Translations under genes and position numbers: made by a program
DNA from: Marsupella aquatica
Taxonomy: Eukaryota; Plantae; Marchantiophyta
Assembly (NCBI GenBank): GCA_973895155.1
Contig: OZ316895.1
Coordinates: forward strand, 22,022,558 to 22,086,557
Direction of reading: 5' to 3'
Length of the DNA stretch: 64,000 bases
Notes under the pieces: model-generated
What the model was told of the DNA's origin: nothing
What the model saw: only the letters and a program-made list of their open reading frames with translations
Database searches by the model: none
Shown: piece after piece, positions 1 through 64,000 of the stretch
Position numbering within the stretch: position 1 is the first letter of the stretch
Layout of the letters: every line of letters begins with the position of its first letter

Positions 1-14
1 TCCTGCATTATCAA

Positions 15-260
15 ATGCTGTGGGCTCTATGGATGGGACGAAATGAGCAGATTTTGGAGAAAAAGTTGATCCAAGTCTTTGATTTTGGGCTGGTCCTCTT
101 GGAAACCAAGACTCACCTACGGGCTGCAGGCTGGGGCCTCCCCATTGGTGGGCGGCACATCAGACTGGCTAAGGCTAGGGATCTCATAGCTTTAGAACGA
201 CGACACTGGTTTGCTAGGAGTACTGGCAGAGTCACCTCAGTGGCTGCGTTGCTGGTCTAG
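15..260 (+). mobile_element. Possible degenerate 3' end of a plant L1-type LINE ORF2, the sequence into which the copia element inserted
   Basis: LWALWMGRNEQILEK resembles the W-x-I/L-W-x-x-R-N motif at the C-terminus of plant LINE ORF2. Short and cut by the window edge. Confidence 0.3.
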
Positions 261-412
261 GAGTGATAGTTATTGGAAGAGGTTGAATGGGTAATCTCGC
301 TTTATCGGCTCTAGGGCTCTAAAAGCTGACATGATGTATGGGTCACTCACGTTATGGGCCACTAGGTTTAGTCCCCACTTTTTCATTGTGATTCTGGCCT
401 TTGCCTTTGCCT

Positions 413-833
413 TGTTGAGCATAGACGACGATCGCAACGGCAAGCCCATGAACCATCCAACGCACAATAGTCGACACAAGAGATACGTGGTTCACCTCCT
501 TGAGGCTACGTCCACGGGAACACACAAGAGAGCTTTACTGAACTCTAAGCCCGTCAGCTATACCGAGTCTCCACAGTGTAAGCTCTCCCTATCTCTCAAG
601 TGGCTCCATAACAATGAGCCTTGGTTCTACCTCTCCAAGCACACATGCCTCTTATGATATAGTGTGCAACTTAGTTGTACCTAACCACATAGTTGTACCT
701 AATCACGTAGTTGTACCTAACCACATAGTTGTACCTAATCACGTAGTTGTACCTAACCACGTTGTTGTACCAACCCACGTTGTTGTACCAACCACGTCAT
801 ACCTAACCTAGACGTAAGAGTAAATACCCAACA
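413..833 (-). repeat. 3' LTR (421 bp)
   Basis: Reads tgttgagc...cccaaca on the plus strand. Nearly identical to 6491-6893. Carries 7 units of the 18-bp repeat. Confidence 0.95.
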
Positions 834-849
834 ATCTTCCCCTTGACTC
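834..849 (-). other. Polypurine tract of the copia element
   Basis: Minus-strand GAGTCAAGGGGAAGAT lies directly before the 3' LTR. Confidence 0.85.
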
Positions 850-1023
850 TGGTCTAGGGGAGAGTAATACTGCCAATGTATATGATCCCTCAGCGGGAAG
901 TTCTGGACAAAAACCAAACTGGTTTCCCTCTCTAACTAGAGCAAACCAGAACTAAGCCATAGCCTAATACATAGGAATGAGGAAGAGCATATATCAGTAA
1001 TTACAATAAATATTAAGAAAACT

Positions 1024-4000
1024 CTACTTGTGATGCAATTGCAAAACCTGCAATACGTCACGGTGTCTAGAGAAACTCTCCAAAGGAATCACTTTAGTAA
1101 ATGCGTCAGCCGGGTTGAGTTTACCATCAATCTTGACTAGCTCAAACAAATTATTAGACACAGCCTGCCTGATAAAATGGTACCTGACATCAATGTGCTT
1201 CACTCTGCTGTCCATCACCTGGTTCATAGCAAGGTGGAGCGCACTTTGACTATCACAATGGAGCTTCACATTCCCTTGTGGCAATCCCATTTCAGTGATA
1301 AGTCTATCCAACCAAATCGCTTCCTTTGCTACTTCCGCAGCTGCAACATACTCCGCTTCTGTAGTAGATTGAGCAATACACTTCTACAAAGTAGACCTCC
1401 AACTTATGCATCCACCGCCAAGTGTGAACACGTATCCTGTTGTTGATCTCCTTCGGTCCAAATCTTGTCCATAGTCAGAATCAACATAGCCAATCAATGA
1501 TTTAGCATTCTTTGCATTCGCATCAAATAAAAGACCATGATCCACGGTACCCTTCAAGTACCTGATAATCCACTTCACTGCTTCCCAGTGTACCTTCCCT
1601 GGATTTGACATGTACCTGCTTACCTTACCCATAGCCATGGCAAGATCAGGTCTAGTGCAAGTCATCAAATACATGAGACTCCCCATTGCCTTGTCATACG
1701 GAACCTTTGACATCAACCCCTTCTTTGTGTCATCCGTAGGACACAACGCTGATGATAACTTGAAGTGTGGAGCCAAGGGGGTACTTACTGGCTTGCTATT
1801 CCCCATGTTGAACCTTGCAATTACCTTCCTCGCATAACTGCTTTGCGTCAACCATAGCTTGTCAGCCTCCAAGTCCCTAGTGATCTCCATACCCAAAATC
1901 CTCTTAGCTGGCCCTAAGTCCTTCATCTTAAACTCTACACTAAGCAGTGCCTTGAGCTTAACAATCTCAGACCTATCCTTGGCTGCAATTAGCATATCAT
2001 CCACATAAAGTACTAAAACAATGAACCCAAATATAATATTCTTTACCGATTTCAAATACACACAAGGGTCAAATACACTTCTGTGAAAACCTTGTGACCG
2101 AATCCAATCGTCAAACCGCTTGTTCCACTGTCTTGGTGACTGCTTCAACCCATACAAGGATTTCAGCAATCTGCAAACCAATTCCTCCTGTCCTCTCTTC
2201 ACAAAACCTAGCGGTTGTCTCATGAAGATCACCTCTTCCAATGTGCCATAGAGGAAAGCTGTGACAACATCCATCTGATCTAGCAGCAGACCAAACATTA
2301 CAACAAGTACACACAATAGTCGTATTGTAGAGTACTTAGCAACTGGTGAGAAGACCTCATTGTAATCCACACCTTTCTCTTGTGTGAATCCCTTTGCTAC
2401 CAACCTAGCCTTGTAGACCTTCGATCCACCTCCTATGGAATTATCCTTCAGCTTGTAAATCCACTTGCTGTCCACCACTTGCTGACCCTTAGGCAGCTTA
2501 ACAAGCTCCCAAGTTTTGTTGTCCTTTAGTGACTGCATCTCCGTTTGCATTGCTGCAGTCCACTTCTGCTTCTCCTTTGAAGCACTTGCCTCATGAAATG
2601 AAGAAGGTTCCCCTTCTTCCAAAATTAACGCATCACCCTCATCATCAGCTGTAAAATCATCCTCTTGCAGTTGAGATGAATCAACCCACTGTCTATACCT
2701 TGGTGGAGCGCGTACAGTGCGACCAGATGTTCTTCTAGCCGATGACTCCGGTTGATCTGCGTGTGCTGGTACAATTTGAAGCTCAACAGCATCCACTTGC
2801 TGCTCACCAGCATCAACAAACTCCTCTGGTTCCTCTGGCACAGGAACCAGCTCCATAATTGGAGCAACTCCTTCTCTCCGGTCATGCACCTCATAACCAA
2901 TCTCCCCCTCAACGAGATCCGGGATAGGAGATTTTCCTTTGTCAGTACGGGAGACCTGAGTATTCTCCCCCTCCTTCAATAATCTGGATTCATTGAAGGA
3001 AACATCCCTACTGACAACGAGCTTACAGACAATAGGATCCCATAGCCCATAGGCTTTCACACCACTCTGGTACCCAAGAAAAACACATTTCTTGGAGGTA
3101 GGATCCAACTTGGTCCTATTCTACTTCGGTGTGAGAGCATATGCATCACTTCCAAAAACTACCAAGCCATGATAGTCTGCTTGCCGCTTATAGCGCATCT
3201 CAAACGGCGTTTTGAAATTGATAGCACTAGAAGGAGAAAGATTTACCAAATAAGCTGCGGTATTGACAACTTCTGCCCAAAATTCTTGTGGTAAACCTGA
3301 TTGGCTCAACATACTCCGTGACCGCTCCAACAGTGTCCGATTGAGCCTCTCAGCGACACCATTTTACTGCGGAGTATAAACTGTGGTGAGATGGCGAGTT
3401 ATCCCCTGTTCTGAACAGTACTCTTCAAATTCCATTGAAGTGTACTCCCCGCCGTTGTCTGACCTCAGACTCTTCACCCTTGTATCCAAACACTTGATCG
3501 TGTTTCCAGTCTGATTCTCCACCTGGGCCTTCCATTTCTTAAAAATGGACAAGACATCAGACTTATGCGTCATGAAATAAATCCACACAAATTTTGAGTA
3601 ATCATCAATAAATGATACATAGTACAACTTTCCAGAGTGTGAGGGAGTCGGGGATGGACCCCACACGTCACTATGTATGTACTCAAGAACCGCTTTGGAA
3701 CGATGAGTTCCAACACCAAAAGCATGACGATGCTGCTTTCCAAGAATGCAATGCTCACAAAACTCTAATTTATAAGATTGCAAATCAGAAATGAGTCCAT
3801 TCTTCCGTAAGATAGCCAAACCCTTCTCACTCATGTGGCCTAGCCGTGAATGCCACAGTTGAGTCATCTCCTCGTGAGACTTGGTTACATTGGCCTCTCC
3901 ACATACAGTATTGCCCTGTAACACATACAAATTCTTTTGTCTACTCCCCTTCAAAATCACTATCTCTCCCGACCTGACTTGAAGTTCACCATCAATAACG

Positions 4001-5337
4001 CTCCATTGATGACCATTTGAATCCAACACACCGAGTGAAATCAGATTCTTACGCATGCCAGGTACATACCTGACTCCGGACACTGTGCGCACAGCGCCAT
4101 CAAACATTTGAATCTTCACAGACCCAATTCCCTCAATTTGACAGGAGTGATCATTTCCCATCAGAACTGAACCGTTTGAAACAGAGTAAGAACTGAAAAA
4201 CTCACGAATGTAACAAATATGAAAAGAGCAAGCACAATCAAAAATCCACACATCATCTGCTCTCCTAGATAATGTGCACAGGGCATACTCCCGGCTTCAT
4301 AAAACATACTCATCATTGAGTAAATCAACTTCTTCATCAGCCCTAGCCACATTTGCCGATGAAGTTTCCGCTGCCTTTCCCTTACAGTCTCGCTTGAAGT
4401 GTCCAACTTGGTTGCACTTCCAACATGTTACCTGCCTCCTCTGAGGGGATTTACCCTTGGACTTAGATCTGGATTTAGATCTAAATTGGGTTCTACGGTC
4501 CCCAGTTGGTCGCTGCATACTTCTCCCACGGTTAACATTGAGGGCAGCACCAGATGATGAAGGCTGTGACGTGATGTGCATCTTCTGCTAAAGATCATCA
4601 CTAAGCAGAGAACTTACCACGTCATTGTATGAAATGGTATCCCTATCACGATGCAACAACACTCGTGATAGGGACTGGTAAGATGGAGGCAATGAACTAA
4701 GAAGCTGCAGAGCCTTCGTCTCATCATTCAAAGTCTCCCCAAGGTTTTCCAAGTCAACGACCATGTCGTTGAAAGCATCCACATGGTCTTGCAACTTCGT
4801 ACCGGATTCCTTCATCTTGAAACTCATCAGTTTGTAGGAAGTGTAGAGCCGGTTCGACAACTCCTTGCGGTGATACTTGCTCTGCAATTCCGCAAACAAG
4901 GACATGCAATCCTTATGTGCACCCAACTGCTTGATGATGGGAGGCATGAGATAGAGTGTAACACACCACACTCCCTGCTCCTGCATGCGGTCCCATTGTT
5001 TCTCATCAACATCGTCTTCACGAGGGCTCAGCAGTTGGCCAATCCCTAACGCATAGAGCACTCCCTTCACCTGCTTCTCCCATAGCAAGTAGTCAGAGCG
5101 CCCATCATACTTTGTCACTTCATACTTGGGTCCCCCAAGCTTGAAAGTCCCCATCTTCTTCTTTGGCACTACCGTGAGCTCCGGTAGTAGTACTGCTTCC
5201 TCCACCACACGCCGCACCGGTGATGGTATCGGTGTCACGTGCTCTTCCTCCTGCTCCTCTCTCTGCCCCAGAAACCTCCGCGGTGATCCTCGTGCTTCAA
5301 GTTCCACGTCTTCGAAAAACTCCTCTGAATCACTCAT
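1024..5337 (-). pseudogene. Copia gag-pol polyprotein, one reading frame broken by five in-frame stops
   Basis: ORFs 4588-5337, 4297-4581, 3364-4251, 3121-3330, 1384-3108 and 1024-1311 share one frame. Motifs: zinc knuckle CWKCNQVGHFKRDC, protease WIFDCACSFH, WHSRLGH...CEHC, integrase HSDVWG and RSDNGGEY, RT KARLVAKGF and LYVDDML, RNase H GYVDSD and KHIDVRYHFIR. Confidence 0.95.
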
Positions 5338-6476
5338 ATGAGAAAATCACAAAAAATGTTGTTTTTCACAACTTCTCAAAAAACTCGAAACTCAACACCG
5401 CCGCATAGCCCACAAAGCTAGGAGTCCAATACTGAAAACCAAAATCAAAATCGAAATTTGACGGAAAAGTTATTCAAATTTCCGTCGAGGTGGGTAAAAC
5501 CTTGGGAAACTCCCCCGTTTTGACCACCTCAGGGAATAACCGAAATACCAAGTACAACCCGTTGTCGGAATTGCGATGTGATTGGTGCGCCGCGTTGCCA
5601 ACTTCAATGGCTACGATCTCGCCAAAAAATAACCAAAAAAGTTACCGTTTGGCGGATGAAATCTTTGTCGGACGGTCAAAAAATAGCTCTCTGGTTTTTT
5701 GGAATATTCTATGACCCTTGTACAGGCCCTGTGAGAATTTTGGAAGAACAATCGAGGGGCTGACACGTGTCCTCGAACCCCCAAAACCCCCTACCACCCT
5801 TCGTCGTCGAAATCTGGTCGCGCGCGCAGAAAATACACACGGCAGAATGTACCCCTCGACACCAAACGCAAGATATCTCACTCGGGTTTTGACGAAATCA
5901 AGATCTGATTTCAGATTTGGAAACCAGACTCCGAGGCGATGAGGATCGATATAAGAAGCACCCAAAACGAGGAAAGAATGAGGGAGAAAAAAATTGGTAA
6001 AGATGACAGATTTCTCTCAATTGCCATAGCCAATTTCGAATCAGTTTTTCAAAGAAAAAAAATGGTACCTTGTCAACAACGAATGTTGATCAATTGCACT
6101 TGGTGCCGTCACCAAGTCCAACAAGGTAATTGATTTTTGCTTAGCCTTCCTCTTTGCATCAAAGAGCCAATCCCGGACTCAAAACAATCGTCTTGCCTCA
6201 ATCTCTCCGTTGAGTCAAAACACTTGACGCTTCTCCCTCCGAGTCGATTGCCAACTTTCTTCACAAAATCCAGAACGACAAAAACTTAGATCTCTCTACA
6301 CCACGAGCTCCGTTCAGCAATTTCTTCACACCGTTAGAAAGCTCTTGCCCTGATCTATCCGTTGAGCCAATAAACTCCAAGTTCCATGCGACGGAACTCT
6401 GGGAAATCCACCGACACTTAACGCTGGAAAAACCGTCATGAAATCCCGTCACGAACACACGTCACCTCCCAAGCAT

Positions 6477-6488
6477 GCTCTGATACCA
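6477..6488 (-). other. Primer binding site, tRNA-iMet
   Basis: Minus-strand TGGTATCAGAGC, 2 nt inside the 5' LTR. Confidence 0.93.
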
Positions 6489-6490
6489 AT

Positions 6491-6893
6491 TGCTGAGCAT
6501 AGACGACGATCGCAACGGCAAGCCCATGAACCATCCAACGCACAATAGTCGACACAAGAGATACGTGGTTCACTTCCTTGAGGCTACGTCCACGGGAACA
6601 CACAAGAGAGCTTTACTGAACTCTAAGCCCGTCAGCTATACCGAGTCTCCACAGTGTAAGCTCTCCCTATCTCTCAAGTGGCTCCATAACAACGAGCCTT
6701 GGTTCTACCTCTCCAAGCACACATGCCTCTTATGATATAGTGTGCAACTTAGTTGTACCTAACCACATAGTTGTACCTAATCACGTAGTTGTACCTAATC
6801 ACGTAGTTGTACCTAACCACATAGTTGTACCAACCCACGTTGTTGTACCAACCACGTCATACCTAACCTAGACGTAAGAGTAAATACCCAACA
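6491..6893 (-). repeat. 5' LTR (403 bp)
   Basis: Reads tgctgagc...cccaaca on the plus strand. Six units of the 18-bp repeat, one fewer than the other LTR. Confidence 0.95.
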
Positions 6894-9288
6894 TGCCTGC
6901 TGGCCTCCCTGAGGGAGTTGTTCTGATATGTCTATGGGGCTGTTTGCTTCCCCCCGGCCGTGGGGTTTTCGCGGTCTCACCTTTTTATTATAATTTTTTT
7001 TTCCCAGGAAGACCAAAGAAGACTTTGGTCATAGTATCCAAAATCTCATTCTATATGATTTTCAATTTCAACAACAATCCAACCACAATAATCTCCAACG
7101 ACAAATGTACTACCGGACTAGACTGTCCAGTCCATCACTGTATCTCCCGGACCAGTAACCAATTCTAAGACTGTTTGCACAAAACCAACAGGTGGTTGCA
7201 AATGCCTAGCAAATTGAAGATCTGGTGTCTGATGATTTCTTAAAGCAGGCAACCCAATGAGGCTTGTAATGGAAAGGTACTCTGTAGTTGAAAGCTGTCA
7301 AAATTTGGGGTCCTTGGGAACCCTTCCTTTTGAGAAAACCCCCAAAAAACATTAAACTTAAGAGTGAACATCTGCAGAAAGAATTAAGTTTACATCCACT
7401 AACTATCACCCAAAAGGAGCTCTCACTCAAGTACTCAAAACTCATAGTGTGTTTGGGGTCCGAATGGTCCCCAAACAGCTCAGCTCGTCCCATGACCTAA
7501 CCAGCTCTCAACATCAGTCTAAGTTCTGGTGTGTATCACCAGCTCAGCGCTTTGCTTGTGGAACGCTTCATTCCACAAGTCTCCCCCTACTTAGTCCCCA
7601 CCAGATGGCCATATATCCCAGGGGCCTAGACCATAGAGGAGCTTGCGTTGGAGTTAGCAACACCGGAACTAAGTGGTAGGGTTGTCGAGTTCCGCAACTG
7701 CACTACTTAAACTCAAAACAAATTACTAGTCAATAATGCTTCTTTTGGTTGAATAACAAATTACTTTATGAATCTCAAGAGGCTAGAGATCTGGATGATG
7801 GGCCACCAATATGACGTAGGCAGTTTCCTTTATGGATCTCAACAGCGAACGAGATGCCTTCTCCAAGAACCAAAAATGCACATCGAGAGAGAGCATCAAT
7901 CTATTATTCTGGAGGGTGCCCACTGTTTTTCCAATCCACGCTCACCCAACTACAGTACTGTACACGAAAGAAGGAACCGACCCAGCAAACGAACGTTCGT
8001 GGCAATCAAGTATCCGTTTGTTGGAAATGGCGATCATCTCCTATGACGTGCTCATGTCTTCTTAATTGCTTTTGTGGGAAGGCATTGTCTCTCCTCCACT
8101 CTCACCGGAAATAATGAGAACCAGCTTGCAAAGAAAAAGTGAGACCAATTCTCTTTTGATATGAGAGGGCCTCGTCAACGTTGGATGTCCCTCTGGAGCC
8201 TGTTTCTCCGCTCACACGGTTGAAGCAAAAGCTTCACAGGAAATGTAGCTTCGTGGATGTTGTTGGGGATCAGCTGAAGAGCTGGATTCTAGGGAGAGAG
8301 AGTGTGAGTTTGCTGAAATTGTGTTACTCCACGAGAAACCGAGTGTGACGCCATTTAGTGGGTTGGAAATTGCATGGAAAGGGAGGAGGGATGGTGATTC
8401 ATATTGAATAATCAGAAGCATTTGTCATCCGTGATTTACAACGAGGAACGCAATACGAGAAACAAATTTCGTGGATGACGTGAGAAGCGGACGAGGGATA
8501 AATGAGTACAGTAATTTACTTTGCAGGCCCGCATTGTTCACTGCTGTTCCGTCCAAGAACACGAAACCGAAAGAACTGTCTTGCAAAATTGAATGGTGGA
8601 CGAGAGGAGTTTGCGACACGATTTCCAGTATCGAGAGACTTGTAGAGCGATGGTGCGTGTGGAAGAAGACATGCGGAGTTGAAGGCGAGGAGCTAAAGGT
8701 CAGCTCCAAATGCAGGCAGATTGAATGAATGTAAGTAACTAGAGAGAGAGAGAGGGCGAGAAAAACGTGATGTAAGAAATTATCAGAACGCTGTGAACGA
8801 GCTGGACGGCGAACACGATTCTCATTATGGAGGAAGCAGGCAGCACTCGTGGCAGGGGCTGGAGATGACATCGTCATGTAGAGTAATGAGGACTCGTTTT
8901 CGCTAGTCCTATCATTTGTCCGAGCTTCATCGATCTGGGAATCCATTGGCCTAAATGTCTACCAAGAAATGGGTCGCTGAGGAAGAAAGCGAATCTTTCC
9001 CCTAGCCAGCAGCTATCACAATTGGGATTGCAAATGGGGACCTCAGGAAATAGCAGTCTTGGTTTCCCCTCCTAGTAAGCTGGTCGCTGTTAGAGTGCTA
9101 GAAAAAATTAAGATTCGCTCCTGCAGCACAAGGCAACTATCACAGTTGAGTTTGCAGATGACATTCTCGTTAAACAACAGCGGGAGCCTTCGTTTCCAAA
9201 GTGCCAGACAAGAGTACGTTGTGGATCGAAGATTTGGGAACTCATTTTCTATCGTTTTATCTCATTCAAGTCTTGAGGGAAAACGAGT

Positions 9289-10698
9289 ATGGAACACTTA
9301 CGAGGAGGAGGAGCACAACAGAAGATGGAGCTGGTGGAGAGGTTGAGGAGGGAGGATCACCTCCGTGTTAAGCACGACAAGCTTTTCTCAGATTGGAAGA
9401 TCTTGGTCGGTCCAGCCGATTGGGAGGGTCACACAGCTGGAAAGGAGGGCTCGCAAAGATACAGGCTCCACAATTTGCCAGCCTCTTACTTCGGGCCAGG
9501 CGTTTACGAATTGGGCTTGACTAAGCAACATACTAGCACTCCTCCTGAGGATTCCAAGCAACAGAAACTCAAAAGACATGCTGTGGTGGTCGTATACCTA
9601 GGCCAGGCTGACAATGTCCGTCACCGACTCCAAAGATATGGCCAGACGGGATCTCACTTGGAAGGTACTAGATCCGGTCTCGTTTTTGAGATAGAAGAGA
9701 ACATGGAGCAGCAGAAATCAGGGGTTATGACAGCCAAGCTGAGAGGACGGTTTGCACCAAGGCCTCGAGTTGAGAAAGCAAGAGGTAATACAGAGACCAG
9801 CAGCAGTATGCAAGAGGGGCTCAAGCTTTTCACCGAGGTCTTTTCTAGAGGGTATTCAATTGCTTTCAGATGGGCCAGGACAGAGAGCAAGCAGATGGCT
9901 GAAAAGGTAGAATCCGAGCTGCTTCATGTGTTTGACTATCCTTGGAACACCTCCCTGAATGGGGCTCGACGGCCTCGAGACATTCTCACCAAACTGGACA
10001 TGCTGCAGTACCAACTGGAGAGGAGTTTGTGCCTGGGACCAGTCTTGGGTTCCGGCTGGAGAAAGTGGGAGTATTTCGGCAGGAAGGTTGGTATTTCTGT
10101 GCCTTTGAGAAAGCCCACAACAACTGCTCCAACGCGGGCTAAAGTCTCCACAACCTTTTTCTTGTCTTCCACTAAAGGAGGAGCTGCAGAGGATGATGGT
10201 GGGGGTGCTAGCTTGGTTTGTGGTGTGCTTCTGCCTAATGGATCAACCTGTGGCACTCCTCCTGTGAAAGGACGCAGGCGTTGTGAAGACCACAAAGGTC
10301 AAAGAGCCAAGGTTTTCACCAGGAAAATTCGAACCAGAATACCCCCAATTCAGCAGCAGTCAGAAGAACACAACCATGCTGAAATGGGCAGCAGCACAGG
10401 CAGAAGCAGGGCCAGCAGCAAACCAGCAGTTGTGATCATTAAAGCACAAATGCAGGGTAAGAGAGTGGAGATCACCGATGTCTCCACTGATGGGTTGGTA
10501 GGAGTTTGTGGAGCAAGTGTGGACGGTGGGGCCCCATGTTTGAGCCGACCTGTGCAAGGGAGGAAGCGCTGCGCAGCCCACAAAGGATTACGCACATCAT
10601 CCAAGAGCAATCCAAAAGCGGCCTCATTTGCAGACAAAGATGCCGTGTGGTCAAGCCTTTCAAGGAGAAATGGTGGCCGGTTCGTTGATCAAGTCTGA
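9289..10698 (+). CDS. EFFECTOR OF TRANSCRIPTION (ET/HRT)-family protein: GIY-YIG-like domain plus two Cys/His ET repeats; single exon
   Basis: 469-aa ORF with HDKLFSDWKILVGPADW, RYRLHNLP, PGVYELG and VVYLGQADNVRHRLQRYG. Two ET repeats: CGVLLPNGSTCGTPPVKGRRRCEDHKG and CGASVDGGAPCLSRPVQGRKRCAAHKG. Confidence 0.9.
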   Translation: MEHLRGGGAQQKMELVERLRREDHLRVKHDKLFSDWKILVGPADWEGHTAGKEGSQRYRLHNLPASYFGPGVYELGLTKQHTSTPPEDSKQQKLKRHAVVVVYLGQADNVRHRLQRYGQTGSHLEGTRSGLVFEIEENMEQQKSGVMTAKLRGRFAPRPRVEKARGNTETSSSMQEGLKLFTEVFSRGYSIAFRWARTESKQMAEKVESELLHVFDYPWNTSLNGARRPRDILTKLDMLQYQLERSLCLGPVLGSGWRKWEYFGRKVGISVPLRKPTTTAPTRAKVSTTFFLSSTKGGAAEDDGGGASLVCGVLLPNGSTCGTPPVKGRRRCEDHKGQRAKVFTRKIRTRIPPIQQQSEEHNHAEMGSSTGRSRASSKPAVVIIKAQMQGKRVEITDVSTDGLVGVCGASVDGGAPCLSRPVQGRKRCAAHKGLRTSSKSNPKAASFADKDAVWSSLSRRNGGRFVDQV

Positions 10699-12039
10699 GG
10701 AGAAAGTGGAAGGTGAACTACTCTCGTGGTTAATCCATCAAGTCAACGCTTTACCGTAATTTGAGAGTCCTCACCGATCCGGCTAACTGCTGGCTATACT
10801 TCCTAAAACTGATTTTGGCTGAATTCCACATCTCTTGCTCTAGATGTATGTCTTGTATTTGCCACAAGCAGATGGTATAGTATGGCCTTTTTTGGGAGGA
10901 CAGTATGTGTCATATGTTGTAATCATCAGATGTCGTAGGGATTATAATGCCATGGCTAGATGTAAGAAAACAGCAGAGGGTACGAATTCAGGGGTGGGAA
11001 ATCATTTTTGAAGTTAATCTTCACATTTGGCTCTAGCAACCGTTGTTTGGTTACTGTGAAGGTTCTGTAAGTTCGTGAATCCCTAGGAGACAGTGTGAGA
11101 AGTAGTAGCAGCCGCAGTTACTGTAGTTCCATCCCCTGAGACGACCAACCAAGTCACTTTGTGAATTTGGCAAGAATTGCTGGTCTCATCTGGGTAGTGG
11201 TTGTCGGTCCGTCCAGCAATCATGTGGTCTGGTTTTGGCAAAATTTTCTGCACGACCACAAATGTTTTATTACAGTCTGAAGTTTATAGGCATTCTTCTT
11301 CTGAACGCCTTCATCTGCTATTCTTTAGTTCCAGAGGGATGTCAATGGGGATGCTGATCTATGCCGATTGTGGGCTTTATGTCAATTTTGGAACTATTAT
11401 CCAAAACAACAACTGGCAGTCACAGTTGAAGAAGTGCATCAATTGATTCAACCTGTAAAGAAGAAGAGATCAAATTTACCCAAAGTGTCCTAACAAATAC
11501 GACGAGAGAGAAATGGAAAACGTCCTGTCGAACCAAGGAAAAAAACAGGATCAAAGAGAAGAACTAGTGATACTGTGATGATGCAGTCAAACATCGTCAA
11601 CACGATCAGAAAGAACTTACTCCAAGGATAGTTCACCAGCCCCTCACCCTCGGCCACTCCATCAAAGTGACAAAAAACCAACACAGCTGCCACACGAAAG
11701 GATTGGAAGAGCTGAAATGGAGGTAAGTAGAGCACGGGATTGGTTCTCAAGATCCATAACTCCATGTTACCAACTTGTGCTTGCTTTCTTGTTAACTGCG
11801 ATTGAAACAATGGGTAAAAGGCCGTATTCCATTACGCTGGCCCCCAAGGCCCTGACCCTTTTCAAGATTGGTGCAGAGAGTCGGGACCCTTCGCATGTTT
11901 CGGGTGATCAACACACAATACTAACAAGTCGAGGAACTCTCGGCGAGCCTTCCGCAGACTGCAGAATGTCCGGGTTTGCAGAGAAGAAGGCTCAAGTACT
12001 GATATGATCTGCTGTGTGTGGAGAATTGGTCCTCGTCCA

Positions 12040-12437
12040 ACTGTCACTCACTTCAAGGTAGCTCCTTTCTAGTAGTATCGGAATTCTCATTGACATAAAG
12101 AAGATGGGCAAGAAATTATTTAGCCAATTCGATGGATTCTTTTATCTAAGAGCACCAGTTTATTATCGTCCTACTGTCACTCACTTCAAGGTAGCTCCTT
12201 TCTAGTAGTATCGGAATTCTCATTGACATAAAGAAGATGGGCAAGAAATTATTTAGCCAATTCGATGGATTCTTTTATCTAAGAGCACCAGTTTATTATC
12301 GTCCTACTGTCACTCACTTCAAGGTAGCTCCTTTCTAGTAGTATCGGAATTCTCATTGACATAAAGAAGATGGGCAAGAAATTATTTAGCCAATTCGATG
12401 GATTCTTTTATCTAAGAGCACAGTTTATTATCGTCCT
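12040..12437. repeat. Tandem repeat, 3 x 133 bp, near-identical
   Basis: ctgtcactcacttcaaggtagc... recurs at 12041, 12174 and 12307. Confidence 0.95.
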
Positions 12438-13395
12438 AAACTGGGATGACGAGTGCTGCATATCAAACGACTCAGTGAGCCAGTCAGATCTGATAGAAGT
12501 GGATCTCGTATATATTTGGTGCCTACACAGCGGAACCCCAGCATCATGAAGTCACAGTCCTGATTGTGTGCATGAAATCTCCATCCAGATCCACCACCAT
12601 ATGCGCTCCGGGTGAAAGACCATCCTCGAACTTGAATTTGGGATACATTGAGTTGAAGTTTAAACTGTACTCGAGCACAGAATTCGGAATGTTTCAGCTC
12701 ATCTCTCATGTGCAACAGACTAAAATATTTATTCCTGATACGATTTGTCAATTGCTCTCTACTACACAAACCTCGGGTCCTCATGAACATAGTGGTCAAA
12801 TGAAATCATCGTAGCCATCGCCCGGGAAAGAGTGAGAGTCGTCTAGGTGAGAACAGATTCTCTCTTATTCTTCGTTGGATGTGAGCACAACCTCAATACT
12901 TCACTACCTCAGATCCAAAGAGACCCATGACCGGTGCACTTCAAAAACACAAGAAAACTTACTACCGGCATGCCCACAAGCCTCGGCAACCCATGTTTCT
13001 TCGGATATAAGAGCGACTTCACCTCAAATCCAGAGACAACCATTGTGCCAAATGAAAAACGCAAGCGCTCCAACGCGGTGGTGCTTGACCACTAAAGACA
13101 ACGAGCCTCAACCCCGGACAAGGTCACTACTACACAAACCTCGGGTCTTCATGAATATAGTGGTCAAATGATATCATCGTAGCCATCGCCCGGGAAAAGA
13201 GTGAGAGTCGTCTTATTCTTCGTTGGATGTGAGCACAACCTCAATACTTCACTACCTCACACCAATGACAGGTTCAGATCAAAAAAACACAAGAAAACAT
13301 ATTACCGGCATGCCCACAAAGCCTCGGCAACCCATGTTTCTTCGGATATAAGAGCGACTTCACCTCAAATCCAGAGACAACCATTGTGCAAAATG

Positions 13396-13728
13396 AAAAA
13401 CGCAAGCGCTCCAACGCGGTGGTGCTTAGCCACGGGGCCTCTAAAGACAACAAGCCCCAACCCCTTGCGAGAGATCCCGGACAAGGTCCGGGCACGAAGC
13501 GCATCCTGTCGGTACACCATTTTTGAGCCACTCTGGGCCGGTGCCGAACTAATGGATACTCATGGTCCACTGACAATCCCGCAAGGAATACGAGTTACGC
13601 TAATTGCTCCGACTTCGGCATCACCAGGGCCAACGATTGATCAGAAGGTTGGAGGTCTGGTGAAGAGCTTTCATCTGGGTCCAGTCACCAGGGTCCGCCG
13701 CTAAAGCAGTAGCAATTCAGGGCGCTCT
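13396..13728 (-). ncRNA. Putative Pol III structured RNA, copy A (shorter, diverged)
   Basis: USE-like TAAACCATAA (13794-13785), 25-bp spacer, TATAAA (from 13759), predicted start AGAGCGCCC 31 nt later. 3' end GCGCTT followed by T5. Homologous to copy B. Confidence 0.5.
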
Positions 13729-14640
13729 GAGAATGCACTCTCGGACCCTGGGATTTATAGTCGGGTTGTCTGAGTTGCCCATGCTTATGGTTTAACAGAA
13801 CAGTCCAAGCGATCGAATTGCTCTCTACCTTGCTCTCTCATATACCTTGGAATTAAAGGGTTACTACTCTCTAACCCTGGGACCAGAAAGTGAGGAAATG
13901 CTGACCAGTGGTAGCAGGGAAGTTTTTGCAAGCTTTGTGAGAACAGGTTTCAGACTAGAACCCCAGCCCAAAAAGTCATTATATGTACCTGCCTGAGAAA
14001 GACTATTACAGGGTAAGACTTTCTGGGCACAGGGTTATGGAAATGGGTACCGGTCTGTAACCTCTCCCGGTAACCTTTCTTCCTGACAGAAATTACGTTG
14101 CATTTTAACTCACATGCCTTGGAAGTTGTGTTTTAGCTCATATATTATGCTCTCTCATACACCTTGGACATGTTGTGTTCCTGATCTGAATTGTCAATTG
14201 TTCACAAGGGACTACTGCACAATTGTCTAGTCTTCATGAACATAGGGGTCAGATGATAGCATTGTAGCCGTAGCCTGTGAAAGAGTGAGAGTGGTCGTTG
14301 CTGAGCTCACGTATTCATTCTCATTTTTTGTTGGATGTGAGCCCAACCTCACCTCAAATCCATTTGCCTTCAAACACACAAGAACCGTCATTACCCTAAA
14401 ATCCAAGCAGACCAATGATTTGTTCCTCCAAATCCAAAGAGATCCATGATGCAAACTGAAAAACTGAAGAACAAGCACACCAACATGGTGATGCTTTAGC
14501 CCACAGAAACACACTAGATGCATCTAGCTGCCCATCATTTGGAATGGTTTTGTCTAATGCAGATATGTCCTCTAGGTCAAGTGAGTTACCACTGCTAGAA
14601 ACGAAGCTCCTGCTTTGAAGAAAGGTATATAGAGTCAGGA

Positions 14641-14682
14641 CATTATAGTGGGATTGTTTGAGCTACCCATGCTTATGGTTTA
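14641..14682 (-). promoter_or_regulatory. USE-like plus TATA-like module of a decayed copy of the ncRNA unit
   Basis: TAAACCATAA (14682-14673), 25-bp spacer, TATAAT (from 14647). A degenerate 3' end and flank lie at about 14190-14500. Confidence 0.5.
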
Positions 14683-16127
14683 ACAGACCAACCAATGAGT
14701 GATCCCCTCCTCTTGCAAAAAGAATCTAACTAATAAAGTGTGATGGAAAGTTGCTTTCTAGGCTTTAGTCTAAAGTTGAAGCATCTAGACCCAGTAACTC
14801 TAAGTGATGGCATAACTGAAAATGAGGATAGAGACAAAAACAACAAAGATGGGGGCAAAGGTGAACAAAACATAAGGTGGAATCATGTTTTTGAGGAAGG
14901 TTTTTTGTCTCCTCTCCTCATCTCTATTTCCATTCAAGGAATGGGTAATCAGGCCAGTCTTACAGGTTACAGAAAACTGTTAGTTTGGAGTTTTGTCTAG
15001 TCTACATTATATCCACTTAAAGGTAAGAACTCTCTAGAATGCAGTTAATGCTAAAATATTCAGCCCCCAATTTCCAGGATAAATCCTTGTGCACACTAGT
15101 CCTGTCTTCATTCTGCAAGCACTTTTTGCAAACGTAGGAACTGCAAGGGCCTGACTGTTTGCATACTTGGACTCTGTTTTCCCATAAAGAAACTGTGCCT
15201 GGCAAATGAGGTGTTTCAGGCACAATTTTTTCCTTAAGCAATATGTTGCCAAAACACTGGTTTACTGACTCAAATTGAAGGGTCACATGCATGCAAGACA
15301 GCTGTAGGAGCATTTCAGGGAGCTTTGTTTAAGAACCTGCAGGTATAGATGTGCCATCCCTATTGAAAGTTGGGACATGACTAGCAAATATTTTATAATG
15401 CTTGCAAAACCTCAACAGAATTTTGTATCTCTTGTTTAAAACACTGACTTCACCCTTTCCACCTTCTTAAAAAGACAAAGAAACAGAAACGACCCCAATT
15501 CCAGCCCCACCAAAAAATTATTTTTCCCCTGATAAATTTCTTCCCAGCCCCTCAAAAATTGGGCCTTTGCGGGCTGCCTCCCTCCCTCCAAAACAATCAA
15601 TCATATCCCCAAGATTCCCCCAAAAGTTTATCGTTTGTTTCCTGTAAGTGCCAAGTGCCAAGTTTATTTGCCAAATCAAAAATTAAATTCAAAGAGATCC
15701 ATTGTGCTAATTGCAGGCTCAAAAATGCAAGCAATCGAGCCCAAATGTCCTCCTTAGCCATGGGACCAGTACCATCTTAGCAAAAATGGGAAATTTGGAG
15801 TCATATGACAATGCCAATATTCTAACACAAGCACTTTAAAACACAAGGCACTCCAAGTACAAAAAATGAAAATACAGTCAAACTCAAATACAACACCCCA
15901 TCATGTGCACTATTTAAATGGGGTGTTCTATTCAAATACAAGGCCATGGCCTTCTGTCCGGGGAAGAGGGGAGTATCAAAGCCTCTCCCCAATCCCTTGC
16001 AAAAACAATAGCATCCTGTGGGTACACCATTTTTAAGCCTCGTTTTGGGCCGATGCCCAACTCCTAAAGTGAAATGCCAAATCAGAAATTAAAATCTCAA
16101 ATACATCCACGCTGCAAATTGCATAGC

Positions 16128-16505
16128 AAAAAACACAAGCGCTCCAGCACGATGGTACTTAGCCACGGGACCACTAGGGACAAAGAGCCTCTCCCCAACC
16201 CCTTGCGGATCCAAGGCTCGTCCTGTCGGTACACCCTCTTTAAGCCCCGCTCCCGGCCGATGCCGAACTCCTGGACGTGCGCTCCGCCCACTGGCTTCCC
16301 GCAAGAGATCCGGGCCGCTCGATGCCCCCGACATCCAGCACCGCATCGCCAGCTAGCAATCCTTGCCGCAGCTTCCAAGACAAGACCACGAGTGCGGAAG
16401 AGTCCTCCCAACCGTGCACTGGCGCTAGACTGGCCACAGCCCCCAAGACTGGATCCCATGGCCAGGGTCCTCCGCTAGAGCTAACAAACTCTTTCAGGGC
16501 GCTTT
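16128..16505 (-). ncRNA. Putative ~378-nt Pol III rod-like structured RNA of unknown family, copy B (best folded)
   Basis: USE-like TAAACCATAA (16572-16563), 25-bp spacer, TACAAG (from 16537), predicted start AAAGCGC 32 nt later. 5' AAGCGC pairs with 3' GCGCTT, nested internal helices, T6 end at 16133-16128. Confidence 0.65.
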
Positions 16506-16624
16506 GCAACGTCAAGCGTCGGATTCAGCATCTTGTAGTCGGCGTTCCTAAGCTACCCATGCTTATGGTTTAATAACTGCGTGAAGAGAGAGGAAAGAGC
16601 TCGGGCAACTGTTGCTCCCTTTTC

Positions 16625-16952
16625 TGGATCCAACGGCCAGGGTCTGTCGCTGAAGCATCTGTAAGGCAGAGTTTTTCAGGGCGCTTGATTAGGGGAATTT
16701 CAGAAAAAAAGGACTTCATAGTTGGATCGCCTAAGTTACCCCATGCTTGTCGTTTAATAACAGAATAGCGACTAAGTGAACGAGTGCCTTCTGGCGAAGA
16801 GCCTGAGCTGCATCTTCTTCTCTGGATCCAACAATGGCCAGGGTGTGTAGCTGAACCAATTGTAAGACAGAGCTCGGGACGATTGACTGGGAGGAGTTCA
16901 GGAAATGTCCTTAATAGTTGGGCTGCCTAAGCTACTCAATGCTTCTGGTTTG
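16625..16952 (-). pseudogene. Two 5'-only fragments (promoter plus first ~60 nt) of the ncRNA unit
   Basis: Plus-strand ggatcc..ggccagggt..gctgaa and degenerate 'catgct..gttt' USE motifs repeat at about 16625-16756 and 16822-16952. Confidence 0.55.
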
Positions 16953-17503
16953 ATAGAACTATGAATGACTGATGAGCTCCTGTGGCGACAGGAAGCTACA
17001 CTAAACTGTTGCACAGCTGGTGGCCCCCCCAATTATTAGCGCTTCTTTCTGATTGTGGAATTGGCAGTTTCTCTGTTAAGAAGTTCTTTGTCTCATTGGT
17101 TCACTGAATTCTCTGCATGATTTCCAGTCTTCACTGAGACTCCCATATTGGAATTGGCAGTTTTGATGAGAGCTCCGTTCTTCCAAGTGGTCCGAATTGT
17201 GCAGCGACTTTTTCAAATCCAAGTCCTGCAAAGCTGTGAAGTTGCATTTTAACTTACACAATCCAACAGGCTCATATGTTCATTCCTGATCCGATTTGTC
17301 AATTGTTCACAAGGTACTACTGCTACACAATCCTCTAGTCTTCATGAACACAGTGGTCAAACGATAACGTCGAAGCCATCGCCCGGGGCAGAGTGAGAAC
17401 GGATTCTCTCTCATTTTTCTTCGAATGTGAGCGCAAGCCCATTTTTCTTCGGATGTAAAAGCGACCTCACCTCAAATCCAAAGAGACCGATGATGCGAAT
17501 TAT

Positions 17504-17816
17504 AAAATACAAGCGCTCCAACGTGGTGGTGCTTAGCGACGGGACCACTAGAGGCAACTCGCTCCCAACCCCTTGTGAACCCCGGGTAACATCCGAGTTT
17601 GATGAGCACCCTCATCTTTAAGCCCCAATTTCTGGGAGACAGGTGCTCTCGGATGCTCATCGTCCACTAGTCAACTATTCACAAGAGATCGAAGATACAA
17701 CAAAGCTCTGATCCAGAACCGCAGCAGACTACTGCAGAGCTTTCAACTGGATCCTGTGACCAGGGTCCGCCACTAGAGCCGCAATCTACCCTAAACGGAT
17801 CTCTTCAGGGCGCTTT
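17504..17816 (-). ncRNA. Putative Pol III structured RNA, copy C (shorter, diverged)
   Basis: TAAACCATAA (17882-17873), 25-bp spacer, TATAAG (from 17847), predicted start AAAGCGCCC 31 nt later. 3' end GCGCTT followed by T4. Confidence 0.5.
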
Positions 17817-18079
17817 GAACAAATTCTGCCAGAGTCACTAACTTATAGCGGGATTATCTGAGCTACCCATGCTTATGGTTTAACAGACCAAGAAGTGAGT
17901 GAAATGGCCCTGACAAACAAATCGGCCCTTAAAACTCCCTCAATTTCGGGGATAAATCAAGCACTTTATGGACCATCTAGTATTATCCATGCTGACGAAG
18001 CCCCATGCATAGAAATAGTATTCTCCATGCCTAGACATTCAGATCAAGTACCCCGTGATAATCTATGGCCTTTGTTCTC

Positions 18080-18236
18080 TTTTGTTCTCACCGACATCTT
18101 GGCCGACATCTTTTGTTCTCACCGATATCTTGGCCGACACGACATCTTTCTTCTCAACGACCTCTTGGCCGACATGACATCTTTTGTTCTCAACGACATC
18201 GGGAACAACATCTTGGCCGTCACGACATCTTTTGTG
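18080..18236. repeat. Minisatellite, about 5 imperfect units of ~30-33 bp
   Basis: Recurrent ttttgttctca(c/a)cgacatcttggccgaca. Confidence 0.85.
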
Positions 18237-18827
18237 CAACGCACGGGTATTGAGCTAGTCCGATAAAAAAAGAACCTTCAAAATTAGGACCTTCTACTGC
18301 AGTGCCATCCCTCTTGAACTTTGGACGTGACTGACAAATATTCTATTATGCTGTAAAATTTAAGAATTTAAAATTTAAGAACTAAATCAGGAGAAGAAAT
18401 TGTGGCTTTGCATTGTTTCCTGGAATAAACAAAATGAACCTATTTGCACAGGCAATAGGGTAGTGTTATTGTCTGAAGTACCCATTCTTGTGGTTTGGTT
18501 TAACTAAACAATAAATGAGTGGTCAGGTCATTTGGTGGAAAGAGTGCTATGTAGGTTATAGGCTGTGTTTAGTGTGTTTCCTAAATTTGTTGTGCAAACT
18601 TTTGCCATCTTGTTACCTGGATGAGGTCCTGGCAAAACTACAAAGAGATATCAGGCGTTGGTGACACAAGACTGAGCGTAGTTATTTATTTATTTGTGTA
18701 AAAATGGAAAAATGGCACTCAAAACTATAATTACTCCAAATCCCTTTTTGCTTGTCTGTGTATTTCTTTCATTTAAGTTTCTCCTTCACCCTCCCCACCT
18801 TCTTAAAATTAGTTCATGGACCCCCTA

Positions 18828-19150
18828 TTAACGGAAAGCTTCAGACGACATCAACTCCTGAAAGTCCACCTTCCCATTATCGTCCGCATCGACTCCCTTG
18901 ATCATCTGCTGACACTTCTTATAACTATGTCCTTCTTTCATGCCCAGGCTCTTCAACACCATCTGCACGTAGACGAGGTCTTTATTGAACCCTGCTAAGC
19001 TTGCTTCTCTTTCGTTCACTCGTGCCTCATGCATTGGACAATCTAACAGTAGCGAGAGGCATCACTGAGTTAGGAACTGCAATGATGACGCCATGGAAAG
19101 GAGTGTTGAGTGATCAACATAGAATCATGTCCACTTCTTCCTTCGTGGCA
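18828..19150 (-). pseudogene. Calmodulin-like (EF-hand) pseudogene fragment
   Basis: VLKSLGMKEG...CQQMIKGVDADDNGKVDFQE is a CML C-terminal EF-hand. The upstream part (ATKEEVDMILC*) is broken by stops or frameshifts. Confidence 0.7.
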
Positions 19151-20729
19151 GCAGAAGGTCAAGAAAATTGTCACAATTACTTTGTCATCAGATCATCTTG
19201 CCGAGAGAGATTTAGTTATTATTCAATTGAAACACAATTCAGAATGCGGGTGGGCAGCGGTTACTCAGGGTAAAAAAAATGGAAGATGGGCCTCCTACTA
19301 GTTGAACAATCTGTTACCTAGGATAAATAAAACGGTTATTTTTCAAACATTTCTACATCAAGGTTTACGGCATGGCATCCTCAAATTTACCAAAATCATG
19401 CCACACACACGAATGTTGAAGCAATTTTATTTTGTAAACCAATCCGTATCTGTTTGCCGCGCGTCTCGATGACATGGCGCATTGTGGAGTCTCAAATTTT
19501 GGAAGGGACCTCTAGTGGGGTCCGTAAAGAAATGAAACAGAAACAACCCCTTTTCTTTCCCAACCCCAAAAATAGGTGGCCTTTGTGCCTCTGACTCCCT
19601 CCCCCCACAACAATCAATCTTACCCCAAAAAATTCCCCCCAGAATTCCCCCAAAAATTTCTCACTTGCCTCCCGTATCTGCCAAGCCAATTGCCAAATCA
19701 TAAATGAAATTCAAAGAGATCCATGGTGCCAACTTCGGAATCAAAATCATAAGTGTGGTTGTGCTTATCCACGGGAACACTAGGGTCGAAGAGCCTCCCC
19801 AATCCTTGGCGAAACTATCACATTCTGTCGGTACACCATTTTTTAAGCCTTTTTTTGGGCCGATGCCAAACTCCTAAAGTGAATTGCCAAATCAGAAATG
19901 AATCCAAAACACAGACGCTCCAGCAAGGTGCTTAGCGACAGGAGCCCTAGGGACAGGGAGCCTCCAAAAGTAGATCCCATGGCCACACGGTGGTGCTTAG
20001 CCACAGTATGACTAGGGACAGGGAGCCCCAAAAAGAAGATCCATTGGCGAGGGTAACGGACTGGTGGTGATTCAAAGTTCCAGGTCGGAAGACTGCTGAG
20101 ATTTTCACCATGGATACAAAATGGCAGGCACTGCACAAGCCATGAAGTCGGCTTCTTTGCGAGTTGGTGTGCAATTCGAAATTGGTGCATTCAATCTCTT
20201 GACTTTTCTAATTCATTTAAGTTCTCCAAATGCCATTGTACTGATGGGGAGTGCCTGGTGATAGAGAAACATAAGTACCTTTCCCTCATATGTTTGTTGA
20301 CAGATTTCAGCTTTAGACACTGCTATCTCTCTCAACAAACAAAACACATCATTCCTCTTACATCTGGGATGTTTAACATCTCTAACAGCTCCAATACAAT
20401 AGATGTTATCACAAACAAGGATCCGTAAAATGTGTGACCAGTGGAGGCTGCTGATAACCTCAAGCATTTAAGAATGAGTACTCTAGTGAGACTTCTTCAA
20501 ACTGTATCCTTGTCTCCATTCGAAGTTAGTATGGATATTGCTTTGAATACAAGGTCAAAATTTTTTATTAATGTCCTGAATCTCTGGAGAAGTCAAAAAC
20601 TCTGTGACAGATTTGAAAGTCCGTTCACATACTTATATGTCCAGGTATGTTCAATTGTGCAAAACCCGGTCATAAAGGTAAGTTCTCAGTCTTTATCTTA
20701 AATCATCAGTGACCAAGATTTACCCAACC

Positions 20730-23157
20730 CTATACCACACTTGCATCATGAACCTGGGAGCCCAAGGCTTCCATGACACTCTCCACCCACCTGAAAATCA
20801 AGCACGTGAACGTATGAGGGAAGTCATGGGAATTCGACACTTCTTATAGTTGACCAAAACACGTCTCCAGGTAGACAAATATCAGAGGACTGGAAAGATA
20901 CCCTTCGATGCCTGGACTCTCTGGATGGAAAACGTTATTCAGTCCTGCTTTCCTTGCTGCCTGTGCAGAAGTGATTCCGATACAAGCTGCTGCCCCATTC
21001 CATTGAGGCAAATGCTCCTTCCATGCCCTGCATCCACGCGCAGGAAGTTGACAGTCTAAATAAAGACATGACAAAAGCTCGCCTGGGCTGTATCCACACT
21101 CCTGATATAGTGTAGAAAAATCCGTGATTCAACAAACTCGACTAAAGAGTGACCTATGCTTCTGGACTGCATGTCAGGCGAAGACCTGTAGAATTTCGAA
21201 TCTACGTGTGTGAAAAGCGAGGCTAACAAAAGTAGCTTGAATAATTTAAACAAATTCGACAATATCAGCTTCCTTCCTCTCTCTTCGAAAGAAACTTCTG
21301 AAGCTACTGCAAAACCATAAATCTTGTTTGTTGATTTGAGATTTGCAGATTATGTGGTTATCTTGCAAATCTTGTTTGTTGATTGAGCAAATTTAGATTG
21401 AGGGGTCTCATTCGTTTAAGAGACAAGGAACCTACTTGACAGCCGTAGGAGAACCAAAGGTAGCAACAGGAGCAACCATTGCAGCAGCAACTTTCTCTTG
21501 ATCAAGCACTTTCACACTCTCCTATCAATTTCACCCACAATGAAAAGCACAATGAGCTTTGAGAAGAGTCTAGCCATACATAGGACTGTTCTGGTACGGC
21601 ATGGGAACATAGCTGAACTGGTGAGCTACAAGAAAGGCAAGACGTGCTGCACGAAGGCTGGTGAAGACTACTTACTGTTGAATAAGTATTTAGGCGTGTA
21701 ACCTCAAATCCTCGTTCCATCAAACCGGTTTCTGCAAAGAACCCAATGTCAAACACGAGAGGCGTTCCATACTGAATCCACACATATTCACCTTATGAAG
21801 CATCACACCAAAATTTTCAAACCTCTTTTGTAGAAGAACCGAATGGTGACCCGTGCTTGCAAGGAAATAAACATGACGCATACCAAGGTCACTCCCGGCT
21901 TTTGCTGATGAAGGATAAAGAACTCGGCGATTTCCATTCACAGTCGTAGGTAGCTCTACAGCCAGGACCTTTGCAGTAGCTGGCACACACAAGGACCATG
22001 GCTGGGATGTCAAAATGTTTTCAGTTTCCTGCTTAACGAACCTGCTCTAAAGGCTAATTCCAGTAGATTCACCCCTTCCGGACAGCTAAAGACTCGTTTT
22101 CAGCGTGCTCACCATCTTCTCGGCCAGGAACTAACATCATGAATTGTGAACAAACCTTTGGAGGGCGAGAATTCAAGTTGAAGTGCCTCCCTTCCATCCT
22201 TGACCTTGTCAAACTCCTGACCTGTTCCTACCCCAACAACAGCAACACGTACTTTGGGGTAGCCCGCATCTCTACGATCAATCATAAACGAAACAACTAG
22301 AGTCAGTTTAACTGGATGCGATATAAAATTCACACAAAGAAAATTCACTCAGAGCTCTTAAGACTAGGCAAGGCCAATAGGAGATAACAAGAGCTGACAG
22401 TGTGGAAGCTGCACACGCACCTCCACCCCTTGATGAAAACTGTGGCAGCTTCGGGAGATGTCACGACTATCCACTCAAATTCGACGTCTGTGAGCATGAT
22501 CGACCTAATCCTAATTAAACCCTTGACCATAGGAAAAGCCATAAATCAAAATTGGGCTGCTTTTCATCCACCAATGGGTCCACAGAAGAAGACAAAAGCT
22601 CATGGAAACTGCACTACAGCGCGGATATCTGAAAATATGAAAACCCATACCGCTTAAAGCATGAGAAAGCTTGTCCAAATCCGGTCCTGCCCTATGCTCG
22701 ATCAGCGGAAGCTCTAGACATTGAACCCCTCTTTCACCCTGAGGCGATTTTACAATAGAAAAGAGACACATTGCGTAATAAGAAATCTCAGTCCATGCCC
22801 TTCTCCTTCTTATTATCAAATTGTCTAATCAACCTAATTTAGAGCATGAACTAAGTCATTTGTAATTCTGCTGCCCAGAAAGGGGCCAAGAGAGCTCTAC
22901 CTCAACACCAAACAGAGTTACACACAAGACCATCGACTCAGCTCAAATCTCGAATTCGAGCTTACCAGAGCTTTCATGAGCTTCCCGTTCTTCCCACTTT
23001 CCCGTGTCACGACCACGTTAGCGCTGCCCACACTACTGCCTCGACACCGGACTCCTAACGTCGCCCATGACTGGGCTCCTACTCTAAAGTCCATCCCCAC
23101 CCGACTCCATCTCGCAGCACCATACGCGCAGGAGGAGATGGCCTCAAGCATTGCCAT
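20730..23157 (-). CDS. HEMD: Uroporphyrinogen-III synthase, chloroplastic (9 exons, ~295 aa)
   Basis: GT-AG exons 22966-23157, 22651-22738, 22421-22487, 22156-22271, 21884-21979, 21676-21731, 21436-21521, 20902-21027 and 20730-20790 sum to 888 nt. Motifs VVVTRESGKNGKL, LELPLIEH, WIVVTSPEAA, VLYPSSAKA, VTRLNTYST, PESPGIEGWV. Confidence 0.93.
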
Positions 23158-23379
23158 TTTCGCGGACACAAGGACAAATGCCCCGCACCTTCCTGCAATT
23201 TCTGCTTCGGATGAATTTGAGTTGGATTTGGTCAGGAGCCCAGATCCACTCTTCCAAAGCGCAAGAACATTTTCCCACTACGAGTTGGCGCACCTGCGCA
23301 ACCGCAACGCAAAGTCCATCAAGCTCAGTGAAGTGGAAAAACTAATGCTCACAATGCACCACCTCAGCTCCTTAGCAAC

Positions 23380-23770
23380 ATTGCGACGTAATTCCACAAC
23401 ATCACTCCAAAACCACAAACTCAGCAGTGACACAGACCAAGAGAGTTCACAGTAGAGTGGAATTGCTCCAAACCCAGCAAAACAATGCAGCAGTGCCACA
23501 GACTAAGAGAGCAGCATAGAGGAATCCTACAACATCACCCCACACTCATCAGAGCCAGTTGCACAATACTACGACATCACTCCAAACTCACCAAACCAAA
23601 AGCTTTAGAACTGACAGACTCACGGAGTTGAGAGTGGGCAAAGAGAGAATAGTACAAACATCACTCCACACTCACCAAATAAAAAAATTCAGCAGTGACA
23701 CGTACTAAGAGAATTCACACCATCACTCCAAACTCAACGAAGTAAAAACGTCAGCAGTGCCACAGATTGG
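23380..23770. repeat. Imperfect direct repeats upstream of HEMD
   Basis: About 5 copies of acatcactccaaactca...cagcagtgacacagac. Confidence 0.7.
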
Positions 23771-25009
23771 ACGAATTTTCAGAGCGACTGGAAGAATGGA
23801 AAGAGAGTGAGAAGAAAACGTACACTGAAACTAACCAATCTTGAGCTTCGGTTTTCGCCAATCTCGAGCTGGACATATCCGAATTTCCGAATTTTGGAGA
23901 TGAGTGAGATGAGTTGTTCCTTCATTCTTTGGAGCCCAGACCCTTTTAAATCATTACACCATCATCCTCTCTCAGATTTGGGGCAAGCCTGGGATTGGAT
24001 TGCCTTCGCTGAGGGATATGCGGGGCCCACAACTACACTTTACCAAAGTTAGTGTTACTATTGAAAATAGTGTGACAGTGTAACTGGTGTGAGAAGAGTA
24101 ATATGTGAGTAGAGAAATTTTGGAGCTCAAATAATGGTAATTATGGAATACTAGCGATTGCACTGTGCAAGGAGCCCTGGTCGGGGCATTTATAGGGCAG
24201 TGGGAAGCACATATGTGTCAGGGGTACACATTTCTCTCATCAATGGTCAGGTAAAACAGTTAATGGAATCCAATGGTTGCGTATCCTTTTTGCCAATGAG
24301 CTTTTTTGTATTGGGATGAAGTACTAAAAAATGTTGGATCCCTTATTATAGTTGTAGATGCTAGCATAACACTAAAATTAATGATTCTTGTGAAAACAGA
24401 CCATAGAAATGTTCATTACTAATATGGTTTAGGCAGCTTCCCAATAATTGCACATCAACATGTGACAATATGTTGTGTACTATGTCACTTCATACCATGT
24501 AAACCCAATTATTCTCCTTAAATCAATGAGTGGTATCTTAGTACCCCTATATATTTTGATCTGATATGTTTAGTTAGGCTCTCTTGGTTTAATGTATTCT
24601 TTGTCCATGTTATTGTCAAACATTCCCACATAATAATGGGACAACTGAGGAACTTTGTAATTCTATAATTAGTGCTATTGGTAAGAGTAATTGATTAATC
24701 GCAATTAAAGTTTAAGGGAGTCAGTGTTAGTAAGACTACACCTGGTGGGATTCAGTCTGTTTTGAGTTATGCCTAAAGCACCATTTGTGACGTGATATTA
24801 GGGTCAATAGCAAGGCAAGTGGTGCAGGTAGTAGACTTTGGGGGAGAGCATCCCAACTCTATCCCCAAATCATATGGGTACTTTGCAATCTACCAGCACA
24901 CGGGTCCCAAAACAAATTATAGGTCCCAGTCTCTGCAGATCAAAATATGACATATATGGTATACAACATCCCTTCGTACCATGATAGGTGTACAACATTC
25001 TTCCATACC

Positions 25010-25668
25010 ATGACAAACCTTGTTATTTTCTTTAAATCAATGAGTGCACTATGTTACCACATTTTGATGTGTGATTACCAACATACCATAACAAACCTTG
25101 TTATTTTCTTTAAATCAATGAGTGCCCAACCTTGTTATTTTCTTTTAATAAATGAGTGCACACCACATGTTAGCACATTTTTATGTGTGATTTACCAACA
25201 GGGCAAATTATGTGTAGCATACCACATTTTGATGTGTGATTACCAACAGGGCAAATTATGTGTCACATACCACATTTTGATGTGTAGATTACCAGCAGGG
25301 CAAATTATGTGTAGCAATGATGTGTGATTATCAACAGGGAAAATTATGTGTTGCATACCACATTTTGATGTGTAGATTACCAGCAGGGCAAATTATGTGT
25401 AGCAATGATGTGTGGTTATCAACAGGGCAAATTATGTGTCACATATCACATTTTGATGTGTGATTACCAGCAGGGAAAATTATGTGTAGCAATTGCAGTC
25501 AAGGGCAAATACCACATTTTGATGTGTGATTACCAGCAAATACCACATTTTGATGTGTGATTACCATTTTGATGTGTGATTACCAGCAGGGCAAATTATG
25601 TGTAGCAATTGCCTTCGAGGTGTCTTGCAAATTATGTGTAGCAATTGCCTTCGAGGTGTCTTGCAATG
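25010..25668. repeat. Minisatellite array of ~48-bp units with partial units
   Basis: Recurrent accacattttgatgtgtgattaccagcagggcaaattatgtgtagca. Confidence 0.92.
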
Positions 25669-27719
25669 GCAGACACTCATTCTTGCAGTTGTGTTTAGCG
25701 TGAGGGGTTCCGCTGGCCCCTTTTTCGCTTGTTCTGGAGTGCAAGCCACAAGGTCTCGCACACTTGTGGCCCGTATTTGACTTTGCTATGGACGGGTGGG
25801 ACCAAACAAGACATAAACATTGAAATCCTTCTAAAAACTTTTCCCAGGGAATGCTCTAACTATGGTAAACCCGGCAGCCAATTGATGGGCGAAGAAGCCG
25901 ATCACATCTTCTACTCTCACCGTAGAGAAACGACTGGAGAGACACATACATTACCACTCCAGTAATTGATTTCCACATACATACTTTGCTGGACTGTGGT
26001 TTCCATTTCTTCAATATTGGAGCTCTCTCAACGGGCAAAAGCGAAGGAAAATGGTTTGACAATTTTATTTTACTTTTAACAGGAAAAGAGCTATCGCTAC
26101 AAGTGTGAGGAGCTAATCATCGACATCTGATGCAAAATTGTCATAAGCAATGCTCCATATTTATCACATGTAGTATTGTAACTCAATCTGTCAGTGGGAC
26201 ATGGTTGTCCTCTAAGGGGCCAAATCTTTGCGGAAGCACACTAGTACCCATAGCTAGAGATTTACAACAGATCCTTGCGCTTGAGCACGCTATAACATCA
26301 CTGAAATTTGCTGGCAAAAGTGCATGGTCAAAATGGATAATGGCGGCCCTATGGAACCCACCTTTCTTTCCCGTCTCGCCTTGTCATTACCACTAACCAT
26401 GCTATAGGCCATCAAATAGCTCGTAAGTTGTCTCGTTCACAATTAGCCCGATGGAAGCAATTTGCTTAAAAAAAAAATTGAGCTGGGCGATTTATTCCCC
26501 GCTAGATGGATTGCACGTTGATCATCGACAGCATTACAACTGTGCTGTATTTACAAAGAATAAAATTAAGCATATCAAGTCAGTATTGATGTTCAAGATA
26601 GCAACCTCACCCCGTTCCCCCTAGTAAAGGTAAGGCCAGGACCTCCACTCAATCGTTTCCTCCAAGACCTTAACGAGGCGAAACTCTTTGCATCACCGGC
26701 AAGAAGACGATGTGCCGAGGTGTTGACAGGGGGACAGCACATTGTTCTCACCGTGGGTATAGTTAACTCTCAAATTGGGCCAGCAAGTTCTGCAGTTTAA
26801 ACTGACGCTTTCGTCCTGCATTATCACATTTCCATGTCAAGTCATAATCATGACCTCATATAATTTAACCACAATTGTACATGATTTCACACTAGAGAAA
26901 ACCTAGAAAATCTAAAGCAATCCTGCCTCAAGGTTCCAAAAGGTATATTTAAAACTGATCCATAATACGTTAGGCCACTCAAGTGATAAGATGTACGTCG
27001 TATCACTACAATTTCCAAGTGCTCACCTCACTGCTTAGGATGCCCGGACATATATTTTGTGGCTTGGCCCAGCTTTGGTCATGTACAGCTTCTTCGGAAT
27101 TGGTTCCCAAAGATCCAACTGAGCTGATGACATCATCAGTAGGCTGCACCAGCGTAAAATTTGGTCGTAATTAGGAATCTGACACAAGAACCTGATCCAA
27201 GTATCTAGAAAAAATCTATACTAAGTAGATATTACCCTCGTCGGATTTTGCAAAAGGCTAAGCAATACACAATGCCATAACCTTAGATATATGTTTCCTG
27301 GTCCTATTGACGAAGGAGGAAATATCCAGCGACCTCCATGTCAAAGTTAATGACAAACAAATGGACTAACCTCGGAACGCCAAAATTTCCACTGGGATGT
27401 CAATCTCTACTAGGTCTCGGACACGGTCTGGCAGGTCCTGTTAGAAACAAGTCAAGTTATTTAGCCAAAGCGTAAAGTGAGATATCTGGTTTTCCTCCAT
27501 AAGATAATCCTGACAATTTGCAGTATATGTAAGTCAGTAAACAGCCAAGAACCTCCGCACAAACTGCGAAGGGAGTTCTGAACTTAGGGCTGAAAGAAAC
27601 TCACCCTTTCGAGCAAGACATAGATGTCGGCATAGAATAGAACATTACGCTGCCAGGATTGCAGTGTCTGTGAATTTCACTTGAACCTGCAAGGATCTTC
27701 CCCTTGTGTACATAAATGG

Positions 27720-30700
27720 CTACTTTGCGCTGTCAACTTCGGCAGCTAAATCAGAAAGGGCCAGTCGCGTTGCGGTAGCAGGACTCATCAGCCATGGAAT
27801 TAACAAACTACCTGTTGTCATCCACCTTCCAGAGTCTAACGAAGGCTTAAAGGGAGCCCTGAGTTTTAGGATCTCTTTCTGCACCGAAGTTTGAACTATG
27901 GATGAGCCCTCTTGCTTACTCAGCTTTCCCCAGCCTGTAACAATAGTAATCAGCGGTGGAAATTGCTGCAAGTCCTTGGAAGCAAACGGATCTGACAGTG
28001 AAGGTAGAAGACGAAGTAACAATTCCACTTCTACTGGCATGCTAGTCTTCAAGTCTCCAGATGGTTGATTAGATTCTTCGCCGACTGTGTCCTCCTTATT
28101 TGCCACCGGTGGAGGATTCAATTCAGATCCCGAGGTGATCATTTTTAAGTTCTCTAAGTGGCGAGCAATAATTACTAGGTGCCCAAACCATTGGTATAAG
28201 GCCACAAGTGCAGTCCCACTTGACAGCCGTCTCAAATCAAGTTTCCATTCCCGTGCATGAATAACACATACATCTTCAAAAATGCCCATTTGCATGACCC
28301 ACGCCACGACATGCGCTGCTCGACGGTACCAGCCCAATGCCCATAAAGCATCCACCAATGAGCTGGTAAATACAGTACAGGTTTTCAGGTCTTCCTTGTC
28401 CAAGAATGAAAAGAGTCTGCTAATGTTGTTTCGTACCTGATGACAGAAAGTACACTTCCGGTTAGAAAGAGGACACAACCTTGATTGACTGAACAGAAAA
28501 CCAAAAATACATGCTCACCAATACACAGAAATCGATGTTTTACTTTGCATGGCTTGTTTCTCTCACCTCCTCATCATTGCTCATTTGTTTCAAAAGCAAC
28601 CGACAGGTATACACCGCTAATTCTGAATCAAGTCCTTGAAGGAAATTAACAAGTACACCTGCATCTTCAGCACTGCTGCACTTAGAACCGAGAGCAGCTA
28701 GTACGATACTACATGTAAAAACGTTTGGAGCACAGTTGATAGCCACCATGTCGGATTGCACATCTTTTACTTTGTGCAACTTGCCCCATTTGATATAAGT
28801 ATCAATAGCCTCGGAAAAAACATGCTGATTGCACATCGACTCCCTTTTTGCCCGGTCATAAAAGGATATCACCTGTCCACCACACAAAACGTCCATCAGC
28901 CCAATCTCGCAATTCGTTTTCCGCGTGGACTGTAGCAGTGACGCCCCTGAAAATCCCATTGTCCAATTGTGATGAGGTAATGGAAGCCACATCTATTCTA
29001 TCTTAATGCTACTCATAACCATAAACCATTGAGTGCTGTAAACCTCACCTCCTGGTAAGCTCCAGAAGCCTTCAGACAGGACATAAGACTAGAAAATGTA
29101 ACGTCGGTGGGCTTAAGACCGGCAAGTTCTAATTCTTTAAATTTCTGCAGCGCCATTTCAGACTTTCCTCCCTTGCCGTACATATCTATCATAGCATTAT
29201 ATGTGACGACATTAGGCTCGAGTCCAAACTCTCTCATTGCCTGAAAAAGCCTTTCTGCTTCGTCAAGATTTCCATCCCGTCCGCAGGCAGTAACTAGAGA
29301 GCTGAAAGTTCGTGTATTAGGACGACAGTTCTCGGCCACCATATCACTTAAAACTTCCAGTGCCTGAGTGCAATGACCTGCAATGATCCGAACGTCAATA
29401 GCCGTACCGAAATTACAATCACAAGAAACCATCAAGAATTCTTACCTCCTCTTCTACCTGCACTCTCAGAACCGGGAATGACCCTAAACTCTCAGAAACG
29501 TTCTGCAGTCTAGCGATCTCAAATTTCAGCGTCAACCTTGAAAACCCTGGCAGTCTCTGCGCGGACTCGGTACTCTCATAAACGCCTCAAATGAAGACCT
29601 AAATTCATGAAGACCTAAACTCATGAAGATAGTGTTTCCGTGCATTAAACATTATACCACAATCCCCCAGCATGCCAGGTCGGATCTCTGGAGACATTCA
29701 GACTAAGACGCTCCATGGAAATTTTGAAAATGTACCTCTGGCCCAAAATCTAAAACCCTTTCAAATTAGGGTTCTTCTCGCAAGACCACCAAACCCTAAA
29801 ATGTTTCAAAAACTGATCTTCTGCAATAGTATGTCGTTATGAACATGCGTGTATCAGCCGTAGAAGCAGTCCGCTCAGATGTCTATAAATTGGAGGCACG
29901 AGAGAAAGGTCCTCCGAAGAATGAAGTGGCTTCACGAATACATCTGAATCTTACCTGAGTTAGCATATAAAGTAATCAACGTTGTGTGAGTAACCACGGA
30001 GGGTTTGAAACCCTTCTTCTTCAAGATATCCAATATTCTCTGAGCTTCTTTCACGTGTCTTCCAGGAATACAAGCTTGAAGTAGAGTATTAAAAGAAACA
30101 AGATCCGGTTGAATGCCTTGAGAATACATGTCTCTGAAAACATCGACCACTGTACCGAGCCCCATTCCGGCTTGGACATAAGAATTCATGACAGTGTTGT
30201 AAGTGATTAGATCCGGCTTGTAGGCGCTGTGCTTCATGGATTCGAAGAGATCCTCCAGAGAATCTATCTGCCCTGCTTTACCCCGTGTGTTCAACATGGC
30301 ATTCAGCAACGCCGGATCCTTCTCCACCTGTGTATTCTCTAGACCCTCAAAAACCTTTTCTGCTAATTCAAAACTGCCGGCCTCACCGAGAGCAGATATG
30401 ATGGTGGTATAGATGTGAGGATCTAATTGGCACCACCCTTGCCTCTCCATCCACCGCAACACTTCAAGGGCAGCCTGAAGATGCCCCTTCCGACCTAAAT
30501 CTTGCATTACGGAGTGGATAATTCTGGCAATCTGTGAGTATGGGACGAACTTAATTGTTGAATAGTTACTATCGGGGCGGTCTCCTTGCCCGCTTAAATT
30601 ATCGAGAGTCCACATAATGTCCACTCTTGAAACGAATTTTCTGAGCCATTCGGTCAACACGTTTCCGACCAATGTGGCATCCTGCAAATTCATGATGGTT

Positions 30701-31299
30701 TGCACAATACTTCCGACAATCTGTGATCTCAGCTCAAGTTTCGCCTTTGTCAAACCATGGAACGCACGAGGAGAGGTCGGAGGCTGTCCCCTCCCATCAC
30801 AACTCTCAAGATTCACACGATCCAATAACTGCATTGAGAAAGCACGGTCTCCTCCATCATCTCCAGGAAGATCTAAACGACTGCTGCTTCTCGATTCCTT
30901 CACCCACGTTGCTTCTTTGCCTGCTGTACCTTGCCCGTCTAGTCCATCCGCAAATGCTTCCACTGATGTGGGTCTTGAGGTCATAGGACTCCCGAAAAAT
31001 ACATCGCCATTGTGAGCCACTCCGGAGCTAGTCCTGGGGAGAGTTTGCCGATGCGATTGTCCATCTCGGCCAGGCGCCCCCGGCCTTGCCGGAAGTCCCC
31101 CTCTCCCACGATTCTCCTGGATGAATCGGGGTGCAACACCGGAGTGGGAGGAGGAGAGCCTCTGGAAACAGCAAGGAAGTGAGAAAAGCTTGGAAGGATA
31201 GAGGAGGAGAGGGTGAATGGTGGACGAGGGGTAGACGACCAAATGTCGAATGGTGAACAACCGCAGCGTTGTCCAGAGGACCAACTGTCCCCCTCCCAT
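27720..31299 (-). CDS. P-class pentatricopeptide repeat protein with C-terminal SMR domain (GUN1/pTAC2-like group); 5' end uncertain
   Basis: Exons about 29950-31160(+), 29049-29378, 28567-28871 and 27720-28435. PPR motifs PDLITYNTVMNSY, PDLVSFNTLL, PNVVTYNAMIDMYGKGG. SMR motifs LDLRRLSSGTA and IVTGWGKLSK...APF...GR. Confidence 0.88.
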
Positions 31300-31526
31300 C
31301 GCGCTGCGCAGGCTCCGCCTCCTCCTCTTGCCTTACAATTCGCATCGTCTTCATCCCCCCGATGACCTTCTCCTCTATTCTACTCTCTCCTCCTCCGCCT
31401 CTCCGTGCCCCAATGCTCCTCTTGCATCCCTCGAAATACCACCACCACAAGCAGTCCATCACAACATCGCGAATCCATCTACAAAACCCCTCACACGTCC
31501 TCAAACTTCCACCGCCACCGCCACCA

Positions 31527-31529
<3 letters not shown>

Positions 31530-31588
<59 letters not shown>
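31530..31588. repeat. (CT)n microsatellite in the 5' region of the PPR-SMR gene
   Basis: About 29 perfect CT units. Confidence 0.97.
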
Positions 31589-31591
<3 letters not shown>

Positions 31592-32704
31592 CCAGAATAC
31601 AACTCTTCAAACTTCCACCACCATCTTCCCAAATCAAATCCCTATTACTCTCCTCAGTGAGTCTCTCTCTCTCTCTTCTGTTCTTTTTCCGCCACCAGTC
31701 TCCCCAATCCAATCTGCTCTCTTTCTCTGTGTCTCTACGTCAAAATACACACCTCAAACTTCCACCGCCATCACCATCTTCCCAATCCAATCCTTCTAAT
31801 GAATCTCTCTCTCTGTCTCTCCATCTCTCTGCTTCTTTCTCAGCCAAAACTCTGAAGAAATCGGAAAAGATCACATTACCTCTCAGGCACATTCATTGCT
31901 CGCGTCCGGCTTGAAATGGGACAGCGCAATTATTCGAAGAGTTGAGAGGGGGAGGAGGGACCCGGAGGAGGAGCAGAGCGACGGAGAGATGTGGCGAGTC
32001 TGTCGCCATAGAATTACTCGCGGCCTTGTTGGTTCGATCTATCGATGAAACTCGCCAAAAAGTGGGATACAGTGAGAAATCGGACACGCGATTTCAAAGT
32101 TACGCATTAACACTTATAATAAGCTTAGTTGGTTTCTATTATCTGTATATAGATATATCGATACTCTCAGATTTACTATTTCGGCTTTTTACCAGCTAGC
32201 TTTTCGTGTATGGGCCTTTTCAAGGCTCAGGCATTCACTCTCCTTCTTTTAGTGTATGGGCTTCTTTTTTCAAGGTTCAGGCATTCATTCTCCTTCTTAG
32301 GGCTTGAGGTTTATTTTTGGGTCTCCCTTCAGGTTCAGTTTAGTGACCCTCCTATGGGAATTAATCCAGAGCTGTACCACTTTTTTCAGTTCTCCCCTTA
32401 GTAGGGTCATGACCCTCCTATGGAGTTTACTCCAGAGCTCTATTAGGTTTTTTTATTCTCCGCTCAGCAGGGTGTTTGCTTTCACGGCTCCTTTGTTGGT
32501 TACTTTTTGGACTTATGTCTTCTTTGGCTTGTGGTTGGGGACCCCTTGGCTTGTTTTTCTTGGGACCCTTTCCCCTTTCTTTCCTCCCCTTCATTGAATT
32601 GTTTTGCCTTTGGGATCTTGTCTCCAGGTTCAGCATTTTCTGCCTTTGTGTAGTGTGATATTTAGTTTCAACACCTATAATTAATAATAGTGTGTTTATT
32701 TGTA

Positions 32705-33075
32705 TGGTTTTAATTATATTGTCATTAAAGATATTCCACTTTATAATATTGTCATTATTTTATTGTATTTATAAATATTTTAGTATATTCTCACCTTAGT
32801 TACTTTGTTGAATTTGTCATCTTTATACAAAACTGTGACATATGTATAAATACAAAAACAAATATGGTAATATAATCAATTTGAACATTTTAGTGGTAAA
32901 ATAATTTAAAGGTGTTTTTTAATATGAAATGTCACTATTTTAATATATAGATGACAAGTTCACCAACATAACTAGAAAAGTTGTATTTTGAAATTGTGAT
33001 AGTTTTATAAATACCAAAAAAACTATGACACTTATAAATTCAAACATCTTTAATGTCAACTTATTTAAAAGTTAA
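32705..33075. mobile_element. AT-rich long imperfect inverted repeat (MITE/fold-back-like)
   Basis: 32796-32860 (tagttactttgttgaatttgtcatctttatac...) is the approximate reverse complement of 32911-32975. 32715-32780 pairs with 33003-33070. Confidence 0.6.
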
Positions 33076-33263
33076 CAATACCTTAACAAAAAATATACAT
33101 AAACAAACTTGGATAGACTACTTAGGCTAAAAGATAAAAACATGTATGACACTTGTAAATTCAAACATTTATAATGGCAATGTATTTAAAAGGTTGACAG
33201 TACCTCTACAAACAAGTATACATACACAAACTTGGATAGACTAGGCTAAAAGATAAAAACATG
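33022..33263. repeat. Tandem duplication of ~120 bp
   Basis: tatgacactt.taaattcaaacat...aaacttggatagacta..ggctaaaagataaaaacatg occurs twice. Confidence 0.85.
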
Positions 33264-36200
33264 CATGGATACTAGTAATTATTTTTCTGTCTATGAAATA
33301 TACTATTAACAAACAAATCATCATTTCACTAACTCTGTGACCACTTGTCATAAAAATACTTTGCAGATGACCAAAGCACTTTAATTGAAAGCTTGGCTCC
33401 ATTCTCTCAATACTCGTTCCCTTCCATATAGTTACTCTAACTATTTTTTACAATTTAATTAAAAAGATAAATATGAAGTACATGTAGATCATTATGTAAA
33501 TACCTTATTTGGCCTTCATGATTTATGAAACATTGAGTAAATTGAGTGCTTCACATTTTATTCATATCTCCTCAAGTAATTTGCTCAATACTAAAAAATC
33601 AAATAATTTAAATAATTTATTCAAAAATATTATTTATGTTTATAAGCCCCGCAAAAGGGGGAAAACAAGCAGCATAATGACTCATAAACCAAATAAACAA
33701 TTCCCACCAAGGATGCTAGGGGGAAAATCTAAAGCCCAAATATGCTTGTTTGTGCTTAAGAAAATTCTTACTTCTGGCTAGTTTTCACTGATTATGGGAT
33801 CACCTTGATAAAAGCATTTTGCAAGCAATTTAAGTTTGTGACTACCATTGGATGTGAAGGAGTTAACCCAATCTCATGAAAATATGTTCAGTCTCCCTCA
33901 AGGTGACTGGAAGGAGACTGGAATCTAATTTTTGAGAATTTTAACTAATGAGAAGTCTCAAAAACAAATTCAATTGGGAATAATACAAAAAAAGGGTTAG
34001 AAATATTTCTAGTGTGTTTTTACTTGGATATGTTCCAAGTAACATGAGATTTTTACTTGGAAATGTTGCTCACAAAATGAGATCCCCCAGCATTCAAATA
34101 TATGTGCCTCGTTCAATAGTAGTCCAATAAAAAAGTATTCATACATCTTTGTCTACTAATTCAAAAAAATTATATTGTTATTCTATACTGTTTGTTATAG
34201 ACAAACAAACTCAATCTAAGTTCTACTTCATTTTCTCTTGCCATTTTACTTCTTTTATTTTGATTGAAAAATGGCACTGGCTTGCAAAAAATAATTTTTG
34301 ACAAATATATGTAATTTGTTTTGAAGCTAAAGTCTATAATAGTAACCTAGGGGTTTAAGATTCTATATTATGAAACAACACTTGGAATCCTGGTCTATTT
34401 TGAGCATCCCTATACAAGTAAACTTTTCAAATGCTTCCATTTCAATGTCTTTTATTAGTATAAAACAATTACCAATTTGCAAATATTTTTAACATATGAT
34501 TGTAAATTATATTTCTTTACCTACTACTCTTTAAAATATTCTTATAAATGTCACTCAAATGTATAAGTTTTTAATTGCACATAATTTCTAGGAATTTCAG
34601 TAGTCTACCCCCCAAGGAAGAAACATTCATACTCCCCATCCAACCCAGATAAACTTGTGGAGCCTTTTATTGCATCTTGTAACAAACTGGGAGTGTTTTT
34701 TGTCATTAAAACCCTATCATTTTATTATAAAAAAAACCTCACAAACTACATCATAAGTAAAATGATCACATCCTCACTTTTGTACTCCAATGATGTAGTC
34801 ATTGGTTAAATTCTCTAGTGTAGCAAAAATTAAAAGGAGTCTCAACAGCAATTCAAATTTAAGTAACATAAATAATACACCTTGTTTAGGCACATTCAAA
34901 TAAAAATATATTACATGAAATCTCATTTTGATAAGAACCCGGACAAAATCTGAAAGATGCATTCACTTTTGGACCAAGTCATTACGGTGGAGAGTGAATT
35001 AAATATTTCTTTTATTTTTCAAGAAAAAAAATGTCAAAATTTATCTTGGTTTGACAATTTCACGGTTTGGGATTGTGATTAAAAACATTTCATGTGCTTT
35101 ATTCATCCAATATCATCCAATGTCCAAATGCATAAAAGTTTAGCATTGTTGACGCAGATAAAAATGCAGTGGCAATGACGTAAATAATAAACTATGTGTT
35201 TGGATATAAACTTCATTTTTGAGCGCACGGGCATCTTGTTGAATAATGAGATGGATGATTTTTTGACTTTGTTCCCAAGATTGTTTTCTTGTCCTGGACT
35301 ACTTGTAAAACAAAAGTAGAGTCTGCCGTAAAAATTACTATTGTTCATCAGAGTTGAACACTTATGATCATGTTGAAGATATGATTCATACACATTCATA
35401 TCCACATTTAAAGTGTATAAATTTCAAAGTTTTTAGAGATTTCTCTCAAACTCAATAGAATCGCATAGAGTAACACTTAGAATATGTTAATATTAGAATT
35501 TTTTATCTTCTTGCTATTGAATGTTTGGGTTTTAGTATCTTTGGCACCACCAGAGTTTGAGTCTGAATGGCCTCCAATATCTCTTCTTAGTGAGGGTGAG
35601 CTCTTTAGTAAGATAGACTCTGAATTTATCTCGTAGAATACAAGAAATATATTTTTCATCATTTTCATCAAGCAATACTTATTAATGCAATATGCTTCTT
35701 TAAAAGTATCAAGATCCATATGATTATAGATGTAACTAACTTCAATATTGAGGTAGTGCTTGTGGAAGTCCTCTATTGTCAGCATTCTCCCATAGTCATG
35801 TCATTGTATAAATTAAATTTCTCATTTCTAAGTTGTGGATGTAACTCTTTCAATGCTTACATCATAATCACTTTTAATGCATAAAAGCATAAACGCTTCA
35901 AAGCATGTAATTTAGTCTAAACAACACTCTTAAACACTCAAAAAAATATTACATATTTTTAAAATTCATTTTTGCATTCGGATTTTTTCCAAAGACAACG
36001 TCATGGCAAGTCTATTATTATCACTTTGCGACATATCAAGTTGAGACATGTTTATGACATGCAACAGTTGATCATATGAGCTGTCTAGAGTCACGAACTC
36101 TTCAAGGGTGACCTTCAAATTGTCATTTTTCTAGCTTAACATAATAGATATTACAAACACACCTATTTACTCTCTACCCCCCCCCCCCCCCTCTTCCCAA

Positions 36201-38711
36201 AACCAAAAAAAACTTATTATGGTAGCCTATCAATACTAAAAACTGAGTGTTGGTATCATTCCAGTGGGCACGTTAAATTTGTGAGGTTAGAGTAGATCAA
36301 TGCATGTATGTCTAAATGCTAAAAAAAAAGTTAGGCTTTCTAGAAAAATGCTATGCAATATTTGATAGTTCATACATCCCATATTTTGCAAGAGCAAATG
36401 GTATAAGGATATGGACCTCACACAATAAAGATATCCAATGTTAAAGGTTGCACAAGTGAGATAATCTCTTATTTCATTTGCTATTAAATCTTCTAGTAAA
36501 GAGGAATGATTGTATACTGACAATAGTTTTCACTAGCACTTGGGATGATTCTATCCCTAAACAAAGCCTAATGTATCTTGCAACCTGAATTGCCTCGTAG
36601 TATTTAATATATTGTTCAAAAACAATTCTAAGTTGTTTTCTACAAAATGTATAATTACTATCAAACTTAAATTCTTCTATGTCTTTCCTACTTTAATCTA
36701 TAAATTATTTATGTACCATACAAATACTCCACAACGAGGGCCCTGTTAATAGCCACTACTAAAGTTGCTATCATTATTTTAGTAGTGAAATCTTCTGTTA
36801 CCTTCTACCCTATGTAACTTTTTTGCAAAAATAAAATTACTTATTTTATATGAGGTTTCTCTTTATCTTTGTGACTTAAACTTCAAGCTCATGCCCATCT
36901 ATTGTGATTTCTCTTGAGAGCCTTAGTGCCTCTATACAAGTTTGAAAGTTATCATTTAGAGTAGATTTAATGAACAAATTATACAAAACTAGATTAATGT
37001 AGTACTAATATTTTAGTAGAATTCTCTAGGGAGGCTTTAGAATAGAGATTAGGAAGTGTGTAGCTTGGACTAGAAAGTAATTAGAGTTTGTCAAGGGTTC
37101 ATAAGGGGCTCAAGATATGAAGCTCAAGTTTAAAGATGAGTAGGCATGAATGCGCCATGTGCAGACAAAGAGCTACCATAAGGACAATAAATAAGAATAT
37201 CAAGAAGAAATTTAGAGAAAAAAAACAATGTGCAGTAAATAAGGTGAAAGGAATATTTCCAAACACTTGAAGAATTTTGACTCTGCATTCATTTGGGCCG
37301 AATGGACTAAAACATTTCACAGTTAATAAGCAAGGAGCAATGAACATGTGCGCAAAATTTCAGCCAAACTGGAGCTTAGATTTGAGAATCAAAAATCCAA
37401 AAGAAGAGTTGGATGTGTAGCAATGTCAAAGGACTTTGGCTACACAACAAGAGAGAATTGGAAATACTCAGGTTTGTTCGACCTTACGGCATGAGCATTA
37501 GATGGCAATAAGACCCAGCTGACTATGATTTGATTGAGATTCAAATCACATCAAAAAAATGGAAGGCAGACCAAGATCTAAGTTGAAGCGCCTCTGCACA
37601 TTTCAAATAGTGATGACACACAATAGAGAAGATTTGACTGCAAATATGGGCAAATCAAGGGAAATCACAACATGATCTCCACCTAGGAGTCAAGTAGGCG
37701 CTGAGGATTCAGTAGCAATCTCAGGAGCTTTTTTGGCAGCTGAGAAAGAGGCAAAAGTTGAGTAGAGAGATCTTGTTTCCAAATAGTAGTTGTTGCAAGA
37801 AGACAATGAAAATCCAAGACAAAATATATTTAAGGGGAGGTGGACACCAACGGAGGTAGTATGCAGAATATTGAATCAAAGCATGACTAATTTGATCTAC
37901 TGAGAAACAAGGTGCAATAATGTATGCCTCCATGCCAGTGAGTGACAAGTCAAACTTTTTGGAGGGGTTTAATTAAGTTGGCCGTCAATACTCTAGAGAC
38001 ATAGGAGTGCATCGATTACTAGTACACGCACTTCTGTCCTTAGTTGGTGTTGTTGTATCAAAGTTCCCTCAAAGTATTGTTGGTTTTTTTTAAGTTGCGT
38101 CAACGACCTAGAACATCAACTACATCAAGGTGACAACTGCATGGTATTCAATGTTTGAGATAATAAACTTTAAAATTGATGCATGAGTGAGTTGAAAGTG
38201 GCATTTAGGGTTAAAATCCATCAAACGGGGAAATTGGAAATAAAATAAACTTGTGAAACATGGTGCTGATCATGTTGTTCCATGGTGAGACAAAATAATT
38301 GGTGCAAAGCAATGAGGTGCTTCAATAATAGGCCAAATTAGATAGTGGTCAACCTGAAAGTGCAAACACATCTTGGTCTCCACTCAGGCAAAGTTTTGTC
38401 CATTTGAGGATACTACCCTTCATTGAGCATTTTCTGAAGTACCCCATAACATGATCTATTTTTCTCCTAAACTCATAGTCCTATTAAAAAATTTAGTATA
38501 TCCATGATATTGTACAAACCAACTGTTGGTTAGTGTGTCCTAGCTACATGTTCTTCATCTTAATGATACTCGTTGTATCCTTCAACACCGCCAATCATGT
38601 CAAATAAATTTTGACATGTGTTATGCCTTTCAACTAAATAATCAAATAGTGAGACGTGAGGACTGAGCATTCCTACTTTTACCATCAATAATACATGCAT
38701 CTTGTATTTTA

Positions 38712-41700
38712 CTAGCCAAGGAGGTTAGAAATGTAATGTGCTATACCCATCTCCTGGAGTGGAATGCCAAATTCTGCCAACTTCAACTCATATGCTTTCA
38801 CAAGGTCGTTGTGTGCCTGATGAAATAGTTTTGATGATGCATTAGGCCAATTAAAACCTATAATTATGGCATTAGTTTCTCAATCATCTAAATTGCAGTG
38901 CAGAAGTCAGAAAATAAAATGACATAATATCTTGCATGAATCAAAATTATCTGAGAAAATAATAATAATAATAATAAGTACCTTTGTCATCTTGCCAAGG
39001 TCATAACTTAATGATTTAATCAAATGATTCTTTTGGTCCAACACTTCTTCAACTCCTCGTTTGGCATCAGCAATGCTATCGGTATCTTGACTATACTCAA
39101 TCAAGAGATTGTTCATTTGTGTCTCCTGCAAGTTGACACCCAATTGTTCAAGACTCCTTGTCCCCTTGTTGAGAAATAACAACATTTTGTTGCAAATGGG
39201 TGATGACAAACCCGATGACAAATTTAGATGACAAATCTTGCATTACTCAAGAAAGTTAAAGACATCAGTGGCAGAAGGTCTCAAACTTACCTTCTTCTCC
39301 AAGCTTTCTGACAAAACATGAACCTTCTTTTCTAGAAGCATGCTCTTCAACCCGCACTTTTGTTGTATCTCGTATACACTACTCTCAAACTTCTTGATAA
39401 CTGCGTCTCTCTCTTCTTGTGCCTAGAGCAGTGTGTAGACAATTAAATAGGGAAATATTGTCATGAGCCAAGTCAAAATAAGTCGCATGAATTGCCACCC
39501 AAATCTGTTCAATTAATCATGAGCCTTTGGGTCCCTAATTTCTCCAAAATAAGAATATTTCAAAAGTTTGAAGTTTCATACAGGACATTGTTAATAAAAG
39601 TTGCCCTTTCTGAAGATGTATGACGATCTTATGTCCGTTACTAAATAATATATACAGTATGCAGGAGTCTCCACTAATCAAAAGCTTAAGAGATCCTATT
39701 AATATGCTAGATTTCAGTCTAATGATAGAGGTCTTATATTGTATGCCTAAGTGTCTTACTTTGCCAACTTTTTCTTGAAGAACTTGGTACTCCCACTCAA
39801 GTGCCCTCCACTCTTCAGTCCTTTCGTTAAACTGGGTGGTCCTTTGAGCCAACAAGGCTTTGTCCTGGGAACATGAAAGAGCAAGAATCAAACTCACAAT
39901 CACTAGTTGATTTCCCACACTGCTAAGTTTTTTAGTTTACTTTAGGAGAGGCCTTTCTTGGTCTTTTCTTAATTTTTGGATATTGACAGAATCCCTTGAA
40001 CTTATTTTAGATGAAACCATTTTTTGAGTGTCCTCCAGGTTGCAAGAGTACCCTCACCTTAAAGCTCTTTGTAAAAGACTAGTATCCACGGCAAGTTTCA
40101 AACCACTACAATCCACCCCCATTAAATCCTTAAAACACTCTGCTAGGCATTAAATATGGTAATGACTCACTGAGAGCATTTAACTTAATTCTGATTTTAG
40201 TCGCCCCAGCCTCATCTCCTCTGGTCAAAAGGGACAACTAGGGTGGTTGTTGTAGTATGTACCACCTTACCAGTGTATTAGCATAATGAGGTACTATTTT
40301 GACTAGGCTTCAATCATAATGATCCTTTAGCTACTTGATAATACCATTCCTCCCTGTCAGTGCCTTCCACCCAAGTTGCTTATTTTCATCACTATTCATA
40401 CAAAAAAGTAAACTAGTCTAACTGTATCACGAAGCATACTTTTAGACAAAAGTGAGAATTTGGGTTCATTGGAGAAAAAAAGTATTCATTTCTCACTTTA
40501 TCATAGTTTGCCAATTGCTTCTTCAATGCCTCGACCTCGAGTAAAGCCTTCTGTAATGGTTCAATTAGTTTTTTGTTCTCTTGAGCAATTTCAAACATTA
40601 GTTTTTCGGTCAAGGTCTCTCTCTTCTTCATGTCTGTCACATCCTCCTGGAACATGTAAGAGACTATGTCATGTTATGGGCATGGACTGAAGCTTGTTTC
40701 ATAAAAAAAACTAGAATATATGAATTTTAAACTAATCCACCACTCTTTTCAGATAAACTTCATAGATAAATTATTCAGACAGAATTGAAAAGCAAATTTG
40801 AAGCTGAAGATGACCCTCCCTTTTATTTACCGGGTCCCATTGGCCCCTTTTCCCCAAACTAGAGATATATATATGATATTACAAATTGAACCTTATTATA
40901 AGTTTATATTTCCAGATGTCTAGAAGACTAAATGAACTAACATGGATCCTCTACTAGCAAGAACACCTTGAGAGTCTTTATCAGATCTAGATTGTTCTTG
41001 GTGATGTCATTGTAATAACACTTGATTTCAGTAAATGCTTTCTCATGCTTTTTCATAAGATCATTTATGTGTTTGTTCTTCCGCTCCTCAATTTCATGGA
41101 CTTCCTGCTTTCGACGAAGCTCCAACTCCTCTCGAAGGATTTTTATCTATGTATCAATTACACCCAAGCTTTAGCCAATGTGGCTCATAATTATTAGCTT
41201 GTGAAACTGTAGTCTCCACGAGTACAAACCTAGTGGTAAGTTAAGTCAATGTCCTGTTGTTGTCAAGGAGCCTTAATCTGTTGATGAACTTATGATATAT
41301 CATAGTTCACTTGGTAAAGTTCATATTTCACTTGAGCTTAGAGAACTGAATATTGTGAACAACTTTGGAGATTCAACATCCAGAGAGGAATACAAATTAC
41401 GGGAGGTTCCTCTTTGGTCATAAAAACTGTGAAGTAACCCAAAACACTTAGGCTGCCCTTTATTACCTTCTTTTCACACTTGTCCTCAACCACCTTAGCT
41501 TGTGTATCAAAATCTTGTCTCATTTTGGTAATCTCTTTGGCATGCTCCTACATAGAAAAACAGGGACCAGCTTATTCCTTTTGGGAAAGCCAAAGTAAAA
41601 TTCACAATGAATTCTAGTTACTTGGAGTGGTCAATTGGATAAACCTTTAATCAAGATGAATTTATTCTCCTTTGGTTTCTAAAGGATATATTTGGCTTTA

Positions 41701-43098
41701 AGAGGTTTCAGTGCATTGGCATAATATTTACTTGTTCTTGTCATCCTGGGAAAAACAAGAACTTGTTCTTGAATCTTGAGCTTATAGAAACCAAAAGTTT
41801 CACAAAACGGAATTGGGTGCTGGAGGGGTATTATTGTTCTGATTGCACTGATAGCTTTCAAAGTACATGGTACAAATACTGAGCTACATATTAAGTATGC
41901 CAAATCTCTGAAGGCTTGTGGGCATGAGTCACCAGCTTAAATTGCCTGATGGTTTCTTGGTAAGCCAACTCCATTTCCTTGAAATTTTCTTTCAGGTCAC
42001 GCTTGTCATTTCTGCATGAGATCAATATGCTGTCAATCTGTATACCATGGACTAAGGGATTAATGCTTGCACTTCCCCAAAAACATAGTTTATAAGACAC
42101 AGGGTAATCATGTTTCGGCTCCAACATCAAAACATGGACAGTCTAATATTTTCATCGGAACCATTTAGTTTGAGATTTATGGGTACATCCAAATACTACC
42201 ATTGAATATTTGGCAGAATAATTTCATCTGGACTTCATGTCAAGTCCTAAGCTCAACTAAAGTGTGAATTTTAGGATTAGATACACTTACACTAGGTCAG
42301 CTTCACGTATCATTGCCTGCTCATTTTGTAACTTGAGAGCTTGTTCAGTGTCAATCTTGATGGAGGTAACCAAGTGCTGTTGTTCATAAAGTAGATGCTT
42401 CATCTTTTGATTGTACACCTGTAGTGGCATGCAACAACATATACAGGTATCACTTGTTGTCCTGGATAGATAATGGTTGGGGGAGCCAAGATAAGAATGA
42501 CCAACAAGGCTTTATATATTGTCAGTAGTGAAAAGGCTGTCCAGATTTAGTTAGCTACTATCATCTCCAAGTTTGCAACTTACAGTCTATAACAATATTA
42601 CCTTGATCTCATCCTGGTGCTTTTCTTCAAGTTCCTCTGCATAGCGATCCTTTATCTTGAGTTCAGCCTTGAGATTCTCATAGTCTTGTTTTTTTATGTC
42701 CCAAAACGCATGGATTTTATCCTGAATCAGGTTCCAAACAGAATTTAGGCAAACACAGACAAGTTGCAAAATATAAGGTTTCTGGAGAAAAGTTATGTCC
42801 CACACCAGTATATGGATATATAGTAGAAGGCATCACTGCAAAATCCACCACTTTCACTTGCACAAATATGACAGTCACAAAAATCATTGAAAACTTTTCT
42901 TATCTAATATTAAGAAAGAAAGTTTGAACACAATACTCGTTCTATTTGCATCGCATTGCGATCTGAGGCCTCCTTGACTTTTTGAGCTTCAAGGACAACA
43001 ATCTGTGCTTGCAAATCCTTGACAGTTGGCCCAGTTGGTTTGGGCTTTTTGTCATTTTTCCCCTTCTTCCCCCCCTTGGCATCCTTTTTTGGCGGCAT
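38712..43098 (-). CDS. GAS8: Growth arrest-specific 8 / dynein regulatory complex subunit 4 (flagellar N-DRC), ~11 exons
   Basis: Exon peptides MPPKK...[15 protein letters not shown]...[107 protein letters not shown] and [19 protein letters not shown]; stop at 38712. Confidence 0.93.
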
Positions 43099-45269
43099 TG
43101 TGACAATTTATCTCACTGTGCAAAAAGAAATCTGCTTGTTTCCTCAAAACTTAAGAGAGATGTAAACCAAGTCGGAACTTCAACTTTATCCTTGGTTATG
43201 ATTGGGTCACGGTGACCATGGTGGCCTGAGCAAAAATCTATCTTGGCAATGGCAGCTGTTGATCAACCGCGTTACATAACCTGAGAAAATAGTCAAAAAT
43301 TATAAATAACTTTTTATGCGCACATCACCATCAGGGACAGCAATGAGGATCAAATTGATACAGTCAATCTCTGTACCCACAAATTATTATACCACAAGGA
43401 ATTATTCAACAGAGCAAATTCATTACAAACAGAAAAGAGAGCATATTGCTAAACAGTTGAGTCTCATGTCTATCTTTAAAGTTGACTGCAAAACAGTTGG
43501 GCATGAAGCAATTCTGTTCTTGTGAATTGCTCCAGCAAAACAGGTTGCAATCAGAAATTCAAATTAATTCAAGTCAAGATTGAATTTTAGTTGTCCCAGA
43601 ATTGATCAAACTAAATATAGTACTTGAAACTCTGTAAGAAAAACTCTTAGTGAAGAAGAGTGGAATCATCAAGTTTCAAATTGCCTCTGGCTTGTTAGAG
43701 AAGTCAGCAACTCTTCAAACCACCTTTATGAGCAACAAACACATTCATATAAATATTGCAATTTTCTTGAAAGCACATTGAACATTTAGACAACAAGAAT
43801 GGCAGAAAGGACAGGAGAAGGAGCACCATGGCCCAGCCCACCACGAAGAAGCAAGCAAATGAGCACACCATGGCCCAGCTCCACCAACACTCCCCTTGGG
43901 AAAAAGTCACAGAATGAGGCAATAGCAGCGCCGCCTCTAATCTACAAAACAAGCCCTAAAACACCATTAGAACTCCCCCTATCCCCAATGTCCATTTAGC
44001 TCTTACGTAATTCCTCCAGTAGCCAGTTTTCTACTGCATTCCTTTCACCCAAGAGTTGTCACTTAAGGGTTTTCCGTACTCTAGGTAATAATACTAGGTT
44101 GCCCCTTCCTCTGATTGCCCTCTCAATACCCAGAAACCCACAATCTAGAATTAAAAGCTTTTTTCCCTCCACCTTTGATTTTCATTCCAACTTATTGTAT
44201 TAACACCTCTGTGAACTAAATTTCAAGCATGAATCTCCTTGCACAAAATCTCAAGAACTCTTTTGGACTTTGAAATCTGAATATTTTGCTCTTGATGTTA
44301 CGGAGAGCCATACAAAGAGTAATGATCATGCTTAGTGGTCATGCCGGGAAAATCTAGGGGAAAAGTATTAGATCATGATCATGTTGTTAGTACAAAAACC
44401 TTTCCTGTTTTCTTGTACAGACTATTGTTACATTTTGATTTATTCAAAATCAATGTTCTCTACATCTGATTGCACAACTTCGTTGCCTAGAGTAATGCGT
44501 CAAGAATTATCTGGACATTGCTATGCTCTGACTTAAGAGTTGCAGCAAATCTTCAGCTTGTATCTTGATTGCATGTTTTTCATATGTTTCCTTGACTCCA
44601 GAGAATGACTTTCTACTTGATGAGGCTGGAGTGATAAGATCATACCAAACCAATAGATTTCAGGTGCGTCTTCCATATTTGGTCAGTGCACTTGAGTAGA
44701 CCAATCAAATCAACCCAATCCAGCCTTGTCATTGGAACCATCTTTCTTGAGGGTGTTGATAATCAATCAATCCTGCCTATAACTCTTTTGTTGGAGGCAC
44801 TGAACGCAGGAAAGGCCCAAAAGTAAATCTTGCAATGCTCTCTATAGTGTAAGAGTAGGGATTTGAAATTCAAGGTTCAGAAATCCAAATCATTCCCAGA
44901 TTGTAGAGTTTAGAGCATGATTACTTTGGAATTGAAGAGACCTAGACAGGCTCTGCTTATGGGGTTCAATGGGTCTCTCCTTGAGAGAGAAATTGCCCTA
45001 AGCTTGCTCATCAAGTTGCTCTTTTCCCACCAAACTGACAAGGGAAATTTTATTGTGTGCCACGTTGGGCAGTGACAAAGCCACTAAACGCCTAAGGCAC
45101 TCGTGTTTGTGTTCCCATGCTGAATTAACTTTACAACTTTAATAGGCAAAGACTCCGCCTGTCCCGTAATAACTCATCTGTGATCAGATAATCCTTGAAC
45201 CTCAGTTTCACCAATTTTAGAGCACATGTAACTCAAGAATTTTGTTATCATGCACTTATTATGAATGTT

Positions 45270-45273
45270 ATTA

Positions 45274-45310
<37 letters not shown>
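45270..45310. repeat. (TTA)n microsatellite
   Basis: About 12 TTA units. Confidence 0.9.
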
Positions 45311-45312
<2 letters not shown>

Positions 45313-47541
45313 GCGGAGTACTCTGTTGTGTTTACATAATAGTCATTTTGATGGCAAAATCCTCAGCTTGGAATTTTGAATGTAAATGATGTGAAGTATG
45401 ACGTGTAGTGACTCCAGTTCTTTGCCCTATGAAACAAACTGTGCAAAATTTCTTTAAAAATCATTCTCTACAGGGACAAGTGTGGAACGTTCTAACTAGG
45501 GGGAAAACTAGATTGAAAAAAGCAATGAAAGAAATCCTAAGACGTGTTTATAATGTCCGAAGTGTGATTAACTAATGAAAAAAATGGATTAGCTTAAGTT
45601 TACCCGGTTCATAATTTCTTCTAAAATAATTGGGGAAGGGCAAAGTTCCAACGCCCATAAAAATTACTTGAATCAAGAGTTCTCCTGGACTTTAACTTTA
45701 ACTTAATAAATAGATTATTCATGCAGGCATCTGATTAACGTCCATACCTTGACATACACGTGTTCCAGGAGAGTACTGTTGCATTGGTTTTCAGAGTCTG
45801 TTGGGGGACTCCTTTTGGGTTAAAGTTACGCTTCTTGAATTCAGAAATTCCTGTCGAGGATGCATGAAGATGAGCTTTAGTACACAGGTAAGTGAGACCT
45901 ACAAGTTATGGCTTCGATCTCTCAACCATGGTATTGTAAAGACTGCTTTTGAAATCCACCTTTAGAGTTATGATGACTCTCATTTGATTTGTCATGATAA
46001 GAAGTGTGAGCAAGAGCACTGGTACTTATAGGCCAAACTGATGTAGCAGAATCGAATAGGGAACCAAATGTGATTGCTTGATATATACTCCCATCGAGGG
46101 GGACATTGGGTGTCATCTGGCTGATTGGGCTGTGGTGCTGTGAGCCTGCCCTGCTAGGTGATCAGGGTTGATAGTTAGATCCATGGGTAGATCAGTAGGT
46201 AGGCTTGCTTAGTGGCCCCTACTTTGGCCTATACACTGGGCTGGGCTGCTTGGCCCGGGCGCCTTGTTTTGCTGCTTTGTTGAGGTTGTGTCAATTTGTT
46301 GAAGGGCTTATTTTGACCTTCCTGGCTTCAAATCATTCAGGGGGTTTAGGTGGAATTATATGTAAATGTCAAAAATACCATGTTAGAGAACCATTTGGTG
46401 AGGTTAGGCTGGAGAAATAGCATGTAGGCAGCAACTAAACAACTGACTAGATAGCAAATGATTAATTATATTTAGTATGAGTAAAAAGCTCAATATAGAT
46501 ATGTAAGTCTTGGACATGCCAAGAGAACAGTACTATGAAATTTGTGATGTATGTCACTCTTGAAGTTCTAAGAAAGATAAACACCTCGGCAATTGAGTCA
46601 CTAACTACTGTAATACATATCAAGATTTTCCTTCCATCTGTTATATTTGCAAGAGAAATTCAATCATAGAAAAGTATCAGTTGTCTTACAACCTTGTTGT
46701 GCTAATCAGGATTTATCCAAGGTATCAATTTTTAAAACTTTTCCTCAAGCGACGTCATGCCCACACAAGGTTACATGTTCTAGTTTTATCGAACAGCCAT
46801 ATATTCAAGGAAGCCCACTTCATCACTGCAACTTTTGTAGTTGATATTGACAAATCCTTCTCAGAAGGTAATTTTTGCTCATCAAATTCTTCAAATTTCT
46901 TTATCTTTGACATATTTTGTTTCAAAAATTGAAGTGAATACGAGGAATGTGTTTTGACTAGATTGCATTGTTTGAAAAATAAGCTTAGTAAATTGTCATT
47001 GTATATTTCCTAATATTGCGGTCTACACTATCTGAACACCATTGAGCTTGGATATATGATAACAGTTCATGGTCAGCATCAGTGAGTAGAAGAAAGATTT
47101 AATAAATTCTTTTGCATTGAAAAATGTAGTATCCTGTCGGAAAATTCATTTATATTGGGTTAGGTTAAGAGTGGGCTTTAGGTTACAGAACCATAACTAT
47201 TTTGTGTGTGTAACACAGATGTTAGTATGTCGTATTTACGAGTATATCTATAGTTTTCAAAATTCTAACTGCAGTCAAAATTTCTAGTTATGGCTAGTTG
47301 TCAATCTGATGGAAATGACCTATCATATCATTTACTTGGAACATGGTTCTAGTGTACCTGGAACATTGAAAATGAAGACCATTCATTAGATATATTTTCC
47401 AAGAATTGTTGGTTCTGTCCCATAATCACAATATTACTCTTCAGTTTACCCTATAGCATGTTCATATACGGGGATCCAAAATGTACATGAGAGTTAAAGT
47501 GGTGGTTACTTCTTTTTAATCAGGTGTTTGAAGGTTGAGTC

Positions 47542-49837
47542 ATGCCTCAAGGTCCACCCGAACTACCAACTTATCCAAGTCTAGAGAAAATACCACGGAG
47601 CCCCCTGCGAGAGAGTGGGTGGTACACAGCAGCTGATGTGTCTTCACACTGTCTACGATCAGATTGTTGGGTCACTCTTTTGGGGATAGTGTATGACATT
47701 ACAGATCTCTTCCCCATTAATCCACCCTACTTGGCTGAGGTAAATCCAACTTCTCAGAAACTGGAAAAAATGTTAATGTTCTAAACATATTTTGCTATGT
47801 CCTTGGGCTGTCTACTTTCATTGTGTGTTATAAGAATTCAACTCAATACACTCTAGCATGTTTGATTTCCTCCAAAGTAATCATGTTTTAGATCTTCCAG
47901 TCTTGAGATGACCTTCTTGCCATTAATCCCCAAACACAAAAGGCCCATGTTGATGATGGTCTTGCTAGAGTTGTTGTCATCTTTCCTTCCTTTAATTGAT
48001 TTTGCCTTGTGGTCTTCTTTTAAAATAAAATAAAAATTGGCATTTGTTTGGTATTTGAAAATAGGTATTTATAGAGTTATCTCTCTTGTGAATTCTAGCC
48101 TTTAATTAGAAGAGCTGGAGGGGACATCAGCCATTGGTTTGACCCTCGATCAAAAGATGTGAATATGATAATAGACCCAGAAATGAACATGTTGAGGTAT
48201 TTCACACCTGAGGTTTGAACCCCTACCTTACAAGTTCAAAAAGTGTTATTGTAAGTTATATGTATTTGTTAAACTCTCATGGTGCAATTGTTTTTCTATT
48301 CAACCCCATGTTTGGGTTAACCTCTGGTCTAGGATTTCTCCTACTAACACAACAAAGAGGAAATGTTGAAGGTCTCAGCTGCCGTCTAGAGTCTCAAATG
48401 AGGTCCAACAAAGTAATTTTCAAGTTTATTTTTCTTGTGAAATGCCTTAAGTTCACATAGTTAAAAATCCAGAAAATAATAAGTAAACTTTCAAAAAGAT
48501 CGTTGAACATGACCTTAAAGAGAACTTGACCAATTGAGGCATGCTAGGCATCGTATCAAAAATCAGATCATGGAGGGGTATCTGTGTCAGGGAATATGGA
48601 TCAGTATCTGTCTACTTTAATTGGCTTGTTTTGTCTAACATGGTGTAAAATTTCTCAAATCCTCGAGTTTATGGTACAACGTCACTATATTGCAGGGGAG
48701 ATTCATTCATGTACCTCCCAAAGACCCCCGCATTGACTGGGATAACAGCTTTGAGATTCCATGGTGGTTTGACACCAAGTATATGATTGGTAGATTGAGT
48801 CAAAGGACGAGGATCATTTGCATAAGAAATGTGCTGATTTCCCATGGGATACTTTTGGAGGTAAGACAAAATCTGACCTGACCATTTCATTTGTGGATTA
48901 CAATATCCTTCCAACTACGTGTCATTTTGGAATAAGCCTGAGAGACTGGTACAAATAAACAAGTGCAGAGCACAAAGGCTGTTTTTATGACTTTCCCAAT
49001 AACTGCAAGGAAATCACCCTTTTTACAGGGCAAAGCATCCAAGTTTAACTTTTGACCTTAGTGTATTGATTTAAAAATGATGTTGTAATTGGTTATTGCC
49101 ATCTACCTCTTTGTTTCCTCTTTGCTAAACCACCCATTTGTCACTATGGCGAGATGTTATATAGTAAGGTAAGTAGTAAGCACACAAAATGGATGGTATG
49201 GGTAGACACGTACTGGGCACATCATGAAATTATTACATCTATGGCATGAAGATATGTGTAGACACATCCACTGAAGCAAAAGCAGGGGGGAAATAGATTT
49301 GAAAGTATGAGATAGTAAGGGTTAAAATGGGTCTAAGCCAGAATATGGTAAGTTTGGTTATAAATGTGATACAAAATGCTACTTGAGCTTTATAAACTAT
49401 TTGGAGTACAATAACAAATGTAAATATATTCACATCAGTACAGACTAATTTGAGAAATCCATACTGTAAGAAAAATCATGTCAATCTTTTAATTTTTTAA
49501 AACCTCAAATGGTTCCTACTTTGACCTCCTAAAAGAACCTACCTGCCAACATCAATAATTGGCCTAACATCATTGTCTAAATCAGGTGCCATCGGAGGAG
49601 ACACTACACCAAATATTAGAACGTTACCTTGTCATGAATAAACATGCGAAAAGTTACACTTGGAAAGCCATTGTTACCGATCATAAAGGTGAATTTGTAA
49701 ACGTGAACATGGATTTAAATCTTGATGAAAATGGCATCAAGGATGAATCTGATGAGTTTTCATCCCTGGGGATGCGTGTTGATCACCTTGTACCTTGTAT
49801 TCATGTGTACTATGATGATGACCTCACCATTGGATGA
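47542..49837 (+). CDS. CYB5D1: Cytochrome b5 domain-containing protein 1 (axonemal radial-spoke-associated), 4 exons, 242 aa
   Basis: Exons 47542-47739, 48099-48212, 48696-48860 and 49586-49837 (729 nt). Motifs HCLRSDCWV..LG.VYDIT, AGGDISHWFD, GRFIHVPP..P..DW...PWW, LEVPSEETL..ILERYL..N.HA.SYTWK, YYDDDLT. Confidence 0.92.
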
Positions 49838-51392
49838 AGGAAGCACATTAAGACCACTCAATTGATATTTCTCATGGTCAATTGATACTATCCAAACAAA
49901 GATTTGATAGGGTGCCTTCACAAGACCTCAGAGGTACTTGTGATTTTTTTCACAGAGCAAATGGAGGGCCTCTTATTGTTCTACAAATAGACTCCAGACC
50001 AGATTTCGTTGAAATGAAGTTCATAAATGCAATCCCATGAACCTGCCCATGAATGAAAGGGCCAGAGTTTGGAAAATGTTTGGACCACCCAAGGACATGA
50101 TCTAAAATTCTAGGCAAACAAACACTCAAATACTCCACGTCAGCATATACTTACTTGAGCCCAGGTCTGTGTATTACTTGCTCAGTGAATACAGTGGAAA
50201 TGGTCATAAATCTCCCAAGACTAGAAGAGAAGCTCAAGACTAGAAGAGACGCTCAAGACTATCTTTGGAGCTATGGTGTACTAAGCATAAATCTTTCAAG
50301 ACTCGAAGAGAAGCTCAAGACTATCTCCGGAGCTATGGTGTACGGATGATTCCACATAGTGATGACCTCTAGAAGTAGCGTTGAATAGTGTCTTAGCGTT
50401 TGTGACAATTTTGTAAAGTCATCCTCGCTACTCGTTAGCAGCCTAATTGACATGATAATCTCACCAGTAGAGAGCATGTGTTGACTTCAGGCCCTGTTAT
50501 CAGATTCTTCGTAATTCTTGCACAACCTTCTCCACTATATTACATGGGTAAGATCTTTCATTACATCAACTCATTATACATGGCTCCACGTTCGGATAAC
50601 AATTGTATTTGTAGCCAGCGGTAGCCTCTAGCGTGATCAGCAAAGACTTGATGAAAGACTGAAGTGATATCTTCAATTGGAATATAAATTGATAGAACTA
50701 ATGTGAACGGTATGTGTACAACAGAGCTTAGCCTCTAACACTGGCTCAGCACATACACGTCAGAGAGTTTCAGTAAGCGAATTGCCCTGGAATTCCCTGG
50801 AACCCAGTTGGGTGAAACCATCGTCTTCTACAACTCCTCTGGCTACCTTCCGAGAACTCTCTCGTACCTCGAGCCACAGAGCGAAGGTAGACTCTGAATG
50901 TCCATTTCAAGTTTTGTCTCAAGGTCTTGACATAGCGGGAAAGCGCACTCCGTCCATGGGCCGAGTGGATTGAACTGATGGAGACTCTTCATTCCAGAAG
51001 AGACTTTCAATTCTCACATATCAGCTCAGCATATTCAGGCAGCCTTCATTAATTTCACCTGGAAGACATTGTGGGGGTTCACAAGTGGCTTGAGTCTAAT
51101 TTGATGCATACGTCTCCAACCTTGCAAACCCAGGGCATCCAAGAAGCCCCCACCCCCAAACTCCTGGAGGAACGGTTGCAAACCCATTGACCAGGTCTTA
51201 TATCCCAACCCAACTAAGAAGCTTTGGCATTGTCACAGAATACCCAGGACGCCAGTCCAGAGGGCCTTGCACGAGGCGCGTGGTAGACCAAGACCGTATA
51301 TTTTTGCAATATTGCCCGACTTTGGAAAACGACGGTGCCTTGCCCTTGAGTAAATCAACCAACCAATGTGAGATTAGACAATCGTCTCTCTC

Positions 51393-54300
51393 TCAGGCTG
51401 AAGACCTTGCATTTGCAGTTACAGTGGTAACGGAGGCTTCTTCCAAACTCCGCCTCTTTTCTACCTTAGTGAAAGCTTCTATTATGTCACCTTCTTGCCA
51501 CTCAGCAAAATCTTCCATACCGACACCACATTCCAATCCGGCCACAACCTGTATCCATCCATCATAAGTGGTGAGTCACTGTATCAACATTATCCAGTCC
51601 TCAATGGAAACTTTCTAGAATTTGAGAGCTTAAAAGTCAAAGGACCAATATTCAGGAAAGATTCCAGTAGGATGATGTGAATCACCTCCTTGGCGATTTC
51701 CTTGACTCTCTTCAAGGAGTCCAACACACCGCTATGAACTGTGGAACCTTTCCTCATGACCTTCAGTCCACACCCTTTCACCAACTTGCCTTCAGTTACC
51801 ATACACCCTGCCACACGTCCACTACCACTTCCAAAAACGGCCCTAACTTCTGCTTGCCCAAGCGGTATCTCCTCCTGCAGCAAAAATGATAGGATCAAAA
51901 GTTGCATAGAGAAAGCAATGATATGGATGACCAAACCACAGTTCTGCTCATCACACTCAACTTGAAATGCACTAGATCCCAGGCATCCTCAACGGTACTG
52001 GAAAGCTAATGTGCAAGGTGATCCACCGAACCCTGGGGTAGGGACTGACAAATACCTCAACAACATCGAGCATTCCCTCCATGGCCTTCCGCATGTCATC
52101 CAGCAATTCGTAGATGACATCGTACTTGCGAACTTCAACTCCCTGCTTTTCAGCCATCGCTTGTATGCTGGGCTGAATACCTACGTTAAAACCTATGACG
52201 ATAGCTTGGCTTGCAGTGGCAAGATCAATGTCACTAGCGCTAACTTCCCCTACCGACTGCATCAAAAACCGCAGACCCACAGTGTTTTGTGGAAGTTCTT
52301 GCAAAGCCTCTCTTATTGCCTCAACCGAACCCTGTTCAATACATCGCACCACGATGTATGAGAAACTATAATATTTGGCTTACGAAACACATAAGCCACA
52401 GAGCAGGTAATAACAGTTATCAACTCTGGATTTGTAAAATATTTAAGCTATAACCGTTGAGACAACTAATTTAATTTGGCTCACCTGGACATCCACCTTC
52501 AACACAACATTTAGCATATGATGCTCTGTAGCGGTTCCATCTTCTCCTGCGAGGGAGTTGCCAAGGGATGCAAGGGTAACCTTGCCTTCACCAGCTTGAT
52601 CCGTTAAGCGCTGTTTTCTCAAAGCTAATGCTCGTTCTGAAGCCAAATCTCGTGCTTCATCTATAGAGTCAATAATTTCAAATTCATCCCCTGCAACGGG
52701 CACATTGCCAAGGCCAGTTACCTGCACAATGAATGCAAGAATCATTATCCAACTCTCTTTCATTTGGGGAGCATTTTCTCCGACATTAACGGGGGCTCAC
52801 AATGTGGATAGTCATCCCACTCAGACATCTTGTACCAATAAGAACATTTGTACCAATTACCCCAGATTTCGAACTTAGACAAACAATAACCACGATTGGC
52901 AAAATGGGAAACCCAGGTCAGAATCTCATCTCTAAGATCCAACAGAAACTGCTCCCACTTTTTTTCTCATTGTGACAGGCTACGGAAAGGTTGTCAGGGA
53001 GCGATCCATACTTGCACAGCTGTTGACGGCCCAGCTTCTTCTACGATCGCTCCAGTGTCATCAGTCATGGCTCGAACCTGATTATATAAGATAACCTTTT
53101 TAGTCCATCGACATCAACACGGCTAACACGACAACGTACATCTAAGGACAGCATTGACAGTCACAGGAAGCTCAGAACAACAATTTCGCACCTTTCCATA
53201 GGATTCGCCACATAGCACAACATCTCCTTTGCGTAGTGTACCGTTTTGTACAAGTAAAGTTGCCACGGTTCCCCTTGTTTTGTCAAGACGAGCCTCAATG
53301 ACAGTACCCTTGGCGTTGCGATCTGGGTTGGCCCTCAGTTCTTGGATCTGTCCCACGCACATATAAAATCAGCCATATGCAGATGTAGACACTTGATATC
53401 TCAATACAGGCTAGTAATCATACCATCTGAGATAATTATTCCTCATCAGATTTTTGGCTCGTTGAAACAGTGACTCTGAGGGAAAACTTACGGTATACTT
53501 GACTCTGACTAAAATAGCTGTATAATCTTCTCAAAAGACAATACCGCGTACCGAAAGTTTTCATATGGTAACGGGGGCAACTCTAATGTCTGACAAGGTC
53601 AAAACTCCAACATTAATCCTACCATTCTTCATGGTCGTGCAGGCTAGCACGTTAATTGTTTACAGTCAGTCAAACGTTAAAGCTCCGAAACGTACCTCTG
53701 CAATAAGCATGATGGTCTCCAACAGTGATTCCACTCCACTTCCTGCTTTGGCACTGACCTGTATCACCACGTGGACATTATCTAGCTTAGAGATGCTCGA
53801 TAGAAAAGGCTTTTCAAATGAGCATGACCGTAAGAGTTCAAATAGCTACGTTTCAAAAGGAAATATACGAACCTGTACTGCTGGAACATCACCACCCCAG
53901 TCTTCTACCATCACACCGTGAGTAGATAACTCTTGCATCACTCTCTCTGGTTGAGCTCCTTCTTTGTCCATCTGCATCAAAAAAGGTTTTCCTTGAGATG
54001 ATGCAAAATACCGTTACTCTTATCCAATAATTAGAAGACGAAGCACCAAAATCTGAACACTTTAAGAAAAACGAGCTAAACCCTGCACATTCTGCTGACT
54101 CTGTCCAGTAACGAACTTAGCTGAGGACAAACAGATTCGAAAGCCTCACTTTGTTTATGGCAACGACAAAGGGCACACCCGCGGCCTTTGCATGGGCTAT
54201 GGCTTCCAAGGATTGAGGGCGGACGCCATCATCTGCTGCCACCACAATAACTGCAATGTCTGTGACACGAGCTCCCCGTGCACGCATTGCACTAAATGCC

Positions 54301-56579
54301 TGTCAAGTAGATTGGTCACCCAATATCAGGATCACTTCAATTGTTTCTTGGTAGGACCGGACTACGATGATATATCTAAAATCCTGATGACCAGGAAAGG
54401 AAACTCCAATCACTCAAAGCTTGCAGTAATACTGTAGCCAACCTGGTGTCCAGGAGTGTCGAGGAAAACACAGTCTTGCTGTTCATCGCCCACTTGCACA
54501 AGCACACGGTAAGCACCAATTCCCTGTGTAATTCCACCAGCTTCACCAGCAGCAACCTGCAGAAAATTCAAAAAAGCCCGCCTTTCACAATCTCAACCAA
54601 GAAAAAGTGGCTGGTCGGTTGAGCACCATCCCCAGTCCTCAACATAATAAATTCTGAGAAAAGTTTCAACGCCATCGGATATTTAGGTAACTTCAGAGTG
54701 AGTATTTTGGACAATCAATTCATTCCCCAGACCCGCAACTTGTTCAAACTATCGCCCTAGCATAAAAATAAAAGTGGCCAGGTTGACCGGAACGGTCTTA
54801 ATCGTTAACTTTGAAGGGTTATTAACGATTCTCACCTTTGATTTTCTGATGTAGTCCAGCAGAGACGTCTGCAGGAGAAACAGAGAAAAACAGTCAAGGG
54901 ACAGATATAACAAAACAACCTGTCAATTCAATTTATTCAACGCTGAAGAAGAAAATTCTTCCAGGAACAGAGATGGAAGTCTCTCGGAAGTCAAAAGCAT
55001 AGTGTAATTCATGCCACAATTTGACTTATATTCTTGAACAAGTCCAGAAGGTGTTCGCGACACAAAATTGAGATAACCCATCCAGTGATTTTAAAAAAAG
55101 GCTGTCACAGAAACGCGGCCAGCCCAGGCAGAGACTGCAAATGCTCGATACAAGATAAACTCTCAAAATCATGATTTAAAGAATCTAACTCTCAAATTCA
55201 AAAAATCCTGGGCGTCGGTGCATCATTGCTCCCCTCGTAGAAACACCAGATGAAGGCCAGAGAAAAATTACCTTGCCATGGTCGACATGTCCCATGATGG
55301 TGACTACCGGGGGACGGACTTCAAGGTACTCCAGATCTTCCTCATCCAGAAATTCGGTGGTCTTCTTTGCCATTTCCTCAACCTTGATAGTCCCAGCTTC
55401 CACGACCTCCACTTCGAATTCATGACAGACCAGACGAACTGTCTCTTCATCCAAGGTTTGATTCACCATAGTGGCAATTCCCTTCATAAACAGAGTCTTC
55501 ACCACCTCACCGTCATTCACCGCCAGTTTAGCTGCCAAATCGGCCACAGACATTCCTTCCTTGCCAACCTCGAGAATGTCAACTTTGACAGGGGCTGCTG
55601 CTCTGGCTGCCTCAGCTTTCACGGCCTTCCTGCTTGCCTTGGTTTGCTTCCTGGCTCTCGGCCGGGCCAAACCCTTTCCAACAATTGCGCTGTCAAGATC
55701 CACCGCATCATCTTTCTCCCTCGCAGCCACTCTTCTCCTAGCTCCATCCGAAACACTCGACGTTTGCTTCTTTCTCCAGTCCTCCTTGCCTTTGGCAGGG
55801 GCGTTCTTGGTGAATTTCGTTGCCGCAGCTGCAGGGGAATTTGCAGCGGCAGCTCCTCCGCCGGAGGGGGCCCCTGGACGTCTAGGGGATGCACCCACAT
55901 CTCTCAAAATGGGCCCCTTCCGAGCTGGTTTCTCGCCATCCACTGCACTTCCGGAATCCGCTGGTTTAGGTCGAGTTGTCACCTGACTCCTTGCCTGCGC
56001 TCTAAAGTTGGCATCCGGTCTGAATGACTGAACCAAATCCCTGGGAGCAGCTTCTCGTTTCGCCTCTGCTCCTGCATCCCTCTGAGCTACAGTGGGCCCT
56101 CCACTGTTGGGATTCGAAGGCGTCCACTGAGTTGTGCTCCTCGGTGGTGGCCTTGCTTGTGCAGATGGTCGACTGGGCGGTTGAGCGAAAGAGGGTTTTC
56201 TTGGTGGTGCTGGTGCTGGAGCTCTCACTGGTGGTTTTGGTGCTGCTTTCAAAACTTCTTCTGGAGCTTCTGGTGCTTCTTTAGCTGATGCAGGTAATGA
56301 TGCTGATGATAATAAAGTTGAAGCAGGTGGAGAGGGAGACGCCCCAGATGATTCTTTTGATTTTTGCATGTTCTCGAGCGAAGTGAGGGCTCCCCTTACA
56401 AAAAGCGTTGTCCGTCGTCCGTCCATCCGTCCGCAGGGCGAAATCGTTTGGGACAGGGGAAGAAACTGGGCATGATTCTTAATTTTGGGCATTTGCTGGT
56501 TAGACAACGATGACCGGGAGTCCCGAATGCCGCAGAGACGTTCGAGTGAAACATTCAAGCTAACTGCAGGAGCCATCAT
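51393..56579 (-). CDS. Translation initiation factor IF-2, chloroplastic (~12 coding exons)
   Basis: Transit-peptide-like N-terminus, [15 protein letters not shown]|[75 protein letters not shown]; stop at 51393. Confidence 0.95.
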
Positions 56580-57448
56580 TGCAGGAATTCTACTCTAGTA
56601 CGTCAAATTCAGAGACCATAGAATGCTTGAAAAGCCCGTGGAGAGACACAGTGTTGTTGTCAAGCTAAGATCCCGTGCCGAGCTTCGACAAAATGCTTAA
56701 ACCAAATGTAGTAAAAATTCTACACCAGTACCTCAAAATTCAAAGACCTCAGAGTGCTCGAGAAGCCCGTGCACAGACACAGTGTTTCCAAAGCCAGAAT
56801 TCCTGTGCTGAGCTTTGGCAAAATGCTCAAACCAAATGTAGTAGTGAGCAGAGCTGCTCAGATTTCATTGAGAGAGCTTGCTCGAGAAATGCTTCGACCT
56901 ACGTGACCGAGACAGAGTGTTCAGCTCAGATTCAGCTTCACCAAAATACTTCAACCAATTGTACAGTACTTGCCAACGAGCGAATTTACGAATCAAACGA
57001 GTGCTCCAAAATCCTGAGTGAGAGAGGGGGAGAGAGAGCACAACGAGAGGTCATGCTTCTACACCAACGACAGTGCAACGATGGATTCTGCTCTGTGCCC
57101 CACCCAGCTCCTTTCCACTCCATCCACTACACTACACTACTACACTACACTAGAATTGCTCCACTACTAAAGTAAGTCTTCTCCATTGGCAGGAGCTCTT
57201 GGGCCTCGTTGTCTCGTCTCAGGCAACTCGTTCTCCATCTCCATGTCAACAAAGTAAGAAACCCTAAGGAGTGCATATTCCTCTCGTTATAATTATGCAC
57301 GTTTACACTCTTATCGCAAACTCTATCTGCTCTCAAAACCAGGGTGCGATAGGAATTGAGCACTTTTGCGCACTTATGTCATTTTTAATCTAGGACAAAC
57401 AGCATGCTCACAACGTCTCCAATCTCCCTGAGGTATTGTATGGTGGGA

Positions 57449-57580
57449 GGAGAGTATTGTTAGGGAGCCTCTAGTGGTTATTAATGTCTTTCGATTTTTC
57501 AAGAGAGGTGAGTATTGTTAGGGAGCCTCTAGTGGTTATTAATATCTTTCGATTTTTCAAGAGAGGAGAGTATTGTTAGT
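57449..57580. repeat. Tandem repeat of ~58 bp, about 2.3 copies
   Basis: gagtattgttagggagcctctagtggttattaat.tctttcgatttttcaagagag repeated. Confidence 0.85.
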
Positions 57581-60476
57581 GGGTCTTAGTGTCTTTTGAT
57601 TTTTGTTTACTTTTGTATTGTAGTGCATTTCTAAGACTCCAGATGGCTAGCGAGTCTGCTACCCAAAAGAGGACTCCCAAAATTGGGTTTTGTTGACCAG
57701 ATTTTGTTTAGCTATGGACTATTTTTGCATGTAAAGTGGGTTTATTTCCTCCTAACATGAAGTTTTGTCTTGTTTGCTTGCACATTACAATTACCCTCAC
57801 TTTCCCTGTTGTTAGTGGCTTTGGCTTAGAACTACACTCTCCCCTAATTTATGGCAGGATACAATAGTGCAATTTTTCTGTGTTAAGAAATTTGTTTTGG
57901 CTTAAACGGCCACTCTCCCCTAACCAGTGACAAGACAAAATAGCGCACTTTTATATTTTATTAAAACCACTATTGACTAATTTTAGTAACCTGGATATAT
58001 CAGGTTTTGTTTCTGGGACAGTAGTGGTTTAAGCCCATAGTTCATGATTATCCTGCAACCATTGGAAGTTGCTTTCTGCGGACCTAGTGAACTAAAATAG
58101 GTCTGCGTATCTTCTTGCAAACAGGATGAAGTAGGAGCATGGCACATATGCAAATTCCTTCTCTAGGACAAACAGTATGCTAAGAGCATCTTCAATCCCG
58201 TAATTTTGCCAAAATCCCATGAATGAGTGGACATGCTGATCTTCCAAGCTGATGCAGGCACCTATGGAGGCTGAGAAAAGACACCAGGCAGCAAATGGGC
58301 TCACCACTAGGCCAGCTATACGCTCAATTGAACCCCTATCAAGGCCACAGTACCCCATACAAGGCCTGTATATTCCGTAAAAGTTATGTAAAAGTTTTTC
58401 TAGAAGTTACATATTAACCCTAGTAGTTGCTGTGTAGAAGAAGATTGTCATCTTGAATTTTAGATTGCGAGACTTTGAAGCAATTTCAGTGCATGCAGTG
58501 GATTTGGCCTGGAAAATGTAGCTTGAGGTAGAGTACTGAAGATGTATATCCCTGCTATGGAGTTACACCCTTTTGTATCACGGAGGCGTAACTGTCAAGC
58601 TACTGTAGGTTGATATGAAAGGTTGTGACTGTTCCCCAACCAATCCAAATGAAAACTATTTTAAATACTGTCTAAGGGGGGTGGTGTGATGCACGTGTAT
58701 TAGACTGGGATAGCCCTCTGTCACTATGCTCAGGGATTTGGATCTAGCAAAATTCTCACATGCCTAATGTTTGACCTAATGGTGTCTGGACAAATCAGTC
58801 CTCCCATTTATGATAATTATATACCCGTGGCACTTGCATGGTTATTATCTGTTCGTGGCTCCAGTGTCACCATCACTAACCCGCTGCTCGAGGCAGCCAA
58901 ACTAAGGAGTTTTAGGGGAATTGCAGGAAATAGATCATTAATTGTCTATGCATACACCTGTTTGAAAGAACAGATAATCCTTAGATAGGATTGCAAATGG
59001 ATTCTAAAAGACTTTAAGAAGTACATTTAGAGTTGAAGCATGTCGTAAGTTGTATTAAAGAAGTTGTTGAGGCTACCATTCATTGAGAAAAATAAACTTA
59101 TTGTTATCCACAGTCATTCACGTACTAGTAAGCATCGTCAGTGTGATTAGGAAATCAAGAACTCATGCCAAAAACGAGAAGAATGAAAGGATTTCATAAT
59201 TTTAAAATTGGTTTACCAGAAACTTTTGTACAGTAGAAAAATCTTACTATGAAGTTTGCAAGACGATACTTGATTTGATCCAGTAAAAACTTATTTCCAA
59301 TTGATTAATCAAAGTTCTAGATTATGGAATATCCTGCAATCACCACAATCTAAAAGATTGCTTCTATCCTTTAGACGTATCTATTCATAATTGATTGCTA
59401 CTTATATACCTCAAAGTTCTCTAGTTGAAAGACTTGTATGCTAAGATGAAGATGTCAAATGCTAATGATTTGTAATACATTATACTAATAGCAAGAGAAT
59501 TTGGGGGTTTGCATGGAGATTCTATACTATTGCAAGCTACTTGGAAGTTAGTATTCAACTTCATTTGTTTAAGAAGGTTTCAAGATCCATTCTTTTCAAC
59601 TGGATCCATTTGAGATTAGTTCATATCAATGACATTTAATTTGTGGATTTATATGGAAACATCTTCTTGCACAGCAATGTTAATTATTTCCTGATGTAAC
59701 TCCTCCATCAAGAAAATCTTGAAAATCGTACTGACAAGGCCTTCTCCATCTCCCTCATATAATACATCAGCTCCTCAGCCTCCTTGAGCCTCTCAAAGTA
59801 CTTAGACTCCATCTAGTACTTGGACTACCACAGGCCCAAATAACAGATTCCCCAGCCACACAACTACTGTTGTCCATAGAGTGCCCAACATTTCATGGTT
59901 GTCTTCCACTGGGGAAGAATCCATAGCTATTGAACATCTGTTTGTGGACTCTAATCTTAGATTCCTGAGCTTTCAATGCTCCTCAACAAACCAAGTCTTC
60001 TAGGCAAGAATACATTTGGCTTAGCATTTGTTGTAGATTCCTCTTACAAGCAAAGACTCTCCTTGAAATTTCTCTTCACTGACAAGGTTAGCTTTTATAT
60101 CATAAGTACCTTTGCGGAAATATCCTATCTCATACTGATCAGTCTAGGACTACCGGTTTCATATGACGGTGATATGATCAGTCTAGGACTACAGGTTCAA
60201 GTTCTTGAAGGGAGGCTGATAGGTGCGGATGTAACAAACTGAGCAATTATTAATCAACACATTAGCATTGGTTACTGCCTCTATAAAGTTTAGCAATTTC
60301 AATTACTGTAGCATGGTTCATCCATAGGATATTTCTAGTTTTTCAAGAACTTGTTTCTAGCTACAACTTTGAGACAGCTTGTGTCTAATTACAGCAAGCT
60401 GAAGTCAATGAAAATGAATGACAAATACTAGAGGAAGCTATGATATGTTAAAGATTCTCATACATAAGCACTCCTC

Positions 60477-61331
60477 TTGGTACAACTCATCACAGGAAAA
60501 ATACTATCAAGAAAGCACTTACTTAGGGAAAAAATCAACATGAACCAAATGAGACAGGTAGATGTGGGAGTCAAAGCCCATATGAATAGATCTAAGAGTT
60601 TACAATCAAATGATCAAAGATGGGATTGTAAGTATTGTGGGCATCAAGCACACAAGCAAGTAGATTGTGGCTTGAGAAAGGCAAAGGAAAAACTGAGAGA
60701 GTTAGAAGCATTGTGGAGAAGAAGTATTCAGAAACAACCACAAAAACGACATACTCGTTCAGCTAAGGTAGATTGCATCAACAATGCAAACTACAAAGGT
60801 GCTACTTCTAAAAAGGTTCTAGAAGGTAACATGACTGAGATTGAAAATTTGGACAAGGAAAGTGAGTGGTTTGTTGACTCAGGGGCCAGTGTGCACATAA
60901 CTGGGAACCAAAAGTTGCTTTCAAAGGTAAAAAATCCTAAATCAAAGATGAGAATTACCACGGCTGGGGGCCACAAATTTTGTATTACTGGCAAGGGGTC
61001 AGTGAACATTGATGGCAAAAAAGGAATTGACAAAATTTACTATGTTCCTGGCTTGAAGAGGAATCTTCTTTCAGTGGGTCAGCTAACAGATCTTGGCCAT
61101 TGTGTCTTGTTCAATAACAAGTCTTGTTTTATATTTGATAAGGAGAATCCTACAAACATTTTCATAAAAGGCCGACGTGATCCCATGAACAACTTGTATA
61201 GTCTCTGGATGAAAGGACATGAAATAAAAAAGGCCTCTTCCAGCAGACAAAGCAAACGGACAGAAACTATCGATCATAAAAAGCTGTCTATTGCATTACA
61301 AAAATGGGTACCATCAGAGCTTGACACTTAG
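60477..61331 (+). mobile_element. Copia-derived zinc knuckle plus aspartic protease ORF fragment
   Basis: CKYCGHQAHKQVDC, WFVDSGASVHITG and YYVPGLKRNLLSVGQL. No integrase or RT follows. Confidence 0.8.
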
Positions 61332-61814
61332 TTATGACAATTCCATGTAGGGCTGTAAAGACAATCATGTACTAGTACACTTATGCATTCAATGAAGGAG
61401 AAACATCTATCTCAACATTTGCGCAAGTGACAAAAGGGACAACAAACCTTTGGAATCTTCGCATGAAGATGGGAAAACCCAAAGAAAAATGGATGCTTGG
61501 GTAAAATGACAAGTGAAAAGACCAAGGGCTACTGATGTTGGGATACATTGTACATGAATATTCATCAGTAAGACTAGTAGGGATATGGTGTTGACGGATG
61601 AGGAGGTTCAGATAGGAATAGGTTTTAATATGGAGATGAATGTAAAAACAAGGAGATCTAGATCAGTTGGCAGTTCGTTGGAATTCATATTAAATGCTGT
61701 GATACCATCATTGTGGGTATTGGGACAATCTTGGATTTACATCCCAGTTTACATCCTGATTGGGTTATCCTCTAGGTGAATGTTTCTAGTGCTTTGTGTC
61801 ATGGGCACCCATAT

Positions 61815-63560
61815 TTATAACCACTTTAGTCCAAACCAGGTAGTCTCCTCTCATTTTCTCAAGTAAACTTTTGCCAGAAACCCTGCCAAAAACCCTAAAT
61901 CTAGCCATTTGTAACAGTAAATTTGCCAAAGACCATAAATCTATCCATTTTGTAAGTGAACTTTGGAGAAAGATCACAAATCTATGGTGGAGATTGCGAG
62001 ATCCAAGGAGAGAATGAAAAGTGCTGCCACCGTTCATTTTGTTAAGGCACTCTGATATTTCCTGTGGTACAGGGTATGGTATGCACAACCACAAGTAGCA
62101 GAGTATCTAATCTAAAAATGAGACATAAGCACACTAAAACTTTGGGACCCACTTCAGTCCAAACCAAGTGGCTTCCTCTCATTTTGTACAGTGAACTTGG
62201 GCCAATCCACAAATCTACCCATTTTGCAAGTGAGCTTTAGCAAGAGTCCATAAATATGAATCCATCCATTTTATAAGTGAGCTTTTGGCCAAGGGTTATA
62301 AATGTGTGGTAGAGATTGTCAGATTTTGGCCAAAGATCATAAATCTAGGGTGGAAAATGACGGACGCATGCAAACAATACAAACTGCCGCCAGAATTCAT
62401 TTTGGAAAGACACCCTGACAGTCCCCATGGTGCCTGGTCTGATATGCACCACCACAAGTAGTAGAGTCATAGCCTAAGACACACCTAAAATGGACATGAC
62501 TCATAAGCACACAAAAGCTTAAATGGGACCCACTTCAGTCCAAACCAAACTGGCTTCCTCTCAGTTTGTGAGTGAGCTTTAGCCAAAGCCCATAAATCTA
62601 TCCATTTTGTAAGTGAACTTATGGCCAAAAGATTATAAATCTACGGTGAACATTAGGAAACTTTGGCCAAAGATCATAAATCTAGGGTGGAGATTGAGGG
62701 ATGGATGCACACAATACAAACTGCTGCCACCCTTCGTTTTGTAAAGACACCCTGATAGTCCCTATGGTGCACACTGTGGTATGCACCACCACGAGTAGCA
62801 GAGTCATAATCTAGAAACGCCTTTGGTGGACAAGACGCAAGCTCACAAAAAGCTTGGGACCCAAACCAAGTGGCTTCCTGTCATTTTGTAAGTGAACTTT
62901 AGCCAAAGACTATAAATCCACCCATTTTGTAAGTGAGTGTAGCCAGAGACCATAAATTTACCCATTTTATAAGTGAACTTCTTGGTGAACTTTGGCCAAA
63001 GATCATAAATGGCTAGAGCAATCTATGGTGCAGATTGAGAGACTTTGGCCAAAGATCATCTTGGGCAGGGATTGAGGGATGCATGCAAACGATACCGCCG
63101 TTCATTTTGTAGCGAAATGAGCTCAAGCAGCACCAGGAGTGGAGTTGTCATCTGTCGAGCTCTCGATCTCTGCCTCGACTCCACCTACTGGGCATGACAC
63201 ATAAGCACACAAAAAGCTTGGGACCCAATTCAGTCCAAACCAACACGCTTCCTCTCAATTTGTAACTGAAACTGTAGCCCAAGACCCTCAATCTACCCCA
63301 CTTTGTAACAGAAAATCTAGCCAAAGACCATAAATCTCTCCATTTTGTGAGTGAACTTTTGGCCCAAACATCATAAATCGACGGTCAAGATTGGGAGACT
63401 TTGGCCAAAGATAATAATCCCACGGTGGAGATTGAGCTGTGCAAAGCAAACAATACCACCGTTCATTTTGTATAGACACCCCCGATAATCCCAAGCTACT
63501 AGTCTGTATGACGAAGAAGCTAGAGCACCACGAGGAGTGGAGTCGTCATCGCTCTCGACC
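61815..63560. repeat. Higher-order tandem repeat: five diverged ~320-380 bp units built from ~40-bp subrepeats
   Basis: Unit anchor gggaccca..agtccaaaccaa.tggcttcctctca at about 61820, 62143, 62525, 62855 and 63220. Subrepeat aagaccataaatctatccattttgtaagtgaactttggcc. Confidence 0.88.
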
Positions 63561-63849
63561 CCGCGCCTCGACTCCACTCGCCTCTGCGTCTCTGCTCGAC
63601 TCGAGGCGCACATCTCAAGGCACACCACACGCAGCACTTAAATGGCGAGGTCCTCTGCTTCCCCTTCTTGCGCACCGATCGCGATTCTCGTCGCGCAACT
63701 CCTGCCTCCGGCGCTCACCAAGAACCGGTATGGTTCGTTTGGCATCCCGTTGTTTGGATTTGTGTTGGTTCGCGTGTGCGTGTCTCGAGTTCGCCTGACT
63801 TCCATGTCCGATCGTTTTCATTCCGAGCTGTGTCGCTCCAGTAGCCCCT

Positions 63850-63852
<3 letters not shown>

Positions 63853-63908
<56 letters not shown>
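63853..63908. repeat. (GA)n microsatellite
   Basis: About 28 perfect GA units. Confidence 0.97.
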
Positions 63909-63909
<1 letters not shown>

Positions 63910-64000
63910 GGAACGAATGATAGATCGATTGTTGAGATCCCTGATGAGGTTTTGATGCCTTCTCTGTGTCTGTGTCTGTGTCTGTCTGTATACCAACGAA

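What the first reader, a model, noticed from the sequence alone, without database searches (positions are those of the whole stretch)
12690..20050. Birth-and-death cluster of the putative Pol III RNA gene with conserved promoter geometry
Seen: the USE-like motif (plus strand catgcttatggtttaa) occurs intact at about 13780, 14668, 16558 and 17868, and degenerate at about 16742, 16938 and 18483. In the four intact cases the USE-to-TATA spacer is exactly 25 bp. In the three full copies the start AA/AGAGCGCCCTGAA lies 31-32 nt after the TATA, although the sequence between TATA and start is unrelated among copies. 3'-end fragments lie at about 13050-13120, 15720-15780, 15970-16066 and 19750-20030. 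Downstream flanks are co-duplicated (about 12740, 13126, 14190, 17290; 15480-15720 versus 19530-19745), and all copies share one orientation. Inference: DNA-level tandem duplication rather than SINE retroposition, with selection on spacing and terminal stems.
Basis: partly seen in the sequence, partly recalled or inferred. Interest (0 to 1): 0.75.

Follow-up and report, generated by a model that had tools for sequence, protein, structure and literature searches.

The report
Remodelled 7SL RNA genes in liverwort
A leafy liverwort carries a tandem cluster of three full and many broken copies of a 310-375-letter non-coding gene, likely made by RNA polymerase III and likely descended from the signal-recognition-particle (7SL) RNA; it is predicted to keep the SRP54-binding loops while lacking a hairpin tip that textbook SRP RNAs have.

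Summary
The cluster is real. The host is a leafy liverwort (neighbouring ET protein 75% identical to Calypogeia). Three full copies (A, B, C), one internally deleted copy, two 5' fragments and six 3'/internal fragments lie on the minus strand between ET and HEMD. The 18-nt upstream element is identical in four copies, while TATA-to-start sequence is at shuffle level with length fixed at 25-26 nt. Contig depth is single-copy, so this is not a dispersed SINE. New here: the apical domain of copy B matches printed human 7SL in three colinear blocks (11/11, 12/12, 15/19; simulated chance 33/800,000 and 44/400,000). The gaps are the two strands of lower helix 6. A helix-8-like element keeps both stems and the invariant A.C and G.G pairs, but 3 nt replace the apical stem-tetraloop. 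No Rfam family hits, there is no telomere template, and expression is untested. The 7SL match was made by eye against the human RNA; no liverwort SRP gene was available. Best reading: a birth-and-death family of 7SL-derived RNAs forming a variant SRP-like particle. Bold reading: these are the working, non-canonical SRP RNAs.

The parts
13396..13728 (-). Copy A, full-length RNA gene, 328 nt to a T5 tract
13754..13795 (-). Copy A promoter: USE-like element 13795-13778, TATA 13759-13754
13056..13115 (-). Recent duplicate of A's 3' arm with downstream flank
   Evidence: (D2, 97%)
14459..14616 (-). Copy M, internally deleted copy with 5' start and 3' arm, 152 nt to T5; probably a decayed derivative (fold z -0.4)
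14642..14683 (-). Copy M promoter, intact USE-like element and TATA
15722..15771 (-). Degenerate 3'-arm fragment
   Evidence: E 0.45 and 0.005
15979..16065 (-). Fragment F1, apical domain; A.C pair of the helix-8-like loop lost
16128..16505 (-). Copy B, full-length RNA gene, 372 nt to T6; best preserved copy
16207..16269 (-). SRP S-domain-like segment of B: block 16269-16259, helix-6-like GGAG hairpin 16256-16245, block 16244-16227, helix-8-like element 16236-16207
16346..16436 (-). Part of B's variable insert; 11 substitutions and 2 gap letters between sequence types
   Evidence: tables 3 and 8
16532..16573 (-). Copy B promoter, intact USE-like element, non-canonical TATA
16613..16757 (-). 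Copy D: degenerate USE, TATA-like site and 5' fragment; no T4 before B's terminator
16821..16953 (-). Copy E: degenerate USE and 5' fragment
17504..17816 (-). Copy C, full-length RNA gene, 309 nt to T4; 10-nt gap in the helix-8-like region in the window's form
17842..17883 (-). Copy C promoter, intact USE-like element and TATA
18465..18529 (-). Orphan degenerate promoter, no TATA, no RNA behind it
19755..19875 (-). Fragment F2, apical domain and 3' arm, decayed
19906..20031 (-). Two tandem 3'-arm fragments
9277..10698 (+). Flanking gene, EFFECTOR OF TRANSCRIPTION (GIY-YIG); places the host among leafy liverworts
20847..23277 (-). Flanking gene, HEMD-like exons (only the last tested exon hits Pfam HEM4, E 0.009, below cut-off)

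Best explanation
[quoted passage not shown] Shown: the copies, their shared orientation, co-duplicated promoters and flanks, uneven conservation, low copy number, three colinear sequence blocks shared with printed human 7SL. Inferred: USE/SNAPc-driven Pol III transcription from a C|A start to a T-tract; a long rod with a terminal stem; remodelling of an ancestral 7SL copy (lower helix 6 removed, helix-8 apex reduced to 3 nt, Alu motif changed by one letter) before tandem DNA duplication; purifying selection strongest on copy B; decay of the other pieces. Untested: expression, protein binding, and whether canonical SRP genes exist elsewhere in the genome. Confidence in the cluster and DNA-level origin is about 0.9, in 7SL ancestry about 0.8; the figure below is for the whole statement.
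For: Promoter geometry: with the CCA core aligned to the Arabidopsis USE the gap to TATA is 23 nt, the Pol III range (23-24) and not Pol II (32-34) given in PMC8287931; the motif resembles printed USEs of a fern and of algae/protists. First T4+ tract falls 1-2 nt after the terminal stem in 3 of 3 full copies; 17.5% of random starts run 300 nt without one. Terminal stem (mean pair probability 0.53-0.77) and central helix (0.88-0.99) form in all three single-sequence ensembles; 14 of 80 consensus pairs change on both sides, 1 of 500 shuffles reaches that, but the structure was fitted to these three sequences. Two window motifs of B co-occur in 4 listed papers that print 7SL; in the two prints read in full they sit in order at about nt 119-129 and 144-155, the second being the helix-6 GGAG apex, and the next 18 nt of B match nt 169-187 at 15 of 19 columns (by eye). 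Nulls: 33 of 800,000 for two such 11-mers under each of two models; 44 of 400,000 for the third block. [quoted passage not shown] These are the SRP54-binding features named in PMC4605306. In X2 the second sequence type is identical to B over 16133-16345 and from 16437 through the promoter but differs at 11 of 91 sites between.
Against: No Rfam SRP model (nor any convincing family) hits at E up to 10 in five small-window scans or up to 1 in the whole window. A profile of 28 archaeal SRP RNAs gives no hit on A, B or C, and the reverse search gives none (one search had mixed orientations). The exact blocks are B-specific; A has a 3-nt loop at the helix-6 tip. The comparison is to the human RNA, by eye and after the fact; I also saw 9-13 nt matches out of order, which shows the background. 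Blocks 1 and 3 are complementary to each other, so the two nulls are not fully independent. Local energy prefers other folds: the SRP-like fold is 8 kcal/mol (A) and 4 kcal/mol (B) above the minimum. Whole-RNA folding z-scores are only -1.0, -1.2, -2.0. UGUNR occurs in the first 50 nt of B only. A 177-nt flank block is also free of differences in X4, so zero-difference blocks are not unique to the RNA, and my flank rate used only contigs that differ. One preprint saw no USE in the Marchantia U6 promoter; no known snRNA gene of this genome was available to confirm the motif.
Confidence: 0.5

Rival explanations
1. These genes are the liverwort's working cytosolic SRP RNA genes, in a non-canonical form that standard models miss.
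For: Size, long rod, type-3-like promoter and retained helix-8 loops fit. Basidiomycete SRP RNAs were missed by computational searches because of helix-8 changes (PMC4605306); plastid SRP RNAs tolerate apical loops of 1-11 nt (PMC4091067).
Against: The apical stem-tetraloop is absent, helix 6 is cut to about 7 pairs, B lacks the strand that A offers for helix 5e/5f, and UGUNR is kept in 1 of 3 copies. Copies differ far more than expected for an essential RNA (interior 49-57%). PMC8287931 applied the plant SRP model to bryophyte genomes; its table of results could not be read.
Confidence: 0.15
2. A remodelled 7SL copy that was amplified and is now decaying without function; apparent conservation comes from recent duplication and gene conversion.
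For: Most pieces are broken; A and C differ between sequence types in paired regions; A and C share 75-78% identical downstream flank but unrelated TATA-to-start sequence, which suggests mosaic exchange.
Against: USE identical over 18 nt in four copies whose adjacent sequence is at shuffle level; fixed TATA-to-start length; paired changes in the central helix; A.C kept in full copies and lost in fragments.
Confidence: 0.15
3. An unrelated, so far unknown structured Pol III RNA; the 7SL likeness is chance.
For: No Rfam or archaeal-profile hit; the match rests mostly on one GC-rich copy; two 11-mers alone would not survive a correction for all 4227 families on two strands.
Against: The third block, the position of the gaps on both strands of helix 6 and the helix-8 loop pattern add to it, and SRP is one of the few plant RNAs with this promoter type.
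Confidence: 0.15
4. Telomerase RNA paralogues that lost or changed the template.
For: Similar size and promoter type; terminal stem; plant TR paralogues are common.
Against: Best match to any CCCUAAA permutation plus one letter has 2 mismatches and sits inside the terminal stem in 3 of 3 copies; no U-rich pseudoknot loop seen; plant TR models could not be run.
Confidence: 0.03
5. A SINE or other dispersed mobile element.
For: 7SL has seeded SINEs in mammals (recalled).
Against: Single-copy depth and only in-window relatives at 80% likeness; upstream promoter and downstream flank duplicated with the RNA; no tRNA part.
Confidence: 0.02

Closest known systems
Eukaryotic SRP RNA (7SL; Rfam RF00017, RF01855)
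   Same: About 300-375 nt, long rod, type-3-like promoter as in plant SRP genes, three colinear S-domain blocks, GNAR-type helix-6 tip in B and C, helix-8-like asymmetric and symmetric loops with A.C and G.G in A and B.
   Different: Helix-8 apical stem and GNRA loop replaced by 3 nt; helix 6 short; invariant 5' motif differs by one letter from the Alu motif of archaeal controls; extra variable domain; no Rfam hit.
Non-canonical basidiomycete SRP RNAs (PMC4605306)
   Same: Helix-8 changes that hide the RNA from standard models while the A-C pair is kept.
   Different: Those have insertions or small loop changes and keep both apical loops; they are shown to be in SRP particles.
7SL-derived Pol III RNAs of mammals (Alu monomers, BC200; recalled)
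   Same: Likely descent from 7SL and Pol III transcription.
   Different: Those keep the Alu domain, drop the S domain and spread by retroposition; this family keeps S-domain remnants and spread by tandem DNA duplication with an external promoter.
Plant telomerase RNA (PMC8287931, PMC6765143)
   Same: USE + TATA + T-tract gene layout, 5'/3' terminal stem, similar size.
   Different: No template, no pseudoknot found.

Membership tests
Eukaryotic SRP RNA | Score with an Rfam SRP covariance model | tested here: not met
   No SRP hit at E up to 10; none at E up to 1
Eukaryotic SRP RNA | Helix 8 apical stem with GNRA-type tetraloop | tested here: not met
   0 of 3 copies; 3-nt cap where 23 of 28 archaeal controls have a 10-nt stem-loop
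Eukaryotic SRP RNA | Helix 8 symmetric loop with invariant A-C pair and adjacent G | tested here: inconclusive
   Pattern present in A and B, absent in two fragments and broken in window C; local minimum-energy fold differs
Eukaryotic SRP RNA | Helix 8 asymmetric loop with 5' strand 2-3 nt longer | tested here: inconclusive
   Register gives 3 vs 0 nt in B, 8 of 8 pairs; 6 of 8 in A; predicted only
Eukaryotic SRP RNA | Helix 6 tetraloop with A at third position | tested here: inconclusive
   Met in B and C, not in A; helix much shorter than in printed 7SL
Eukaryotic SRP RNA | Alu-domain UGUNR motif | tested here: not met
   In first 50 nt of B only; the invariant 5' motif is one letter off the motif in 10 of 28 archaeal controls
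Eukaryotic SRP RNA | Binding to SRP54, SRP19, SRP68/72, SRP9/14 | not testable with these tools
   Needs biochemistry
7SL-derived RNA (descent only) | Colinear sequence homology to an SRP RNA | tested here: met
   Three ordered blocks against printed human 7SL, by eye, nulls; no similarity to archaeal SRP; liverwort SRP not available
Plant type-3 Pol III gene | USE-TATA gap in the Pol III range, start about 30 nt after TATA, T-tract end | tested here: met
   23 nt by core alignment, start at 31-32, T4-T6 end
Plant type-3 Pol III gene | Same USE as the genome's U6/U3/MRP genes; Pol III transcript | not testable with these tools
   No whole genome; no RNA run listed
Plant telomerase RNA | Template of telomere repeat plus at least 1 nt | tested here: not met
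   Best 2 mismatches in 8 for CCCUAAA in 3 of 3 copies
Plant telomerase RNA | Score with bryophyte TR covariance model | not testable with these tools
   Supplement unreadable
SINE | Dispersed high copy number, internal promoter, no co-copied flanks | tested here: not met

The most novel reading that the evidence does not exclude
Probability: 0.15. Interest if true: 0.85.

Novelty: new variant of a known kind. Interest (0 to 1): 0.62.

Why it matters
No plant RNA family built from S-domain remnants of 7SL turned up in ten literature searches, which cover only the held library. If the RNA is expressed and binds SRP proteins, it is either a natural minimal S domain that tests whether the helix-8 tetraloop and SRP19 clamp are needed in eukaryotes, or a plant parallel to 7SL-derived regulatory RNAs that arose by tandem duplication instead of retroposition. 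The cluster also supplies a candidate leafy-liverwort USE that could seed searches for other Pol III genes, telomerase RNA included, and a native promoter for guide RNAs.

Tried and rejected
No whole genome is held, so copy number rests on contig layouts. No RNA holder listed; this says nothing on expression. Rfam: six scans, only weak unrelated hits. 3'-arm pattern in metagenome contigs: 2 matches, both in bacterial-looking sequence, read as chance; the apical-hairpin model scores only its 4 training sites among 7 sources. 5'-arm and S-domain-like patterns in viral contigs: 0. USE 18-mer in prokaryote genomes: 4 matches, within chance, not read further. No tRNA. 5 ORFs over the copies have no Pfam hit. 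Archaeal SRP comparison negative (28 of 30 fetched loci used, two with short flanks dropped). My first hand-drawn pairing of the 5' and 3' arms is favoured only in C; the RNAalifold register is favoured only in B; neither in A, so that helix is unresolved; the P6a row for B used a wrong anchor and is disregarded. Mini copy M does not form the terminal stem in its ensemble. RNase MRP/P, U3, 7SK, Y RNA and hammerhead motifs were looked for by eye from recall and not seen. Human contamination is unlikely: a 3227-nt contig spans B to C without a difference at single-copy depth. Four papers were not held. Earlier-finding look-ups by place, sequence and first words were empty.
Full report
Host and setting. 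The ET protein next to the cluster is 75% identical to a Calypogeia fissa protein, 55% to Marchantia and under 50% to moss and seed-plant hits among 120 listed, so the window is from a leafy liverwort. The cluster lies between ET (9277-10698, +) and HEMD-like exons (about 20847-23277, -). No whole genome is held.

Inventory. A profile of the three full copies finds 11 pieces, and a promoter-inclusive profile 14, all on the minus strand between 13040 and 20031 of 64 kb. Full copies: A 13728-13396, B 16505-16128, C 17816-17504. M (14616-14459) has promoter, start and 3' arm but no interior. D and E are 5' fragments behind degenerate promoters. The rest are 3' or internal fragments and one orphan promoter.

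Promoter and ends. The upstream element is identical over 18 nt in A, M, B, C. With its CCA core aligned to the Arabidopsis USE the gap to the TATA is 23 nt, inside the Pol III range of 23-24 and outside the Pol II range of 32-34 stated in PMC8287931 (passages, one section and parts 3-5 of 8 read; supplement unreadable, and it holds the bryophyte USE table and TR models). The motif resembles the fern USE in bioRxiv 10.1101/2025.01.12.632625 and algal/protist USEs (passages). Against: bioRxiv 10.64898/2026.10.23.761446 saw no USE before Marchantia U6 (passages), and B's TATA is non-canonical. The presumed start is an A after C, 31-32 nt from the TATA in 4 of 4 intact promoters, although the sequence in between is at shuffle level in 6 of 6 pairs. 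The first T4+ tract closely follows the terminal stem in 3 of 3 full copies.

Selection and mode of spread. Identity among A, B, C: USE 100%, USE-TATA spacer 61-67%, TATA-to-start 40-54%, first 13 nt 92-100%, 5' arm 79-85%, interior 49-57%, 3' arm 85-90%, next 60 nt 54-75%. In run X1, 7 contig records lie on 16060-17930 at 80% likeness; the 6 shown are the window's own copies; depth over 16060-17256 is flat at 14 while nearby repeats reach hundreds to thousands. X1 may be the source of the window. Runs X2 and X4 hold a second sequence type (allele, homoeologue or mixed sample; unknown). In X2 it equals B over 16133-16345 and from 16437 through the promoter, but differs at 11 of 91 sites in the variable insert between; C differs at 10 sites plus 20 gap letters over 17524-17692 in X4. 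This suggests B is the constrained copy, but a 177-nt flank block is also invariant in X4, the difference tables are cut, and the flank rate is biased upward.

Structure. Terminal stem and a long central helix form in all three single-sequence ensembles (0.53-0.77 and 0.88-0.99). The consensus fold has 14 of 80 pairs with two-sided change (1 of 500 shuffles), fitted on three sequences. Whole-RNA z-scores are weak. The helix between the 5' and 3' arms has two possible registers and is unresolved.

Identity. Rfam gives nothing. There is no telomere template. I then recalled that B's apical domain looked like the 7SL S domain and tested it with window-derived motifs: both occur together in 4 of 17 listed papers that print 7SL. 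In the prints read (PMC3395682, PMC9906624, PMC6336407; passages), B 16269-16259 equals nt 119-129, B 16256-16245 equals nt 144-155 with the helix-6 GGAG loop, and B 16244-16227 matches nt 169-187 at 15 of 19 columns, followed by the CAGG of helix 8. The two skipped stretches are, from recall of the human fold, the paired strands of lower helix 6. Random 300-mers give two such ordered 11-mers with any of A, B, C in 33 of 800,000 trials under each of two models, and the third block in 44 of 400,000. The first figure alone would not survive correction for all Rfam families; the combination does, even allowing for the complementarity of blocks 1 and 3. Copy A also offers a downstream strand that can close an S-domain-like junction, 8 kcal/mol above its minimum fold.

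Helix 8. Anchored on CAGG, B gives a 4-pair lower stem, a 3-nt 5' bulge, a 4-pair upper stem and a 4x4 loop C.C, A.C, G.G, G.A, capped by 3 nt where 23 of 28 archaeal SRP controls have a 10-nt stem-tetraloop. A keeps 6 of 8 pairs and A.C, G.G, with three one-sided changes that keep pairing; fragments F1 and F2 keep 5 and 1 of 8 and lose A.C; 30 of 5000 shuffles of B reach 8 of 8 anywhere. Window C has a gap here; a 2-letter insertion listed for the second type in X4 would restore the CAGG motif (my reading of a cut table). PMC4605306 names the A-C pair, the adjacent G and the longer 5' loop strand as the SRP54 site and the two apical loops as a conserved tertiary contact (passages). The isolated 30-mers prefer another hairpin, so this fold is predicted, not shown. 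Profiles of archaeal SRP RNAs find no similarity. I recall that flowering-plant 7SL RNAs do not share these exact blocks with human 7SL; a liverwort SRP gene closer to the ancestral type, or uptake from a fungus, would explain that, and neither was tested.

Mechanism. Likely course: one 7SL gene copy lost lower helix 6 and the helix-8 apex and gained a variable domain; the derived form spread by tandem DNA duplication with its external promoter; most copies broke; B, and less surely A and C, stay under selection. The RNA would still present the SRP54 surface but not the SRP19 clamp, so it would form a variant particle that sequesters or tunes SRP proteins (0.5). Rivals: working non-canonical SRP RNA (0.15; precedents in PMC4605306 and PMC4091067, passages), functionless decay (0.15), unrelated new RNA (0.15), TR paralogue (0.03), SINE (0.02).

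Membership and novelty. It fails membership of canonical SRP RNA (no model score, no helix-8 tetraloop, UGUNR in 1 of 3) but meets a descent test against one printed eukaryotic 7SL. Ten searches of the held library found no description of such a family (listings and abstract starts). Further papers seen as passages: PMC6765143, PMC9845283, PMC12972900, PMC8450087, bioRxiv 10.1101/2023.10.25.562971. One earlier scan note describes the mirror case, an arthropod 7SL copy without S domain (unchecked). Verdict: real, new variant of a known kind, interest 0.62; expression and binding remain open.

Noticed in passing
window 12033-12438: Three near-identical tandem copies of a 133-bp unit (99% matches) just outside the cluster.
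   Followed up: no
window 13872-14037: 20-nt inverted arms 126 nt apart with high contig depth; MITE-like insertion just upstream of copy A's promoter.
   Followed up: partly
window 18078-18260: 31-35 bp tandem repeat with the highest summed contig depth in the region (14,000 against 14 in X1); probably a genome-wide repeat.
   Followed up: no
window 14840-15123 and 18816-19527: Further high-depth stretches, likely transposon remnants inside the cluster.
   Followed up: no
window 16060-17930 in runs X2, X4: Two sequence types, one identical to the window and one several per cent diverged, at equal depth in X2; polyploid, hybrid or mixed sample.
   Followed up: partly
window 13437, 13440: The window's copy A departs from the family consensus here, while the form laid in X2 carries the consensus letters.
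   Followed up: partly
window 16687-16128: Fragment D has no T4 tract before B's terminator, so a transcript from D would read through B's promoter and B (554 nt).
   Followed up: no
window 16346-16436: B's variable insert differs at about 12% of sites between sequence types, more than the flank contigs seen; could be relaxed or diversifying, or a guide-like segment.
   Followed up: no
window 1024-5346 and 60468-61331: ORF pieces that read like copia-type retrotransposon proteins (by eye, not scanned).
   Followed up: no
window 27720-31332 and 51590-56594: Exon ORFs that read like a PPR-SMR protein and a plastid translation initiation factor 2 (by eye, not scanned).
   Followed up: no

Follow-up and report, generated by a model that had tools for sequence, protein, structure and literature searches.

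The locus and its repeated units

The window, i.e. the whole 64,000-nucleotide stretch of Marsupella aquatica DNA that was analyzed, contains Copia retrotransposon fragments, a GIY-YIG effector-of-transcription gene, a PPR gene and a plastid-type IF2 gene. The GIY-YIG gene (9277-10698, plus strand) is a single open frame whose protein is 75% identical to its counterpart in Calypogeia fissa, 55% to that in Marchantia paleacea and less than 50% to those of mosses and seed plants. A Copia LTR retrotransposon with broken frames and an 18-base minisatellite occupies 412-6893; its LTRs (412-833 and 6490-6893) are 94.5% identical. The last exon of the PPR gene (27720-31332, minus strand) by eye seems to encode a C-terminal Smr-type domain, for which there was no Pfam match, and a degenerate satellite of 40-43-base units (61821-63577) adjoins a second Copia-type fragment (60468-61331).

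At 13.0-20.0 kb, on the minus strand only, lies a tandem array of a small unit, with three full copies (A, C and D), one deleted copy (B) and some ten further members that are fragments or decayed promoters (Table 1). An earlier, sequence-only reading of 16128-16572 had missed the array; repeat search and self-BLAST identify this stretch as a member of it, copy C. A family HMM built from the full bodies of A, C and D matched these bodies at 13729-13396, 16506-16129 and 17817-17503, respectively. Nine partial matches, the deleted copy B among them, span 13055-20031 with E values from 3e-16 to 1.6, and one further match (E 6.2) is at noise level. In addition, three decayed promoter elements were found at 16755, 16951 and 18496. 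Copy B, from which the terminal k-turn signature described below is gone, is likely a pseudogene, judging from its sequence.

Table 1. Units, fragments and predicted elements of the array (window positions)
Feature	Position	Strand	Remarks
Copy A	13396..13795	-	element 13793, TATAAA 13759, body 13728-13396 (333 bases), T5
Copy B	14459..14683	-	element intact, TATAAT, T5; body cut by deletion to ~160 bases
Copy C, predicted 378-base RNA	16128..16505	-	start inferred at A16505; 62% G+C
Copy D	17504..17883	-	element 17881, TATAAG 17847, body 17816-17504 (313 bases), T4
3'-end fragment	13055..13124	-	recent local duplicate of copy A end and flank
Weak fragment of 3' end	15721..15771	-	HMM E 0.26
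Distal-domain and inner-stem 3'-strand fragment	15987..16065	-	HMM E 4e-11
Decayed promoter and 5' fragment	16619..16756	-	2 mismatches; immediately upstream of C
Second decayed promoter and weak 5' fragment	16812..16951	-	3 mismatches; HMM E 1.6
Decayed promoter element, no recognizable body	18481..18496	-	mismatches 2/16
Three 3'-half fragments	19755..20031	-	19875-19755, 19967-19906, 20031-19985; E 3e-16 to 1e-5
USE-like element, copy C	16556..16573	-	18-base invariant block; 11-base core 16571-16561
TATA-like box TACAAG, copy C	16532..16537	-	23 bases past core, at -32
Terminal stem 5' strand and predicted k-turn	16493..16504	-	6-bp stem, CCU bulge, G-A-A
13-bp closing helix, 5' strand	16452..16464	-	partner 16172-16160; probability 0.91; 87% of cells paired, 3 copies
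Variable domain 1	16330..16451	-	122 bases in C, ~77 in A, ~47 in D; 35% invariant columns
Long inner stem, 5' strand	16298..16329	-	16329-16317 and 16310-16298; partner 16209-16176; probabilities 0.95-0.98
Variable distal domain, two or three small hairpins	16210..16297	-	38% invariant columns; folds differ among copies
Predicted k-turn 3' strand and terminal stem	16137..16145	-	G-G-A
T6, predicted Pol III terminator, copy C	16128..16133	-	

About 250 bases of downstream flank were duplicated along with the units and are 73-79% identical between copies, which provides a rough neutral yardstick for the conservation of the bodies. In A, B and D this co-duplicated sequence past the T-run can be followed at 12690-13395, 14085-14458 and 17215-17503 (minus strand). 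It has no match in Rfam and may represent either neutral sequence or a second element.

The surroundings of the units are repetitive. Three near-identical 133-base tandem repeats (12033-12438) mark the downstream edge of the array, and high-depth repeats lie between its units (13835-14101, 18078-18373 and 18641-19708); these are likely transposon fragments together with a 31-35-base minisatellite. Across 16238-17839 the contig depth in run X1 stays flat at its lowest level, compared with hundreds to thousands in neighbouring repeats. As depth is a rough measure and no copy number, and X1 may be the source sample, this is at most a hint that the units are not a high-copy SINE. Loose contig ends at 16024 and 16093 in runs X2, X4 and X5 point to an alternative arrangement or an extra copy of the 3' fragments. 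Thus, the array seems to be structurally variable between haplotypes.

Promoter and terminator

The element at 16572-16563, followed by 25 bases, the TACAAG box at 16537 and the T6 run at 16133-16128 are all present on the minus strand where the sequence-only reading had placed them. The 17-mer TAAACCATAAGCATGGG occurs four times exactly and once with two mismatches, on the minus strand only, between 13.8 and 17.9 kb (expected number 0.01). The element is identical over 16 of 16 bases in all six pairs of copies A, B, C and D, and over 18 of 18 in A, C and D. Its surroundings are less alike, with 11-15 of 18 identical bases in the spacer, 7-13 of 24 (ungapped) directly before the start and 9-25 of 40 upstream. 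Compared with the co-duplicated flank, the 18 of 18 invariant columns correspond to a P value of 3e-4, which is optimistic since the invariant blocks were picked after viewing the alignment. The promoters of the broken copy B (14631-14702) and the full copy D (17831-17902) are 86% identical across 72 bases; this likeness suggests that the promoter was recently converted or duplicated on its own. The perfect element in B could reflect recent conversion instead of selection.

Copies A, B and D have their TATA-like boxes at -31. With the 11-base cores aligned on CCA and the transcription start placed, by inference, at the conservation boundary, the gap between core and TATA box is 23 bases and the distance from the core to the first conserved A is 54-55 bases in all four copies. 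These distances match published values for Pol III, 23-24 bases from USE to TATA box (PMC8287931) and 54-55 from USE to start (bioRxiv 2022.07.06.498962), in 4/4 copies. T-runs of at least four stand at the end of each of the four copies, straight after the terminal stem in the full ones. In the second haplotype the T6 of copy C is broken at 16132 and a T4 is left.

An upstream element, a TATA-like box at -31/-32 and an oligo-T end are likewise found in the plant type-3 Pol III genes for U6, U3, 7SL, MRP and telomerase RNA, whereas the bodies of the array match none of these RNAs in Rfam. The core of the array, AAACCATAAGC, is unlike the angiosperm RTCCCACATCG and the fern AAACCCACATGTG and nearer to the algal ACCCATAA. 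Two caveats of the sequence-only reading concerned the deviating USE and the TACAAG box of copy C. They weaken because the fern U6 promoter is described in bioRxiv 2025.01.12.632625 as having the USE AAACCCACATGTG and a TACA-type box (TACATAT), and because the Marchantia U6 promoter apparently lacks the angiosperm USE; the authors of the latter work (bioRxiv 2026.10.23.761446) read this as no USE whatsoever. For green algae, Table 1 of PMC8287931 includes ACCCATAA-like elements. In the literature outside subscription journals we found no text that gives a liverwort USE. Paralogue conservation and spacing support the claim of a Pol III gene with USE and TATA box, and it is quite probable that the units of the array are, or once were, type-3 Pol III genes.

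Alternatively, the units might not be genes at all but a degenerate tandem duplication or a low-copy mobile element with an accidental promoter look-alike. The weak folding of the bodies (see below), the similarly conserved co-duplicated flank and the interspersed high-depth repeats would suit this explanation, but the exact spacing in 4/4 copies, an invariant element beside unconserved neighbours, T-runs placed right past the terminal stem and, as a rough measure only, the flat and lowest depth over 16238-17839 in X1 speak against it, and we regard it as very improbable.

Searches for known RNA families

In Rfam searches of the 64 kb nothing reached the gathering score, with sub-threshold noise only at E values up to 5-10; the proposal that the RNA belongs to no known family thus holds against Rfam. 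A tRNA scan returned no hit, and a check of coding potential, on three frames read from stop to stop across copies A and C, gave no Pfam match. Furthermore, the 3'-end motif had no match in metagenomes, where plant DNA is scarce, and the 3'-end, promoter, distal and 5' motifs had none in viral contigs, which hold little liverwort DNA; the best match in a plasmid collection, likewise with little liverwort DNA, had an E value of only 0.4. A scan of metagenomes for the combination of USE and TATA box gave at least 119 loci. Among those listed none matched the family HMM or the U1-U6, SRP and MRP motifs used, one matched an SRP HMM at E 3, and a telomere-like word was present in one; these matches are due to chance. 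In the literature outside subscription journals we found no account of a liverwort RNA of this kind. The 3' region may be able to pair with 18S rRNA over 10 bases, but these bases are already paired inside the RNA, and the idea was dropped.

Fold of the RNA and its conservation

For the structural analysis A, C and D were aligned by sequence only and the core structure was taken from copy C. In the resulting core of 42 pairs, 90.5% of the 126 cells are paired, with six double-sided changes, all of which fall in the long inner stem. The covariation score of this core was reached in 9 of 500 shuffles and other measures in 21-42 of 500. Compensatory changes thus lend modest support to the predicted core fold, with three related paralogues and a structure from copy C as their basis. 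For the inner helix, independent predictions from C, A and D give probabilities of 0.95-0.96; its sequence is 65% invariant, a conservation no higher than that of the flank.

The fold that emerges overlaps in part with the sequence-only reading. Its terminal helix (16504-16499 with 16142-16137; pair probability 0.76, 100% of cells paired in three copies) and its 12-bp helix (16463-16452 with 16172-16161; probability 0.91, 86% of cells paired in three copies) were recovered. The two other nested helices (16386-16379 with 16227-16220 and 16338-16331 with 16278-16271) have an ensemble probability of 0.0 and are chance pairings; the body of copy C offers 42 possible stems of at least 8 bp, and 40 shuffles offer 41.5 +/- 8. 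A 13-bp helix that the earlier model did not contain (16310-16298 with 16209-16197, probability 0.96) takes the place of the CCUUG/CAAGG side hairpin, and the earlier helix set as a whole shows no covariation excess (346-425 of 500 shuffles reach its score). Many G-U pairs had also been taken to favour a strand-specific RNA structure. This argument is weak because the minus strand is G-skewed across most of the region and the folding of copy C is unexceptional (z -1.08, with 13 of 100 shuffles as stable; plus strand 0.12). The folding z scores of A (-0.7) and D (-2.3) are weak as well.

Conservation is unevenly distributed over the body. Invariant columns amount to 69/90 (77%) in the body ends versus 146/228 (64%) in the flank (P 0.03), and the identity between copies is only modestly higher in the body ends (76-90%) than in the flank. 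With 35% and 38% invariant columns, domain 1 and the distal domain fall below the flank. Copy C is longer than the other copies because its domain 1 carries an insertion that holds an internal duplication (16449-16430 and 16381-16362, identity 16/20). A second haplotype, present in runs X2, X4 and X5, differs from the window by at least 20 body substitutions, two of which rest on a single low-depth contig. Among those listed, 11 fall in domain 1, one of 20 in the 86 core bases with its pair kept (P 0.04), two of the ten in gap-free columns at invariant columns (P 0.03), and none in 16133-16207, 16437-16470 or 16528-16570.

Telomerase RNA was also considered, of which the units would be paralogues that have lost template and pseudoknot, with domain 1 at the place of the template core and the inner stem at that of P4-P6. 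Land-plant telomerase RNA has the same promoter type and a similar end pairing, three-way junction and long stem (PMC8287931); tandem telomerase RNA paralogues are known in plants (PMC12133305). However, for none of six repeat units do A, C or D contain a template one base longer than the unit, inspection found no 5' G-rich and no 3' C-rich tract, and domain 1, instead of being a conserved core domain, is the least conserved part, all of which makes this descent quite remote. A 7SK-like scaffold for P-TEFb, as suggested in the sequence-only reading, resembles the units in size, type-3 promoter and end pairing, and GAUC words are present in all copies; yet there is no Rfam 7SK match and no separate 3' hairpin past the closing stem, and such a role is unlikely because plants lack LARP7 (PMC12972900). 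We regard it as the least credible of the explanations considered.

RNase MRP and RNase P were rejected: the CR-I patterns searched for are absent in all copies and no Rfam match was found. CR-I and CR-V form P4, and CR-V is expected to adjoin the 3' strand of P1; the look-alike GGGGCUUA is misplaced for the pseudoknot, at about 115 bases from the 3' end.

A predicted k-turn joins the two ends

Two 11-base terminal blocks are the sole invariant blocks of the body ends (22/22 columns; P 6e-5 versus the flank, again an optimistic value). Together they contain the signature of a k-turn, i.e. a stem, a 3-base bulge and G.A and A.G pairs, which is found in all three full copies, once in each, and at the terminal position in 0, 1 and 1 of 200 shuffles per copy. 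The standard k-turn definition accommodates an A.G third pair (PMC5061560), and k-turns with this third pair belong to the type that folds on metal ions alone (PMC4382518). We predict that the invariant terminal block forms a k-turn of the standard kind, with A.G as its third pair. Past the G.A pairs, where a helix is expected, there is no conserved simple stem. Energy models have CC paired with GG instead, and part of the block is explicable by simple C-G pairing with a bulged A.

Box C/D snoRNAs, U3 and U4, to which the predicted motif would be similar, likewise have a 3-base bulge and tandem G.A/A.G pairs next to a terminal stem; the A.G third pair sets the array apart from them. Arabidopsis snoR102, with 365 bases, is of similar length to the RNAs of the array but has C/D boxes (PMC2875012), and the USE-driven Arabidopsis U13 genes, unlike the array, have Pol II spacing. 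A box C/D snoRNA or scaRNA was rejected as a candidate: no copy has an RUGAUGA box C, and no CUGA precedes the terminal stem.

The position of the invariant bases also bears on the possibility that the units are Pol III-transcribed microRNA or siRNA precursors whose closing stem would yield a 21-base duplex on cleavage by a dicer. In Cuscuta campestris, USE-driven MIRNA loci, which are likewise lineage-restricted non-snRNA genes, have the same 54-55 spacing and T-runs (bioRxiv 2022.07.06.498962). Within copies C and D there are 21-base windows in which just 2/19 positions are unpaired. Tandem, fast-diverging copies are typical of young MIRNA families, and the array would suit such a family. 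In contrast, the best duplex is not at a common place and is poor in A (3-4 unpaired positions and a bulge), the fold is branched, and the invariant bases are the two joined ends and no 21-mer. Precursors of this kind appear improbable.

Relationship to 7SL RNA

Among the alternatives the most serious, though still an unlikely one, is that the array consists of decaying, functionless pseudogenes of 7SL (SRP) RNA genes whose promoters remain recognizable. The closing and inner stems would then derive from helix 5, and the distal hairpins would be all that is left of helices 6 and 8. Plant SRP RNA (RF01855) and the array are similar in length, have a long interrupted rod with a multi-hairpin domain at its end and share short look-alike stretches: at the helix 5/6 junction copy D agrees with plant SRP RNA in 14/15 bases, and by eye its ends look like the two helix-5 strands of the Plant_SRP consensus in Rfam. 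The distal domain of copy C presumably resembles metazoan 7SL as well, and the many fragments and the broken copy are in line with decay.

The searches, however, do not reach significance. No SRP family matched any of the copies up to E 10. With seven partial, mutually similar, angiosperm-type reference RNAs and thus limited power, pairwise scores against three plant SRP RNAs had z values of at most 1.8, an SRP HMM had no match in the array, a window scan gave ranks of 12, 17 and 50 of 750, and an S-domain covariance model gave a best E value of 2.7 in 20 kb and nothing over a distal domain. The references come from the Roseovarius nitratireducens TFZ assembly, with eight loci of which seven were confirmed as RF01855. 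At least seven short contigs of this assembly are plant SRP RNA; in a reference bacterial genome this is contamination.

The SRP54-binding motif and UGUNR are described as defining features of SRP RNA (PMC4605306). AGCAG of helix 8, present in 7/7 of the fetched plant SRP RNAs, is absent from A, C and D, and UGUNR occurs near the 5' end in C only (16486), with two changes of the second haplotype inside the word, and not in A or D. The array thus differs from plant SRP RNA in having no conserved UGUNR, no two-hairpin Alu domain and no helix-8 SRP54 motif, and in the pairing of its 5' end with its 3' end. Free decay is furthermore disfavoured by the compensatory changes and the invariant terminal block. 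Most likely the family arose when an older type-3 gene was duplicated and the duplicate remodelled. By shape 7SL is the best candidate for this ancestor, without statistical support, and the 14/15 match at the helix 5/6 junction is a lead.

Discussion

Overall, we propose that copy C is one of three full copies of Pol III units with USE and TATA box that would give rise to a k-turn-capped RNA of 310-380 bases, a nuclear scaffold from a family outside Rfam; for this reading as a whole the chances are about even. That the RNA is functional, structured and k-turn-capped and belongs to an uncatalogued family, as modelled here, is likewise finely balanced. The kind of promoter is known, the RNA is not. 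The TACAAG box in C, the T4 in one haplotype and the weak folding z scores stand against our proposal.

The array, the invariant element, the fixed spacing and the T-runs are observed and form its starting point. By analogy with plant snRNA genes, SNAPc would bind the element and TBP the TATA box, and Pol III would start at an A 54-55 bases downstream and stop in the T-run. The closing stem, the side domain and the long inner stem are predicted, with modest covariation, to meet in a three-way junction. The invariant terminal k-turn would bind a protein of the L7Ae family (Snu13/15.5K). La binds oligo-U ends of RNA; it may do so here, and together with the k-turn protein it would protect both ends of the RNA. 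The two fast-changing domains may be tolerated or client-specific arms, and the array itself probably turns over by duplication and decay. Taken together, the units likely represent a lineage-restricted, unclassified Pol III RNA family with turnover by birth and death and a presumed function. Conservation of the family across liverworts is a tentative idea that we would sooner doubt than accept. Equally speculative is the wider view of a new class of Pol III RNP scaffold RNA in liverworts, possibly also in other early land plants, which would have arisen from a 7SL or telomerase RNA gene and would combine a terminal k-turn with exchangeable arms and conservation across species.

Should the copies be silent or confined to a single genus, the array would be a minor case of small-RNA gene decay. 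The invariant element is also a direct candidate for the leafy-liverwort USE and should be of use in finding telomerase RNA and in building guide-RNA promoters. Few plant Pol III RNAs with USE and TATA box are known, and each addition, e.g. telomerase RNA or the Cuscuta microRNAs, has altered the picture of the field. If our reading is true, the family, structured and equipped with a k-turn of its own, would amount to a new nuclear RNP, and the array would show the birth and loss of such genes.
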